A stretch of DNA of 43,262 nt, from UHGV virus genome UHGV-1377064, one strand, 5' to 3'. This document shows positions 1 to 43,262 of this stretch, one piece after another. Numbering within the stretch: position 1 is the first letter of the stretch; each line of letters begins with the position of its first letter. The DNA is from a virus. The notes under the pieces were generated by a model that was not told where the DNA came from, searched no databases, and saw only the letters and a list, made by a program, of their open reading frames with translations. A program made the position numbers and the translations under genes.

Positions 1-197
1 TACGGCGTATATAGGTTTCTGTCGTATGATTGGTTCATTTGATGAAACTTGAGTTGTTCAGATGAAGTAGGCGTATCCATAAATCCTTGTATTGTTTTTT
101 CGCTCTTAAAGCGCTCTTGTTCACGCGGATACTCTCCTACAGCCTCTCTTGAGCCTAATTCGATTGTATGAGGAAACTCATTTAATGGATTAAACAT
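1..197 (-). CDS. head-tail adaptor / head closure protein, N-terminal 65 codons. The ORF runs off the left edge and continues in frame at the right end of the window (43130..43262).
   Basis: ATG at 197-195 overlaps the stop of the upstream connector gene. The frame is open to position 1. Position between the gp6-like connector and the HK97 gp10-like protein is canonical for this gene. Confidence 0.5.
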   Translation of the reverse strand, partial: MFNPLNEFPHTIELGSREAVGEYPREQERFKSEKTIQGFMDTPTSSEQLKFHQMNQSYDRNLYTP

Positions 198-504
198 GAT
201 AACCAGTCCAACGTAAGCGTCTAAATGGTTTAAGGTAACCGTATGTTTCCTTAGGTAGATCAGTAACGAAAGTGTAGCTCACAGTACCCATAGTACGTGA
301 AGAAATATTGCTAGTCGTACCTTGTTTAATACAGTTAGCAATGAATTTCTCTACATTACTAGGTAATGACTTCCTATTGAATGTTTGATTACAATACTCT
401 TCAGCTACATTCAGATACTTTTCAATAAGTAATTCGATTGTTTCGTCATTTGAAGTATCATCGAGTGAGAGATTGTTTAATAATTTAACGTCTTGTGCGT
501 TCAT
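190..504 (-). CDS. phage head-tail connector protein (gp6-like)
   Basis: 104-aa ORF immediately downstream of the capsid and Rho-N genes. Size and position are typical. Confidence 0.5.
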   Translation of the reverse strand: MNAQDVKLLNNLSLDDTSNDETIELLIEKYLNVAEEYCNQTFNRKSLPSNVEKFIANCIKQGTTSNISSRTMGTVSYTFVTDLPKETYGYLKPFRRLRWTGYHV

Positions 505-794
505 TACTCAACACTTCCTAATGCTTCAATGAGTTCATCTTTTTTCATACTAGAAAAGCCCTCTATTTCACGTTCTTTAGCGAGTTCTCTTAATTCTGAT
601 ACTTTCATACCTTTTAAGTCTTTGTCGCTCTCTACACGCTCAATAAGGGGCTTGTTTTGACGGTTCTCTTTTGTGGATAGTTCAGTTAATCGTTCATTAC
701 TTACATTTAAACCTTTACGAGGGAACGTATCTCCAACGTTATATTCGTAGTTGTTATCTTGTAAGTCTGTGAAGTATTCGATTACTTTATACAT
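504..794 (-). CDS. Rho termination factor N-terminal domain-like phage protein
   Basis: C-terminal 'KVSELRELAKEREIEGFSSMKKDELIEALG' resembles the Rho_N motif. Such genes commonly lie between the capsid and connector genes in staphylococcal siphoviruses. Confidence 0.4.
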   Translation of the reverse strand: MYKVIEYFTDLQDNNYEYNVGDTFPRKGLNVSNERLTELSTKENRQNKPLIERVESDKDLKGMKVSELRELAKEREIEGFSSMKKDELIEALGSVE

Positions 795-810
795 ACGTCA
801 CTACCTCCTT

Positions 811-1641
811 TTATGCGCCTGAGTCTGTAGTTCCTGCGCCTTTAGTAACCTTAACTGCTTTAGATTCATCATATAAGTATGCTACATAATGTTTATCACT
901 GTATAAAGCAGTTGTTTTAGTTGAAGGATCACGGTCAGTTTCTAAGAAGAAATCACGTTTAGTGATTAATTTAACTGCACCACGTTTAGCTAAAATAGCT
1001 TCGCCCTCATCTAATTTCTTAGAACGTACAATTACTGCACCTAAAGCTTCACCAAATGCACCTTTAACGATAATGTTATCGCCTAATTCAGTCGCACGAG
1101 TGAAGTTTGAAGAAGCACTAGAACGTAACTTGCCAGCGTCTTTAGGGTTAATGAATAATACCATTGGTTCTAAATCTTCATCGTCAAATGTATCAATAGC
1201 AGCTTCTAAACCTGCTAATGTACCAATATCTCCACTAACTGTTAATTTCGTGCCTCGTAAAGCTTCTAATACGTCGTTATCTACTTTGTTAGCAATGGCT
1301 AAGCCATGTTGACGTACTGCTTCGCCTTGAGGGTCACCATAACCAGATAATAAAGCTTCATCAGTAATATCAGTACCTTTACCGATTTTATGAATTTTAG
1401 CTTCACGTCTGTTAGTTTCAATTTTGTCTACAGGAATTTTTTGTCCTTCAGGTACTACTGTAGCATCGCCACTGTAAACAAATGCAGGGAAAGTTAAAGT
1501 GTCACCTGGTTGTCCTACTAATGTACTGTCAATGTCTGCAAATTGTGCAAATCTCAATTTCTTATCTAATTCTGCTTGCATCATAGGTTTTAATACTTCT
1601 GGAACGATTTGTGTACTTTTAGTTGTTGTTCCTTGTGCCAT
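811..1641 (-). CDS. major capsid protein
   Basis: 276-aa ORF directly after the scaffold gene with a strong RBS. Assignment rests on position and size. Confidence 0.55.
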   Translation of the reverse strand: MAQGTTTKSTQIVPEVLKPMMQAELDKKLRFAQFADIDSTLVGQPGDTLTFPAFVYSGDATVVPEGQKIPVDKIETNRREAKIHKIGKGTDITDEALLSGYGDPQGEAVRQHGLAIANKVDNDVLEALRGTKLTVSGDIGTLAGLEAAIDTFDDEDLEPMVLFINPKDAGKLRSSASSNFTRATELGDNIIVKGAFGEALGAVIVRSKKLDEGEAILAKRGAVKLITKRDFFLETDRDPSTKTTALYSDKHYVAYLYDESKAVKVTKGAGTTDSGA

Positions 1642-1658
1642 ATGTTATTACCTCTTTT

Positions 1659-2252
1659 CTAATTGTTTATTAGAGTGTCGTAAGTTTTTCTATCATTAAC
1701 AAATAGATTAGTTCTCTCTGCGACACTCATATTGTTAAATTCTTCTTGTGTAATCCCACCATTTACGTTTTTACCGTCGTCTGGTGTGCGTCCACTTGGT
1801 TTACTTTCAGCAAATAAATAAGGCTTAGACTCTTTTAACGATTCAATCGCTTTATCTAAACCTTTAACTTTGCCGTCATCTTGTAGTTCTAGTTCATCTT
1901 TGTTGATGAAAGCTAGAATGTCGTCAGCGTCGTTTGCGTCTTTCGCAACAGCTAACTTAACAGCGTTATTCAATTGTGATTCTTGGTACTTAGTTTGCCA
2001 CTCTGCGTTTTTATCTTTTAATTCATCGAGTTCTTTTTGTAACTCGCTATCATCTTTCACAGAGTCATGTAATTTGGCAATTTGTTCATCACGGTTAGTA
2101 ATCTCTGCTTTTAATTCATCGATTTCAGCGTTCTTGTCATTCAGTCGAGAACGTGGTACCATACCTGATTTCGATTCATCAATAGCGTCAATCACTTTCT
2201 GTTTATCGATTTCACCGTCTTTAAATTGCCCTAATAATGCGTATAAGTCCAT
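1659..2252 (-). CDS. capsid scaffolding protein
   Basis: 197 aa, acidic and coiled-coil rich (K/E/D/L), located between the head morphogenesis and capsid genes. Confidence 0.5.
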   Translation of the reverse strand: MDLYALLGQFKDGEIDKQKVIDAIDESKSGMVPRSRLNDKNAEIDELKAEITNRDEQIAKLHDSVKDDSELQKELDELKDKNAEWQTKYQESQLNNAVKLAVAKDANDADDILAFINKDELELQDDGKVKGLDKAIESLKESKPYLFAESKPSGRTPDDGKNVNGGITQEEFNNMSVAERTNLFVNDRKTYDTLINN

Positions 2253-2345
2253 ATTTAATTGCTCCTTTTACGTTTTTTACGTGTAACGACACGAAAGATT
2301 TGTATAAAAAAGAAGCCTTTTAACGACGGTGCTAAGGTCGAGTAT

Positions 2346-3293
2346 TTACTGCTTACGTTTATTCTTCTCCCACTCTCTATAGTTAGTGAAAGGTATCACG
2401 CCATCTTCTTTAGTTCTCATCGTTGTAGGTAATTCATCTTCGTCTATGTAATAAAGAAGCTTACAACGACAATTGATGTTCTCTTTCGCACTAGCTACAC
2501 CTATAAACAACTTAGGTGCAGGACCTACACAACCACTTGAGTGAAAGTTATCTTCAATATCAACTGAAGTGCCGTCTAAGTGTCTGTGTGTATCACGTGT
2601 GCGTGTATCTTTAGTAGCATACCAACGTTTTTTCATATCAAGTCCGTTATCTTTAGCTACCATTGCACTATCTAATCCAGCTTGTGACAATGCACGTCCT
2701 GTTTCTGTACGTGCTACTCTTACTGATTGCGCTTTTGCCATTCCTAAGTCATCTCTTAATGCTTTAGCTATCTTAGAATATCCCTCGCCACTCATAATGC
2801 CTTGTGTTATGTGTGTACGAATACGTTTCAATGTATCATCACGATGTTTCTGTAATGTAGGTACTAACTTAATAAACTCAATAGGTTGTTCTATTGCCGT
2901 CTGTATCGTTTGTGTGGTTGGTATATCAAAGTTCATAGACGTTTGACTTGCTACTTCATACAAAAATAGGCTCATCATGTACTTTTCGATATAGACGTTC
3001 TGTTGTGACTGTTTGATAGCCTTAGCGACTTCTCTGTAGTCTTGAGATAACATCTGTCCTATACGATTAAGTTCTTTATTGAGCCTGTTGTATTTATTAA
3101 ATTCAGTCCACGTTACTTTCGGTTCATCTCTATCGTACCTTTCGTACATATTCACTATAATCTGTTTAATTTCTTTCAAACGTTTAGCAAATAGTATTTC
3201 GATTTCTTTCTCTGCTTGATTAACCAGTTTGTCGATGTAGTTATCTATGTCATTCTGATTGGTTATTTTCGGATTGTCTTTGTTGTTCGCCAT
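2346..3293 (-). CDS. minor head / head morphogenesis protein (SPP1 gp7-like)
   Basis: 315 aa immediately after the portal gene. Position is typical. Confidence 0.5.
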   Translation of the reverse strand: MANNKDNPKITNQNDIDNYIDKLVNQAEKEIEILFAKRLKEIKQIIVNMYERYDRDEPKVTWTEFNKYNRLNKELNRIGQMLSQDYREVAKAIKQSQQNVYIEKYMMSLFLYEVASQTSMNFDIPTTQTIQTAIEQPIEFIKLVPTLQKHRDDTLKRIRTHITQGIMSGEGYSKIAKALRDDLGMAKAQSVRVARTETGRALSQAGLDSAMVAKDNGLDMKKRWYATKDTRTRDTHRHLDGTSVDIEDNFHSSGCVGPAPKLFIGVASAKENINCRCKLLYYIDEDELPTTMRTKEDGVIPFTNYREWEKNKRKQ

Positions 3294-4686
3294 TCAATCC
3301 CTCCTCAATGTCAGGGAGTTGTTGATTGAGTTCTATGTTTTCTTGCTCTATTCTTTCCATTTCAGCTACAGGATCTTGTACCCACGAATGATTACCAAGA
3401 ATAGTTTCTTTAGATAATAACCCTGTAGAATTCATAGCGATTTGAGAGTTTTCTAACTCATTAACCATTACATTGAAGTTGAATGTAATCTCGATGTCTT
3501 GCACTCTCACATCTAATCTGTAGAAGTCGATAATGTACTGCAATAGCTCTTGTAATGCAGTAAGTGTTTTATTCTTTAGCTTGTTAGCTTTTAAGTCTAA
3601 GTTACTGTACATAAATTTAAGTGCAATACCACTTGGGCTATTACCAAACTTATCTTGTTGGAAGTCTACACCTTGACCAAACTCTATAATGTAATCACGT
3701 AACATCTTCGTGTATTCCTTAACAGAGTCAATAGGCACTTCTACTTTAATAGTGTCTACGCCGGAACCACTTTCTCCTGCAACACTAATTGCTTTGTAGT
3801 ATTTTAGGTTATGCATGAAGTCTTTCATATCTTCACCTTCATAACCTTTTAAGATATAGATTAACTCTACTGATTCGTCAAAAGTGTTTTGTGTATCTGA
3901 TAATCGCTTATCTAACGCATCTATGATTGTCTTATACATGAATAAGTCAGATACTTCTTGCGGGTTGTTCTTGAACGGAATAAAAGGAACACGTCCCCAA
4001 CTCATCAATTTATTACCTTGATAATAATGAGGTTGTATATGATCATCACTACGATAGAAATCAGGGATAAGTTGTCCTTCTTTCAACTCATAGAATGTCA
4101 CATCATCTTTCGTCCAATACTCAACGCGTTCTGCTCCGTCTAATTCATACACACGGATAAATGCTTGTAATTCATCTCTTTCTTTATTAGTCCAAATAGG
4201 AATAGCTTGTTCTGCAGGAACACGAAACGTTTTAAATTCTCCCTCTTCATCTACATAAGGTTGAACCCATTCGATACCTTTATTACTTGCAGCAGTTAAT
4301 ATATCTACTAACTTGTCATCCCACTTGTGATTAAGTGTGTGTTGTATTTGCTTTAACGCTTTGTCATTATCTACACCAAATGTCACCGGATTAGCTACTG
4401 CATAAGCTACTTTCTGGTCTACTAAGTTTTGATGATAATTTGTGTACATACGCCAGTCTGGTTTAGTTTCATCATAGTCACCGTTCACATCTCTTTTGAA
4501 AGGAGCGTCTAGTATATCCGGATGATGATTATAATATCTTTCGCCCATCGTGATATTATCTATGTTCTCTTTATGTTCTCTAACTAAGCGCAATATCATT
4601 TCTTCTTGTGTTTCATACTTCGGTTTAATCTGTTCTACCACTTGTTCGTGATATGGTTTATCCCACGGCCAGTTAATGCTAATCAC
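3250..4686 (-). CDS. portal protein
   Basis: 478 aa directly downstream of the large terminase gene. Size and order are typical. Confidence 0.65.
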   Translation of the reverse strand: MISINWPWDKPYHEQVVEQIKPKYETQEEMILRLVREHKENIDNITMGERYYNHHPDILDAPFKRDVNGDYDETKPDWRMYTNYHQNLVDQKVAYAVANPVTFGVDNDKALKQIQHTLNHKWDDKLVDILTAASNKGIEWVQPYVDEEGEFKTFRVPAEQAIPIWTNKERDELQAFIRVYELDGAERVEYWTKDDVTFYELKEGQLIPDFYRSDDHIQPHYYQGNKLMSWGRVPFIPFKNNPQEVSDLFMYKTIIDALDKRLSDTQNTFDESVELIYILKGYEGEDMKDFMHNLKYYKAISVAGESGSGVDTIKVEVPIDSVKEYTKMLRDYIIEFGQGVDFQQDKFGNSPSGIALKFMYSNLDLKANKLKNKTLTALQELLQYIIDFYRLDVRVQDIEITFNFNVMVNELENSQIAMNSTGLLSKETILGNHSWVQDPVAEMERIEQENIELNQQLPDIEEGLNGEQQRQSENNQSE

Positions 4687-4691
4687 CTCGT

Positions 4692-5954
4692 TTACGTAAG
4701 TATGCTAAGTTTATTCTGCCTCATGTCACGCTCTAGGGCGTATCTAGTGGCGTCAATTGTATGGTCGTTTTTATCTTCTAATTTAGGAATAATATCTCCA
4801 TCTTTATCAGTTTGATAATCTATGTTTTCAAATTCTCTTGCTATATTCGGTGTACGTTTTGGATCTATTATGATAGCTTCTAAATCAGATAACCATTGTT
4901 CACCATATTCTCTGCTATCAGGTCCTTTTTTAACCGGTCTTACTTTTTTCATGCCATGTTCTTGCTTTAATTCAGCTATTGATTTAGGTTCGGCATGGTC
5001 AGCGTAAATGTCGTCTGACTGATATTTTCTTTTCCACATTTCGTTTGCATATTGCCTATTACTAATCTGAACACCGTAATATTCATCGATAGCGTAAATA
5101 ACCCGTTTCTTTTTATCATAATGCCAACGGACAAACGCTAACGGATCGTCAGCATATCCAAAGTCAAGGCCATTCCTTATGTTGTCAAAACCGTCAATCA
5201 TTTCTTGGGGTATCGTTTCTATTTGTAAATTGTTAAACGGTACAACGCCACTCCCTATCGCTTCCCCCATATACTCCCAACGATAACGTTGTTCGTTACG
5301 TTCTTTCGCACTCTCTGCCTCTTGTATAAACTGTTTAGATATAAAAGGGTTATCTAAGTACGTTGAATGATGTACGAATGTATTATCCGGTTGGAATGAG
5401 GTTTCGTATTTTTTGTTAACCCACGATTGTTTTCTCTTAGGTGGATTGTAGCTAAAGAAAAACTTGTAGAACAATCCGTCATCTAATTCACCACGTAGCA
5501 TAGAGTTAGTAATTGTTGTAACTTCGTCCTCTGTCTTAAATTCTGCCAACTCCTCTATCCACATGATAGAAAAAGGGAACCGACTATCTTTTAACGACTT
5601 TAATCGTTCAGGGTTCTGTGCCCCTCTAAAGATAATCCGATTCCCTCTGGGTACATATGTGATTTCCATTGGCGACACTTTAACTTTGAACAGGTGTGAC
5701 ACCTTTTGTTCTTCTATCGCCCACTTGATTTGTTCAAACACTGATGTAGCTAATGTATTATCTGTCTTACGTACTACAACTGCATTCATAGGATAACGCA
5801 TGATTAACTGTGTAATGATAATAGATATGTCAGATGACTTACCACTACCACGTCCACCTTTAGCTACTATGTTGAGTTTCTCTCTATCCTTAGTTGCCTT
5901 CCATAAGCTATGAAAGTGTTTAGGTAACAGTTCGGACAGTTTAATTGATATCAT
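4692..5954 (-). CDS. terL: terminase large subunit
   Basis: Walker A 'VAKGGRGSGKS' near the N-terminus. 420 aa. Follows the small terminase gene. Confidence 0.8.
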   Translation of the reverse strand: MISIKLSELLPKHFHSLWKATKDREKLNIVAKGGRGSGKSSDISIIITQLIMRYPMNAVVVRKTDNTLATSVFEQIKWAIEEQKVSHLFKVKVSPMEITYVPRGNRIIFRGAQNPERLKSLKDSRFPFSIMWIEELAEFKTEDEVTTITNSMLRGELDDGLFYKFFFSYNPPKRKQSWVNKKYETSFQPDNTFVHHSTYLDNPFISKQFIQEAESAKERNEQRYRWEYMGEAIGSGVVPFNNLQIETIPQEMIDGFDNIRNGLDFGYADDPLAFVRWHYDKKKRVIYAIDEYYGVQISNRQYANEMWKRKYQSDDIYADHAEPKSIAELKQEHGMKKVRPVKKGPDSREYGEQWLSDLEAIIIDPKRTPNIAREFENIDYQTDKDGDIIPKLEDKNDHTIDATRYALERDMRQNKLSILT

Positions 5955-6321
5955 CGTCGAAATGCACCGTCGCAGTCGTTTCGATTTGTTGTCTTTCTAC
6001 AGGAGTATAACCTGTACGATCCAATATATCTTTAGAGGCTTGATAGCGTACTAGCTCACTTTTAGCGTCTAATAAGTTAATCATCGTTTGTAAGGCTTTA
6101 GGTACCTGCTTAGACAAATGCTCTGCTTGGTAACCTTTAAAGCCTTCTCTGAATTTATCATTATGTTTCCAACGAGATATAGTAGAACGGTTAACGTCAA
6201 TTTCAGCAGCTATTTCTCCCTCTGCTAAATCTGTTTCGTTCTTCAAGCGTATATATTCTTGTTGCTTCTTGGTTAATTCTAAGTACGCCCCGAATGTTGC
6301 GTTATTTTGCATGTTAGTCAT
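5941..6321 (-). CDS. terS: terminase small subunit
   Basis: 126 aa with an HTH-like 'DVNRSTISRWKHN' segment. Overlaps the terL start. First gene after the late-activator leader. Confidence 0.5.
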   Translation of the reverse strand: MTNMQNNATFGAYLELTKKQQEYIRLKNETDLAEGEIAAEIDVNRSTISRWKHNDKFREGFKGYQAEHLSKQVPKALQTMINLLDAKSELVRYQASKDILDRTGYTPVERQQIETTATVHFDDDIN

Positions 6322-6461
6322 CGTATATTACCACCTACTTTACGTTATGCACTCTTTATATTTTTAAAAAAGACACTGCGTAAACAGTGCCTAATGATTA
6401 TGTTTTGTTATTTATTTGAGTTTATGTACTCATGTCACACCTCTATGTCACATCAATACAT

Positions 6462-6494
6462 AAAAAAAGTTACCCGTGTGTTCTCACGGATAAC
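6462..6494 (-). terminator. rho-independent terminator between the late activator gene and terS
   Basis: Hairpin gttacccgtg / cacggataac (9 of 10 bp paired, loop tgttct), preceded on the plus strand by AAAAAAA, which is a U-run after the stem on the minus strand. Confidence 0.45.
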
Positions 6495-6769
6495 TTATTA
6501 AGGGAGGAGAAAAATTACATGTTAAGTATTCATATCATCGTATCGGAAGCCGTGTTGTAAGATTCAATAAAACTACCCGCCACTCTGACGGATAGTTAAG
6601 CAATCGGATGTGCAACGTCTAATCAAGGACGATAAACACTTATCCAATCACTTCGATATTGAATACCTCACCATAGTGCGAAAGGATAAACACTATGTCT
6701 TGTGAGGTAATTCTTACAATATCATAATACACCGATTATAAACGGACTTACACACTTCAAAAGTCCACC

Positions 6770-7186
6770 CTACACATAACCTATGAATTCTGCCAATCTA
6801 TTTATCATCGCGTCACGTCGTCTTAATATGCTCGTCTTACTTGTACCGAAGTAGTCAGCTATATCCTCCCACTCACTGCAACCAATCGGACATTCCCAAT
6901 ATCTCAAACGCATTAAGTCTTGTGTATCTTCGTCCGATTCATAAATAAGTTTGTCTACACCTTTTACAATGTTACGTAAGTTGTTATAACGATTGTCACT
7001 TAACTTCTTAATTGATTCTCTCTCAATAGGATTGCCTGGTATATTACTTTTGCCTGCGCCTACATTCTCGGGTTCGTGATTTTCTAGTAGTTCATACTCT
7101 CTTACTTTTAACTCTCGTCTGTAGCGTTCTATGTTCTTGATATAATCTTCTAACTTCTTTATATCGTGTCGTTCAATCGTTATCAT
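6770..7186 (-). CDS. late gene transcriptional activator (ArpU/RinA-like, sigma-70 region 4-like)
   Basis: 138 aa with C-terminal 'LRYWECPIGCSEWEDIADYFGTSKTSILRRRDAMINRLAEF'. Lies immediately upstream of the packaging genes, as known for RinA/ArpU/LtrC-family activators in staphylococcal phages. Confidence 0.5.
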   Translation of the reverse strand: MITIERHDIKKLEDYIKNIERYRRELKVREYELLENHEPENVGAGKSNIPGNPIERESIKKLSDNRYNNLRNIVKGVDKLIYESDEDTQDLMRLRYWECPIGCSEWEDIADYFGTSKTSILRRRDAMINRLAEFIGYV

Positions 7187-7316
7187 ACTTACCCTCCATT
7201 CTCCAACTTATCTCTTAACACTTCAATTTCATACTCTTTCACTTCTAACTGATGTTTTAGATCATTCTGTTCAAGTATAGAGCCAAATAGTAGTAAAACT
7301 AATATAATGATTGCTA

Positions 7317-7739
7317 TTACGCCCCACATTGTTTGACCACCTCTAAATTAGGTTTGTGTTCTAGTACACGTCCGTTAAAACTACATGCATCTTCTTTAGC
7401 TGAATATAAATCGTCGTAAGATAAAGCTTCAAATACATTGTCAGTGATTATGCATGTGTTTCCATAACTACCTATATATTTTTTCACTAAATATACTCCT
7501 TTTTTTAACTCAACCACGTATTTGCCTATGTTGTTTTTATTATCCTTATTTTTCAACCAAGATACCTCTCTTTCTAAATGTAACTTATCTAATTGCAATC
7601 CATGTTTATCTTCCTGTAACTCATTAACTCTTTTCTCTGCTTTAATCCACTTATATATAGCAAAAATACACAGTACTAACACAATTGTTACCGATAAAAA
7701 ACTTATCCAAATCACTTTAATAACCTCCGTATATGCCAT
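7317..7739 (-). CDS. hypothetical membrane-anchored protein
   Basis: N-terminal transmembrane helix 'VIWISFLSVTIVLVLCIFAIY'. Confidence 0.3.
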   Translation of the reverse strand: MAYTEVIKVIWISFLSVTIVLVLCIFAIYKWIKAEKRVNELQEDKHGLQLDKLHLEREVSWLKNKDNKNNIGKYVVELKKGVYLVKKYIGSYGNTCIITDNVFEALSYDDLYSAKEDACSFNGRVLEHKPNLEVVKQCGA

Positions 7740-8044
7740 TCAAATGAGCGTGATCGTTTTCGTCGAAGTCCTTAGGCACTTCCACCTCATCATTTGCAGT
7801 TAACTTATAATATAACTCTCTACCAATCCATTTACCTAACTCATACATAGCGATAGTAAACCAAATCTTTAATATGCGTTTAATCATCTAAATCATCTCC
7901 ATGTTCGATATATTCTATAACGTGTTCCAACGCTGATTTATAAGTAAGTGTTATTGAATCTTCCTGCTTTGATTCTTCAATATCGCTAATTACACTTTTT
8001 AATTTTCCAATTACTTCTTCACTACTTTTCATTCCGTTCACTCC

Positions 8045-8278
8045 TTATCCCAATCTTTCTTGCAAACGATATAGTTTTCTAAGTTGTAATCTATCGTGCT
8101 GACTTAATATACGCTTTGCTTTCTCTTCTGCTTCTTCCTTATCCTCTGCTTCGACAAGCGTCATTTTCTCGTTAAATCTAGCTTTCTCGATGTGCTTGTG
8201 TATATGGCCTGTGCTATCTGTAAATTCTCTGATTAAGTATTGTGTCACTTCCCCAGCACCTCTTTTACAAAATTTCAA
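8045..8278 (-). CDS. hypothetical protein
   Basis: ORF in an operon with overlapping neighbours. Confidence 0.3.
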   Translation of the reverse strand: MKFCKRGAGEVTQYLIREFTDSTGHIHKHIEKARFNEKMTLVEAEDKEEAEEKAKRILSQHDRLQLRKLYRLQERLG

Positions 8279-8558
8279 AACCTTTTAATTCTTTCCTTAA
8301 TGACTTCTCGTCATTTATATCAAAACTCTTTTGAACTCCACGTGATTTTATAGTCACTTTGTTAGATTTATTTATCCAAATTTTGAACTTAGGCCAATTC
8401 TTAATATTGCAAGAATAACCTTCAAGCACTGTATTATCTTTTAATGATTGTTCTGTCGGAAATAACTGGACTTCAGTTTTGGATAACTTCTCACTTTCTA
8501 CATTCAAACCAATATTCGTGAGCATATTTTTTAATTCGTTTATTGTCACTTTATCCAC
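8265..8558 (-). CDS. hypothetical protein
   Basis: ORF with a GTG start. Preceded by the tandem decamer repeats. Confidence 0.3.
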   Translation of the reverse strand: MDKVTINELKNMLTNIGLNVESEKLSKTEVQLFPTEQSLKDNTVLEGYSCNIKNWPKFKIWINKSNKVTIKSRGVQKSFDINDEKSLRKELKGFEIL

Positions 8559-8576
8559 TCCTCGTTACTCCGTTTT

Positions 8577-8606
8577 ACTTCTCGTTACTTCTCGTTACTT
8601 CTCGCT
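8577..8606. repeat. 10-bp tandem repeat, three copies (ttctcgttac, ttctcgttac, ttctcgctac)
   Basis: Read directly from the sequence. Lies in the intergenic stretch between the MazG-like gene and the next gene. Confidence 0.6.
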
Positions 8607-8647
8607 ACTTTTTGCGAAGTATTCTTTTAATCTCTGCTACTATATCT

Positions 8648-8971
8648 TTATTCTTTAAGGTCTGCTTCTTTGATGAATGTTCCATTGATTGTCTTTCCTT
8701 TTCTTCCTTTTATTTCGTCATAAGCAAATTGTAAACACTCCTGTAATGTCATATCATGTTGTTGTGCCAATATGATTAATGTAACTACTGTATCGCCTAT
8801 ACCGTCTTTTAAAGCCTCTAAATTACCACGTGATAATGCTGCGCCGACTTCTCCTGCCTCTTCATAAAACTTCAACGCTTGTCTATCCGGATTGCCATTG
8901 TGCAAATCTTTATCCTTACTCCATTGTTCTACTTGTTTAATTAATTGATCTACTGTTAATTCCTTACTCAT
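8648..8971 (-). CDS. MazG-like nucleotide pyrophosphohydrolase
   Basis: 'EEAGEVGAAL...GDTVVTLIILAQ' matches the all-alpha NTP-PPase/MazG pattern. 107 aa. Confidence 0.5.
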   Translation of the reverse strand: MSKELTVDQLIKQVEQWSKDKDLHNGNPDRQALKFYEEAGEVGAALSRGNLEALKDGIGDTVVTLIILAQQHDMTLQECLQFAYDEIKGRKGKTINGTFIKEADLKE

Positions 8972-9288
8972 TTACTCGTCCTCCATTTTCTACTAAACTC
9001 TTTGAATTACTTTCCACTATCTTGTCGTACATCTTTGCTTTGCGATATACTTCGTTAAGCTCTTTGATTAGTAAACACCCGTCGTGTCCTGTAAAAGCTG
9101 TAGATGATACTATGCAGCGTTTGATAAACTCTCTATTGTCCATTGCAAGCCTCCAATTTCCGTCTTAATTCAGCTATATCCTTTATCAATTCATCACGTT
9201 GCTTACGTAAACTGTCACGTTCTCTTTTAGCTTTCTTCAATCTAGCGTCCATAACACTTGATACAAACTTAGCTTCTGCGTTCATTTA

Positions 9289-9669
9289 CTACCCCTCATT
9301 CCATTTCGAGTTTTCTTTCAACAAGCCTGCACTTCTTAGATCATCATTCAAACTACGTTGCCCGTTTTCGTACCACACATTAGCTAGGTATCTACCGAAC
9401 ACATCGCTCTTGTAAGTCTGTACGTATATCTTCTTGCCTTCTACACACGATTTAGTAAAGTCGGTAGCTTCTTTATAGTTCTCTTGACCTCTTTCAGGTG
9501 TATCTACATTAAGTAACCTTACTCTACGTTCTGCAGTTGTCTTGAAGCCTAAATCCAGTAAAATATCTATCGTGTCACCGTCAACTACATTGGTACATAT
9601 AGCTTGGAAAGTATATAAATGATTTTTTATATCTATCTCAAACACTCCTTTATTGATTAGGTAATCCAT
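9289..9669 (-). CDS. thermonuclease / SNase-like nuclease
   Basis: 'VVDGDTIDI...RLLNVDTPE' resembles the staphylococcal nuclease fold motifs. Confidence 0.5.
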   Translation of the reverse strand: MDYLINKGVFEIDIKNHLYTFQAICTNVVDGDTIDILLDLGFKTTAERRVRLLNVDTPERGQENYKEATDFTKSCVEGKKIYVQTYKSDVFGRYLANVWYENGQRSLNDDLRSAGLLKENSKWNEG

Positions 9670-9815
9670 AACTCATTAATTCGTTATATAATATGTCATC
9701 TTGTAATTCACTTATTAAATTGCTTACTTCTTTATGCGTCATAGCTTTTATTTCTTTACGACTATAATCGGTAAGTGACGTTTGTCCTTGCAAACTACAA
9801 ACGTATTCAACTTGT

Positions 9816-10013
9816 TTATCTGTTGCCATTCCTTATACACTCCCTGTTCTTTTTAATATCGTTTTCACTAACTTTCATCGTCACTCTGTTTCCTGCTATC
9901 TTAACCACAAAGCCTTTGACACCTATCTGTCGTAACTCCTGTTGTATTTCTGTAGGCGTCTTGCCTTGCGTGTTGTATCTGTATCGTTGAGATACCGTGT
10001 CACTTAGTAGCAT
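9816..10013 (-). CDS. hypothetical protein
   Basis: ORF only. Confidence 0.25.
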   Translation of the reverse strand: MLLSDTVSQRYRYNTQGKTPTEIQQELRQIGVKGFVVKIAGNRVTMKVSENDIKKNRECIRNGNR

Positions 10014-10614
10014 TTATTTTGTCCTTAACTTCTTTTTGTTTGTTTAATAATTTAACAAAGTTGATTCCTGCTTTAGTTAAGTTACGATCAGTTGAAGTTA
10101 AATTAAGTTTGTTAATACGTACTAATTCTTTACGACTTATCAACGCTATATTTTCTTCGCTACAATCTGACCTGTTTTGGTTCAAGTGTATTAAGCAATA
10201 TCCTTTTGGAACGGGTCCATGCTTTTGTTCCCACAAATAATGTGTGTATTGTTTCCAGCATTCGTTTTTAGAACCTCGTTTTTTGATTTTTATAAACTTA
10301 TAACCGTCAGTAGTGATTTTTATCGTTCCTAAAGGAAATGTGTTATCGGGCTTTTGTCCTTTCTTAAATTGAGTTTCAGCGCTTCTACCTCTGGAAGGAA
10401 AGCTTTTACCTTTGTTCCAAGAAGGCACACCTTTTTTAAACTTACAATCAACCCCACTTCTTATTCTTTTTCTCGAACAAAACCCTTTCATTTTATCTGT
10501 AGTAACATCAGTGCCAAACTCCTTATTAAACATTTCTGTCATTTCTTTCTTAGTTTTACCTTTGATGTTATTACGAATATATTTTTCATGCTCATCAGTC
10601 CATACATGTCTCAT
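10000..10614 (-). CDS. HNH endonuclease (free-standing)
   Basis: 'CLIHLNQNRSDCSEENIAL' HNH motif. 204 aa. Confidence 0.5.
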   Translation of the reverse strand: MRHVWTDEHEKYIRNNIKGKTKKEMTEMFNKEFGTDVTTDKMKGFCSRKRIRSGVDCKFKKGVPSWNKGKSFPSRGRSAETQFKKGQKPDNTFPLGTIKITTDGYKFIKIKKRGSKNECWKQYTHYLWEQKHGPVPKGYCLIHLNQNRSDCSEENIALISRKELVRINKLNLTSTDRNLTKAGINFVKLLNKQKEVKDKINATK

Positions 10615-10619
10615 GGCTA

Positions 10620-10874
10620 TTACTCTCCTAACAACTTAGGCATTTCTGATTCTGCGTCTAATTTTTCATCTTTAAACTTTTGGGCTTGCAGCACTAAACT
10701 GCCGTTATTAATGATATTTTGAGCTACTTTAGAAACTGCACTAGATCTTTGTAACTCCTCTTTTAATTCTTCGCCTTTTAAATCTTCATCGCTTAATCTT
10801 TCTAATTGTGCAAATAAATGATTGTTTAAATCTGTCAATGTGTTTCTCATTTCATTAACCCTCCCATTTCTCAA
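10620..10874 (-). CDS. hypothetical protein
   Basis: ORF only. Coiled-coil-like. Confidence 0.25.
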   Translation of the reverse strand: MRNGRVNEMRNTLTDLNNHLFAQLERLSDEDLKGEELKEELQRSSAVSKVAQNIINNGSLVLQAQKFKDEKLDAESEMPKLLGE

Positions 10875-11289
10875 ATGCTCTGTTTAGATACCAACGCGCC
10901 TTGTCTAAATCTTCTTTACCGTTCTTACGATTAGCTCGACTTATATATTTAATTGCATTACCAATCGCAAATGCTAACTCTGGTTTGTAATCTCTAGTAA
11001 CCTGCTCTATGAAATCTATAATTTCTATATCTCCATACGTGTAATGTGACGGGTGGCTAACCTTGTCATCTAACGTCTTTTCAACTTCTTTACTGGTTGG
11101 TTTAGGTACGCTGATAAAGTCATAATTATCGTCTATTTCAATAGTGCCAATGCCATCAACTTTTACTACCGCGACGTATTTTAAATAAAATACATCTTGA
11201 TATACGTTCAATACTTGCCCGTACCTTTGCTTGTTGTCTCTATCAGAAAATTTTATATATTCTCCTATACTTAAATCTCCAACACTCAT
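10855..11289 (-). CDS. DUF3310-like phage protein
   Basis: 'SHPSHYTYGDIEIIDFIE' resembles the DUF3310 signature. Confidence 0.3.
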   Translation of the reverse strand: MSVGDLSIGEYIKFSDRDNKQRYGQVLNVYQDVFYLKYVAVVKVDGIGTIEIDDNYDFISVPKPTSKEVEKTLDDKVSHPSHYTYGDIEIIDFIEQVTRDYKPELAFAIGNAIKYISRANRKNGKEDLDKARWYLNRAFEKWEG

Positions 11290-11645
11290 GATCTAACCAC
11301 CTTTCTAGGAAAGATGTCATTCTCCATAAGGTGCGTGCACCATTCACCACGAGGGTGTTTTTGAGGCACTGTGAATAAGTGTGGTTTCTTACGTTTTAAC
11401 TCTTGTAATCTGCGTTGCTTCATTCTCTCTTTATAACTAGCGATGTCGTTCTCTTTAGGTTTTAAACTATCCCACTCACTACGTCTTACTCCAATAGGTG
11501 CTTCTATTGCATCTTCAAACTTCCAACCAGATGCTAATCTTTGTCTTAAGATATCGGGATTGATATCTGCTTCTTTCATTTTCTCTACTACATCTGGTGT
11601 AATAGAGAAGTATTTATTTTTAACTCTCATTTTTGTCGATTCCAT
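11286..11645 (-). CDS. hypothetical protein
   Basis: ORF only. Confidence 0.25.
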   Translation of the reverse strand: MESTKMRVKNKYFSITPDVVEKMKEADINPDILRQRLASGWKFEDAIEAPIGVRRSEWDSLKPKENDIASYKERMKQRRLQELKRKKPHLFTVPQKHPRGEWCTHLMENDIFPRKVVRS

Positions 11646-11837
11646 TTACTCCACCTCTATTAATTCAACTAGTTCAAAATCTTCATTCATCAACTCTTTG
11701 TCAGGACTGTTACTGATTAAATCTAAAATGCGTTCCTTTTCATCACTTGCAGTAATTTGATTGTTTACCCAAACTGGATACTTACATCTAACTTTCATTG
11801 TTGCTTCGACTGTGATTGTTTCTTCTCTGTTAGCCAT
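11646..11837 (-). CDS. hypothetical protein
   Basis: ORF only. Confidence 0.25.
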   Translation of the reverse strand: MANREETITVEATMKVRCKYPVWVNNQITASDEKERILDLISNSPDKELMNEDFELVELIEVE

Positions 11838-12211
11838 TACTCATCACCTACTAATTCGCCATCTTTCCAGATGAGTGTCATTGTATCTCCATCTTTCAAC
11901 CAAAATTCTTTGCTAAAATCATCTTTTAGTTCATTGATAGATTTTTCAACCCGTTTAACTCCACCACCATTTACAAATATTTCCAACATTTCTGGTATCT
12001 TTGTTTCTTCCGTAACTTCTTCTTCAACTTCTACTGTGAAAGTTTCATCTACAACGATTGAATACTCTATCGACACTGTTTGCACCATGTCAAAATACAC
12101 AGAACCTCTGTCAATATTGCTATAAAATGTTTTTTCTTTAACACCATTCTTCCAAGCCCACTCAATCAATTCTGGTAATGTCATTTCAACTTTCTTTTTA
12201 ATCTTTACCAT
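11837..12211 (-). CDS. hypothetical protein
   Basis: ORF only. Confidence 0.25.
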   Translation of the reverse strand: MVKIKKKVEMTLPELIEWAWKNGVKEKTFYSNIDRGSVYFDMVQTVSIEYSIVVDETFTVEVEEEVTEETKIPEMLEIFVNGGGVKRVEKSINELKDDFSKEFWLKDGDTMTLIWKDGELVGDE

Positions 12212-12614
12212 CCTTCATCTTCTCCTTCTTACGTTTTTTGCGTACCTTGATTAGTTCTTCATACGTTATCCACTCTTGACCTGTGTATTTAGGCGCTTTA
12301 CATATCCACGTGAGTGGTACTTCTCTGTTTTGATATCTAAATATCTTTGATTTTATTTTGGCTTCTGGAGTAGGCATACCTTTTACATCTATCACTTCGA
12401 TTAGCTTGCCATCTTTCCATAAAGCAAAATCTGCTACATAGTTAATAGATCTGAAATTTTCAAATTTAGGTTGTAATTCGTACTTAGGTTGCAACTCTAT
12501 ATGGTCATATCCCTTACCTAAGTTACGTTCTAAATATTGGTAGAAGTCACATTCAATTTTGCTATCGAACACGACATCTTTATATTCAACTTTTTTAGAA
12601 TTGTATTTACTCAA
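12198..12614 (-). CDS. DUF1064-like phage protein
   Basis: N-terminal 'SKYNSKKVEYKDVVFDSKIECDFYQYL' resembles the DUF1064 family. Confidence 0.35.
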   Translation of the reverse strand: MSKYNSKKVEYKDVVFDSKIECDFYQYLERNLGKGYDHIELQPKYELQPKFENFRSINYVADFALWKDGKLIEVIDVKGMPTPEAKIKSKIFRYQNREVPLTWICKAPKYTGQEWITYEELIKVRKKRKKEKMKDGKD

Positions 12615-12623
12615 AACTCCACC

Positions 12624-12893
12624 TCAAAATAATAATTCGTTAATTGTCATTTGCTGTTGCAGTTCTTCTTTTCTGAACAACTTGTACTTATGTTTCAGTT
12701 TTTCTAGTTCATCTTTCGTTACCGTTCCTGAGAATGTGTTTCTAAAGTGTATGCCTGCATAGTTACCTAGTTTGAATGTATCTTCTCCTAACGGCGTTAC
12801 ACTGCACATTTTCCAACCGTCAATCTGATATAACGTGTATTGCTTTTCAAGTCCGTCGATAAGTCCCATCTGGTTGCCTCCACTTCGTTTCAT
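12624..12893 (-). CDS. hypothetical protein
   Basis: ORF only. Confidence 0.25.
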   Translation of the reverse strand: MKRSGGNQMGLIDGLEKQYTLYQIDGWKMCSVTPLGEDTFKLGNYAGIHFRNTFSGTVTKDELEKLKHKYKLFRKEELQQQMTINELLF

Positions 12894-13068
12894 TCATGAT
12901 TAACTCTTTCACTTCTTCATAATCGTCAAAGGGTTTAATGGTTCTAGTATCAAGCAGCCTTTTAACTGCCCACCCAGACTCAATTAATATTTTGGCTATG
13001 GTCGGATCTTCTTTATAATCCTCTCGATACATAAAACCTAAAAGTTGCTGATACTCATAAACTTTCAT
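12847..13068 (-). CDS. hypothetical protein
   Basis: ORF only. Confidence 0.25.
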   Translation of the reverse strand: MKVYEYQQLLGFMYREDYKEDPTIAKILIESGWAVKRLLDTRTIKPFDDYEEVKELIMNETKWRQPDGTYRRT

Positions 13069-14315
13069 CCATAAAACCTCTGCGTTTTCTTGTAGAAATC
13101 AAGGTGTGCCACCCCTGTTTCTCCGTCTTTATTTTTAGAAATAATGAATTCAATTTCCGACTTGCCTGTAATGTTGTCTTGTTGGTCTTGGTCGTAATAA
13201 TCGTCACGGTATAAGAAGAAAATCATATTCGCGTCTTGCTCAATTCCTCCTGCTTCTCTTAAATCAGACATCATCGGACGCTTATCACTACGACTTTCTA
13301 CACCTCTACTTAATTGAGATAGTGCGATAATGATACAACCTGTTTCTTTAGCTATAATTTTTAAATCACGAGAAATCTTTTCAACTTCTAATCGTCTATC
13401 ACGTTGAGGAACATCTGATTGCATGAGTGTAAGATAATCAATAAATATAACGTGAGGTTTGTCTGTTTTTTGAGATGCGACTTCTCGAACATCTTGTGGT
13501 GTCATTTGTGCTTGGTCCTCAATCTTTAAAGAATTACATTTTTTTATTTGATCTATAGCAGACATTACCGATGAAACTTCATCATCATTTAATCCGTTGC
13601 CTTGCTTAATTTTAGATAGTGGAATATTTGTTATTGTTGCAACTAATCTCTCAACGATATTGTTACCTCCAGTTTCTAAACTAAAGAACGTTGTAGGATA
13701 TCCACGCTGCGCGATATTCCACATCATTGTTAATGCAAGAGAAGTTTTACCTAACGAAGGTCTTGCACCTAATACATTCAACTGACCTGGTTCAAAACCA
13801 ATGATTTTGTTATCTATAGAAGCAATACCAGTTTTAATAAATTGTTTTGGTTCATCAGATAGAATATTTTCTACAACTTCAGCTAGAAAACTATCAGTAG
13901 CGTCTGCTTTTTTTATTGTCATACCTTTTAATTTCTCTAATTCCTCTACCAAATAATTAAAATTTTCTTTATTCGGCATTGATTGATACTCTGTCAGCTT
14001 CTCACGAGCTTGTGACAAAACGTATTCTTGTAATAGGTTCAATTGGTCGTCCATAAAAAACGCCTTGTCAGTGCCATCTGAGTTGTATAAACGACCTAAT
14101 CGGTCAGTAGATATAAATTCATTATCATCACGACTTTTAAAGTAGATCTGGTTTACATCGACCTTCCCTTGCTCTAGTGCATACTCAATGAACACTCTTA
14201 ATTTTTCATCAGTAAACATTTCAGGTTTCAATCTGAATTTACTTAGTAACTCTGGGTTACGCATGAGGTTAGATATAATAGATTCTTCGGTACTCAACAC
14301 ATCAATACTCATCAT
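13065..14315 (-). CDS. replicative DNA helicase (DnaB-like)
   Basis: Walker A 'GARPSLGKTSLAL' and a Walker B-like 'VIFIDYLTLM'. 416 aa. Confidence 0.7.
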   Translation of the reverse strand: MMSIDVLSTEESIISNLMRNPELLSKFRLKPEMFTDEKLRVFIEYALEQGKVDVNQIYFKSRDDNEFISTDRLGRLYNSDGTDKAFFMDDQLNLLQEYVLSQAREKLTEYQSMPNKENFNYLVEELEKLKGMTIKKADATDSFLAEVVENILSDEPKQFIKTGIASIDNKIIGFEPGQLNVLGARPSLGKTSLALTMMWNIAQRGYPTTFFSLETGGNNIVERLVATITNIPLSKIKQGNGLNDDEVSSVMSAIDQIKKCNSLKIEDQAQMTPQDVREVASQKTDKPHVIFIDYLTLMQSDVPQRDRRLEVEKISRDLKIIAKETGCIIIALSQLSRGVESRSDKRPMMSDLREAGGIEQDANMIFFLYRDDYYDQDQQDNITGKSEIEFIISKNKDGETGVAHLDFYKKTQRFYG

Positions 14316-14655
14316 CTAACCCCCAATCCTCTTTCATCTTTTGCCATTGTTTTCTTAATTGTTGCCTTCTCTCTCTAAACTCTTTATCGTGTTGCATTCT
14401 ATATTTATCAGTTTGTTCTTCTGGTATCACTGCGCTTTTCATTTCTGGTGGTTTGCGATCAATAATTTGTGCAATCGTAGGTTTATAACGACTTTCTCTA
14501 ACATATTTCTTTGTTTTGTGTAGTGTTCTGTCGAAATCCCCATATTGTGTGAGTTGTTCTACCCAAAGGTTGTACTTAATTTTATTGAATTTCATATCGT
14601 AGACATTATTTATTAACTCTAATATTTCAATTGCCTCTAGTTCAGTCATTGACAT
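14302..14655 (-). CDS. hypothetical replication-module protein
   Basis: ORF overlapping the helicase start. Confidence 0.25.
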   Translation of the reverse strand: MSMTELEAIEILELINNVYDMKFNKIKYNLWVEQLTQYGDFDRTLHKTKKYVRESRYKPTIAQIIDRKPPEMKSAVIPEEQTDKYRMQHDKEFRERRQQLRKQWQKMKEDWGLDDEY

Positions 14656-14660
14656 AATGT

Positions 14661-15362
14661 CTAACCTCCTAATAGTTCCTGTTTCTTCTTAGCTAGGTAA
14701 TCATCTTCTTTATTGTTTCTAGGTTTAATTTTAGATATTGCTTTCTCTTTAGTATTGACACCGTCTTTATTCCAGTTTTCTAATACTTTGATAAGGTAGT
14801 TAACACCTTTGCTATTTTCTCTGCAGTAATCAGTAGCTACAGTAACGATCTCTAGTTTATTATCTTTAAAATCCTTTATAGCTTCTTCTAGTTGTTGTGC
14901 TTTTAATGGACTTTGTATGATTTCTAAGTTATTACTAATATATTGAAATGATTTTGATGTCTCGTCACTGTCTCTATTTATTCTTGTATTATTAATTCTT
15001 GTATTATTCTCTTCCGTCTTTTTATGGATAGGGTCTCCACTTTTTTGTGGATACCCCTCTCCATGATTTGACGGATAGGGTGCTGTAATATAAATTCTTC
15101 GTTCAGTTACAGTCATGTTTTCATCTCTAATAACCACTGTGTCGATATATCCTTTTTCTTTTAAGTTGCTTATCCAAGTAGATACAGTTTTTTTATGAAC
15201 GTTATATAGTTCTGCAAAGTAGTTATTACTAGCATATGAATATCCGTATTTATTGGACAAAGCAGTTAATTCGCCATACATAATAACTTCCATTGGTTTT
15301 AACTCTTTATCATATCTAACGTGTGCTGGAATGATTGAGTAATAGTTAGGTTGTTCTTTCAA
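14661..15362 (-). CDS. replication initiator / replisome organizer with a C-terminal DnaD-like domain
   Basis: C-terminal 'VNYLIKVLENWNKDGVNTKEKA' is DnaD-domain-like. An N-terminal HTH-like region is present. Lies upstream of the helicase gene. Confidence 0.45.
   Translation of the reverse strand: MKEQPNYYSIIPAHVRYDKELKPMEVIMYGELTALSNKYGYSYASNNYFAELYNVHKKTVSTWISNLKEKGYIDTVVIRDENMTVTERRIYITAPYPSNHGEGYPQKSGDPIHKKTEENNTRINNTRINRDSDETSKSFQYISNNLEIIQSPLKAQQLEEAIKDFKDNKLEIVTVATDYCRENSKGVNYLIKVLENWNKDGVNTKEKAISKIKPRNNKEDDYLAKKKQELLGG
14985..15014. repeat. 15-bp tandem duplication (attcttgtattatta, attcttgtattattc) inside the initiator gene, encoding NNTRI NNTRI
   Basis: Read directly. Flanked by further direct repeats (TGGATA...TCTCCA twice, around 15035-15075). 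Confidence 0.55.
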
Positions 15363-16033
15363 TCATCTCTCACTCCTTTCAGCATTTTGTTTAGTCGTTC
15401 ATCCACAGACACCCAACTGTCTGTTAAGTGATATTTGTTATTAAATGCGTCCATGCCTATTTGATGCTGTTCGTTGTGATGAGATCTACATAGAGCTAAC
15501 ACTTGATTTCCGAAATGATTAATCTTCGTTCTATCTCTGCCACGTCCTACCGCAAATCTATGTGCTAAGTCGGAATGTGGTTTACCACAGATAACACAGT
15601 TACGATTGACTGTTGACCAATATAGAAATGCTTTATCATTTTTGAGTAAGTCACTCGTCTTATAATTAAGTGGTATATCGTTGTGAAACACCCAGTCGAG
15701 AATAACTTCTATAACTTGTTTAGCTTGTTCTCTTGTGCAATCACTCAATGAGAGACGTTTTTCATAGCCATAGAGAACTTCTACGTAATCCATGAACAAA
15801 TACCTCATATAGTCGCGTGGTTGTCCTGTGTAAGCTTCTATGTCGTTACAGAGAGCAAATACTTTTCTACGCTGCTTATCTGTAATCTTGAATGGATCTA
15901 CAACTCTTACATCTGCTTCTACTTCGTAACCGTTGTCTAAAAGCAATGATGTTTTGTTATCTAGTTCTACTCCTTTGATGACTACAGTCGTTGTACCGTC
16001 ATCTTCTGTAATGTAGTTTTTTATTACTACCAT
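15359..16033 (-). CDS. Zn-finger/HNH-like protein of the recombination module
   Basis: 'CVICGKPHSDLAHRF...ALCRSHHNEQH' is a Cys/His cluster. Confidence 0.3.
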   Translation of the reverse strand: MVVIKNYITEDDGTTTVVIKGVELDNKTSLLLDNGYEVEADVRVVDPFKITDKQRRKVFALCNDIEAYTGQPRDYMRYLFMDYVEVLYGYEKRLSLSDCTREQAKQVIEVILDWVFHNDIPLNYKTSDLLKNDKAFLYWSTVNRNCVICGKPHSDLAHRFAVGRGRDRTKINHFGNQVLALCRSHHNEQHQIGMDAFNNKYHLTDSWVSVDERLNKMLKGVRDD

Positions 16034-16046
16034 CTAATCAGTCCAA

Positions 16047-16469
16047 TCAGAAAGGAAGCTCCGATTCCGAAATATCATTGATACCATTATCATTTGCAAA
16101 CGGGTTATTGCCTGCTGGCGCTTGTCCTCTTTGTTGTTGAGGTTGATTGTTTTGCTGGTTACTACCTTTGCTATCTAAGAATTCAATTCTATTTGCAATC
16201 ACTCGTACTACTGAACGATTGTTACCTTCTTTATCTTGGAAACGGTCTTGCTTCAAGTTGCCTTCGATTAAAACTTTGCTTCCCTTACCGCAATAGTCGT
16301 TTAATAGTTGGGCAGTTTTGCCAAACGCTACGATGTCAAAGAATGATGTGTCATCTTTTTTGAATGGATTGTCCACTGCCATAGAGAAGTTAGTTACTTG
16401 TGTTTGTCCTGCTTGTTTAAGTTCTAAATCTTTAGTGATACGTCCTGTCAAAATTGTTAAGTTAGTCAT
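16047..16469 (-). CDS. ssb: single-stranded DNA-binding protein
   Basis: OB-fold-type N-terminus, a Q/N/G-rich linker and an acidic C-terminal tail 'DISESELPF'. Confidence 0.8.
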   Translation of the reverse strand: MTNLTILTGRITKDLELKQAGQTQVTNFSMAVDNPFKKDDTSFFDIVAFGKTAQLLNDYCGKGSKVLIEGNLKQDRFQDKEGNNRSVVRVIANRIEFLDSKGSNQQNNQPQQQRGQAPAGNNPFANDNGINDISESELPF

Positions 16470-17128
16470 TATTTCGCCTCCGTATATTTTTTAGCCATTG
16501 TTTGAATTTTGTTGATTGTATTGATTGCTTGTTGTTCTGACATTGACGAATAGTTTTGTATGCCAAAAGTTTGTTCTGCTTGTTGTTGAGATACTTCTTT
16601 TCCTAACGATTTCATCAAGTCGACAAATTTAAGTATTTCTTCTTTTAGAACGCCGACTGTTTGACTACTTACTTTGTTGTACTTTTCTTGCTTTTGTTTT
16701 GCGTCTGCGTCATCTTCGTCAGTCGGAATATTGAAGAATTTCATTAAGAAATAACGCTCTGCGTATGTGAGTGCTGTTCCGTGCGCTTTAGATACGTCGT
16801 CTTGTTGTCCTACTGCAAAGAAAGGAACCTCCAACACTTCTTGAGGGTTATCTGCGTTAATCCATTTATATGTGAGTTTTAATTTAACGATGTGTTCCGG
16901 CTTACCTTTTGCATTTTTAGTTTCAGTGACTTCTTCATGCTCTGTGTAAGGCACCAATAACAAGTTGTGTTCAATCATTTTGTTTCTGATTCTGTGAAGT
17001 ACTTGCGATCCGCTCACATATGAATAGTTGTAACCTTTAGTGTCTTTGGTAAAGCCATCAATATTTGCCTTAACATCTGCTATTTTTTGATATAAATTAA
17101 GTTGTTCAGTCATACTCAACCTCCTCAT
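16469..17128 (-). CDS. single-strand annealing protein (ERF-like), putative
   Basis: 219 aa immediately upstream of ssb. Assignment is by position and size. Confidence 0.35.
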   Translation of the reverse strand: MRRLSMTEQLNLYQKIADVKANIDGFTKDTKGYNYSYVSGSQVLHRIRNKMIEHNLLLVPYTEHEEVTETKNAKGKPEHIVKLKLTYKWINADNPQEVLEVPFFAVGQQDDVSKAHGTALTYAERYFLMKFFNIPTDEDDADAKQKQEKYNKVSSQTVGVLKEEILKFVDLMKSLGKEVSQQQAEQTFGIQNYSSMSEQQAINTINKIQTMAKKYTEAK

Positions 17129-17336
17129 ATTCAGTTGTTTCAGTTACTTTCTTTTTAATTGCTCTGTGCTTAGTCATGTCGATACTCACATCTTCTAGTC
17201 CTGCAAATTCTCTTGCTCTCCGTCTATCTCTTGAATAAGAAGTATCTTCTTCGTTGTTAGGTTTATTAGTGATATACAGGTCGAAAGGAGCGTCTTTCAA
17301 TTTAATTAGGTATGTCACTGTTTCTTTCAATCCCAA
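17106..17336 (-). CDS. hypothetical protein
   Basis: ORF only. Confidence 0.25.
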   Translation of the reverse strand: MGLKETVTYLIKLKDAPFDLYITNKPNNEEDTSYSRDRRRAREFAGLEDVSIDMTKHRAIKKKVTETTEYEEVEYD

Positions 17337-17577
17337 TCACTCCTTTACGCAATATATCGATTGTTCTTTCCATGACTTTGATTGTTTCACTTTGTGTTTC
17401 GCACGATTCTATAGCTTTTCTGAAATCTTTTCTAAGTTCAAAATATTTATCGCATATATCTTCGTAACGTTTATTTAAAAAGTCGTAGTCACTTCGCAAG
17501 AAATCTAAATCTATTTGGCTTTTGATTAGTTGAGAGTATTCTTCTCTAGTCAACTTGACTGTAATTACCTCTTCCAT
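17302..17577 (-). CDS. hypothetical protein
   Basis: ORF only. Confidence 0.25.
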   Translation of the reverse strand: MEEVITVKLTREEYSQLIKSQIDLDFLRSDYDFLNKRYEDICDKYFELRKDFRKAIESCETQSETIKVMERTIDILRKGVIGIERNSDIPN

Positions 17578-17951
17578 TTCTTTCCTCCTGTGCTATAATA
17601 AGCATGTAATGTTTGTAATTCTTTCGATTTCGACTGTTACTTGTTGGCGCAAGTTTCAGTCTTTTTTGTTATCTCAAGCCACTTTTCCCAGAAGAATGTG
17701 CTAAAGATTAGCGTTAACATCGCAATTCCTAATACTGTTGTGAAACCACCTCCTAAAAGTAATGTGATGATCATCGCGATGAACATCGTCATATAGCTAA
17801 GTAAGTACTTCATTTATCATCCTCTTCTTTCATTTTTAAAAGTTTTTCTATATATCCTCTTTCTAATGCGAAATCAAATAACATTTGTTGAATATGTTCG
17901 GGCATAAAAACCATTCCTTTCGTGTATAATCACCTCTAAGGAGGTGTTGTT

Positions 17952-18158
17952 ATGAATAAAATCAAACCAGATGAACTACAAGATCTTTTTAATCAACGCA
18001 ATGAACGCGCTAAAGAATTGATGGACACATTTAGAAATGAGAATCCAGATAATAACCCTTTAGTAATTAGTGGTTATAAAACTCGTGCTGTTAGAGAAGC
18101 TAACGACGAAATGCTTTTTCAACTTTTAAAAAAACTAGATTTATTAGAAAACGGATGA
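17952..18158 (+). CDS. hypothetical 68-aa protein, plus-strand gene embedded in the minus-strand early region
   Basis: Perfect SD 'taaggaggtg' 6 nt before the ATG. A TATAAT at 17917-17922 lies upstream. Confidence 0.45.
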   Translation: MNKIKPDELQDLFNQRNERAKELMDTFRNENPDNNPLVISGYKTRAVREANDEMLFQLLKKLDLLENG

Positions 18159-18308
18159 ATTTGAATTCTTTTCATTTTGTTTGTTAACAATTTTAGTTAT
18201 TTCTCTTTCATCAATTCCTGAAATTACATTTATCTTTGGTTTCTTAGCACTTCTAATCTCTTCCGCCAAGATGACGATTAGGAGTGCTATTTTTAGTTTC
18301 TTTAGCAT
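18144..18308 (-). CDS. 54-aa protein with an N-terminal hydrophobic helix (MLKKLKIALLIVILAEE...)
   Basis: GGAGG lies 7 nt upstream of the ATG. Start directly follows the ant stop. The 3' end overlaps the convergent plus-strand gene by 15 nt. Not in the supplied ORF track, being under 60 aa. Confidence 0.35.
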   Translation of the reverse strand: MLKKLKIALLIVILAEEIRSAKKPKINVISGIDEREITKIVNKQNEKNSNSSVF

Positions 18309-18310
18309 TG

Positions 18311-19084
18311 CTAAGCCTCCTTTTCTATTACTGGTAAAATGTCATGTTCTTTCAGTAACTCGTAGATGAATAAACGGCCTTTTTGCGTCCACTTGGTATT
18401 CATTCTTACTGATGTACTCCCATCTTTATGCTCGATTTCTGTAGTTGATGAATGTGTGTAACCTTTAGCGTGTAGGTTAGAATATAATAACCACTGTCCA
18501 GATTGTTTATATTGAACTTTCAGTTCATGCAGTAATTTGTTTAACGCTTGAGCCGACATTCCGTAATCTTTAGCAATCTGACCCACTGTAACTAAACTTT
18601 TATTGTTTAAAATTGTGTCTAGATAAGATGCTTTAGGTTCGTATTCGGCAATCTTTTGTTTTTGCATACTGTTTTCTAGTTGTAACTGTTGTTTCTCTTT
18701 TTGTTCCTCTATCCAAAGTTCAGCACGTTTGACTGGATCCTCAATCATGTAACTTGCGATAGGTTGTTTGAGTTGGTTTTCCATTTCGTTAAATTTATTG
18801 ATATACGCCATTTTGAAATCGTTGTGACCCTGAATGTTGAACATGTATAAAGTGAAACCGTCTTTAGTTAGTAGATATTCTCTGTTACGCTTGCCATTTC
18901 TAGCTTTATATTGATGAGGAATTAATAGGGTCGAAATGTCGGCTCTACTCTTTTTAATCATTTCATCGATACCTTCTAAAACATGTTTATGTTGTCTGCC
19001 TATTTCCTCTGCTACTACTCGACTAGAAACGACTGCTCCTAATTCTGAATTATTTTCAATTTGTATTTTTTGTAATGCTTGCAT
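18311..19084 (-). CDS. phage antirepressor (Rha/ORF6N N-domain with a KilAC-like C-domain)
   Basis: 257 aa. Lies immediately downstream of the cro-like gene. Confidence 0.5.
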   Translation of the reverse strand: MQALQKIQIENNSELGAVVSSRVVAEEIGRQHKHVLEGIDEMIKKSRADISTLLIPHQYKARNGKRNREYLLTKDGFTLYMFNIQGHNDFKMAYINKFNEMENQLKQPIASYMIEDPVKRAELWIEEQKEKQQLQLENSMQKQKIAEYEPKASYLDTILNNKSLVTVGQIAKDYGMSAQALNKLLHELKVQYKQSGQWLLYSNLHAKGYTHSSTTEIEHKDGSTSVRMNTKWTQKGRLFIYELLKEHDILPVIEKEA

Positions 19085-19097
19085 TTGTTTTCCTCCT

Positions 19098-19334
19098 TTA
19101 AGTTAAAACTTTCTTTTTACGTAAGTCTTTGCTAAAAAAAATATCTCTTCCTTCTTGAGGCGTTAAATCTAACGCGAAATAAATTCCATTTATTACCGGA
19201 TATGAAGGTTTAGTTCTTCCATGTATCATATTGGACAATGTATCTCTATTAACACCTATTTCTTCAGAAAGAGTTTTGATGTTGTGTCCTTTTAAAGCCA
19301 TTTTTGATTTTAAAAGTTTAGTGTCGATAGGCAT
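19098..19334 (-). CDS. Cro-like HTH (XRE family) regulator
   Basis: 78 aa with HTH 'IKTLSEEIGVNRDTLSNMIHGR'. Transcribed divergently from the cI-like gene. Confidence 0.5.
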   Translation of the reverse strand: MPIDTKLLKSKMALKGHNIKTLSEEIGVNRDTLSNMIHGRTKPSYPVINGIYFALDLTPQEGRDIFFSKDLRKKKVLT

Positions 19335-19487
19335 TTTCTTTTCACCACCTTTCGTATTACGTAAGTAATCTTATCATGGCTGTACAAAATAGGTCAAGCA
19401 TTTTACGAAAGTTTTTAAGAAAAAATATTGCAAATGGCGAAAGTCTTCCTTATAATATAGTTATCAAGTAAAAGGAGCTGTATTACG
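19335..19487. promoter_or_regulatory. divergent cI/cro-type promoter-operator region
   Basis: Plus-strand promoter has -35 TTGCAA (19428-19433), a 17-bp spacer and -10 TATAAT (19451-19456). Repeated half-sites TTACGTAAGT (19357-19366) and TTACGAAAGT (19403-19412) are present. TTACGTAA is an 8-bp palindrome. Confidence 0.5.
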
Positions 19488-19802
19488 ATGTGCTTTTCAA
19501 AAAGAATGAAACAATCAAGAGAAAAACAAGGTATGACTTTAGCTGAACTAGGAAGAAAAATCGGTAAAACTGAAGCTACTGTACAACGTTATGAAAGTGG
19601 AAATATCAAAAATCTTAAAAATGATACTATCGAAAGCATAGCTACGGCATTAAATGTTAACCCTGCATTTTTGATGGGTTGGATAGATGAAAGTGATGAA
19701 CAACCACAACATCGTGCAGCTCATCTTGAAGGTGAATTAACAGATGAAGAATGGCAACGTGTGCTAGATTATGCAGATTATATAAGAAGCAAACGCAAAT
19801 AA
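19488..19802 (+). CDS. cI-like repressor (short XRE HTH protein, no peptidase domain)
   Basis: HTH 'MTLAELGRKIGKTEATVQRYESG'. RBS aaaggag upstream. Confidence 0.5.
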   Translation: MCFSKRMKQSREKQGMTLAELGRKIGKTEATVQRYESGNIKNLKNDTIESIATALNVNPAFLMGWIDESDEQPQHRAAHLEGELTDEEWQRVLDYADYIRSKRK

Positions 19803-19813
19803 AGGGTGTTTTT

Positions 19814-20275
19814 ATGGGGTTATATGAAAAAATGTTAATAGAACATGATTATATAGAAGTCAGAGAGACAAATGTTATGCCTAATAACCTACACGGTCTA
19901 TGGTTAGGTGATTTAATTTTAATTAAGCGAAACTTATCAGAAGTACGAAAAGCCGAAGTATTATACGAAGAACTAGCACACCATAAACTTACATATGGAA
20001 ACATCTTAGACCAATCTAAATTCAACAACCGTAAATTTGAAAACTACGCTAGGCGTTACGGATATGAAGCTGCTCTACCTTTGCGCATTCTTGTGGAGGC
20101 GCATAACTATGGTGTTAGTAACTTATATGAATTAGCTGAATATGTTCAATTAAGCGAAGAATATATAGCAGAAATATTGAAACATTACAAAAATAAATAT
20201 GGTATTGGAACTAACTACGGAGAATACTTAATTACATTTGATCCGTTAAGAGTTTTTAAATATAAAGAAATATAA
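19814..20275 (+). CDS. ImmA/IrrE-like (DUF955-type) putative metallopeptidase partner of the repressor
   Basis: Sits directly after the XRE gene. Contains 'YEELAHHKL'. The ORF track extends to 19751, but the ATG at 19814 after the repressor stop is the more plausible start. Confidence 0.3.
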   Translation: MGLYEKMLIEHDYIEVRETNVMPNNLHGLWLGDLILIKRNLSEVRKAEVLYEELAHHKLTYGNILDQSKFNNRKFENYARRYGYEAALPLRILVEAHNYGVSNLYELAEYVQLSEEYIAEILKHYKNKYGIGTNYGEYLITFDPLRVFKYKEI

Positions 20276-20293
20276 AAAAAGGAGAAATGTAGA

Positions 20294-20770
20294 ATGAAAA
20301 AACCGCCGCATAACCGACTTACATTTAAAGAAAGTATGACAGAAGGCAAATATCTGACGACAATAACTAAAGAAGAAAAAATTCGTTATAAAAAATTATC
20401 TATTGAAGAAAAAAGAAAAGTATTAAATGATTTCAACGCTTCTACACCGAAAAAGGACGACAAAGTTAGCTTATTCGATTATATGAAACGCACTATGTTA
20501 AAACATGGTTTAGACGAAGTGACTTCTATTACAGAAAATGCTGTTTTAAAAAACGAACCAGGCAAACATATCGACAGTTTTATGACGCGATTAAGTAGTT
20601 TTTCAACAACAAAAGATGGAACAACTGTTTTCACATATGAGTTAATCAATCAAAACTTTGTCGTTATAAAAATATTAGATGAACAACTGAAACAAAATAA
20701 AAAGATAATAGAACAAAATAACGAAATTATCAGTTTACTTAAACAAATAGCTAATAAAGGAGCAATGTAG
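20294..20770 (+). CDS. hypothetical 158-aa protein (cassette gene)
   Basis: RBS aaggag. Bounded on both sides by near-identical 21-bp blocks. Confidence 0.4.
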   Translation: MKKPPHNRLTFKESMTEGKYLTTITKEEKIRYKKLSIEEKRKVLNDFNASTPKKDDKVSLFDYMKRTMLKHGLDEVTSITENAVLKNEPGKHIDSFMTRLSSFSTTKDGTTVFTYELINQNFVVIKILDEQLKQNKKIIEQNNEIISLLKQIANKGAM

Positions 20771-20771
20771 A

Positions 20772-21254
20772 ATGAAAAAGGTTTTAGTTTTAATTTTAAG
20801 TTGTTTGTTGGTGTTAGGGGCATGTGGACAAGATGAGGACAAAAACAAAGAAGATGATGCTAAAAAGGTTGAAGTTAAAAAGAAGGAAGAAAACAAAAAA
20901 GATAAACAAAGTCAATCTAAAGAACAAAAACAAGAAAAACCTTATAACAATGATGACGAACCAATTTTAAATGATAACAGAAATGCAAACGACAACAATT
21001 CAAATCAACAGAACAATAAACAAAATCAAAATGTAGATAAAATTGATAACAATGCGTACAACCAACAGCAAAACGGTCAAGTAAATCAAAAAGAAAATAC
21101 AGAAAATGGACTTGACCCAAACTTCGTACGACATAATGACAACATGGTAAAAGAATGGCAAAATCAAATGCGAGAACACAACGAAAACTTTAATCCTGAA
21201 TCTGGTGGAGATTTGTATAACGTCGAAACCGGTAACTACGTTGATGATGAATAA
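20772..21254 (+). CDS. prophage lipoprotein with a low-complexity N/Q/K-rich mature region
   Basis: Signal peptide 'MKKVLVLILSCLLVLGAC' with a lipobox-like LGAC. Confidence 0.5.
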   Translation: MKKVLVLILSCLLVLGACGQDEDKNKEDDAKKVEVKKKEENKKDKQSQSKEQKQEKPYNNDDEPILNDNRNANDNNSNQQNNKQNQNVDKIDNNAYNQQQNGQVNQKENTENGLDPNFVRHNDNMVKEWQNQMREHNENFNPESGGDLYNVETGNYVDDE

Positions 21255-21305
21255 AATTATGGGGTAGTCCACCTACCCTTATTATTTTTTTTACTTTTTT
21301 AAGGG

Positions 21306-22685
21306 GTGATGAATTATGAACGTAGCTATTTACGTTCGTGTCAGGTCAGTACATTAGAACAAAAAGAACATGGCTATTCTATTGAAGAACAAGAAAGGAA
21401 GCTCAAATCATTTTGTGAGATAAACGATTGGAGTGTATCAGATGTATTTATTGACGCTGGTTTCTCTGGCGCTAAGCGTGACAGACCGGAATTACAACGT
21501 ATGATGAATGATATTAAACGGTTTGATTTAGTTTTAGTGTATAAGTTAGACAGGCTTACACGTAATGTGCGTGATCTACTTGATTTATTAGAGGTATTCG
21601 AACAGAATAACGTAGCATTCAGAAGTGCTACTGAAGTTTATGATACATCTACAGCTATGGGTAGACTGTTTGTTACGTTAGTTGGTGCTATGGCAGAGTG
21701 GGAAAGAGAAACCATTAGAGAGCGTGTTATGATGGGTAAACGCGCAGCGATTAAACAAGGTATGATACTCACACCACCACCCTTTTATTATGATCGTGTA
21801 GATAACACTTACATTCCTAATGATTATAAAAAAGTAGTTTTATGGGCATACGACGAAGTGATGAAAGGTAATAGTTCAAAAGCTATAGCTAGAAAATTAA
21901 ACGATTCAGATATACCACCTCCTAATGGCAAAAGGTGGGAAGATAGAACAATAACGAGAGCGCTAAGAAACCCTATAACAAGAGGTCATTATACTTGGGG
22001 AGATGTATTTATAGAAAACTCTCACGAGCCTATTATTACCGAAGAAATGTATCAACAAATAAAAGAAAGGCTAGAAGAACGAATCAATACTAAAATAGTC
22101 AGTCACGTATCAGTGTTCAGAGGTAAATTTATTTGTCCGAGATGTGGTGGCACATTAACAATGAATACAGTGACAAGAAAGAGAAAGAAAGGTTATGTTA
22201 CCTATAAAACGTATTATTGCAACACATGTAAAGCTAAAAAGGAGAGTTTCGGTTTTTCAGAGAATGAAGCATTGAGAGTGTTTCGTGACTACCTATCTGA
22301 ATTAGATTTAGACAAATACAAAGTAAAGACAAAACAAAACGATGATGTTGTTACTATTGATATAGATAAAATTATGGAACAACGTAAAAGGTATCATAAA
22401 TTATATGCTAAAGGGTTAATGCAAGAAGAAGAATTATTTGAATTGATTAAAGAAACAGACGAAACAATCGCAGAATATGAAAAACAAAAAGAATTAGTAC
22501 CCAGAAAAATACTAGATATAGATAAGATAAAAAGTTTTAAAAATGTATTGTTGGAATCATGGAATATATTCTCGTTAGAAGATAAAGCCGACTTTATTAA
22601 AATGGCTATTAAATCTATAGACATAGAGTATGTAGAGCTTAAGAATAGGCATTCCATTGAAATAAAAGAGATAGAATTTTATTAA
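21306..22685 (+). CDS. int: large serine recombinase (integrase). The N-terminus is frameshifted by a 5-bp duplication.
   Basis: 'STLEQKEHGYSIEEQ' resolvase catalytic region. Recombinase domain present. C-terminal zinc ribbon 'CPRCGG...CNTCK'. Confidence 0.7.
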   Translation: MMNYERSYLRSCQVSTLEQKEHGYSIEEQERKLKSFCEINDWSVSDVFIDAGFSGAKRDRPELQRMMNDIKRFDLVLVYKLDRLTRNVRDLLDLLEVFEQNNVAFRSATEVYDTSTAMGRLFVTLVGAMAEWERETIRERVMMGKRAAIKQGMILTPPPFYYDRVDNTYIPNDYKKVVLWAYDEVMKGNSSKAIARKLNDSDIPPPNGKRWEDRTITRALRNPITRGHYTWGDVFIENSHEPIITEEMYQQIKERLEERINTKIVSHVSVFRGKFICPRCGGTLTMNTVTRKRKKGYVTYKTYYCNTCKAKKESFGFSENEALRVFRDYLSELDLDKYKVKTKQNDDVVTIDIDKIMEQRKRYHKLYAKGLMQEEELFELIKETDETIAEYEKQKELVPRKILDIDKIKSFKNVLLESWNIFSLEDKADFIKMAIKSIDIEYVELKNRHSIEIKEIEFY

Positions 22686-22691
22686 CATATG

Positions 22692-22745
22692 TACGGAAGT
22701 ATAGACACTTGATTAATATTTAATGTGTATACTTCCGTATTTTTG
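22692..22745 (+). terminator. rho-independent terminator downstream of int
   Basis: Perfect 12-bp stem TACGGAAGTATA / TATACTTCCGTA with a 24-nt loop, followed by TTTTTG. Confidence 0.5.
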
Positions 22746-22805
22746 TTTATAGAACCCGTTGAATTCGACGGGTTTTGATTATCCGTGTCGAAATCGAGGC
22801 GTTTG

Positions 22806-22839
22806 AAATAAAAAACCACCACACTCAAAAGAATGTGGT
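22806..22839 (-). terminator. putative minus-strand terminator
   Basis: Stem accaca / tgtggt with a 10-nt loop, preceded on the plus strand by AAATAAAAAA. Confidence 0.35.
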
Positions 22840-23040
22840 AGCAAAAATTATAAAGGAGTAAAAAAGATTAAATTGTATGTAATTTAATTGTAGCATAGAT
22901 CGTGTAACCAATGTAGTGTTAAACTATGTTTTTTTAATATCAATCTAACATCTACATATTATAGACATAATTATAATTTATAAGAGGGTAGCCATAGCGA
23001 CTACCCTTGTATAATGACGTGGTGATTTAATTATATCACA

Positions 23041-23967
23041 CTAAGATTTTTCGATGTAATCACTATAATACGCCCACCGATATTTTTCACCTGTATTAGG
23101 ATTACGCCCTGCATATTTCCTTTTCCCTCTGCAAACCATGACAATGTTATTTTCTTGTTTTAAATCAACTTCATCTATAGCTTCTTTAATACTTCCGAAA
23201 ATTTTATTATCGTTTAATCTAACAACTTTTCTAGTATTGTTTTTAGCTCCACCCCTCGGATTATATTCACCTAATTTTTTAAGAATAGACACTATTTTCT
23301 TTCTATATAATCCTGTTTCCCTGCTAATTTCCAAAAAAGATATTCCTTTTTTGTGTTGATCAATTAAGTACTTAACATCAACATTTAATATACGCGTCAT
23401 TACGGCGTTTTTTAAACTGTTTTTGTCGTAAACATTTAATATATCACTTAATTTTGAGTTTTTTATTTCTTTTAAAATATAATCCATATCAGATTTACTG
23501 CAGTTTATAGCTACATAGTCCATTTCATTCTTTAAGCAATATTCTTCTTTAATTTTGTCTGAAAACAACATTCTATCGTTATACCACTTAGAGTTTTTTC
23601 TAACATCATAATGCTGTTCGCCATGCATTTCTATACATATATTTTCTTTTGGTAAATAAAAATCAAAAGGCAACACATCTTTATAAACGCAATTGTCAAA
23701 TCTCATTTGTGAAATATAAAAGATGTTGTTATCCTTTAATAATTGTTCCATTAACCTTTCTGAATAAGATCTGTTATCAGCACACACTTTACATTTAAAA
23801 CCTCTTCTTTTGATTTCTCCAGGGCTTTTTACTAGTTGTGTTTTACAATTAGGGCATACCCACAATATTTTTTGGGTGCTAGAACTACCTAGTTTTTTAG
23901 CGTGTTCTTTATCTTTAACAAATCTTCTGAGATAATCATTTTCATAAACCGTTTCTTTTATTGGCAT
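23041..23967 (-). CDS. moron: Zn-ribbon, PD-(D/E)XK (DUF559/Vsr-like) nuclease-like domain, HTH and NUMOD-like C-terminal DNA-binding region; homing-endonuclease-like
   Basis: 'CPNCK...CKVC' zinc ribbon. 'FDFYLPKENICIEMHGEQHYD' nuclease-like segment. 'GISFLEISRETG' HTH. C-terminal 'IFGSIKEAIDEV...VCRGKRKYAG...YRWAY' resembles a NUMOD-type DNA-binding tail. Confidence 0.4.
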   Translation of the reverse strand: MPIKETVYENDYLRRFVKDKEHAKKLGSSSTQKILWVCPNCKTQLVKSPGEIKRRGFKCKVCADNRSYSERLMEQLLKDNNIFYISQMRFDNCVYKDVLPFDFYLPKENICIEMHGEQHYDVRKNSKWYNDRMLFSDKIKEEYCLKNEMDYVAINCSKSDMDYILKEIKNSKLSDILNVYDKNSLKNAVMTRILNVDVKYLIDQHKKGISFLEISRETGLYRKKIVSILKKLGEYNPRGGAKNNTRKVVRLNDNKIFGSIKEAIDEVDLKQENNIVMVCRGKRKYAGRNPNTGEKYRWAYYSDYIEKS

Positions 23968-23995
23968 AATTCCACCTCGTTAATTAATACACCTT

Positions 23996-24004
23996 ATTAT
24001 ACCA
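23996..24004 (-). promoter_or_regulatory. extended -10 promoter (TGgTATAAT) for the moron
   Basis: Lies 29 nt upstream of the ATG. RBS gaggtgg is in the leader. Confidence 0.35.
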
Positions 24005-24013
24005 TTTTTTATG

Positions 24014-24036
24014 TAAAAAAAGCGGGTTTCCCCGCT
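24014..24036 (-). terminator. rho-independent terminator after the endolysin gene
   Basis: Stem agcggg / cccgct with loop tttc, followed on the minus strand by TTTTTTT. Confidence 0.6.
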
Positions 24037-24044
24037 TGATATAG

Positions 24045-25427
24045 TTATTTCCACTTTATCTTTCCATATAATTTCTTCTCTTTTTTTATCCGTTCTTGTT
24101 TGTCAGTAATTTCACCCAAAGCGCAATAAAAATAACCAGAACTAGGATTAGTCGGGTATTTAAATTTACCCCACCATAATTTTTTCTTAGTGTCTTTGTA
24201 TAATTGAACAATATCTACCCAATCGTCTTTTCCGTACAACCAAGAACCTTTTTCTACAATTTCGCCGTTGGGTTTTTTTCTAACTTTAATTGTTGTGTTC
24301 GGATAAAATCTACCTTTCCAATCCCATGTTTTTTTTACACTTTTAACTTTACCTGCACTTGTACCTCCAATTGGCTTGCCGTTAATAGCGCTTGCTATTG
24401 ACTTTGTGAAAGGTTTTATATTTTCATTAATATACTTCATATCTTTATATGAAGTAATGAACCCCAATTCAACAAGTCTATAGTCTATACCAATATCATT
24501 AGCAACATTACAGTTTAATAAGTCGTTACGTTGAGTTATCCCTCTTATAGTACCAACACTTTGTTTTAGTGCTGCTTGGATGTTTTTATCCGTTATATTA
24601 GCAGGATAACCGGCTGGAATGATTGTATGTCCACCTGTAGCTTTAGGACCTGCACTATCTAAATGAAATTCAATAACAGTATCATATCCTTGAGATTTTA
24701 CCCAATATAAGCCATAATCTCTGTGATTACCGACTCTTACTCCATAGGCTGTATCCTGATACATATCTTGCTTTTTTCCATATATACCAACAGTATGTCC
24801 TGCATCTTTCAAATATTTTGATACATTATCAACAATGTTTTTTCTTATAAAATCACGTTCGTTATAACCATTACCAATAGCACCAGGATCATTATACCCA
24901 TGACCAGCAACGATCATCACTTTTCTTTTTTTAACTTTTTTTACAGGTTTAGGTTTAGTTGTTTTTGCTTTAATTTTACTTACTTTTGTTTCTTTAGAAT
25001 ACAGAGGTTCTACAAAATACATATCAGGGTGATATTCGTGGTATATTGTTTGAGCAACCTCTGGCGGATTATTTCTTGCCCCGCCATACCAATTTTGATC
25101 CAAACTATAGAAATAATTTTGAGTAGCACTTTCTATAATAGCAACATGACCACATCCGTTACCATATTCGTAAGGAAAAACAACTAAAGTACCTTTTTTA
25201 GGAATATAAGAGTTATAATTTTTTACAACATTCGCGTATCCGTTAAAATCATTAACAAAAGGTATATCTTTAGCGTACATACCACTTAAAGTATGACCTG
25301 TTACGTAGTACCAATATTGATTGGCTAAATCAAAACATTGTGCGCCATAAACACCGTCGAAATCCCACCAATAACCTTTTAACCTGTCTAAATAAGCATG
25401 CGCTTGATTTCTAGTTTTATTTGTCAT
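24045..25427 (-). CDS. endolysin: CHAP peptidase, amidase_3-type N-acetylmuramoyl-L-alanine amidase and SH3b cell-wall-binding domain
   Basis: CHAP 'GAQCFDLANQYWYY...GHVAIIE'. Amidase 'MIVAGHGYNDPGAIG'. SH3b-like C-terminus 'WKGRFYPNTTIKVRKKPNGEIV'. Confidence 0.85.
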   Translation of the reverse strand: MTNKTRNQAHAYLDRLKGYWWDFDGVYGAQCFDLANQYWYYVTGHTLSGMYAKDIPFVNDFNGYANVVKNYNSYIPKKGTLVVFPYEYGNGCGHVAIIESATQNYFYSLDQNWYGGARNNPPEVAQTIYHEYHPDMYFVEPLYSKETKVSKIKAKTTKPKPVKKVKKRKVMIVAGHGYNDPGAIGNGYNERDFIRKNIVDNVSKYLKDAGHTVGIYGKKQDMYQDTAYGVRVGNHRDYGLYWVKSQGYDTVIEFHLDSAGPKATGGHTIIPAGYPANITDKNIQAALKQSVGTIRGITQRNDLLNCNVANDIGIDYRLVELGFITSYKDMKYINENIKPFTKSIASAINGKPIGGTSAGKVKSVKKTWDWKGRFYPNTTIKVRKKPNGEIVEKGSWLYGKDDWVDIVQLYKDTKKKLWWGKFKYPTNPSSGYFYCALGEITDKQERIKKEKKLYGKIKWK

Positions 25428-25699
25428 TAATCATTACCTCCAATTGGTGCTTTACCATTTGTGTTTTCTGTACCTGCTTTAACTTCATGCAATTTTTGTT
25501 GTCCTTTTTGTGCTGCGTGAGAGAAATTATTGTTTTTCCACCAAGTCCACAAAGAAATTGCACCAGTAATAATAGAACTGATAGTCACTTCGTCTACCGG
25601 AATAGGTGAAATATGTTTCGTAGCTAAAAATTGGTTAACCCAAGCTAAAATAAATACGATTGTTCTTACAATTGAACCTACATCTGTTTTCATACTCAT
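25427..25699 (-). CDS. holin
   Basis: 90 aa with two transmembrane segments and a charged C-terminus. Lies immediately upstream of the endolysin gene and overlaps it. Confidence 0.6.
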   Translation of the reverse strand: MSMKTDVGSIVRTIVFILAWVNQFLATKHISPIPVDEVTISSIITGAISLWTWWKNNNFSHAAQKGQQKLHEVKAGTENTNGKAPIGGND

Positions 25700-25748
25700 A
25701 TCTCCTTTTAGATAAATTAAAAAGCCAACGCATTGCGTTGACTCGATT

Positions 25749-26276
25749 TTATTTATTCTCTTTTATTAACTTTTTATCTTCGATAGAATGATCATTATAG
25801 ATATATTTAACCTCTATAGATCCTTCAGAAGTTTCATCTAATATGCCTAAAACATCAGGATTAGTCGTGATATTATCTATCTCTTGTAATTTAATAGGTT
25901 CGTCTAAACTATCGAATTTTACAATAGCGTTGACTTTGAACTGTTTAGGCAACTCTGTTTTAGTGCTGTAACAATAGTTTATAAAATCTTGTAAATTAAA
26001 GAGCTTTTTGTTTTCTAGATTAGATACATAACCATTAAACATCCATTCTAAGTTACTTTTTAAGATTTCATCGACTTCATTGCCGTCAGTAAATATAGCA
26101 ACTTGTATAGGCTCAACTACACCCTCTGTATATTGTAATAACCAATAGTCAATTGTTTTCTTATTAGATAACCAATCCTCTTTCATTATCTTAACTACTT
26201 CTTCGGCGATAGGTTTAGCCATTAGTTCAATCCATTGCCCTTTTTCTTTGTCGAAAATTTTAGGTATAGCTTTCAT
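25749..26276 (-). CDS. tail/baseplate-associated hypothetical protein
   Basis: By position in the tail-lysis module. Confidence 0.3.
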   Translation of the reverse strand: MKAIPKIFDKEKGQWIELMAKPIAEEVVKIMKEDWLSNKKTIDYWLLQYTEGVVEPIQVAIFTDGNEVDEILKSNLEWMFNGYVSNLENKKLFNLQDFINYCYSTKTELPKQFKVNAIVKFDSLDEPIKLQEIDNITTNPDVLGILDETSEGSIEVKYIYNDHSIEDKKLIKENK

Positions 26277-26785
26277 TATTCATTACCTCCAGTAGTATCA
26301 ATCCAAATTTTAGTTGTGTCATTAGGGGCGTTCTCTCCAATAACAAAATTTTCTTCGCTTTCAGTTTGATTCTTAATTAATCCGTTTTTTACACCGTATT
26401 CAATCATTTCTTGCCATAAATCATGATTTTGTGTATTGATCAATTGCCTACCAATCACACTCTCTGTTACTTGAATTTTCGCTTTATTGTCGGACGGGAA
26501 TACATACTTGTTATCCACCCATATTTCTAATGAATACGTGTTTGCAGGGATAATTTGATTGATTACAACATCACACACATAGGCATTGTCATATTGCCTA
26601 ACTGTAGTGTCGTAGATATATTTGACACCTGTACTGTCAGTGAGAAAAACTTTTGCAGGCAATCCTTCTAATTTTAAGTCTTCGTTGTTATTGTCAGACA
26701 AGATGTATCGCATGTGCGATAAGTCACCTTGTTTAATGCGATTGCCGTCTTGTGAGTCATTTAAATTAAGTACATTTATTAACAT
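26276..26785 (-). CDS. tail/baseplate-associated hypothetical protein
   Basis: By position in the tail-lysis module. Confidence 0.3.
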   Translation of the reverse strand: MLINVLNLNDSQDGNRIKQGDLSHMRYILSDNNNEDLKLEGLPAKVFLTDSTGVKYIYDTTVRQYDNAYVCDVVINQIIPANTYSLEIWVDNKYVFPSDNKAKIQVTESVIGRQLINTQNHDLWQEMIEYGVKNGLIKNQTESEENFVIGENAPNDTTKIWIDTTGGNE

Positions 26786-26838
26786 TAGAAACCACCCTTC
26801 AATTATTAAAGGCTACCCACCGTCAGTGAGTAGCCTTG

Positions 26839-28632
26839 TTATCTATATTTATCTCGAATGTAGTACATACCTTTTGTACCAACTGTTTTGTATAATTTAC
26901 TAATGGTTGATGCTTGGAAATTACACCATTCGATAGCAGTAGCATATTGCATACGACCTGGATTGCTAGGATTCCAACGCATTCTGTATAATGTGTTTTT
27001 ACCTTTGTTAAAGTATTGTTTCCTAACGAACTTAGCGCCACCTATAATACCATTACGTGGACTCGTCCACCCTTGACGTCTAGCGTATCCTATAGAAGCG
27101 TTAGGGTTGTTGTCGTAAGCTGCAATACCAAAGTAGTTGTAGATACCATAACGTCCACTAGCAAAGTTACTACGGCCATATCCACTCTCTAAGAAAGCGT
27201 GAGCGATTAAGTAAATTTCATTTACATTGTACTTCTTACAACCGTCTGCAAAAGCTTTACCTTGTCCAGATAAAGTGCCTTTACCTTTAAGTATCTTATT
27301 CAACTTACTTACTGATATACCTTGATATTTTCCTAAATCTAGCATTTGATAGCGTTGAGTTGAACTATTCCATATAGTGTTAGGATTCATATACTTACTT
27401 GTTTGTGACCTAGAAGCATTACCCCAACCCCAACTATAAGATTTTTGAGGCATGCCATGAGCCATTTGTGCATTAAGCGCTTGTTGGAAAGTATATTTAC
27501 TTTTCTCTACAACTACACGAGGTTTATTTGAAGTTCTGTTTGTCGTTTTACCTGTCGACTTATCGTTCTGTGAAGGATTGTCGACCGAAGTTTTAGGTTT
27601 AATTTTTATCTTTGTCTTTGTAGTTGTTGTAGTAATTGTTTCTGTAAGTAATTTATCTCTTTTCAAATATAAACCGATAATTTTCTTCTCGACTTCTTTA
27701 TATTTACTTTCATCAGGAATACCATTTTTGATTAAGTCGTAATTGATTAAATCTTTCATAGAACGCCATATGTTAGGATCTGCTTTGATTGACGATTCAG
27801 AAAGTTTCACCTTACTCCAACTTAGCAACCAAACGCCGTAGATTAACGCTCTGATTTGATTGAGCATGAATTGGCGTTTACTATCCGTTTGTCCTCCGCA
27901 AACTTCCATAACAAGCCAACCTGGATGTTCTGGTGCTTCTTCTGAATCAGGTCTAGGTGTCCATACACGCTCACGGTCAATATATACATGAGGGTATTCA
28001 TCTTCATTCACATATTTATTACGTTGTAAATACAATTCTTCAACAGAACGCATATGTGTACTCTCTTTGATATATATACCTTTTACCTTCCCTATCAACT
28101 TTTGCCCTTCAACCATATAATGATAAATATATTCCAAATCATCGTCTAAATCGTATGCGAATGATGTATAGGAAACTTTGGTAATCTCTTTAGTTATAGG
28201 TTTTGTTTGTTCTTTTGTGTTTTTAGAAGTGTTGTCATTAGAAGGTTTGGACGGTGTACTACTTGGTTTCGATGGTTTCTTAGTTTCTGCGTGGTAGGGA
28301 GGTCTGACAAATCCGCTTATACCGTTATAACTATGTTTAATTTTCGCGCCAGGTGAGCCTGTATAACTATTTGCACCAATCCAATTTTGATCCACACTAG
28401 TAAAGTAACTTTTGGTAGACGGACCTATGACAACAGCAGTATGACCAACACCGTTATTAAAGGAGCCCTTTCCCCAAACTGCCATGTCACCAGGTTTCGG
28501 AACAAAGTTTCTAGTGTTTCTATAAAATTTGAAGCCTTTAGGGTATCTATACCATGCCATAGCAATCGCATTTCCTGTTGTTTTAAAATGCCAATATCTA
28601 TTGAAAATGTAGTTTGGTAGATCCCAACACTG
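26839..28632 (-). CDS. tail-associated cell-wall hydrolase, exon 2: CHAP catalytic region (QCWDLPNYIFNRYW) through the GH73 glucosaminidase domain
   Basis: Frame stays open 72 nt upstream of the annotated Met and encodes the CHAP Cys motif. A glucosaminidase-like C-terminus is present. Confidence 0.6.
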   Translation of the reverse strand, partial: QCWDLPNYIFNRYWHFKTTGNAIAMAWYRYPKGFKFYRNTRNFVPKPGDMAVWGKGSFNNGVGHTAVVIGPSTKSYFTSVDQNWIGANSYTGSPGAKIKHSYNGISGFVRPPYHAETKKPSKPSSTPSKPSNDNTSKNTKEQTKPITKEITKVSYTSFAYDLDDDLEYIYHYMVEGQKLIGKVKGIYIKESTHMRSVEELYLQRNKYVNEDEYPHVYIDRERVWTPRPDSEEAPEHPGWLVMEVCGGQTDSKRQFMLNQIRALIYGVWLLSWSKVKLSESSIKADPNIWRSMKDLINYDLIKNGIPDESKYKEVEKKIIGLYLKRDKLLTETITTTTTKTKIKIKPKTSVDNPSQNDKSTGKTTNRTSNKPRVVVEKSKYTFQQALNAQMAHGMPQKSYSWGWGNASRSQTSKYMNPNTIWNSSTQRYQMLDLGKYQGISVSKLNKILKGKGTLSGQGKAFADGCKKYNVNEIYLIAHAFLESGYGRSNFASGRYGIYNYFGIAAYDNNPNASIGYARRQGWTSPRNGIIGGAKFVRKQYFNKGKNTLYRMRWNPSNPGRMQYATAIEWCNFQASTISKLYKTVGTKGMYYIRDKYR

Positions 28633-28745
28633 CGTTTGTATTTAACTTAACGCCTTTCCCCGCATTAATTTCTTAATACGCTTGTGTAACGTTAAATTGC
28701 TCTATAAAAAGAGCCTCATGCTTTCACATGAGACTAGACTATATC

Positions 28746-29384
28746 TTAATATTCATTTTTAGCTTTTTTATAAGCTAAGTGTGCTTCTTCTGCAGTTTCA
28801 TAAACACCTAAGTATATAAATTTCTTGTTTTTGTAAAGTTGCGCTTGATATTTGTTTAGATGTGGTTTGTAAGTTACTCCTGTATATCCTGTCTTATTAT
28901 GATATTTTCGTCGATTGTTTGAATTTTCTTCATGACTAACCCATCTGCAATTTGATGGTTTATAATCGTCATCGTTGTTAATTCTGTCTAATTCAGCACC
29001 TTCGAATGGTACATCCCCCATATCTTTGTAGAATTGCATAAAGTCATCTTTCCACTCATCACAAACCTTTATACCTCTACCGCCATATGCGCTGTAAAAA
29101 TCATAATTAGAGTTGTAACATCGTTGCTTCATACCTTTCCATTTATTATAAATTAAAGTTCCAGTCATACCGTGTTTTTTAGAATGACTAACTTTATTCA
29201 AACAACCACAACTTTTAGAATAACCATTTTTAACTTCGGTACCAATCATTATTTTTTCATTGCCGCATCTCGTACAGTAACATTTATATAGTTTCTTTTT
29301 ATGTTTATTTCTGCCATAAAACTCTAGAACTTTAAGATAATTAAACTGCATTCCTACAATGTCCATTTGACCACTCCTTATCAA
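28746..29384 (-). CDS. HNH homing endonuclease with a C-terminal AP2 DNA-binding domain (intron-encoded)
   Basis: HNH-like Cys/His cluster. 'YTGVTYKPHLNKYQAQLYKNKKFIYLGVYETAEEAHLAY' is an AP2 domain. The ATG at 29366 with RBS aaggag is the likelier start than the TTG at 29384. Confidence 0.6.
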   Translation of the reverse strand: MIRSGQMDIVGMQFNYLKVLEFYGRNKHKKKLYKCYCTRCGNEKIMIGTEVKNGYSKSCGCLNKVSHSKKHGMTGTLIYNKWKGMKQRCYNSNYDFYSAYGGRGIKVCDEWKDDFMQFYKDMGDVPFEGAELDRINNDDDYKPSNCRWVSHEENSNNRRKYHNKTGYTGVTYKPHLNKYQAQLYKNKKFIYLGVYETAEEAHLAYKKAKNEY

Positions 29385-29395
29385 TCGTCAAATAC

Positions 29396-29441
29396 ATTGT
29401 ATCACACATGAATATTTAATGCACTGCCTATCAATTGATAG
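29396..29441 (-). promoter_or_regulatory. extended -10 (TGaTACAAT) plus a perfect 14-bp palindrome CTATCAATTGATAG upstream of the homing endonuclease ORF
   Basis: Read directly. Palindrome at 29428-29441. Confidence 0.35.
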
Positions 29442-29615
29442 TACATAGTCGTTGAAGCTTCCTCTACTATTACCATAGAGGCTTGCCTGCTGATTGCCCA
29501 ATCCTTAATATTTTTTAACTTTCACGCTTACCGTTACCAGTTACGTTGTAGTTATTAAGGCTCTAAGGGTGTCCCAGCAATTCACATTATTTTTTTATAT
29601 GGAACCCATTAATTA

Positions 29616-29723
29616 AGCTCCATAATAACCATCTACATCAACTCTTCTGCCAATCATCCTTTTTGCCCATGCTGCAACTTCCGAAGCAGTAGGTTTTCTT
29701 CTTTTAGGACTAGGTAATCCCAT
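29616..29723 (-). CDS. tail-associated hydrolase, exon 1 (MGLPSPKRRKPTASEVAAWAKRMIGRRVDVDGYYGA)
   Basis: RBS gaggtgg 4 nt before the ATG. The N-terminus is typical of phi11-type tail hydrolases. It joins in frame to exon 2 to give ...YYGA|QCWDLPNY. Confidence 0.55.
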
Positions 29724-29744
29724 ATATCCACCTCATTTCTGGGA

Positions 29745-29775
29745 TAATAAAAAGCCGACTAAAAAGCCGGCTTTG
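29745..29775. terminator. bidirectional rho-independent terminator
   Basis: Stem aaagccg / cggcttt with a 10-nt loop, flanked by T-runs on both strands. Confidence 0.5.
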
Positions 29776-29783
29776 TTTCTCAA

Positions 29784-29846
29784 TTATTTACATTTACCAA
29801 ACCAGAAACATTCCCAAAAACTTGCACCTAAAAATAATCCGAACAT
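29784..29846 (-). CDS. 20-aa hydrophobic/aromatic micro-ORF (MFGLFLGASFWECFWFGKCK)
   Basis: Strong SD aaggagg 9 nt upstream of the ATG, overlapping the stop of the upstream gene. The terminator lies 9 nt downstream. Confidence 0.3.
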   Translation of the reverse strand: MFGLFLGASFWECFWFGKCK

Positions 29847-29861
29847 GGTAACTCACCTCCT

Positions 29862-30194
29862 TTAAACACCGAAAAACATTCTTAATACTGCTACGATTAA
29901 AGAACCAGCTATAGTGCCAACCAATCCTAAAACCCACATTTTAATGTCTTTGATGTTTTTTTGATTTTCTTTTTTGTTTTGAGATTCTAATTCTCTCTCT
30001 CTGTTGATAGAGTCCAAAGTGAAATTCATTTTTTGATTAATCAAATTTTGATTGTGTTGTCCGTCTTTTATCTGTTCCAAAGAGTTGAAGATTTTTTCGT
30101 CGTTATCTTCCAATCTTTTTATACGTCTTTCGTAATCCCCTCTTTGGCTACTTTCTGTCATATAAACACCTACTTCACTTAAAATAAAAACCAC
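29862..30194 (-). CDS. membrane protein with a C-terminal transmembrane helix (DUF2951-like position, pre-holin)
   Basis: Coiled-coil N-terminal region and C-terminal TM 'MWVLGLVGTIAGSLIVAVLRMFFGV'. Confidence 0.35.
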   Translation of the reverse strand: MVFILSEVGVYMTESSQRGDYERRIKRLEDNDEKIFNSLEQIKDGQHNQNLINQKMNFTLDSINRERELESQNKKENQKNIKDIKMWVLGLVGTIAGSLIVAVLRMFFGV

Positions 30195-30197
30195 AAG

Positions 30198-30338
30198 CTA
30201 TTTAACTTGTGGTTCGTAATCTTTACCTGTAGTTTCTTTAAATTGTTCCGGAGTAATCCAACCAACTCTAACAAACTTTTTGAAAGTTTCGTCAGTGTAT
30301 AATTTTTTCTTATATAAATCGATTACTACTTTATCCAT
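30198..30338 (-). CDS. XkdX-like small phage protein (46 aa)
   Basis: '...ITPEQFKETTGKDY' is XkdX-family like. Its start abuts the stop of the upstream gene. Not in the ORF track, being under 60 aa. Confidence 0.4.
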   Translation of the reverse strand: MDKVVIDLYKKKLYTDETFKKFVRVGWITPEQFKETTGKDYEPQVK

Positions 30339-30339
30339 A

Positions 30340-30699
30340 TTACGCTTCCCCCAATTTTTGATTTGCTTGTTCTTCAGTTATTAGTGCGATGTTCTGCTTC
30401 AAACTCATAACTTCTTCTTGTAAATCGACAACTAAGCTAGTTAATTTAGCTATAGCAATATCTTTGTCATCAACAGGAATTTCTACTTCAGGCAACATCT
30501 TTTCTAGCTCATCTTGGGTTTGTCCAACCCATTGTTTACCGTCATAATAGCAAGGTAAGATAATACCTTGAGGAGGTTGGTTCTCTGTCCATTTTTCATC
30601 AGGATAAACATATTCATCTTCTTCGTTTTTGTGAACAATAATTGCTTGTCCATTTTTCCATAAATAAACTACTTTCATTTCATCACTCCGTCCATTCAT
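30340..30699 (-). CDS. hypothetical tail-module protein
   Basis: By position. Confidence 0.3.
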   Translation of the reverse strand: MNGRSDEMKVVYLWKNGQAIIVHKNEEDEYVYPDEKWTENQPPQGIILPCYYDGKQWVGQTQDELEKMLPEVEIPVDDKDIAIAKLTSLVVDLQEEVMSLKQNIALITEEQANQKLGEA

Positions 30700-32215
30700 A
30701 TTGACCGTAAATATAATCTGTATCAGTCCACGCTGATGGATCTACAGTAGCGTCAAAATTCACTGTTCCTGATGTGTTCAACGAAATACGTCCGCTGTTT
30801 TTGTTTCTAGGTGCACTTATTGAGAAAAACATTAAGTTTTTGACGAATTCTTTAGGTAAAAGTGCAATAGTCTGTCCATGTTTGATAGTTGTAGCATTAA
30901 TGCGTAACATTTTCTTAGTAACTCCATTCTGTGTGATTGTTCTGTACGCACTAGTAAATCCACCTTTGGAAACTAAGTCGTTATGAGGCGACGCACTGTT
31001 CACTAGTTGTAAATCAATCCAACCAGTATCTACAACATCTGAACCAACACGTTCCCATTTGCTCCAACTCTTATAAAATCTTTTTTGGTAGATTACAGTT
31101 GAATTGTAAGGTTGGTATTGTATTAGAACAGCATCTCCATTTCTTTTGTACTTTGTTAACCACCCATTATTATTTGTTCCAGCTGGATTGTTCAAAGTAA
31201 GAACAACATATCTAGTTCCTATCGGTAAAGACATTAATTGTTCGTTATTGTCGAAATCTATTTGTAGGTTGGCATCATAAAAATTAGTACCATCATCATT
31301 TGTTAATTTAAATTTTTGCCAATCCTTTTCTGTAAACTTACTTTCTACATATTCAGGAGTAGTAAAGCCATCTCTTTCAAGGGTTTCATTAAATATTTGT
31401 AGCTTTTCATCAATTGTTGTGTTAGCTTGATTAACATTTGAATTAAAAGCGTCCACATTGCTATCATAAGTTTTTTGGAATGTATCTGAAGCTAAATCAT
31501 AATCCGTTTTGATAGCGTCACGTTTAGCATCAATTTGTCTTAAAGCTTCTTCTCTCTCTAGGTCAATGCTTTGGTTAGACGATATTAACGCGTCTGTAAT
31601 TGAAACAATAGCGTCTGCTTGAGCCTTGTTTATTTTAATGAGGTATTCTTCAGCTGTTTGCTTAATAGATTCAATCAACGTTTGTGTATCGCCTATATCT
31701 TGCTTAAGTTGTTGCACTTTCTTTTCTAATTCCGAACGCAATTCATCAAACATTCGAATATAAGATACTTTGATATCACTTTCGATTTGATTGATAAGAC
31801 TGTCGCGTACCGTGAATTTAAAAGTGCCTAACACAACAGTGTCGTCTTTTCCTACGTTGTTTACATCGTTGAGTGATAAGTAAATTTCACCCAACACTTC
31901 AGAATCGACAACGTTTTTCAGAAACCATTGAGGTACCGTAACACCTATTAATCCTTTCATTGGATCAATGAATTCTACGTCTAATACACCTGATGTACTA
32001 GGTCGTTTTTCTTCTGTTCCGTTCGCAGCTTTAAAGAAAGCATAACCTTTAACATTCTTATCGCTGATTAACAAAGGTTTGTTGTCTTTTTGTACTACAA
32101 ATTGAAATTTAGCAGTGTTTTTATCGAGATTATAAAAACCGATACCTCTATTAGATATCGGTTGTAAATATGGTTCTTCGTTTAAATCAAGTTTACCTAC
32201 TTTTTCTAATTCCAT
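30683..32215 (-). CDS. tail fiber / baseplate upper-type protein with coiled-coil
   Basis: 510 aa with a central coiled-coil and a C-terminal beta-rich region. Confidence 0.4.
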   Translation of the reverse strand: MELEKVGKLDLNEEPYLQPISNRGIGFYNLDKNTAKFQFVVQKDNKPLLISDKNVKGYAFFKAANGTEEKRPSTSGVLDVEFIDPMKGLIGVTVPQWFLKNVVDSEVLGEIYLSLNDVNNVGKDDTVVLGTFKFTVRDSLINQIESDIKVSYIRMFDELRSELEKKVQQLKQDIGDTQTLIESIKQTAEEYLIKINKAQADAIVSITDALISSNQSIDLEREEALRQIDAKRDAIKTDYDLASDTFQKTYDSNVDAFNSNVNQANTTIDEKLQIFNETLERDGFTTPEYVESKFTEKDWQKFKLTNDDGTNFYDANLQIDFDNNEQLMSLPIGTRYVVLTLNNPAGTNNNGWLTKYKRNGDAVLIQYQPYNSTVIYQKRFYKSWSKWERVGSDVVDTGWIDLQLVNSASPHNDLVSKGGFTSAYRTITQNGVTKKMLRINATTIKHGQTIALLPKEFVKNLMFFSISAPRNKNSGRISLNTSGTVNFDATVDPSAWTDTDYIYGQYEWTE

Positions 32216-34881
32216 TATTTAGCACCCCACAATACTAATGCTATTGCACATCCACGTTCTTCAGTGTATTCAGAAGTTATTTTCATGACACGACCTTTAC
32301 CATTCACATTATCTTTATATCCTACACCTGCTCTACCGTTGATATAGTCGCCTGGTATAACGTCTTTTTCAATGTTCGTGTAGATTTGACCTAATAATCC
32401 GACTACATTCCATTCAGGTCGTTCTGAACGTGATTGATAATCGATTTTGTCGTTATATTCAGGGTTTTCTACTGGTATGTCACGCCATTCGAAAGAAACA
32501 TTTCCTTCATCGTCTACAAATTCAACTTGTTTTCTGTTTGTAATCGTTACTCCATACTCATTTTTTAAAAATCTATCTTTATGGTGGAATGTTTTTTCAT
32601 TTGCTACCAATGCAGCAGTTCCAGATATAACGCCAATTGGTGTGTCATTAGGTTGCGCTTTTCTTATCTTATCGCCGTCTAATGTAACGATAGTTCCTAA
32701 ATCGATTGCTAATCCATTTTGTGACTCAAATAACTCTGCGATATCGGCACTATCTTGTTTAAGTTGACCGGCTAAAGTTAAGTTTCCTGAATAAGTGCTT
32801 AAATCAAATTTAATGTTAGATGTAGAAGCATTACCACTAGAACCATATCCAGCGACAACATGATAGTTACCAGGTGACTTAACACGATTACTATTAAGAA
32901 TTAATTGTGTGTGTCCTGACTTGTCTGTTTCTGAATTTAACGAGTTGATAATACCACTACGTGATCCATAAGATTTGGAGTTAGCACCAGAACCTAATAC
33001 AAAGCTACGATTACTGTATGCTTTCGAACCACCTGTTGACGCAATAACTGCACTAGCATTAGCTACGCCTGCACTTCCTGTAGACGCTATACTAGCACCA
33101 CCTTTTCCAACTGTAGGAGGTGTGTCGTATTTTTCGCCGGCTATCCATGCAGGTGTTGAATAATTGTTTGCTGTGATACCACTAATCATAGCGTGGTTAT
33201 TTGTCAAACGTAATCCTATGCCCGAACCATTACCGTGTAAGTTACAATTAGTTATTTTAGTATCGTATATTTTACTTCCAACACCGATACCGATATTGTT
33301 AGATGAATTCCAAATATTGATATTGTTTAAAATAACTCTTGAAGGTCTATTATCTCCGCCAAATAATCTAATATCTACTTCTGCATTTTTAAAGTTACGC
33401 ACATTAATATTATTAAGCGAGATGTTTTCGGACATGAATTGGATGGCTATTGCTGGTTGTTTTTTATCTAGTTTTCCACCTTCTAATTTTCCGAAATCAT
33501 CATCACCAATTGCAGTGAAATTATTGACTGATACATTTTTATAAGCACTGATTAATAATGCTCTAGGTGTTGAGCCTGGATACACACCATTGTATTTAGG
33601 GTTTAAAGCTAAGCAATTATTTAGCACCACGTCATAAGCAGTCAAACTTTTATTGTCCGTTTTAGCTCTATGATGACCGATGTGTCGAATGTTGTAAGCT
33701 CTTGTATCTTCGATTGATACGTGACCGTTAACGAACACACCACTTGCAGCACTTGCATTACTGTGTGCTTTGATTTCTAAACCACCGAAGTTACCTTTGG
33801 TTCTGTTGTTTGATAAGAACACATATTGTGAGCCATCGTCAATTTCTACACCGTTGTTATTACTTCCACCTGTTGGTGTATGTGCATAACAATTAGAAAT
33901 TGTAATGTAACGAGAGTGATGGGTAGTGATACCATCATCTCCGCAACCATATACCTCACAATTATCAATATGAATATGCTTACTTTCTAATGCGTAAGGC
34001 ACTCTGTTTCCATCGCCTTCGTAGTAATAATTGTCATTTGCATATGTTACATCGATACAGTGTAGTAAAGCGTCATATGATTTAACGTTATAGATATATC
34101 CATTAGTTACACCCGCAAATCTAATGTTAGATGAACGAGAACCACCGGTAGCTTTAAGTGTTTTATTTTGTCTAAACTTATTCCCGTTGAACGAAAAACT
34201 TTCTAATGAAATGTTTTCAGCTCCACCACTCATTTTTAAGTTAGTGATACCAATATTTTCTGCAGGTGTTTCGTCCATAAACTTAATTGTAGTAATGTCT
34301 TTACCTTGTCCTACCAAACGAGAGTTGTTAGGCATTTTAATACCTGTTGTAAGGTAAGTACCACCACTCATAGTTACCTGTACATTGCCGTTACCTAATG
34401 CGTCTTGGAAAGCTTTCGTACTGTCCTTTTGACCTGTAGGATCTCCGCCAAAGTCATCAACGTTAACAATACGTTGTATTTTCTTAGTTAAGTCGGCTCT
34501 TAGTTCTTCTCTAGCGTTACTTTCTCTTAAAAAGTCGTGATATAGACGTTGGTGTAAAGAATCGAAACTTTGAGCGTCCATTGATGTGTGACTAGCTTTT
34601 AATTCGTTATTGCCATCACCGTTATGACCTAACACAAGATGTTCAATAAGTTCATCTTGATAATTTTCATGATTAGATAATACGACATCTTTACCTTTTG
34701 TAGTTTTGTGTTTGATTTGATCAGTTGTATGCGCATTTTTTTGAGTGGTTAAATGCTCGTTAAAGCTATCATCACTTTTATTAGTCCAGTATTTTATTTG
34801 TTCGAAGTTATTCTCAAGTTGACTTACAAACTTTTGACTAAAGTACGAGTGAAGTTTCGTAATTAAGTTATCTAATTTCAA
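32215..34881 (-). CDS. tail fiber / receptor-binding protein with a right-handed beta-helix (pectate-lyase-like) region
   Basis: Repetitive 'NxxxxG' beta-helix-like coils. Gly/Ser-rich linkers. 888 aa. Confidence 0.45.
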   Translation of the reverse strand: MKLDNLITKLHSYFSQKFVSQLENNFEQIKYWTNKSDDSFNEHLTTQKNAHTTDQIKHKTTKGKDVVLSNHENYQDELIEHLVLGHNGDGNNELKASHTSMDAQSFDSLHQRLYHDFLRESNAREELRADLTKKIQRIVNVDDFGGDPTGQKDSTKAFQDALGNGNVQVTMSGGTYLTTGIKMPNNSRLVGQGKDITTIKFMDETPAENIGITNLKMSGGAENISLESFSFNGNKFRQNKTLKATGGSRSSNIRFAGVTNGYIYNVKSYDALLHCIDVTYANDNYYYEGDGNRVPYALESKHIHIDNCEVYGCGDDGITTHHSRYITISNCYAHTPTGGSNNNGVEIDDGSQYVFLSNNRTKGNFGGLEIKAHSNASAASGVFVNGHVSIEDTRAYNIRHIGHHRAKTDNKSLTAYDVVLNNCLALNPKYNGVYPGSTPRALLISAYKNVSVNNFTAIGDDDFGKLEGGKLDKKQPAIAIQFMSENISLNNINVRNFKNAEVDIRLFGGDNRPSRVILNNINIWNSSNNIGIGVGSKIYDTKITNCNLHGNGSGIGLRLTNNHAMISGITANNYSTPAWIAGEKYDTPPTVGKGGASIASTGSAGVANASAVIASTGGSKAYSNRSFVLGSGANSKSYGSRSGIINSLNSETDKSGHTQLILNSNRVKSPGNYHVVAGYGSSGNASTSNIKFDLSTYSGNLTLAGQLKQDSADIAELFESQNGLAIDLGTIVTLDGDKIRKAQPNDTPIGVISGTAALVANEKTFHHKDRFLKNEYGVTITNRKQVEFVDDEGNVSFEWRDIPVENPEYNDKIDYQSRSERPEWNVVGLLGQIYTNIEKDVIPGDYINGRAGVGYKDNVNGKGRVMKITSEYTEERGCAIALVLWGAK

Positions 34882-34895
34882 ATTTTTTGACCTCC

Positions 34896-36752
34896 TTAGC
34901 CATAAAAACCATAAAAGTTTTTAATCAATTCGTACATAATGACCTCGTGCCCTTTTTCATTAGGGTGTACCCCGTCAGGCATACTCGATTTTCTGTACGA
35001 AGGTATATTGGGTTTGAATTGTGTTGAATGATAAGCGTCATAAACAGGTATATCCAGTTCGTTACAAGCGTCTATTTGAACATCTACATAATCAGCTAAA
35101 GTGTGACCTAAATCGTTCTTAGTAGTGTCTTTTCTTACGGTTTTGCCGTCTTTTATATAACATTGTTTAGTAGGTGTCATAACAATTATTTTAGAGTTAG
35201 GGTTATTACTCTTGATTTTAGTGATAGCACTATAAAAGGCACCGTAAAACGTTTTAGTATCCGTTTTATCAGTGCCTATATTAATATCATTAGTCCAATC
35301 ATCATCTGTACCTTGCACAATGATTAAATCAGATTTAATTTTGGTCGCTTGTTCATAAATGCTATTATCTTTGTTTGTGCTCATTGTCGCACCACTAACA
35401 GCTAAGTTTGTTGATTTAGCCTTTATCTTCTTAGCTAACATTTGAGTAAAGTTAGTTTTAGCACCAGTACCTTTAGCGACAGAATCTCCAATAGTACCTA
35501 TTGTTTTAACTTTCCTAATCTTAGACTTAGGTGTAAAGTCGTGAACAATAGTACCGTTTGCAGTTGTAACACTCTTAGCATGCGCGCTTTCTAATCTTCT
35601 TTTTATTTCATCGGTTTTCTTCTGCAAATCTTGTGCAGTCTTAGTATTTGCGTTGTTTTGAGCTTGAATCATCCTTAAGTCTTTAGCTGGATCAGATTTG
35701 TTAGACTTAATAGCTTTAACATAATTTGCAGCAGTGTTTACTGCTTTCATGTATCTATCTTGTAATCTAAATTCCCCTAAGACTACGTCTTGCTTGATAA
35801 TCTTATTGTTAATATCTCGATGTGTAGTGATTTCTATAATTCTTACATATTCATTTAATCCTATTAGGTCGTCAATGACATTAACTATATCTCCGACTTT
35901 AGGAATTGCTTCTTTAAAATGTTTTTGTAAAGAAATGAAATCTAGTGTTACAGACGTTTTTAAACTTTCTTGTATAACTAACTCCATAGCTTTTTTGAGT
36001 GTATCACCTTTAGTTATGCGTCCATCTACAACGGGTGGCGCATGCCGTTTGCCTATTAAGTCGGCTAAAGGGTGTGTGTACTCATATTGCAAACTAGCTT
36101 CGTTAAAAGTTTGTTGCTCATCAAAGCCACCATAACCTCTGATATAGGTGTAACACTTAGAAGCATCTTCTTGGACTTTTACATTATTCGCATTAACACC
36201 TGCTTTAATGTAGTAGTTAGCCTTTCTTTGAACAATATCATATAAATGGAACGTCTTTGTTTTAGCGTTGTATTCATATTCTAGGTTATATCTTTCCAAA
36301 CCTTTTTTGAATAGTTCTAAGTTTGTATCATGATTACCTAGATTCTCAAATTTAGATGATGAAACCTTAGCGTGTAATTCATACTTATAACCGGTATTTC
36401 TAAAAACGAGATCAAAATAATTTTTACCAGTAAAACTACCGTTATATACTTCGTAGACTCGCAAGTTATTTAAATCATCTAATTCGACAGGACGCGCTTT
36501 GATTGTTAACTTTTCCTTTTGACCTACAGTTGTTTTGTCTAACATAACGATACGGTATTCGTTTAGGTCATCAGCACCACCAACACCTGTAATCGTCCAC
36601 ATTTTAGTAATAGCCCCTATAGCGTCAAATGTAGCTTTGTTTTCTACCATTTCTATTTCTAAGGAGCCATCTTCATTTAATTTCTCGTTTAATTTTGTTT
36701 CTACAGGTAGGGATTGCCCAATGCCCTGTAACGTTTTTAATAATATTGGCAA
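34896..36752 (-). CDS. tail-tip protein (Tal-like) with a C-terminal SGNH/GDSL hydrolase domain
   Basis: 'GTIGDSVAKG' GDS block and 'DGVHPNEKGH' DxxH block of SGNH hydrolases in the C-terminal 200 aa. Confidence 0.5.
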   Translation of the reverse strand: MPILLKTLQGIGQSLPVETKLNEKLNEDGSLEIEMVENKATFDAIGAITKMWTITGVGGADDLNEYRIVMLDKTTVGQKEKLTIKARPVELDDLNNLRVYEVYNGSFTGKNYFDLVFRNTGYKYELHAKVSSSKFENLGNHDTNLELFKKGLERYNLEYEYNAKTKTFHLYDIVQRKANYYIKAGVNANNVKVQEDASKCYTYIRGYGGFDEQQTFNEASLQYEYTHPLADLIGKRHAPPVVDGRITKGDTLKKAMELVIQESLKTSVTLDFISLQKHFKEAIPKVGDIVNVIDDLIGLNEYVRIIEITTHRDINNKIIKQDVVLGEFRLQDRYMKAVNTAANYVKAIKSNKSDPAKDLRMIQAQNNANTKTAQDLQKKTDEIKRRLESAHAKSVTTANGTIVHDFTPKSKIRKVKTIGTIGDSVAKGTGAKTNFTQMLAKKIKAKSTNLAVSGATMSTNKDNSIYEQATKIKSDLIIVQGTDDDWTNDINIGTDKTDTKTFYGAFYSAITKIKSNNPNSKIIVMTPTKQCYIKDGKTVRKDTTKNDLGHTLADYVDVQIDACNELDIPVYDAYHSTQFKPNIPSYRKSSMPDGVHPNEKGHEVIMYELIKNFYGFYG

Positions 36753-36765
36753 TTAAGCAACCTCC

Positions 36766-37704
36766 TTACAAGTAATATCTTTTATGTTTAAACGTAATTT
36801 TTTGAAGTTTCTTAGTAGTATGGAAGGTATTCCAACCAGGCATTAATACAGGTTGTTGTTTTGTCTTGTTGTAATCATCAATGCGTAAGTTATTACGATA
36901 TACATGAATGCCGTCAAATTTGATAACATCACCGGCTCTCAATTCTAATCCACTTATTTTCATAATGTCACTATGTGTCATATAGAAGTTAAAACCATCG
37001 CTATCATTTTTACTGACATTTTCTCCAAGTGTCATTTCTACAACACTATCTTGGTTAAATTGGTTAATTTCAGCTGTACCACCGTAATATACATCGCCCA
37101 CTTTAGTGTCATAGAATGTGTATCTACGTTCTTTATGAGATGTGTTGAACGGGTTTTTGTCTGGAATACCCCATTTATTCAAATTACCACTCTCTTTTTC
37201 TAAATCTGTACTATACCCAATACTCTCAAAGTATGGTAATTCAATCGTTTCGAAATCTAGTGTGAATTCACCTGACGTTTTAGTAGTATCGAATGACACT
37301 TCATTAACTAAGCCAACAAGTATCTGCCTACCGTCTACATATTCAAGTTCAAACTTTTGTTCTTTAGGTTGAAAGATATTTTCGAACAATATCTCGTTTT
37401 CTGGAGAAGCTAATTCTCTTAAATAGAATTCCCCCCTAAGCATAGCTTGTATATCTGATTTTAGATGAGAAGCATAAGCTATCTTTTCTACATCGTACCT
37501 AACCGTCATAGATATACTTTTCTTTTCTTCTTTAGTAGCATTATGAAATCTACCGTTAACACGATCAATTTCATCAAACTTTCGGTCATAGCCTGCACCT
37601 TTAACATCGTAAGAAACAACTCTCAACGCAGTACCAGTAAAGCGATTGTTACTAATACGCAAACGTTCTTTATTTTTGTATACCTCAACATCATGTAATA
37701 TCAA
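36766..37704 (-). CDS. distal tail protein (Dit-like)
   Basis: 312 aa immediately after the tape measure gene. Confidence 0.45.
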   Translation of the reverse strand: MILHDVEVYKNKERLRISNNRFTGTALRVVSYDVKGAGYDRKFDEIDRVNGRFHNATKEEKKSISMTVRYDVEKIAYASHLKSDIQAMLRGEFYLRELASPENEILFENIFQPKEQKFELEYVDGRQILVGLVNEVSFDTTKTSGEFTLDFETIELPYFESIGYSTDLEKESGNLNKWGIPDKNPFNTSHKERRYTFYDTKVGDVYYGGTAEINQFNQDSVVEMTLGENVSKNDSDGFNFYMTHSDIMKISGLELRAGDVIKFDGIHVYRNNLRIDDYNKTKQQPVLMPGWNTFHTTKKLQKITFKHKRYYL

Positions 37705-37719
37705 TTAACAATCACTCCT

Positions 37720-40700
37720 TTAAAATAATCCGAAACTTGCGTCTTTTGAGTTGGAATCTTCAATGTAAGATTTAATAGCCGGTATATCTGACTCATTGCG
37801 AACAGTCACGTTGACGATAGGTTTATTGTTCTCTTGCATGCTATGGCGTACGTCTTTACTCATATGTGCGTTCACATCGCTATTTAATCCACCTGTTAAG
37901 TCTGATGTTAAATCAGTGTTTAAATCAGGGCTAAATGCGTTAGTTACATCTTTCGCTAAACGACGACTGGCATTAATAGCACTATTGCTTTGTTCCATAA
38001 TACCAATACCTAAGCCTTGAGAAATATATCCACCTATACCTCTGAATACACGAGAAGGTGAGTGAATACCTAGTACGTTTTTAGCTGCACTAACTGCTTT
38101 TTTAGCAATGTTTGCGGCAGCATTTATAACTCTACTTGCGCCATTTGCAATACCTCGTGCAATACCTGAAGCAATATGCAATCCTGCAGATACCATTTGT
38201 CCGAAGAAACTTCTGACTTTGGAAACAGCTCTACCCATACCAGAAGCAACTTGTGATACAACTCTAACAAAACCACTAACCACGCCTTGAACAAATCTAC
38301 TCATCGCAGAAATGATACTTGAAACCCAACGAGCACCACCAGAAATGATACGACTTAGTGCTTGCATCATTTTTTGAGCAACGGTTGAAACTACACGTGA
38401 AAACCAACTTGATACTGTATTCCATATTCTAGTAACTGCACCTGAAATCGCAGACCAAATTTGGTTCCAACTTGTAATATTAGTACCAAGTATTCTGTTC
38501 AAAACATTGAATATGAAGTTAGAAATTTGGCCCCAAATTGACAATATGGTATTCCAAATCGTAGTCATTACATTAGAAATCGTAGTTTGTAAAGTTTGCC
38601 AAGCGCCAGAAAAATCTCCGGTAAGGAGCTGTATTAATGCAGTAAACAAACCGAAAATCAATTGCGTAGCAGCTTGTAGTATTCCACCTATCGCAGTGAA
38701 TACTACTGAAATCACAGTCCAAAGAGATTGGAAAGCAGTTACTAAACCATTGATAAGGCTAATGAATAAGAAGCCGAGAACTTGGTTTGCAACTTGTCCT
38801 AACATTTGTAAGATAGGCATAATTGGTTGGAGCGTTTGTTCGATAGACGCTCTGAACTGATTAAACCAGTTAATCACTGTTTTTACAGCGTTCATTATCG
38901 TATCTTTAATTGTGTTCCAAGCTTCAACACAAGTTTTTCTGAAATTCTCGTTCGTTTTCCATAACCAAACAATAATACCTATTAAAGCGACGATAACGCC
39001 TATGATAGCCAATACAGGCCATGAAATCGCACCTATAGCTACACCTAACGCTTGGAATGCACCACTTAACATAGGTAAGATACGCATAATTGTACTAATA
39101 GGGCTCATGAGAAGTCTAAATGCGATTTTCACTAGGTTTAACGCACTTCTAAGTATTTGAGTGTTTCTAGCAAAAGCTAACATTTTAGTCATAGCTTTGA
39201 ATAGACTACTACTAAAGAATGTTTCTAATAATGTACCTACTGCGATGATTGGTGCTAGTAAAGCCCACAACATACCACCGAGTATCATACCTATACCAAT
39301 CATTCGAGCTATAGCTGGATGTGTTTCAAACAACTTAGCTATGAAACCAGCTAATGCTGTTACTACTTTTAATATCACACTTGCTATTGGAGCCATTGCA
39401 GTGCCGAATGCAACCAATACTCTTACAATATTACCGATTAGATCCATAATGACTGGACCATTCTCTTGTACATACTGAACAAACTTTTTAAACCCTTCAG
39501 ATTTACCAACTTGTTCAGACCATTCTCTAAACTTAGCAGTCATTTTAACTAGCCAATCAAAGATATTAGAACTGTTTTGAGCAAATGCTTTCATCAAGTT
39601 ACCAATACCCATGAATACATTGCCAAATATTTGACCTATTTTAGGTAAATTAGTTTTAGTGTATTCAATAAATGATTTAATAGCATTTTGACCTGCTACA
39701 CTATTCGCCCAGTTTTGGAACTTTTTACCTAAATTATCTAAGCCTTTAGCAGTCCATAAGAATAGTGGACCTAATTGAGTGAATACATTAATAAGTCCGT
39801 CACCAAAACGTCCTGCAGCACTTAATAATGTGTTGAATGTCTTAACACCTGTTGTATTCATCATGTTAAAGAACTTGCTAGCAGTTTGGCTGTTTTGAGC
39901 CCATTTTAAGACACTCTGTGAAGCTTGTTCCATTCCTTTAGAGATACCTGCTAAGAATGGTTTCATGCGTCCTAAAGCTACGTTAACAGTGTCTAAAGCG
40001 TTAGATAACGTATTGAATATTTGAGATTGATTTTGCTTGATAATGCCTTCCCAAGTTGACTTAACTTGTTCTAAAGACGCTTGATATCTTCTTGTTTGTG
40101 CAGTGGCTTGTAATGTTCCGTCATTCAACATTTTAATTGCACTTACTGCCATAGCACCAAATGCAAACGCACCACTTGCAGCAATACCAAATGCACCAGC
40201 TACACCTAATGCACCACCAGCAACTACGCCTAATGCGTTAGCTACTGCCATGATGGCGGGTACTAATCCAGCTATGATAGGAATAAGTCCTTGAAAACTA
40301 GCGATTAGCACACCTTTGATTTGTTGTCCAAACACAGTACCAAATGTACGAATACGAGTAGCTAATCTATCCATTTTGTCGCCGTATTCATCTAAAGACT
40401 GACTTAAAGCTCTAGTTAATACTTGAGCTCTTGTCATTCCCCTTGTATCAAAGTTAACTTTTACCGTTTTATCATGTAAGGTTGCCAACATAGCCTTAGC
40501 ACCTAATACTGAACGTTTTAAGGGGTTGTTGTTACCTTTTATGTCTACTTCTTTATCTCTTAATTGCTGTAATTTCTCTTTAACTACTGCAATTGCTCGT
40601 TTGATAGGGTTGTTGTTACCGTCTATATCAACGGTATGTTCTCGCCAACGTTGAGCCATTGCTTTTGCAGTGTTTAAGGCTCGTTTAAACTTACTGATAT

Positions 40701-40824
40701 TCGCATCGACTTGTGTTTCAATCTCGTCAGGTATTTCAGTTTTAGCCATACGTTGAGCTTTTCTGATATTCCGTTGGAAATCTGTAATGATCGCCGATAT
40801 ACGAGCCATAAAGTTTTTATTCAT
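37720..40824 (-). CDS. tail tape measure protein
   Basis: 1034 aa with an N-terminal coiled-coil, a central run of transmembrane-like hydrophobic segments and a Gly/Ala-rich region. Confidence 0.85.
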   Translation of the reverse strand: MNKNFMARISAIITDFQRNIRKAQRMAKTEIPDEIETQVDANISKFKRALNTAKAMAQRWREHTVDIDGNNNPIKRAIAVVKEKLQQLRDKEVDIKGNNNPLKRSVLGAKAMLATLHDKTVKVNFDTRGMTRAQVLTRALSQSLDEYGDKMDRLATRIRTFGTVFGQQIKGVLIASFQGLIPIIAGLVPAIMAVANALGVVAGGALGVAGAFGIAASGAFAFGAMAVSAIKMLNDGTLQATAQTRRYQASLEQVKSTWEGIIKQNQSQIFNTLSNALDTVNVALGRMKPFLAGISKGMEQASQSVLKWAQNSQTASKFFNMMNTTGVKTFNTLLSAAGRFGDGLINVFTQLGPLFLWTAKGLDNLGKKFQNWANSVAGQNAIKSFIEYTKTNLPKIGQIFGNVFMGIGNLMKAFAQNSSNIFDWLVKMTAKFREWSEQVGKSEGFKKFVQYVQENGPVIMDLIGNIVRVLVAFGTAMAPIASVILKVVTALAGFIAKLFETHPAIARMIGIGMILGGMLWALLAPIIAVGTLLETFFSSSLFKAMTKMLAFARNTQILRSALNLVKIAFRLLMSPISTIMRILPMLSGAFQALGVAIGAISWPVLAIIGVIVALIGIIVWLWKTNENFRKTCVEAWNTIKDTIMNAVKTVINWFNQFRASIEQTLQPIMPILQMLGQVANQVLGFLFISLINGLVTAFQSLWTVISVVFTAIGGILQAATQLIFGLFTALIQLLTGDFSGAWQTLQTTISNVMTTIWNTILSIWGQISNFIFNVLNRILGTNITSWNQIWSAISGAVTRIWNTVSSWFSRVVSTVAQKMMQALSRIISGGARWVSSIISAMSRFVQGVVSGFVRVVSQVASGMGRAVSKVRSFFGQMVSAGLHIASGIARGIANGASRVINAAANIAKKAVSAAKNVLGIHSPSRVFRGIGGYISQGLGIGIMEQSNSAINASRRLAKDVTNAFSPDLNTDLTSDLTGGLNSDVNAHMSKDVRHSMQENNKPIVNVTVRNESDIPAIKSYIEDSNSKDASFGLF

Positions 40825-40826
40825 GG

Positions 40827-41129
40827 CTAACCTCCTTTTTGACTAGTATTGCGTAATGAATTCATAAAGCGTCGTGTACCTTGTTTCTGAACATTTCTAA
40901 TGCGTTTGTTATGTGCTAACTTACGTTCTTTCATACGTTCGTATTCTTCTGACTGTCCACGTACCTCGTATCTTGCACGTTCTAATTGCTTCTGTAATCG
41001 TTTAAGTGATTTACCAGCTTGCACAAGACCGTTAGCTTGAGCACCAAATAATAAAGTTTCTTGTTCATCAAGTAACGCCAATCTACGACCTACAACCCAG
41101 TCTTTCCATTCATTAGGCGTCAAACTCAT
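40827..41129 (-). CDS. tail assembly chaperone, frameshift extension (gpT-like)
   Basis: Lies in the -1 frame relative to the upstream chaperone ORF. That frame stays open across the upstream stop. Confidence 0.4.
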   Translation of the reverse strand: MSLTPNEWKDWVVGRRLALLDEQETLLFGAQANGLVQAGKSLKRLQKQLERARYEVRGQSEEYERMKERKLAHNKRIRNVQKQGTRRFMNSLRNTSQKGG

Positions 41130-41191
41130 TAATTCATCATAAGGAAGATAGCCTATGTATTGACCGGTTATCTGCCGTATTTCTGAATAAT

Positions 41192-41686
41192 CTAGTAAGG
41201 TAGCTCGCCCATGATTTCTTTGTAATTGTTCTTCATGAACTCGATACCGTTCTTCGTAGACTCTTTCTCTTCTTCTTTGACCATAGATGGAGCCGAGTTC
41301 ATTTGTGTCCAGAATAGACGTGATTTCTGCTTGAAAAAACCACTATGATTTAAAACTTGCAATGCACCTTGTAACAATTCGATAGAGTCTTGTTTTTCAT
41401 CAATAATTTCCATTAGTGTTTGTTCGATATCTTCACGTTTAGGTGCGTTCTTACCTAGATAAGCTGTTGCACATTCCCAAAAATCAGCAATTGCGATTGG
41501 ATCACGTTCTAAAATGCCATTATAGATAGCATTGAAACCAGACACTTTAGTTGTTTTACCATTTTCGTCTTGCTCGTCTTTAGCAAATTTCTTAGCCGCT
41601 TTATCGAATAAGAAAGTAGCTTTTGCTTCTACTTCTTCTCCGTTGAACTCTAATGTAGTAATAGGATTGATTGTATTTTCAGTCAT
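41192..41686 (-). CDS. tail assembly chaperone (gpG-like)
   Basis: 164 aa between the major tail and tape measure genes. Confidence 0.45.
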   Translation of the reverse strand: MTENTINPITTLEFNGEEVEAKATFLFDKAAKKFAKDEQDENGKTTKVSGFNAIYNGILERDPIAIADFWECATAYLGKNAPKREDIEQTLMEIIDEKQDSIELLQGALQVLNHSGFFKQKSRLFWTQMNSAPSMVKEEEKESTKNGIEFMKNNYKEIMGELPY

Positions 41687-41747
41687 TCTTTAACCTCTTT
41701 CTGTTATTTTGTACAAAAAAATAGAGGGCTTAATGCCCTCGTAAAAC

Positions 41748-42287
41748 TTATGCACCAGCACTAGGTGTACGGTTTTCGTATGAGTCTGTATAAGCTCCCA
41801 TATCTTCCCATTCAACTGTAGGAGCAGCAGCACTAGGGTTGAGCCATTCTGGTGGTAATGAATCAACAGAACCGTCTGCACTGTTAAATTTAACTTTTGC
41901 AGTGATTTCGATTTTGTCATCCTCATCATCAAATGACCATTCGTGCTCTTCTACAATTACATAAGCGAAAGTACCGTGATGTTTACCGTCACGTTTCTTA
42001 ACTTCCCAAATCCATAAACGTAACTGCTTGAAGTTTTTAACTGACTCTTTTAAAGCTTCTTGACCTTTGTCGCCAGGAACACGGTCAACAGTTAACTTGA
42101 TTTCTTCTTCTACAGAGTTACGACCGTAGTCTTTTTTGCCACCTGTAATCATTTCAGCTAAGTCATTACTGATTGTGTGTCCACCCTCAGCTAAACTAGC
42201 TAACAGAATAGCATCTTCTTCTTTTAGCTTGCTCGCTAAATCTTTGTCAGCGATTTGTAACGCTGCAATGTATTTATTCTGCGCCAT
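41748..42287 (-). CDS. major tail protein
   Basis: 179 aa upstream of the chaperone pair. Terminator-like hairpin agggc / gccct at 41727-41740. Confidence 0.5.
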   Translation of the reverse strand: MAQNKYIAALQIADKDLASKLKEEDAILLASLAEGGHTISNDLAEMITGGKKDYGRNSVEEEIKLTVDRVPGDKGQEALKESVKNFKQLRLWIWEVKKRDGKHHGTFAYVIVEEHEWSFDDEDDKIEITAKVKFNSADGSVDSLPPEWLNPSAAAPTVEWEDMGAYTDSYENRTPSAGA

Positions 42288-42711
42288 TCGTTACACTCCT
42301 TTGTAAAGTATTGTGTCTGTATTTAAAAACAAACCGGATGATACCGTGTTTCGTGTACTGATCTATGTCAGTTATCACTTCTTGTGTATCAATCCGACTT
42401 TTAATGAATGAGTAATGTTCGATTTCAAATTCAGTGTTAAGTGCATGACCTAAAAACTGAATGATTTGTGCTACTTCATCACGATTTCTCGCTTGACTAT
42501 ACACGTGTAAGGTTACGCCTACATCTTCAAACATACTCGTTGTCGTTTCTTTATTAGTGACGTTTGTTTCACCCACAACGATATATGGGTAAACAGCGTC
42601 TTTTTGAACGCAATCAAAAACCCTACCACCAAGCTGTTTTTTGATGATAGGGTTGCTTTTTAATTTGTTATATATCTTGTTAAACAGATACCGTTCTACT
42701 GATACCCACAT
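42274..42711 (-). CDS. tail completion / head-tail joining protein
   Basis: By position. 145 aa. Confidence 0.3.
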   Translation of the reverse strand: MWVSVERYLFNKIYNKLKSNPIIKKQLGGRVFDCVQKDAVYPYIVVGETNVTNKETTTSMFEDVGVTLHVYSQARNRDEVAQIIQFLGHALNTEFEIEHYSFIKSRIDTQEVITDIDQYTKHGIIRFVFKYRHNTLQRSVTNGAE

Positions 42712-42723
42712 ATCTTAACCACC

Positions 42724-43137
42724 TTATGAAAAATACTTATTAAAAAACGCTCTACCTTCATCGATTGCAGGTTCCCAAAAAGGCTGTGCATGTTGCCCTT
42801 TAGTTGTGTGCCAATGTCCGTCTGCGTCTTTGTAACGCCACGGGATATTCTTTGCACGACTACCACCCGGACCGGCTGCGTATATCCCTGTACCGTAGTT
42901 GACGTAAACTGCGTACTCACTGCCGATATTAATAACGCCTGTTAATCCACCCTTCTTAAAGTCCATAGAAACACTTTCTCTAAGATAACCGGTATCAACA
43001 GGCATGTTACTAACTATTGAATTGTGAATAATTGTTGTTGTCTTGGCTATACCTTTTTTAGCCCATCTAATCGTTTCTTTTTCAAACTCTTCAAGTTCCT
43101 TAACTAAATCCCAATTTCCGTATTTAACCTTAGCCAA
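42724..43137 (-). CDS. HK97 gp10-like head-tail joining protein
   Basis: 137 aa with a TTG start. Position is typical. Confidence 0.45.
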   Translation of the reverse strand: MAKVKYGNWDLVKELEEFEKETIRWAKKGIAKTTTIIHNSIVSNMPVDTGYLRESVSMDFKKGGLTGVINIGSEYAVYVNYGTGIYAAGPGGSRAKNIPWRYKDADGHWHTTKGQHAQPFWEPAIDEGRAFFNKYFS

Positions 43138-43262
43138 TAGGACATTCTCTCAATCTTGTTAAGTTGATTTCTTGTTGTCCGCCTTGGTCGACAGGTTCTC
43201 CTACTACTTCGTAAGTTTTACCGTTGTATTTAAATAAGTTTGTGTTAGTTATTGGCAGGCTG
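43130..43262 (-). CDS. head-tail adaptor, C-terminal 44 codons (...YSLPITNTNLFKYNGKTYEVVGEPVDQGGQQEINLTRLRECPIG*). Continues from the window's left end.
   Basis: Frame is open from the right edge to the TAA at 43130-43132. It overlaps the TTG start of the downstream gene by 8 nt. Confidence 0.5.
   Translation of the reverse strand, partial: SLPITNTNLFKYNGKTYEVVGEPVDQGGQQEINLTRLRECPIG

Follow-up and report, generated by a model that had tools for sequence, protein, structure and literature searches.

Large serine integrases of the TP901-1 type carry a resolvase domain, a recombinase domain and a zinc ribbon, in that order, and 3BVP represents the catalytic domain of the TP901-1 integrase. Integrases like the one described here are found in Rockefellervirus phages (PH15, CNPH82, CNPx, vB_SepS_27, 48, 456, 459 and E72, phiIPLA7, IME1348_01, and BE20). 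These relatives integrate into a gene for a FAD-dependent oxidoreductase at the core sequence ATATTAAT (PMC8125051). Phages 27, 48, 456, 459, and E72 were induced from lysogens and lysogenised new hosts site-specifically in the laboratory, and the integration sites of all five were sequenced (Fisarova, 2021; PMC8125051). A sigma-H-dependent int promoter has been located within the 40 bp upstream of staphylococcal int genes, which are conserved (Tao, 2010; PMC2869324).

A second group of known systems concerns ribosomes that cross a break in the reading frame. In E. coli, tRNAs hop between matched codons around a stop or 'hungry' codon, in synthetic or stress-induced settings (Weiss et al., 1987; O'Connor et al., 1989, for tRNA-Val; Gallant and Lindsley, 1998). 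It is established for this bacterium that such hopping takes place at a low level where the matched codons lie on either side of a slow A-site codon (reviewed in PMC5009743). The phage T4 gene 60 bypasses a 50-nt gap between matched codons with ~50% efficiency; an RNA hairpin lies directly 5' of the take-off codon, a stop codon follows it, a take-off stem-loop lies in the gap, and there is a long nascent-peptide signal. Compensatory recoding of 'savior' indels also has precedent. In the G-run of the herpes simplex virus thymidine kinase gene, a drug-selected, frame-breaking indel in a homopolymer is kept and a trickle of product recoded by a +/-1 shift suffices (PMC5009743).

Here the integrase locus of UHGV-1377064 was analysed, a stretch of viral DNA of 43,262 nucleotides (hereafter the window). 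A 5-base insertion separates the canonical N-terminus of the integrase from the rest of the gene; the gene is functional, and the insertion is fixed in it and inherited.

Organization of the Integrase Locus

The features of the locus are collected in Table 1. The sequence-only reading had described a 5-bp tandem duplication that pushes the canonical N-terminus of a serine integrase out of frame, and this structural inference was right. The pentamer is present in two copies, and ATG 21316 opens a frame (ATG AAC GTA GCT ATT TAC GTT CGT GTC AGG TCA GTA CAT TAG, translated as MNVAIYVRVRSVH*) that differs from the frame of the integrase body. In S. hominis-type alleles the stop is a TGA immediately 3' of the AGG instead of TAG. 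The body belongs to a long ORF whose frame is open from 21303; it runs from GTG 21306 or ATG 21309 to 22685 (459 or 458 aa), and its translation begins (M)MNYERSYLRSCQVSTLEQ. When one pentamer is dropped, a single continuous frame is obtained, MNVAIYVRVSTLEQKEHGYSIEEQ. The earlier claim that the beta-1 strand and the context of the catalytic serine are disrupted held for beta-1 and for the Tyr and Arg before the serine. It did not hold for the serine itself, whose codon (AGT, 21348-21350) is in frame within the long ORF, inside VSTLEQ.

Table 1. Features of the integrase locus, in coordinates of the window.
Feature	Position	Strand	Basis or remark
Intrinsic terminator of the upstream gene, GGGGTAGTCCACCTACCC followed by a T-run	21261-21292	+	Terminator scan
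Shine-Dalgarno (SD) sequence AAGGGGTGAT	21301-21310	+	Sequence; variants in relatives
Large serine integrase gene	21306-22685	+	Resolvase catalytic domain, recombinase domain, zinc ribbon (Pfam)
Upstream ATG, frame of the long ORF	21309-21311	+	Invariant in all duplication alleles; the SD duplex includes two of its bases
Predicted RNA hairpin, 11-bp stem, CUAU loop, ~-10 kcal/mol	21315-21340	+	Folding prediction
Canonical integrase ATG (MNVAIYVRV...)	21316-21318	+	Invariant in all duplication alleles; well spaced from the SD
Tandem pentamer GTCAG GTCAG	21340-21349	+	5-nt insertion relative to StB20-type genes
Proposed take-off codon GUC (Val9, canonical frame)	21340-21342	+	Inferred from sequence; invariant in duplication alleles
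AGG, A-site codon at the proposed take-off	21343-21345	+	Rare Arg codon in this phage
Proposed landing codon GUC (Val), followed by AGT (Ser)	21345-21347	+	Sequence
TAG closing the 13-codon ORF of ATG 21316	21355-21357	+	Sequence
attP, imperfect inverted repeat ACGGAAGTATAGACAC...TGTATACTTCCGT, core ATTAATAT	22693-22740	.	Match to published attL

The long ORF matches PF00239 (3e-41), which indicates a resolvase-type catalytic domain with the serine nucleophile present, and PF07508 (7e-22). The zinc ribbon PF13408 scores 23.6 bits, just below its cut-off of 25.3, and four cysteines are invariant in the integrase alignment; the C-terminal region is thus of the recombinase plus zinc-ribbon/coiled-coil kind. 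The Pfam Resolvase profile is covered from position 7 to 143 by the long ORF (141 bits) and from 1 to 143 by the one-copy version (153 bits). The one-copy reading aligns from residue 2 with 3BVP (E = 5.5e-38; KVAIYTRVSTTNQ), VAIYxRVST included, and the domain order is that of the TP901-1-type integrases. Unlike in those integrases, the beta-1 codons and the rest of the gene lie in different frames: the canonical beta-1/active-site motif, V-A/G-I-Y-x-R-V-S, is encoded from ATG 21316 and, not being contiguous with the body as written, joins it only if 5 nt are skipped. The attP adjoining the gene is intact and differs from the attP-derived half of the published attL by 2 mismatches (0 expected by chance).

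Upstream of the gene, the terminator has a stem that is kept and a loop that is variable in relatives, and it falls within the conserved element found in front of staphylococcal int genes. The SD is found in relatives as AGGGAGTGAT, AGGGAGGTGAT, AGGGGGTGAT, and AAAGGAGTGAT; its bases GGUGAU (21305-21310) are complementary to the 3' end of 16S rRNA. The GGAGG-equivalent, whose last base is 21306, is separated by 9 nt from ATG 21316 and by 2 nt from ATG 21309. The 9-nt spacing is the one found in the non-duplicated relatives, all of which start at the position equivalent to ATG 21316. In GenBank, all relatives are annotated with ATG 21309 as the start (458 aa), but some gene callers reject it and pick internal starts; the shorter database proteins P0134 and P0172 turned out to be ordinary duplication alleles of this kind.

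The predicted hairpin sequesters AUG 21316, ends on the first base of GUC 21340, and has a z score of -2.9 in a 61-nt context. It is specific to this 5' cassette, whereas other cassettes fold at -0.8 to -3.5 kcal/mol. Natural variants preserve it: A21319G produces a G-U pair, C21326G falls in the loop, and U21339C breaks terminal pairs only (predicted stem reduced from 11 to 8 bp, ~-8.1 kcal/mol).

Distribution and Conservation of the Duplication

The int genes of the Rockefellervirus phages are 92-97% identical in nucleotide sequence to that of the window, with identical duplication, SD, ATGs, and attP. The window differs from every deposited genome (best 96.6% over int, mosaic elsewhere). 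No mention of the frame problem was found in the literature searched or in the GenBank records of related phages. The S. capitis phage StB20 (~90% identity) shares with the window the SD, the upstream ATG, the start hairpin, and the codons for MNVAIYVRV; unlike the window, it has a single GTCAG and a continuous canonical frame. This shared context supports a duplication in the window relative to the ancestral gene, with StB20 representing the earlier state.

The duplication was found in 13 of 13 related S. epidermidis phages examined in GenBank, which are independent deposits, and in 86 of 127 related loci from three collections (IMG/VR, GTDB genomes, and metagenomes). In all, well over a hundred staphylococcal phages and prophages related to the window share it. 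The downstream ORF is intact in every one of the 73 duplication alleles whose sequence is complete (64 distinct). Across 60 distinct duplication alleles the body has a dN/dS of 0.06 at a mean dS of 0.30 (0.13 in a second clade). Seventeen of the loci with the duplication are prophages at the exact published attB with the hybrid junction present, and the five phages with published lysogenisation all carry it in their GenBank sequences. These data show a genuine, old, and widespread insertion, kept under selection in a gene that works, and a pseudogene is ruled out by the intact ORFs, the dN/dS, and the attB junctions.

The sequence-only reading had offered an inactivated integrase, an assembly or indel error, or a slippage-prone site. 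The broken canonical frame is the sole support for inactivation or error in the window, and both are refuted by the conservation and the functional data, which leaves them hardly credible: an error would not recur identically in independent deposits, and carriers of the duplication integrate. DNA slippage fared no better, since no 3-copy allele occurs among more than 120 loci and within the same protein clusters the members without the duplication have another 5' cassette (MKVAIYT... or MNVAIYC...) rather than the one-copy version of this one. With two repeat units only, the site also does not qualify as a phase-variable contingency locus. Comparison with homologues showed that the N-terminus of the long ORF is conserved as written, an outcome that the earlier reading had itself named as telling against its proposals. 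A working, conserved integrase gene with a frame-breaking insertion implies that the enzyme must be made in an unusual way.

The cassette (promoter region, SD, start hairpin, and first 10 codons) is mobile: recombination has placed it on at least four different integrases of staphylococcal prophages. The four integrase bodies joined to it belong to clusters of 1065, 93, 33, and 824 members and are carried by phages of S. epidermidis, S. haemolyticus/borealis, and S. hominis. Independent recurrent duplications are unlikely; there is no flanking microhomology and all carriers agree completely over the surrounding 45 nt, so that a single origin followed by recombination fits better. Nucleotide diversity over 21306-21352 (pi 0.002) is the lowest of 1341 windows, for which the median is 0.064. 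Since third positions hardly vary here in either frame, diversity is uninformative on the frame used.

Which Frame Is Read Upstream of the Insertion

In Tn3, gamma-delta, and Sin resolvases, the arginine two residues before the nucleophile is a catalytic residue. All 91 homologues compared share Ile5, Tyr6, Arg8, Val9, and Ser10, and the frame of ATG 21316 encodes each of them. The long frame has Arg, Ser, and Gln at the positions of Ile5, Tyr6, and Arg8 when aligned without gaps.

Polymorphisms of the duplication alleles within 21309-21344 are confined to four sites (five events). Read from ATG 21316, they fall in the 5' UTR (21312 A>T/C) or give Asn2Asp, Ala4Gly, and a silent CGT>CGC; Asn2Asp affects a variable position, and Gly occupies position 4 in 25 of 91 homologues. 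Read in the long frame, the same changes are Asn2Tyr/His, Glu4Gly, Ser6Arg, and Cys11Arg, so that 5 of 5 are non-synonymous. The probability of this is ~4e-4 if the long-frame peptide evolved at the gene's omega of 0.06, a value that rests on five events. Ser6Arg is found in the most widespread allele (P0121, 122 contigs), and Cys11Arg lies three residues before the catalytic serine. AlphaFold2 gave pLDDT values of 48 and 52 for residues 1-10 and 11-20 of the long-ORF protein, compared with 91 and 78 for a canonical homologue (P0013) modelled with the same alignment.

A Proposed Hop Between Valine Codons

The reading that we favour, at somewhat short of an even chance, is that translation starts at ATG 21316 and that peptidyl-tRNA-Val then hops by +5, from GUC 21340 to GUC 21345, over the rare AGG. 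Ribosomes would bind the SD and initiate at the canonical AUG, as in the non-duplicated relatives. Once MNVAIYVRV had been translated, peptidyl-tRNA-Val would sit on the first GUC with AGG in the A site. In a small fraction of ribosomes the tRNA would unpair, the mRNA would slip by 5 nt, and the tRNA would re-pair on the identical valine codon. Decoding would restart at AGU, the catalytic serine, and yield the canonical protein unaltered, MNVAIYVRVSTLEQ. Without a hop, ribosomes would terminate at UAG 21355, and the net effect would be a strong, possibly tunable, cut in integrase output.

When -1, +2, -4, and +5 were enumerated by hand, GUC to GUC at +5 was the sole full-codon re-pairing that joins the frames, and it restores the canonical sequence. 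None of the -1, +1, +2, or -4 shifts combines good re-pairing with a canonical product. No codon in 21316-21354 allows re-pairing at -1, at +2 only CGU to UGU is a near-match, and hand enumeration of the insertion region revealed no slippery heptamer. The body frame is reached only by -1, +2, or +5, and with no re-pairing at -1 the site does not have the form of -1/+1 programmed frameshifting. The Rfam search gave no credible hit and no frameshift element, and no suppressor tRNA is encoded by the phage in the window. Termination-reinitiation after TAG 21355 was rejected, the only body-frame starts 5' of the serine codon being 21306 and 21309.

The site would share with the E. coli hops its identical take-off and landing codons, a short gap, and valine at both ends, together with an A-site codon that may be slow to decode (PMC5009743). 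AGG accounts for 3.4 per 1000 codons and 8% of Arg codons in the 36 long ORFs of the window, and it is also used elsewhere in the integrase gene. Hopping by tRNA-Val in E. coli was reportedly described by Weiss in 1987 and by O'Connor in 1989. Unlike those hops, the one proposed here would be naturally fixed and selected, and in a Gram-positive host. It would resemble T4 gene 60 in its phage origin, matched codons, and hairpin directly 5' of the take-off codon. In contrast to gene 60, landing would occur 5 nt downstream of take-off (2 nt skipped), the sense codon AGG would follow take-off in place of a stop, the gap would contain no take-off stem-loop, no long nascent-peptide signal is present (9 residues), and efficiency would presumably be low; the site is thus not of the programmed gene 60 type. 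As with the herpes thymidine kinase indel, a frame-breaking change would be kept while a trickle of recoded product suffices, but here the change is a 5-nt tandem repeat fixed across species.

Several observations weigh against the hop. Unstimulated hops usually reach ~1% or less and the start codon is already held in the hairpin, so integrase yield could be very low. A nascent chain of 9 residues is too short for anchoring of the gene 60 type, and drop-off of the peptidyl-tRNA may be a competing outcome. The take-off and landing codons are identical or synonymous, as expected of a short-range hop, yet any tandem duplication yields such codons and the match is therefore not independent evidence. 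The third base of the landing codon varies (GTC; GTT in L065; GTG in L237, L256, L304, and L328), and although valine is always encoded, the compatibility of GUG and GUU depends on which tRNA-Val reads GUC in staphylococci. The small number of polymorphic events also limits the test of frames described above.

Alternative Explanations

The main rival, which we consider less likely, is the start annotated in GenBank. An integrase initiated at ATG 21309 would work with MNYERSYLRSCQ-VST in place of MNVAIYVR-VST, and the duplication would have been tolerated because the cassette already had an in-frame upstream ATG without an intervening stop. No non-standard decoding would be needed, and the competing AUG 21316 is the one sequestered in the predicted hairpin. 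The long ORF is open throughout, and its ATG is found in every duplication allele. Moreover, the duplication occurs only on the cassette with this ATG, as this rival predicts, and the ATG predates the duplication, being present also in the single-copy versions of the cassette (StB20-like alleles and L212). No cassette other than the duplication-bearing one, however, combines the upstream ATG with the hairpin, and the distribution of the duplication therefore cannot discriminate between the mechanisms. The long frame also happens to place Tyr-Leu-Arg three residues upstream of the usual Tyr-x-Arg position, a point against the hop: Tyr7, Leu8, and Arg9 are untouched by polymorphisms and could mimic Tyr6-x-Arg8 if Ser-Cys-Gln loops out. 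Against a start at ATG 21309 stand its distance of 2 nt from the GGAGG-equivalent with two bases in the SD duplex, its rejection by some gene callers, and the loss, in an ungapped alignment, of the three invariant residues Ile5, Tyr6, and Arg8. In addition, all five polymorphisms would be non-synonymous and radical, Ser6Arg and Cys11Arg among them, and AlphaFold2 confidence is ~50 compared with ~90 for the canonical N-terminus.

A different path to a near-canonical protein, or several products side by side, appears improbable. A +2 shift of tRNA-Arg from CGU 21337 to UGU 21339 would retain two Watson-Crick pairs and one G-U pair and give ...YVRQVST, but the +2, -1, and -4 products all misplace the arginine relative to the serine, and a slippery heptamer is missing. 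In a mixture, both starts would be used and the aberrant form would act as a DNA-binding, inactive regulator beside traces of hop-derived enzyme. More than one constraint would fit the invariance of 21306-21352, yet nothing specific backs a regulatory isoform. We regard heterogeneity of the DNA as very improbable: integrase would come from rare one-copy revertants in each population or, in trans, from resident prophages. Tandem repeats can contract, and single-copy cassettes exist in StB20-like alleles and L212. However, the integrated prophages themselves carry two copies (the 17 loci at attB and the five induced prophages), and thus it is not revertants that integrate. A repeat of two units offers little substrate for slippage, and no 3-copy allele was seen; within the same clusters, the single-copy members carry another cassette; and purifying selection on the duplication-linked ORF would lapse if that copy were dead.

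Implications for Staphylococcal Prophages

The start-codon hairpin lies in the cassette and the reported sigma-H int promoter adjoins it, which suggests that these phages restrain integrase output at several levels. Should the long ORF be the enzyme, a serine recombinase would be active without the canonical Ile/Tyr/Arg context of its nucleophile, which would surprise specialists. The clusters, with about two thousand member sequences, contain staphylococcal integrases whose annotated N-terminus may be inactive or may not be produced at all. When large serine integrases are mined for genome engineering, the annotated ORF could be dead, and a 5-nt deletion should give an active enzyme. If the hop is real, it would join a very short list of natural bypassing events in bacterial translation, as the first one for a site-specific recombinase, and it would be tractable as a phage-host pair with lysogeny as an easy read-out. 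More broadly, and at less than even odds, a naturally selected +5 GUC-GUC hop over a rare AGG, just 3' of a start-codon hairpin, may be required for integrase in a large share of coagulase-negative staphylococcal prophages. It would throttle output, possibly coupled to the translational state (for example, charged tRNA-Arg), and would travel as a portable cassette on at least four integrases of different target specificity.

The Integrase Gene and Its Duplicated Pentamer

The window represents a mosaic Staphylococcus epidermidis temperate siphovirus of the PH15/CNPH82/E72 group (Rockefellervirus) and is identical to no deposited genome. Its int gene belongs to the large serine integrase family and, within it, to the PH15/CNPH82 integrase group. 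The tandem GTCAG GTCAG described by the sequence-only reading was confirmed, as were its effects on the reading frame: ATG 21316 opens MNVAIYVRVRSVH and runs into a TAG, the long ORF reads MNYERSYLRSCQVSTLEQ... in another frame, and removal of one pentamer gives MNVAIYVRVSTLEQ as a single frame. MNVAIYVRVSTLEQ aligns from residue 2 to the solved catalytic domain of TP901-1 integrase, and the Pfam match of the one-pentamer version reaches profile position 1. The long ORF is itself a large serine integrase (Pfam Resolvase, 3e-41; Recombinase, 7e-22), with a zinc ribbon that scores slightly below the Pfam cut-off. The proposed disruption around the catalytic Ser held in part: the beta-1 strand and the preceding Tyr and Arg are absent from the long ORF, which does keep the Ser codon (AGT 21348) in its frame. 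A 5-bp duplication on an ancestral MNVAIYVRVST gene is supported because the Staphylococcus capitis phage StB20 (~90% identical, sharing the Shine-Dalgarno sequence (SD), the upstream ATG and the first codons) and the more distant StB12 and StB27 each have one GTCAG.

Features around the 5′ end of int and downstream of it
Feature	Window position	Description
Upstream neighbour of int	20772-21254	160-aa protein; lipoprotein-like signal peptide (LSCLLVLGAC); long low-complexity Asn/Gln/Lys/Asp-rich region
Conserved segment	21261-21300	CTACCCTTATTATTTTTT(T)ACTTTTTT, upstream of SD
Long ORF	GTG 21306 / ATG 21309 to 22685	large serine integrase
Canonical frame	ATG 21316 to TAG 21355-57	canonical integrase start
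Hairpin	21315-21340	11 bp, ~-10 kcal/mol; predicted RNA fold
Duplication	21340-21349	GTCAG GTCAG
Intact attP	22693-22740	8 nt past int stop; core ATTAATAT

The slot of the upstream neighbour is occupied by other genes in sister phages, for example one for a DUF5067 protein.

Spread of the Duplication and Function of the Gene

The sequence GTCAGGTCAG is common to all 13 related S. epidermidis phage genomes compared in GenBank (PH15, CNPH82, CNPx, E72, 27, 48, 456, 459, phiIPLA7, IME1348_01, BE20, HOB 14.1.R1, and PG-2021_93), in which int is annotated as a 458-aa CDS starting at the equivalent of ATG 21309. Protein-guided scans of IMG/VR, GTDB (one genome per species), and JGI/ENA metagenomes found 127 loci whose 5′ end could be recognised, 86 with the duplication and 41 without. 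Further carriers beyond these loci were found by a DNA-pattern scan and contig look-ups. Some source labels are at odds with the sequences. L097 (NZ_JBHLXP010000009.1), labelled Rheinheimera tilapiae KCTC 23315, is a 96%-identical S. epidermidis-type prophage integrase at the staphylococcal attB; this assembly bears a gammaproteobacterial label and is almost certainly contaminated with staphylococcal DNA. The labels of the TPA proteins P0002 (Pseudomonas aeruginosa) and P0122 (S. aureus) look wrong likewise.

Among duplication alleles with complete sequence, the downstream ORF is uninterrupted in 73 of 73 (64 distinct). dN/dS is 0.06 at a mean dS of 0.30 for 60 distinct alleles of the window's type, and 0.13 in a second type of duplication alleles. 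The attP, an imperfect inverted repeat ACGGAAGTATAGACAC / GTGTATACTTCCGT flanking ATTAATAT, lies downstream of int in 29 duplication loci. In another 17 the hybrid junction ...ATTAATAT+CGGATGTATACCTAC is found there instead, inside a FAD-dependent oxidoreductase gene; these are prophages exactly at the published attB (Fisarova et al., 2021). Phages 27, 48, 456, 459, and E72, all five of which carry the duplication, were induced from lysogens and lysogenised further strains in laboratory experiments, and sequencing confirmed integration of each into this same oxidoreductase gene (Fisarova et al., 2021; PMC8125051). The CI-like repressor, a single 333-nt gene in CNPH82 and BE20, looks disrupted in vB_SepS_456 (L008; MW364973, 112-444), whose annotation splits it into two short CDSs of 123 and 183 nt.

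Two explanations offered from sequence alone, an assembly error and an inactivated integrase, can be set aside because of the intact ORFs, the dN/dS, the attB junctions, and the published lysogeny. An error would have to recur in 13 GenBank phages and 86 loci, and the N-terminus of the long ORF is conserved in homologues, which the sequence-only reading had itself named as speaking against inactivation. A dead gene or an error is therefore extremely improbable.

A Mobile 5′ Cassette

The duplication always lies within the same ~45 nt, GTGATG(A/T/C)ATTATG(A/G)ACGTAG(C/G)TATTTACGTTCG(T/C)GTCAGGT(C/T/G)AGT. At least four integrase bodies are found fused to it: the 458-aa S. epidermidis/caprae type (1065-member cluster; duplication form in 14 of the 15 members listed), 461-aa chimeras, a 465-aa S. 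haemolyticus/borealis type (67-69% identity), and a 469-aa S. hominis type (cluster of 824 members) that is only 42% identical and whose identity to the window ends directly after GTCAGGT. S. hominis prophages with the cassette (L256, L257, L304, L328, L367-L370) have GTG as the proposed landing codon, so that the short frame ends at a TGA directly after AGG, and they adjoin PTS EIIC/EIIA genes, a different attB.

Duplicated and non-duplicated forms occur side by side in the haemolyticus and hominis clusters. Because those without the duplication have another 5′ cassette (MKVAIYT..., MNVAIYC...), this polymorphism reflects cassette replacement by recombination and not copy-number slippage, contrary to the earlier suggestion of a slippage-prone site. 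Nor is the duplication a contingency repeat. On window-type bodies the few alleles with one copy resemble duplication alleles (0.94-0.95) as closely as these resemble one another (median 0.935), and ~90% of such bodies carry the duplication; it is therefore not being purged, though recombination offers alternatives. The segment upstream of the SD, conserved across ~40%-identical integrases in staphylococcal loci, probably supplies homology for exchange of 5′ cassettes. It corresponds to a 40-bp element reported to contain a sigma-H-dependent int promoter (PMC2869324).

Initiation and Frame Change

Protein could arise by two routes: ATG 21309 could serve as the start, giving a new N-terminus, or ribosomes could start at the canonical ATG 21316 and then change frame. 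The SD is AAGGGGTGAT in the window and a perfect GGAGGTGAT in several relatives, as judged by pairing with the established 3′ end of 16S rRNA. Its GGAGG-equivalent ends 9 nt before ATG 21316, a geometry identical in every non-duplicated relative, and just 2 nt before ATG 21309, two bases of which (A and U) fall within the SD duplex. None of the relatives' SD variants has moved upstream to suit 21309. Gene callers sometimes refuse 21309 and choose internal starts, and because they disagree, public annotation of the N-terminus is unstable. Duplication alleles with differing starts (P0134, P0172, P0173; L367-L371) include proteins of 413 and 438 aa called from internal TTG/GTG codons and one of 493 aa extended upstream. 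Initiation at 21309 is roughly estimated at ~100-fold below 21316 from the RBS-Calculator spacing penalty, reportedly that of Salis 2009.

From the 21316 frame the body is reached only by a shift of -1, +2, or +5. At -1 no codon re-pairs, and at +2 the sole option, CGU to UGU, yields YVRQVST. A classical -1/+1 site was rejected, as slippery sequence and Rfam match are both absent. At +5, tRNA-Val re-pairs perfectly from GUC 21340 to GUC 21345 and the product is exactly MNVAIYVRVSTLEQ; in the S. hominis type the same step yields MNVAIYVRVSSYEQ, matching that lineage's canonical MKVAIYTRVSSYEQ. In the proposed mechanism ribosomes would initiate at AUG 21316 and tRNA-Val would then hop between these codons. 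The A-site codon at take-off would be AGG (3.4 per 1000 codons in this phage). tRNA-Val is the classical case of hopping between matched codons in E. coli. Such hopping around a slow A-site codon occurs there at low efficiency (PMC5009743).

The N-terminal residues favor the canonical frame. All 91 homologues (33-78% identity) have Ile5, Tyr6, Arg8, Val9, and Ser10, and 88 of them have Val3; the 21316 frame encodes them all, and the long frame has Tyr, Arg, Ser, and Gln in place of Val3, Ile5, Tyr6, and Arg8. The Arg two residues ahead of the nucleophile is catalytic in the resolvases Tn3, gamma-delta, and Sin. Across all carriers, the only variants in 21309-21344 are 21312 A>T/C, 21319 A>G, 21326 C>G, and 21339 T>C. 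In the 21316 frame the first falls in the spacer, the second gives Asn2Asp at a position that varies, the third gives Ala4Gly (25 of the 91 homologues have Gly), and the last leaves Arg8 unchanged. In the long frame the outcomes are Asn2Tyr/His, Glu4Gly, Ser6Arg, and Cys11Arg, with Ser6Arg belonging to the allele that is spread most widely of all (122 contigs). For a peptide evolving under the same constraint as the remainder of the protein, five non-synonymous changes out of five would have a probability of ~4e-4, from a small sample; for a peptide free of selection they are unremarkable. AlphaFold2, run with the same 92-sequence alignment for both proteins, gave the long-ORF protein pLDDT values of 48 (residues 1-10) and 52 (residues 11-20), and the canonical homologue P0013 values of 91 and 78; as pLDDT follows the alignment, this predicted contrast is supportive only.

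These data make an active integrase produced through ATG 21316 and the hop a tentative reading, at somewhat under an even chance. Translation from ATG 21309 with an alternative N-terminus needs no non-standard decoding, and several observations speak for it: only a cassette with a pre-existing in-frame upstream ATG carries the duplication, this ATG never varies, and in the long frame Tyr-Leu-Arg happens to stand three residues ahead of the usual Tyr-x-Arg site, untouched by any polymorphism. The poor SD spacing and the replacement of the invariant Ile5, Tyr6, and Arg8 count against this route, which is rather unlikely. The ~100-fold deficit at 21309 is of roughly the same order as typical hop efficiency, so both routes could give similar protein amounts; the canonical product would come from the hop only. 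Other or mixed routes are improbable, and DNA-level revertants or Int supplied in trans are still more so.

AUG 21316 would be buried in the predicted hairpin, whose last nucleotide is the first of the proposed take-off codon. The fold is confined to this 5′ cassette, is kept by natural variants, and is older than the duplication, being present in StB20. Nowhere in the gene is a 30-nt window less variable than at 21306-21352 (pi 0.002 vs. a median of 0.064; rank 0/1341). The hairpin probably holds integrase translation low, or the sequence may just as well be a DNA palindrome to which a regulator binds. In T4 gene 60 a 5′ stem-loop has been proposed to aid forward slippage by re-folding behind the ribosome, and it is speculation that the int hairpin might act likewise. 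Unlike gene 60, int has its proposed landing codon just 5 nt downstream (2 nt skipped) and has no stop after take-off, no gap stem-loop, and no long nascent-peptide signal; the proposed decoding would work like the low-level "hops" seen with E. coli constructs. No mention of the frame problem was found in the papers covered on these phages, which did not include the original 2007 genome paper, in literature database searches, or in a recoding review (PMC5009743). That review gives precedent for a "savior" indel kept through a trickle of recoding. In these phages the duplication is neither damage nor error; it is an odd, widespread feature under selection in a gene that works.

Follow-up and report, generated by a model that had tools for sequence, protein, structure and literature searches.

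A probable mobile group I intron in the CHAP active-site codons of a tail hydrolase gene from a temperate S. epidermidis siphovirus

The window analysed here is the whole 43,262-nt stretch of the virus genome UHGV-1377064. In its tail-associated cell-wall hydrolase gene, the large open reading frame (26839..28560, minus strand) starts without the catalytic cysteine region of its CHAP domain, and a separate 36-codon frame lies upstream. This raises the question of whether the two frames belong to one gene and, if so, what has come between them. We propose, with a probability of roughly 0.92, that in this S. epidermidis phage, a temperate siphovirus of the Rockefellervirus type, the gene for the tail peptidoglycan hydrolase is interrupted by a mobile group I intron. 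Directly upstream of the intron is the Ala codon GCU, and directly downstream of it are the Gln-Cys codons of the CHAP active site.

The divided hydrolase gene and its joined product

29616..29723, minus strand: exon 1, 36 codons (MGLPS...DGYYGA), equal to the N-terminus of the uninterrupted phiIPLA7 gp22
28633..29615, minus strand: predicted group I intron, 983 nt, assigned from its absence in about 25 relatives, Rfam matches and covariation
26839..28632, minus strand: exon 2, including the stop codon, starting CAG UGU and encoding the remainder of the CHAP domain and the glucosaminidase domain

The 36-codon frame (29613..29723, minus strand) encodes MGLPSPKRRKPTASEV...DGYYGA and then reaches TAA, while the frame of the large ORF remains open upstream of its Met and reads QCWDLPNYIFNRYWHF from 28632, where CAG UGU specifies Gln-Cys, the Cys being the catalytic cysteine of the CHAP domain. 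Joining the exons (29723..29616 and 28632..26839, with the 983 nt of 29615..28633 between them) as ...GGA GCU/CAG UGU... is in frame and gives a protein of 633 aa. The joined exons comprise 1902 nt, a length equal to that of phiIPLA7 gp22, from which they differ at 17 nucleotides and, in the protein, at a single amino acid (S/P at residue 172). In about 25 related phage records both exons align as one unbroken gene with exactly 983 nt missing, and judged from these records, which lack precisely this length, the gap between the exons is not a chance arrangement. The preliminary description had already read the Cys motif in the open frame upstream of the large ORF, taken the 36-codon frame for the hydrolase N-terminus and joined the two at GGAGCU/CAGUGU into a product of about 633 aa. 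Each of these points agrees with the intact phiIPLA7 gp22 and the other uninterrupted relatives, in which the two ORFs are one gene, and the proposed junction is correct to the base.

The domain content of the joined protein follows the same pattern. On its own, the truncated ORF matches the Pfam CHAP profile at positions 35-81 only, with a score of 23.9, under the cut-off of 26; the joined protein regains the full domain (profile positions 4-81, 36.3 bits) and matches Glucosaminidase with 45.9 bits. An N-terminal CHAP domain with its Cys motif and a C-terminal glucosaminidase are also the arrangement of staphylococcal siphovirus tail hydrolases, and the gene is located in the tail module upstream of the holin and endolysin genes, in the same order as in phiIPLA7.

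Intron ends, ribozyme fold and covariation

29599..29607, minus strand: internal guide sequence GGGUUCCAU, intron nt 9-17, forming P1 with the end of exon 1
29408..29589, minus strand: predicted 5' half of the catalytic core (RNAalifold helices, pair counts, P3 pairing), which includes P5 and its P5a extension
29583..29589 and 29417..29423, minus strand: P3 5' and 3' strands
29574..29579 with 29488..29493, minus strand: P4
29456..29487, minus strand: P6/P6a
29446..29450, minus strand: P7 5' strand, GACUA
29426..29444, minus strand: P7.1 hairpin, including the 14-nt palindrome
29428..29441, minus strand: 14-nt palindrome CTATCAATTGATAG, within P7.1
29408..29416, minus strand: P8 5' strand
28748..28756, minus strand: P8 3' strand AUGAAUAUU, overlapping the last codons and stop of the endonuclease gene
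28737..28756, minus strand: region that also holds J8/7 (AAGAUA) and then the P7 3' strand UAGUC (28737..28741)
28644..28733, minus strand: 3' peripheral domain P9-P9.2, with compensatory changes in its helices
28715..28733, minus strand: P9 hairpin with a GAAA loop
28699..28715, minus strand: P9.1 hairpin
28688..28698 with 28644..28654, minus strand: P9.2
28662..28681, minus strand: inner GAAA-loop hairpin of P9.2

Both ends of the insert follow group I rules, as had been proposed: the last base of the 5' exon is U, and the intron ends in ...ACAAACG, with its terminal G at 28633. The intron begins with UAAUUAAU, whose first three bases, UAA, are an in-frame stop right after the splice site. 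The last 8 nt of exon 1, AUGGAGCU, form the 5' strand of P1, in which intron nt 10-15 (GGUUCC) pair with the exon sequence GGAGCU and a U-G pair lies at the splice site; with eight contiguous pairs, this helix is longer than the one first described. The P7 strands GACUA and UAGUC, earlier no more than candidates, lie on either side of the endonuclease ORF and are borne out by RNAalifold and by covariation, and the GAAA-tetraloop hairpin that had been noticed after P7 corresponds to P9. The 14-bp palindrome is also present, not as a separate DNA site but as the P7.1 hairpin, which shows compensatory changes in relatives.

We searched the window with the Rfam group I model RF00028 (Intron_gpI), whose gathering cut-off is 50 bits. 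The 5' half of the intron scored 39.4 bits (E 3e-8) and a separate match to the P7'/P9 region 21.3 bits, so that at the gathering threshold Rfam gave no match over the whole window and E-value mode was required to see the intron. The model is interrupted by 651 nt inserted in the P8 loop, which hold the ORF, and this places the score under the cut-off. S. aureus phage DW2 has an ortholog at this site that contains no ORF and reaches 80.1 bits. In the covariance-model check suggested in the preliminary description, the window's own copy stays below the cut-off and the ortholog lies above it.

Covariation was assessed in seven related introns trimmed of their ORFs, for which RNAalifold returned P4, P5, P6, P6a, P7, P7.1, P8, P9, P9.1 and P9.2. 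The helix cells are paired in 95.5% of cases, compared with 36-44% when the partners are slid by 1-3 columns, and 43 pairs have changes on both sides; the observed values were reached in 0 of 500 shuffles. Since some rows of the MAFFT alignment had P1 and P3 misregistered, these two helices were scored relative to fixed positions, namely the 7 nt preceding the conserved GAAUUG, the 7 nt following the conserved CAG and the final 8 nt of the exon. Every one of the seven introns forms P3, through four different sequence solutions, and the U-G pair at the P1 splice site and the terminal G are likewise found in 7/7. The guide sequence follows the exon, the two changing together between S. aureus-type and S. 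epidermidis-type hosts, a co-variation seen across 25 IMG/VR copies. The group I fold is thus supported by the sub-threshold match in the window, the DW2 match and covariation in seven introns, and on this comparative evidence the 983-nt insert is a group I intron.

We infer from the sequence comparison that the 983-nt intron is spliced. After transcription the intron RNA would fold into the P3-P9 core, with the guide sequence paired to the 3' end of exon 1; then an exogenous guanosine would attack the U-G splice site, the terminal G would dock, and ligation of the exons would yield the mRNA for the 633-aa enzyme. In unspliced RNA, translation would end at the UAA formed by the first three intron bases, and internal initiation would be the sole route to an enzyme truncated at its N-terminus and lacking the catalytic Cys.

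The intron-encoded protein and its expression signals

28746..29366, minus strand: putative homing endonuclease gene, 206 aa plus stop
29371..29379, minus strand: its ribosome-binding site AAGGAGTGG, ending 4 nt before the ATG at 29366
29396..29404, minus strand: extended -10-like motif TGATACAAT in the P8 loop, candidate endonuclease promoter read from the sequence

The protein carries an N-terminal Cys4 motif, an atypical nuclease-like domain with the motif ELDRINN...Y...NCRW...EN and, at the C-terminus (residues 159-206), an AP2 DNA-binding domain. Its earlier assignment as an HNH-AP2 endonuclease holds firmly for the AP2 half only. No HNH-type Pfam match was obtained up to E 10 for the protein or four homologs, NCBIfam gave no match for the ORF, and the sole HNH-type profiles that match are from PHROG, in families that bear the label 'HNH endonuclease'. 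Where the first strand of the beta-beta-alpha unit ends, the residue expected to be the catalytic His is Arg128, which is invariant in 48/48 aligned homologs. Searches of PDB sequences, with the single protein or with a five-member profile, returned AP2 domains only, and Foldseek against the PDB recovered AP2 alone. Sequence comparison indicates that the nuclease part is not a canonical HNH domain, given the missing Pfam match and the invariant Arg in place of the catalytic His.

The nuclease part looks like the atypical "AP2-associated HNH" class, and has a weak fold similarity to PacI (15% identity, modest Z), a match missed by Foldseek; PacI is a homodimeric restriction enzyme and, unlike the intron protein, has no AP2 domain. 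The class was described as 'IPA-HNH', AP2-associated atypical HNH homing endonuclease genes, by Barth et al. 2023 (PMC10448857), with ICP1 gp59/gp209 as founders, and we liken the window protein to it by architecture and published description. In both, AP2 is C-terminal, the N-terminal nuclease domain is too divergent for Pfam HNH_3, and the gene lies in or beside conserved phage genes. Barth et al. focus on free-standing genes near polymerase, reductase and terminase genes, and not on staphylococcal tail hydrolases (PMC10448857). A tentative further idea, which we hold to be rather less probable than its opposite, is that the members of the family are homing endonucleases with a PacI-like beta-beta-alpha-metal domain that lacks the canonical His and in which Y135, an invariant Tyr of the inter-strand loop, would replace it together with R128 and D127. 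In the searchable literature we found no characterised homing endonuclease with such chemistry. The family numbers more than 5000 relatives, mostly labelled just 'AP2 domain-containing protein', and matches 87-144 Vibrio phage records.

Since no HNH match is found in Pfam and Arg stands where His is canonical, the protein need not be an active nuclease. The ribozyme may splice while the ORF encodes no active homing endonuclease but a DNA-binding remnant, a splicing helper or a regulator, in which case the intron would spread by ordinary inter-phage recombination only. The failed Pfam search, which extends to four homologs, the Arg in all 48 aligned family members, the recovery of AP2 only by Foldseek, and the existence of intron copies with a truncated ORF or none all point this way; we nevertheless consider an inactive product improbable, at well under one chance in five. 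With an active endonuclease, the P8-loop gene would be expressed from its own RBS and probably its own promoter, and its product would probably cleave or nick intronless alleles of related phages, whether co-infecting or resident; as the damage is repaired from the intron-bearing copy, the intron would spread along with flanking exon sequence. By analogy with a jumbo-phage intron endonuclease shown to damage co-infecting phages (PMC11620839), the enzyme might also harm intronless Rockefellervirus phages that infect the same cell.

An extended -10 promoter belonging to the endonuclease gene, as put forward earlier, is plausible from the sequence: the motif is present, and in relatives the corresponding part of the P8 loop holds consensus-like promoter hexamers (similar to TTGACA/TATAAT). 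It was not picked up by a two-hexamer promoter scan, in which the count of promoter-like sites equalled the shuffle expectation. The window holds no second copy of the endonuclease gene or intron core elsewhere, and no tRNA genes.

Footprint of homing, distribution and related introns

27825..29743, minus strand: apparent co-conversion tract, holding all 19 window/phiIPLA7 differences across 17.3 kb

The window and phiIPLA7, on an identical 17-kb backbone, offer an unusually clean natural comparison of an intron-bearing with an intronless phage. Across the insertion site the intronless phiIPLA7 allele reads GGTTATTATGGCGCC/CAGTGTTGGGATTTACC. The differences reach 127 nt upstream of this site and 808 nt downstream (-127 to +808), with none in about 15.3 kb of flanking sequence, and at 16 of the 19 differing positions the window carries the allele of BE28, which contains the intron. 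These clustered differences are apparently the co-conversion footprint of recent homing, by which the window phage would have acquired the intron; from such comparative footprints we infer that the intron is mobile. With an identical backbone and a tract legible at single-base resolution, this pair makes homing of the intron from one temperate staphylococcal phage to another directly testable.

In principle the tract data are symmetrical, and the ancestor of phiIPLA7 could instead have lost the intron by recombination with an intronless allele, leaving the window as the ancestral state. phiIPLA7, IME1348_01 and vB_SepS_27 score alike against the window over the intron region, and an intronless donor allele is therefore common. 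However, the tract alleles are BE28-like on a backbone identical to that of phiIPLA7, so that import of the tract into this backbone is needed anyway, and a loss would be a second event within the span in which 15.3 kb gained no substitution. We regard loss as unlikely, and recent gain of the intron as the better account.

The insert is carried by phages BE28 and PG-2021_93, unlike about 25 related records. In IMG/VR the full intron occupies the hydrolase site in 23 contigs, with two more junction hits without a length. The forms with a 206-aa ORF are 983 nt (14 contigs) or 982 nt (5 contigs) long, the ORF-less form is 349 nt (4 contigs), and single copies have 992 nt with a 209-aa ORF and 981 nt with a truncated 167-aa ORF. 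A scan of GTDB representative genomes for the junction pattern found nothing. BE28 was isolated as a viable phage according to its record, and DW2, another carrier, was grown to high titre (PMC4124061).

An insertion that does not splice would have broken the gene, leaving a truncated hydrolase from the Met at 28560, without the CHAP cysteine, and a 36-aa fragment. Such separate ORFs are what the GenBank annotation of BE28 gives, and the DW2 authors raised this explanation, citing work in which the phi11 tail hydrolase was dispensable for phage replication, its absence significantly lowering the structural viability of the particles (PMC4124061). Against it stand a complete group I core kept by compensatory changes, a guide sequence that co-varies with the exon, and an in-frame junction kept in >25 genomes from two host species and in both ORF-containing and ORF-less forms, constraints that a dead insertion would not have; we consider it very improbable. 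An intein, a group II intron or a simple free-standing endonuclease insertion is rejected, as the insert starts with a stop, contains a group I core, and is precisely missing from relatives.

Among the closest known systems is the putative DW2 intron, published in 2014 at the same site with a length of 349 nt, for which that paper gives neither a structure model nor splicing data (PMC4124061). Our measurement agrees with this length. DW2 and the window share the gene family, the codon boundary (...GA/QCWD...) and a homologous ribozyme, 93.6% identical in its 3' part and in the 90-95% band in its 5' part; given this precedent, the window intron is a further member of a well-known kind. The DW2 P8 has no ORF, whereas that of the window contains the 206-aa endonuclease gene, for an intron of 983 nt in total, and the window intron comes from an S. 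epidermidis phage, with a guide sequence fitted to a different exon.

Homologous ribozyme cores are also found in introns of endolysin genes (Lacachita, PT94, PMBT8, lysK-type OPT-SC01 and the S. pyogenes prophage Javan496), with AP2-type ORFs in P8 that have 48-52% identity to the window ORF. Several of them likewise lie inside the CHAP active-site motif: the Javan496 intron shares the exact insertion point, immediately in front of CAG UGU, and the Lacachita and lysK-type insertion points are 5-11 nt off, while the PMBT8 intron lies in the amidase-annotated part of its lysin gene. These staphylococcal and streptococcal relatives interrupt an endolysin, in contrast to the window intron, which interrupts a virion tail hydrolase; on the sequences compared, related introns seem to have landed repeatedly in the CHAP active-site codons of both kinds of gene. 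A further relative, Twort nrdE-I2 (AF485080), in a ribonucleotide reductase gene, has a 5' ribozyme core 86.5% identical to that of the window over 96 nt and also bears an endonuclease ORF. Its product, I-TwoI, has the canonical HH...N...N motif (HHKNN) and, unlike the window protein, no AP2 domain; profile comparison of the two proteins gave a 16-residue motif match only.

For annotation, the window phage, BE28, PG-2021_93 and at least 23 IMG/VR contigs would each encode one 633-aa tail hydrolase, and the separate 36-aa ORF, 'hypothetical protein' and truncated hydrolase would be a wrong annotation of the gene for this enzyme. The joined gene model is relevant to the cloning of virion hydrolases as antimicrobial enzymes; the enzyme that the DW2 group produced from the truncated ORF was poorly active (PMC4124061). 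In the joined product the tryptic peptide VDVDGYYGAQCWDLPNYIFNR straddles the junction of exons 1 and 2.

An interrupted tail hydrolase gene

All the intron and hydrolase features are on the minus strand of the window, where the large hydrolase ORF can be annotated from a Met at 28560. Its frame is already open upstream, 983 nt beyond a 36-codon ORF, and from 28632 (minus strand) reads QCWDLPNYIFNRYWHF, the catalytic-cysteine motif of the CHAP domain.

Features of the window discussed in the text
29723..29613, minus: 36-codon ORF with a strong RBS, encoding MGLPSPKRRKPTASEVAAWAKRMIGRRVDVDGYYGA and ending at TAA
29366 (ATG) to 28746..28748 (stop), minus: intron ORF of 206 aa, in the P8 loop
21306..22685, plus: integrase-sized ORF, judged by its size

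Taken by itself, the truncated ORF matches CHAP in part (profile positions 35-81) and below threshold (23.9 bits vs a cut-off of 26). Joining 29616 to 28632 yields a protein of 633 aa, the size expected in the preliminary description, in which the CHAP domain is complete (positions 4-81, 36.3 bits) and is accompanied by a glucosaminidase domain. In a megablast search against phage records, the whole 26800..29800 stretch was present in two, vB_SepS_BE28 (97.2%) and PG-2021_93 (94.0%), and about 25 records of S. epidermidis phages of Rockefellervirus type, including phiIPLA7, IME1348_01, CNPH82, CNPx and PH15, matched in two pieces with one third of the query skipped. The phiIPLA7 homolog is a single continuous CDS of 1902 nt, annotated as "tail associated cell-wall hydrolase"; the joined exons have the same length and differ from it by 17 nucleotides and one amino acid (S/P, residue 172). 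Since the uninterrupted homologs lack those bases, the insert is exactly 29615..28633 (983 nt), and the alignment with the intact gene places the exon junction, to the base, where it had been proposed. The split gene is real, and its initial interpretation essentially right.

A terminator-like hairpin, AAAGCCGGCTTTTTAGTCGGCTTT followed by Ts (29751..29774, minus), separates the upstream ORF (29862..30194) from the exon 1 RBS, so that the hydrolase gene may be the start of a separate or attenuated transcript.

Comparative support for a group I ribozyme

The covariance-model search suggested earlier gave no Rfam match anywhere in the window at the gathering cut-off; under E-value reporting, RF00028 matches 29625..29371 (39.4 bits, E 3e-8), with a second fragment at 28749..28717 corresponding to the P7'/P9 end of the model. 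The match is split because an ORF-bearing segment of 651 nt occupies the P8 loop. The S. aureus phage DW2 carries an ORF-less insert of 349 nt at the same codon boundary of the homologous gene, which scores 80.1 bits over the whole of RF00028, and is 93.6% identical to the window intron in its 3' part and within the 90-95% identity band in its 5' part. The core of the Twort nrdE-I2 intron is 86.5% identical to the window intron over 96 nt; given this closeness and the presence of P7.1, the intron is probably one of the phage IA-type introns.

We aligned seven introns with trimmed P8 loops (the window, DW2, the S. pyogenes prophage Javan496, OPT-SC01, PMBT8, Lacachita and PT94). Unguided RNAalifold predicts P4, P5, P6, P6a, P7, P7.1, P8, P9, P9.1 and P9.2, with compensatory changes in 47 of the 77 predicted pairs. 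Across 73 core pairs, 95.5% of the cells are standard pairs, vs 36-44% when the partners are slid by 1-3 columns; both sides have changed in 43 pairs, and none of 500 shuffles reached the observed values on any measure. P3, which is incompatible with P7 in a nested structure, was scored from fixed anchors instead, and pairs in all seven introns via four different sequences. The proposed P1 helix with U-G at the splice site and the intron-terminal G are present in 7/7 introns, the window copy included. The guide sequence also tracks the exon in 25 IMG/VR copies: S. aureus-type genes pair exon CGUGGUGCU with guide GGUUCCACG, and S. epidermidis-type genes pair exon (U/C)AUGGAGCU with guide GGUUCCAUG or GGUUCCAUA. 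The 14-bp palindrome described at 29428..29441 is indeed there, and is the P7.1 hairpin of the ribozyme, which reads CUACAAAUUUGUAG in DW2 vs CUAUCAAUUGAUAG in the window, with two pairs altered on both sides. At the sequence level, this is unusually clear comparative support for a ribozyme.

A 37-codon ORF (29388..29501, minus) lies inside the P4-P7.1 region and has a counterpart in BE28, BE28_0051 (1800..1913 of the BE28 stretch compared, "hypothetical protein"); it is almost certainly not a gene.

The intron ORF and its product

The last codons and stop of the 206-aa ORF make the 3' strand of P8. The ORF is preceded by AAGGAGTGG and, farther upstream, by TGATACAAT, an extended -10-like motif; a simple two-hexamer scan called no promoter at that place. 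Related introns carry TTGACA/TATAAT-like hexamers at the equivalent place of the P8 loop, which makes an internal promoter for the endonuclease gene plausible but unproven. Promoter-like hexamers persist in the P8 loops of the ORF-less introns OPT-SC01 and PMBT8, as TTGACA, a 17-nt spacer and TGATATAAT (TATAAT) in OPT-SC01 (minus strand; ORF lost), and are probably remnants of the promoter of the lost endonuclease gene.

The product had been described as an HNH-AP2 endonuclease. Its C-terminal AP2 domain is above the Pfam cut-off (34.1 vs 33.3 bits) and supports a predicted DNA-binding role; PDB sequence searches returned AP2 domains only. The evidence speaks against a canonical HNH nuclease: the Pfam HNH models match neither the protein nor four homologs, even at E = 10, NCBIfam gave no match for the protein, and the sole source of the "HNH" label is the PHROG family names (phrog_374, E 1.4e-82). 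In canonical HNH enzymes, the second His of the motif is the catalytic general base; aligning the motif of I-TwoI, the endonuclease of the Twort nrdE-I2 intron (PIPHHKNNIKDDNRLENLEWVTVSEN), with that of the window protein (AELDRINNDDDYKPSNCRWVSHEEN) places an Arg at this position.

At E <= 1e-10 the family numbers more than 5000 relatives, most of which go by the name "AP2 domain-containing protein". Aligning 48 members shows C31, C34, C53, C55, R82, W105, F112, R128, Y135 and N139 to be invariant, and D127 and N151 nearly so. The AlphaFold model (mean pLDDT 92) shows two strands (125-128, 140-143) and a helix (145-150), a predicted beta-beta-alpha unit in which R128 closes the first strand and Y135 sits in the connecting loop. 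The known His-less member is PacI, where the histidine is replaced by a tyrosine in the loop (PMC5714182; PMC3384342), and the predicted nuclease domain is possibly PacI-like. The architecture, AP2 with an HNH-like domain too divergent for Pfam, also agrees with that of the "IPA-HNH" class (Barth et al. 2023, PMC10448857). From the family conservation, the modelled unit, the PacI parallel and this agreement, we infer the activity of a putative homing endonuclease of an atypical His-Me finger type. The His-less chemistry of the nuclease domain, suggested by a modest structural match, might be the sole part that is new in kind.

Intron transfer, distribution and relatives

The window seems to be the whole genome of a temperate phage, with 66 ORFs (90 aa or longer); no tRNA genes were found. 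Known S. epidermidis phages make up its mosaic: the late genes are nearly identical to those of phiIPLA7, and for positions 1..25000 the nearest records are PG-2021_89 and PG-2021_90 (~96%). Over its full length it is matched by no record. Excepting the intron, the late region (25001..43262) is 99.9% identical to phiIPLA7. Base by base, there are 19 differences across 17,279 aligned nt, all within 27825..29743, a stretch that reaches 127 nt upstream and 808 nt downstream of the insertion site, and none over the remaining ~15.3 kb. The window agrees with the intron-containing BE28 at 16 of these 19 positions, and diverges from it steeply just past the downstream end of the tract. Four differences within 15 nt of the junction are all synonymous (GAC>GAT, GGC>GGA, GCC>GCT, TTA>CTA), one of these near-junction changes giving exon 1 the U with which it must end. 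On the simplest reading, a phiIPLA7-like genome would have gained the intron and a short flanking exon stretch from a BE28-like donor. The reverse direction, in which phiIPLA7 lost the intron, requires two events on a backbone that is otherwise identical. Because the differences cluster at the site and mostly carry BE28 alleles, a pattern classically left by homing with co-conversion, the stretch looks like a natural co-conversion tract, and the sequence evidence for recent transfer of the intron is unusually clear.

The junction pattern recovers 25 IMG/VR contigs, with the intron measurable in 23; GTDB species representatives hold no exact match to it.

Forms of the intron in IMG/VR contigs
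983 nt, 206-aa ORF: S. epidermidis-type genes, 14 contigs
982 nt, 206-aa ORF: S. aureus-type genes, RINIDNYRGA|QCWDTPNF, 5 contigs
349 nt, without ORF: 4 contigs, DW2 among them
981 nt, ORF cut to 167 aa: 1 contig
992 nt, 209-aa ORF: 1 contig

These forms make up the series of gain, decay and loss expected of a homing endonuclease gene within a stable ribozyme, in which the 167-aa ORF would be a decaying endonuclease gene. The variant copies (981 nt/167 aa; 992 nt/209 aa) are in IMGVR_UViG_2588253785_000001 and IMGVR_UViG_3300011563_000001.

Keary et al. 2014 described the 349-bp DW2 insert as a putative group I intron, from its size, an in-frame stop and a weak resemblance to the introns of Twort and phage 812, and knew of no intron reported in staphylococcal tail hydrolase genes (PMC4124061). 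The window intron is an unannotated, homing-endonuclease-bearing version of that suspected intron, now in S. epidermidis phages. Our literature search found no mention of an intron in Rockefellervirus phages, and in the BE28 record the pieces are entered as separate genes, one of them a "hypothetical protein" within the ribozyme core. Staphylococcal endolysin genes are well known to carry introns (20/205 phages; PMC6507118), and a specialist would find this one unsurprising.

Lacachita, PT94 and S. pyogenes Javan496 have related introns with homologous AP2-type ORFs, splitting endolysin genes, and both a "Group I catalytic intron" and an "AP2 domain-containing protein" are already marked in the record of Lacachita; OPT-SC01 and PMBT8 have ORF-less relatives. 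The Javan496 intron immediately precedes CAG UGU, like that of the window; the Lacachita intron is 5 nt upstream of this point and that of the lysK-type OPT-SC01 11 nt upstream. With insertions at three neighbouring points, 0, 5 and 11 nt upstream of the Gln-Cys codons, the CHAP active-site motif of endolysin genes appears to be a recurrent landing site of related introns. The PMBT8 intron is elsewhere, in the amidase-annotated part of its lysin gene.
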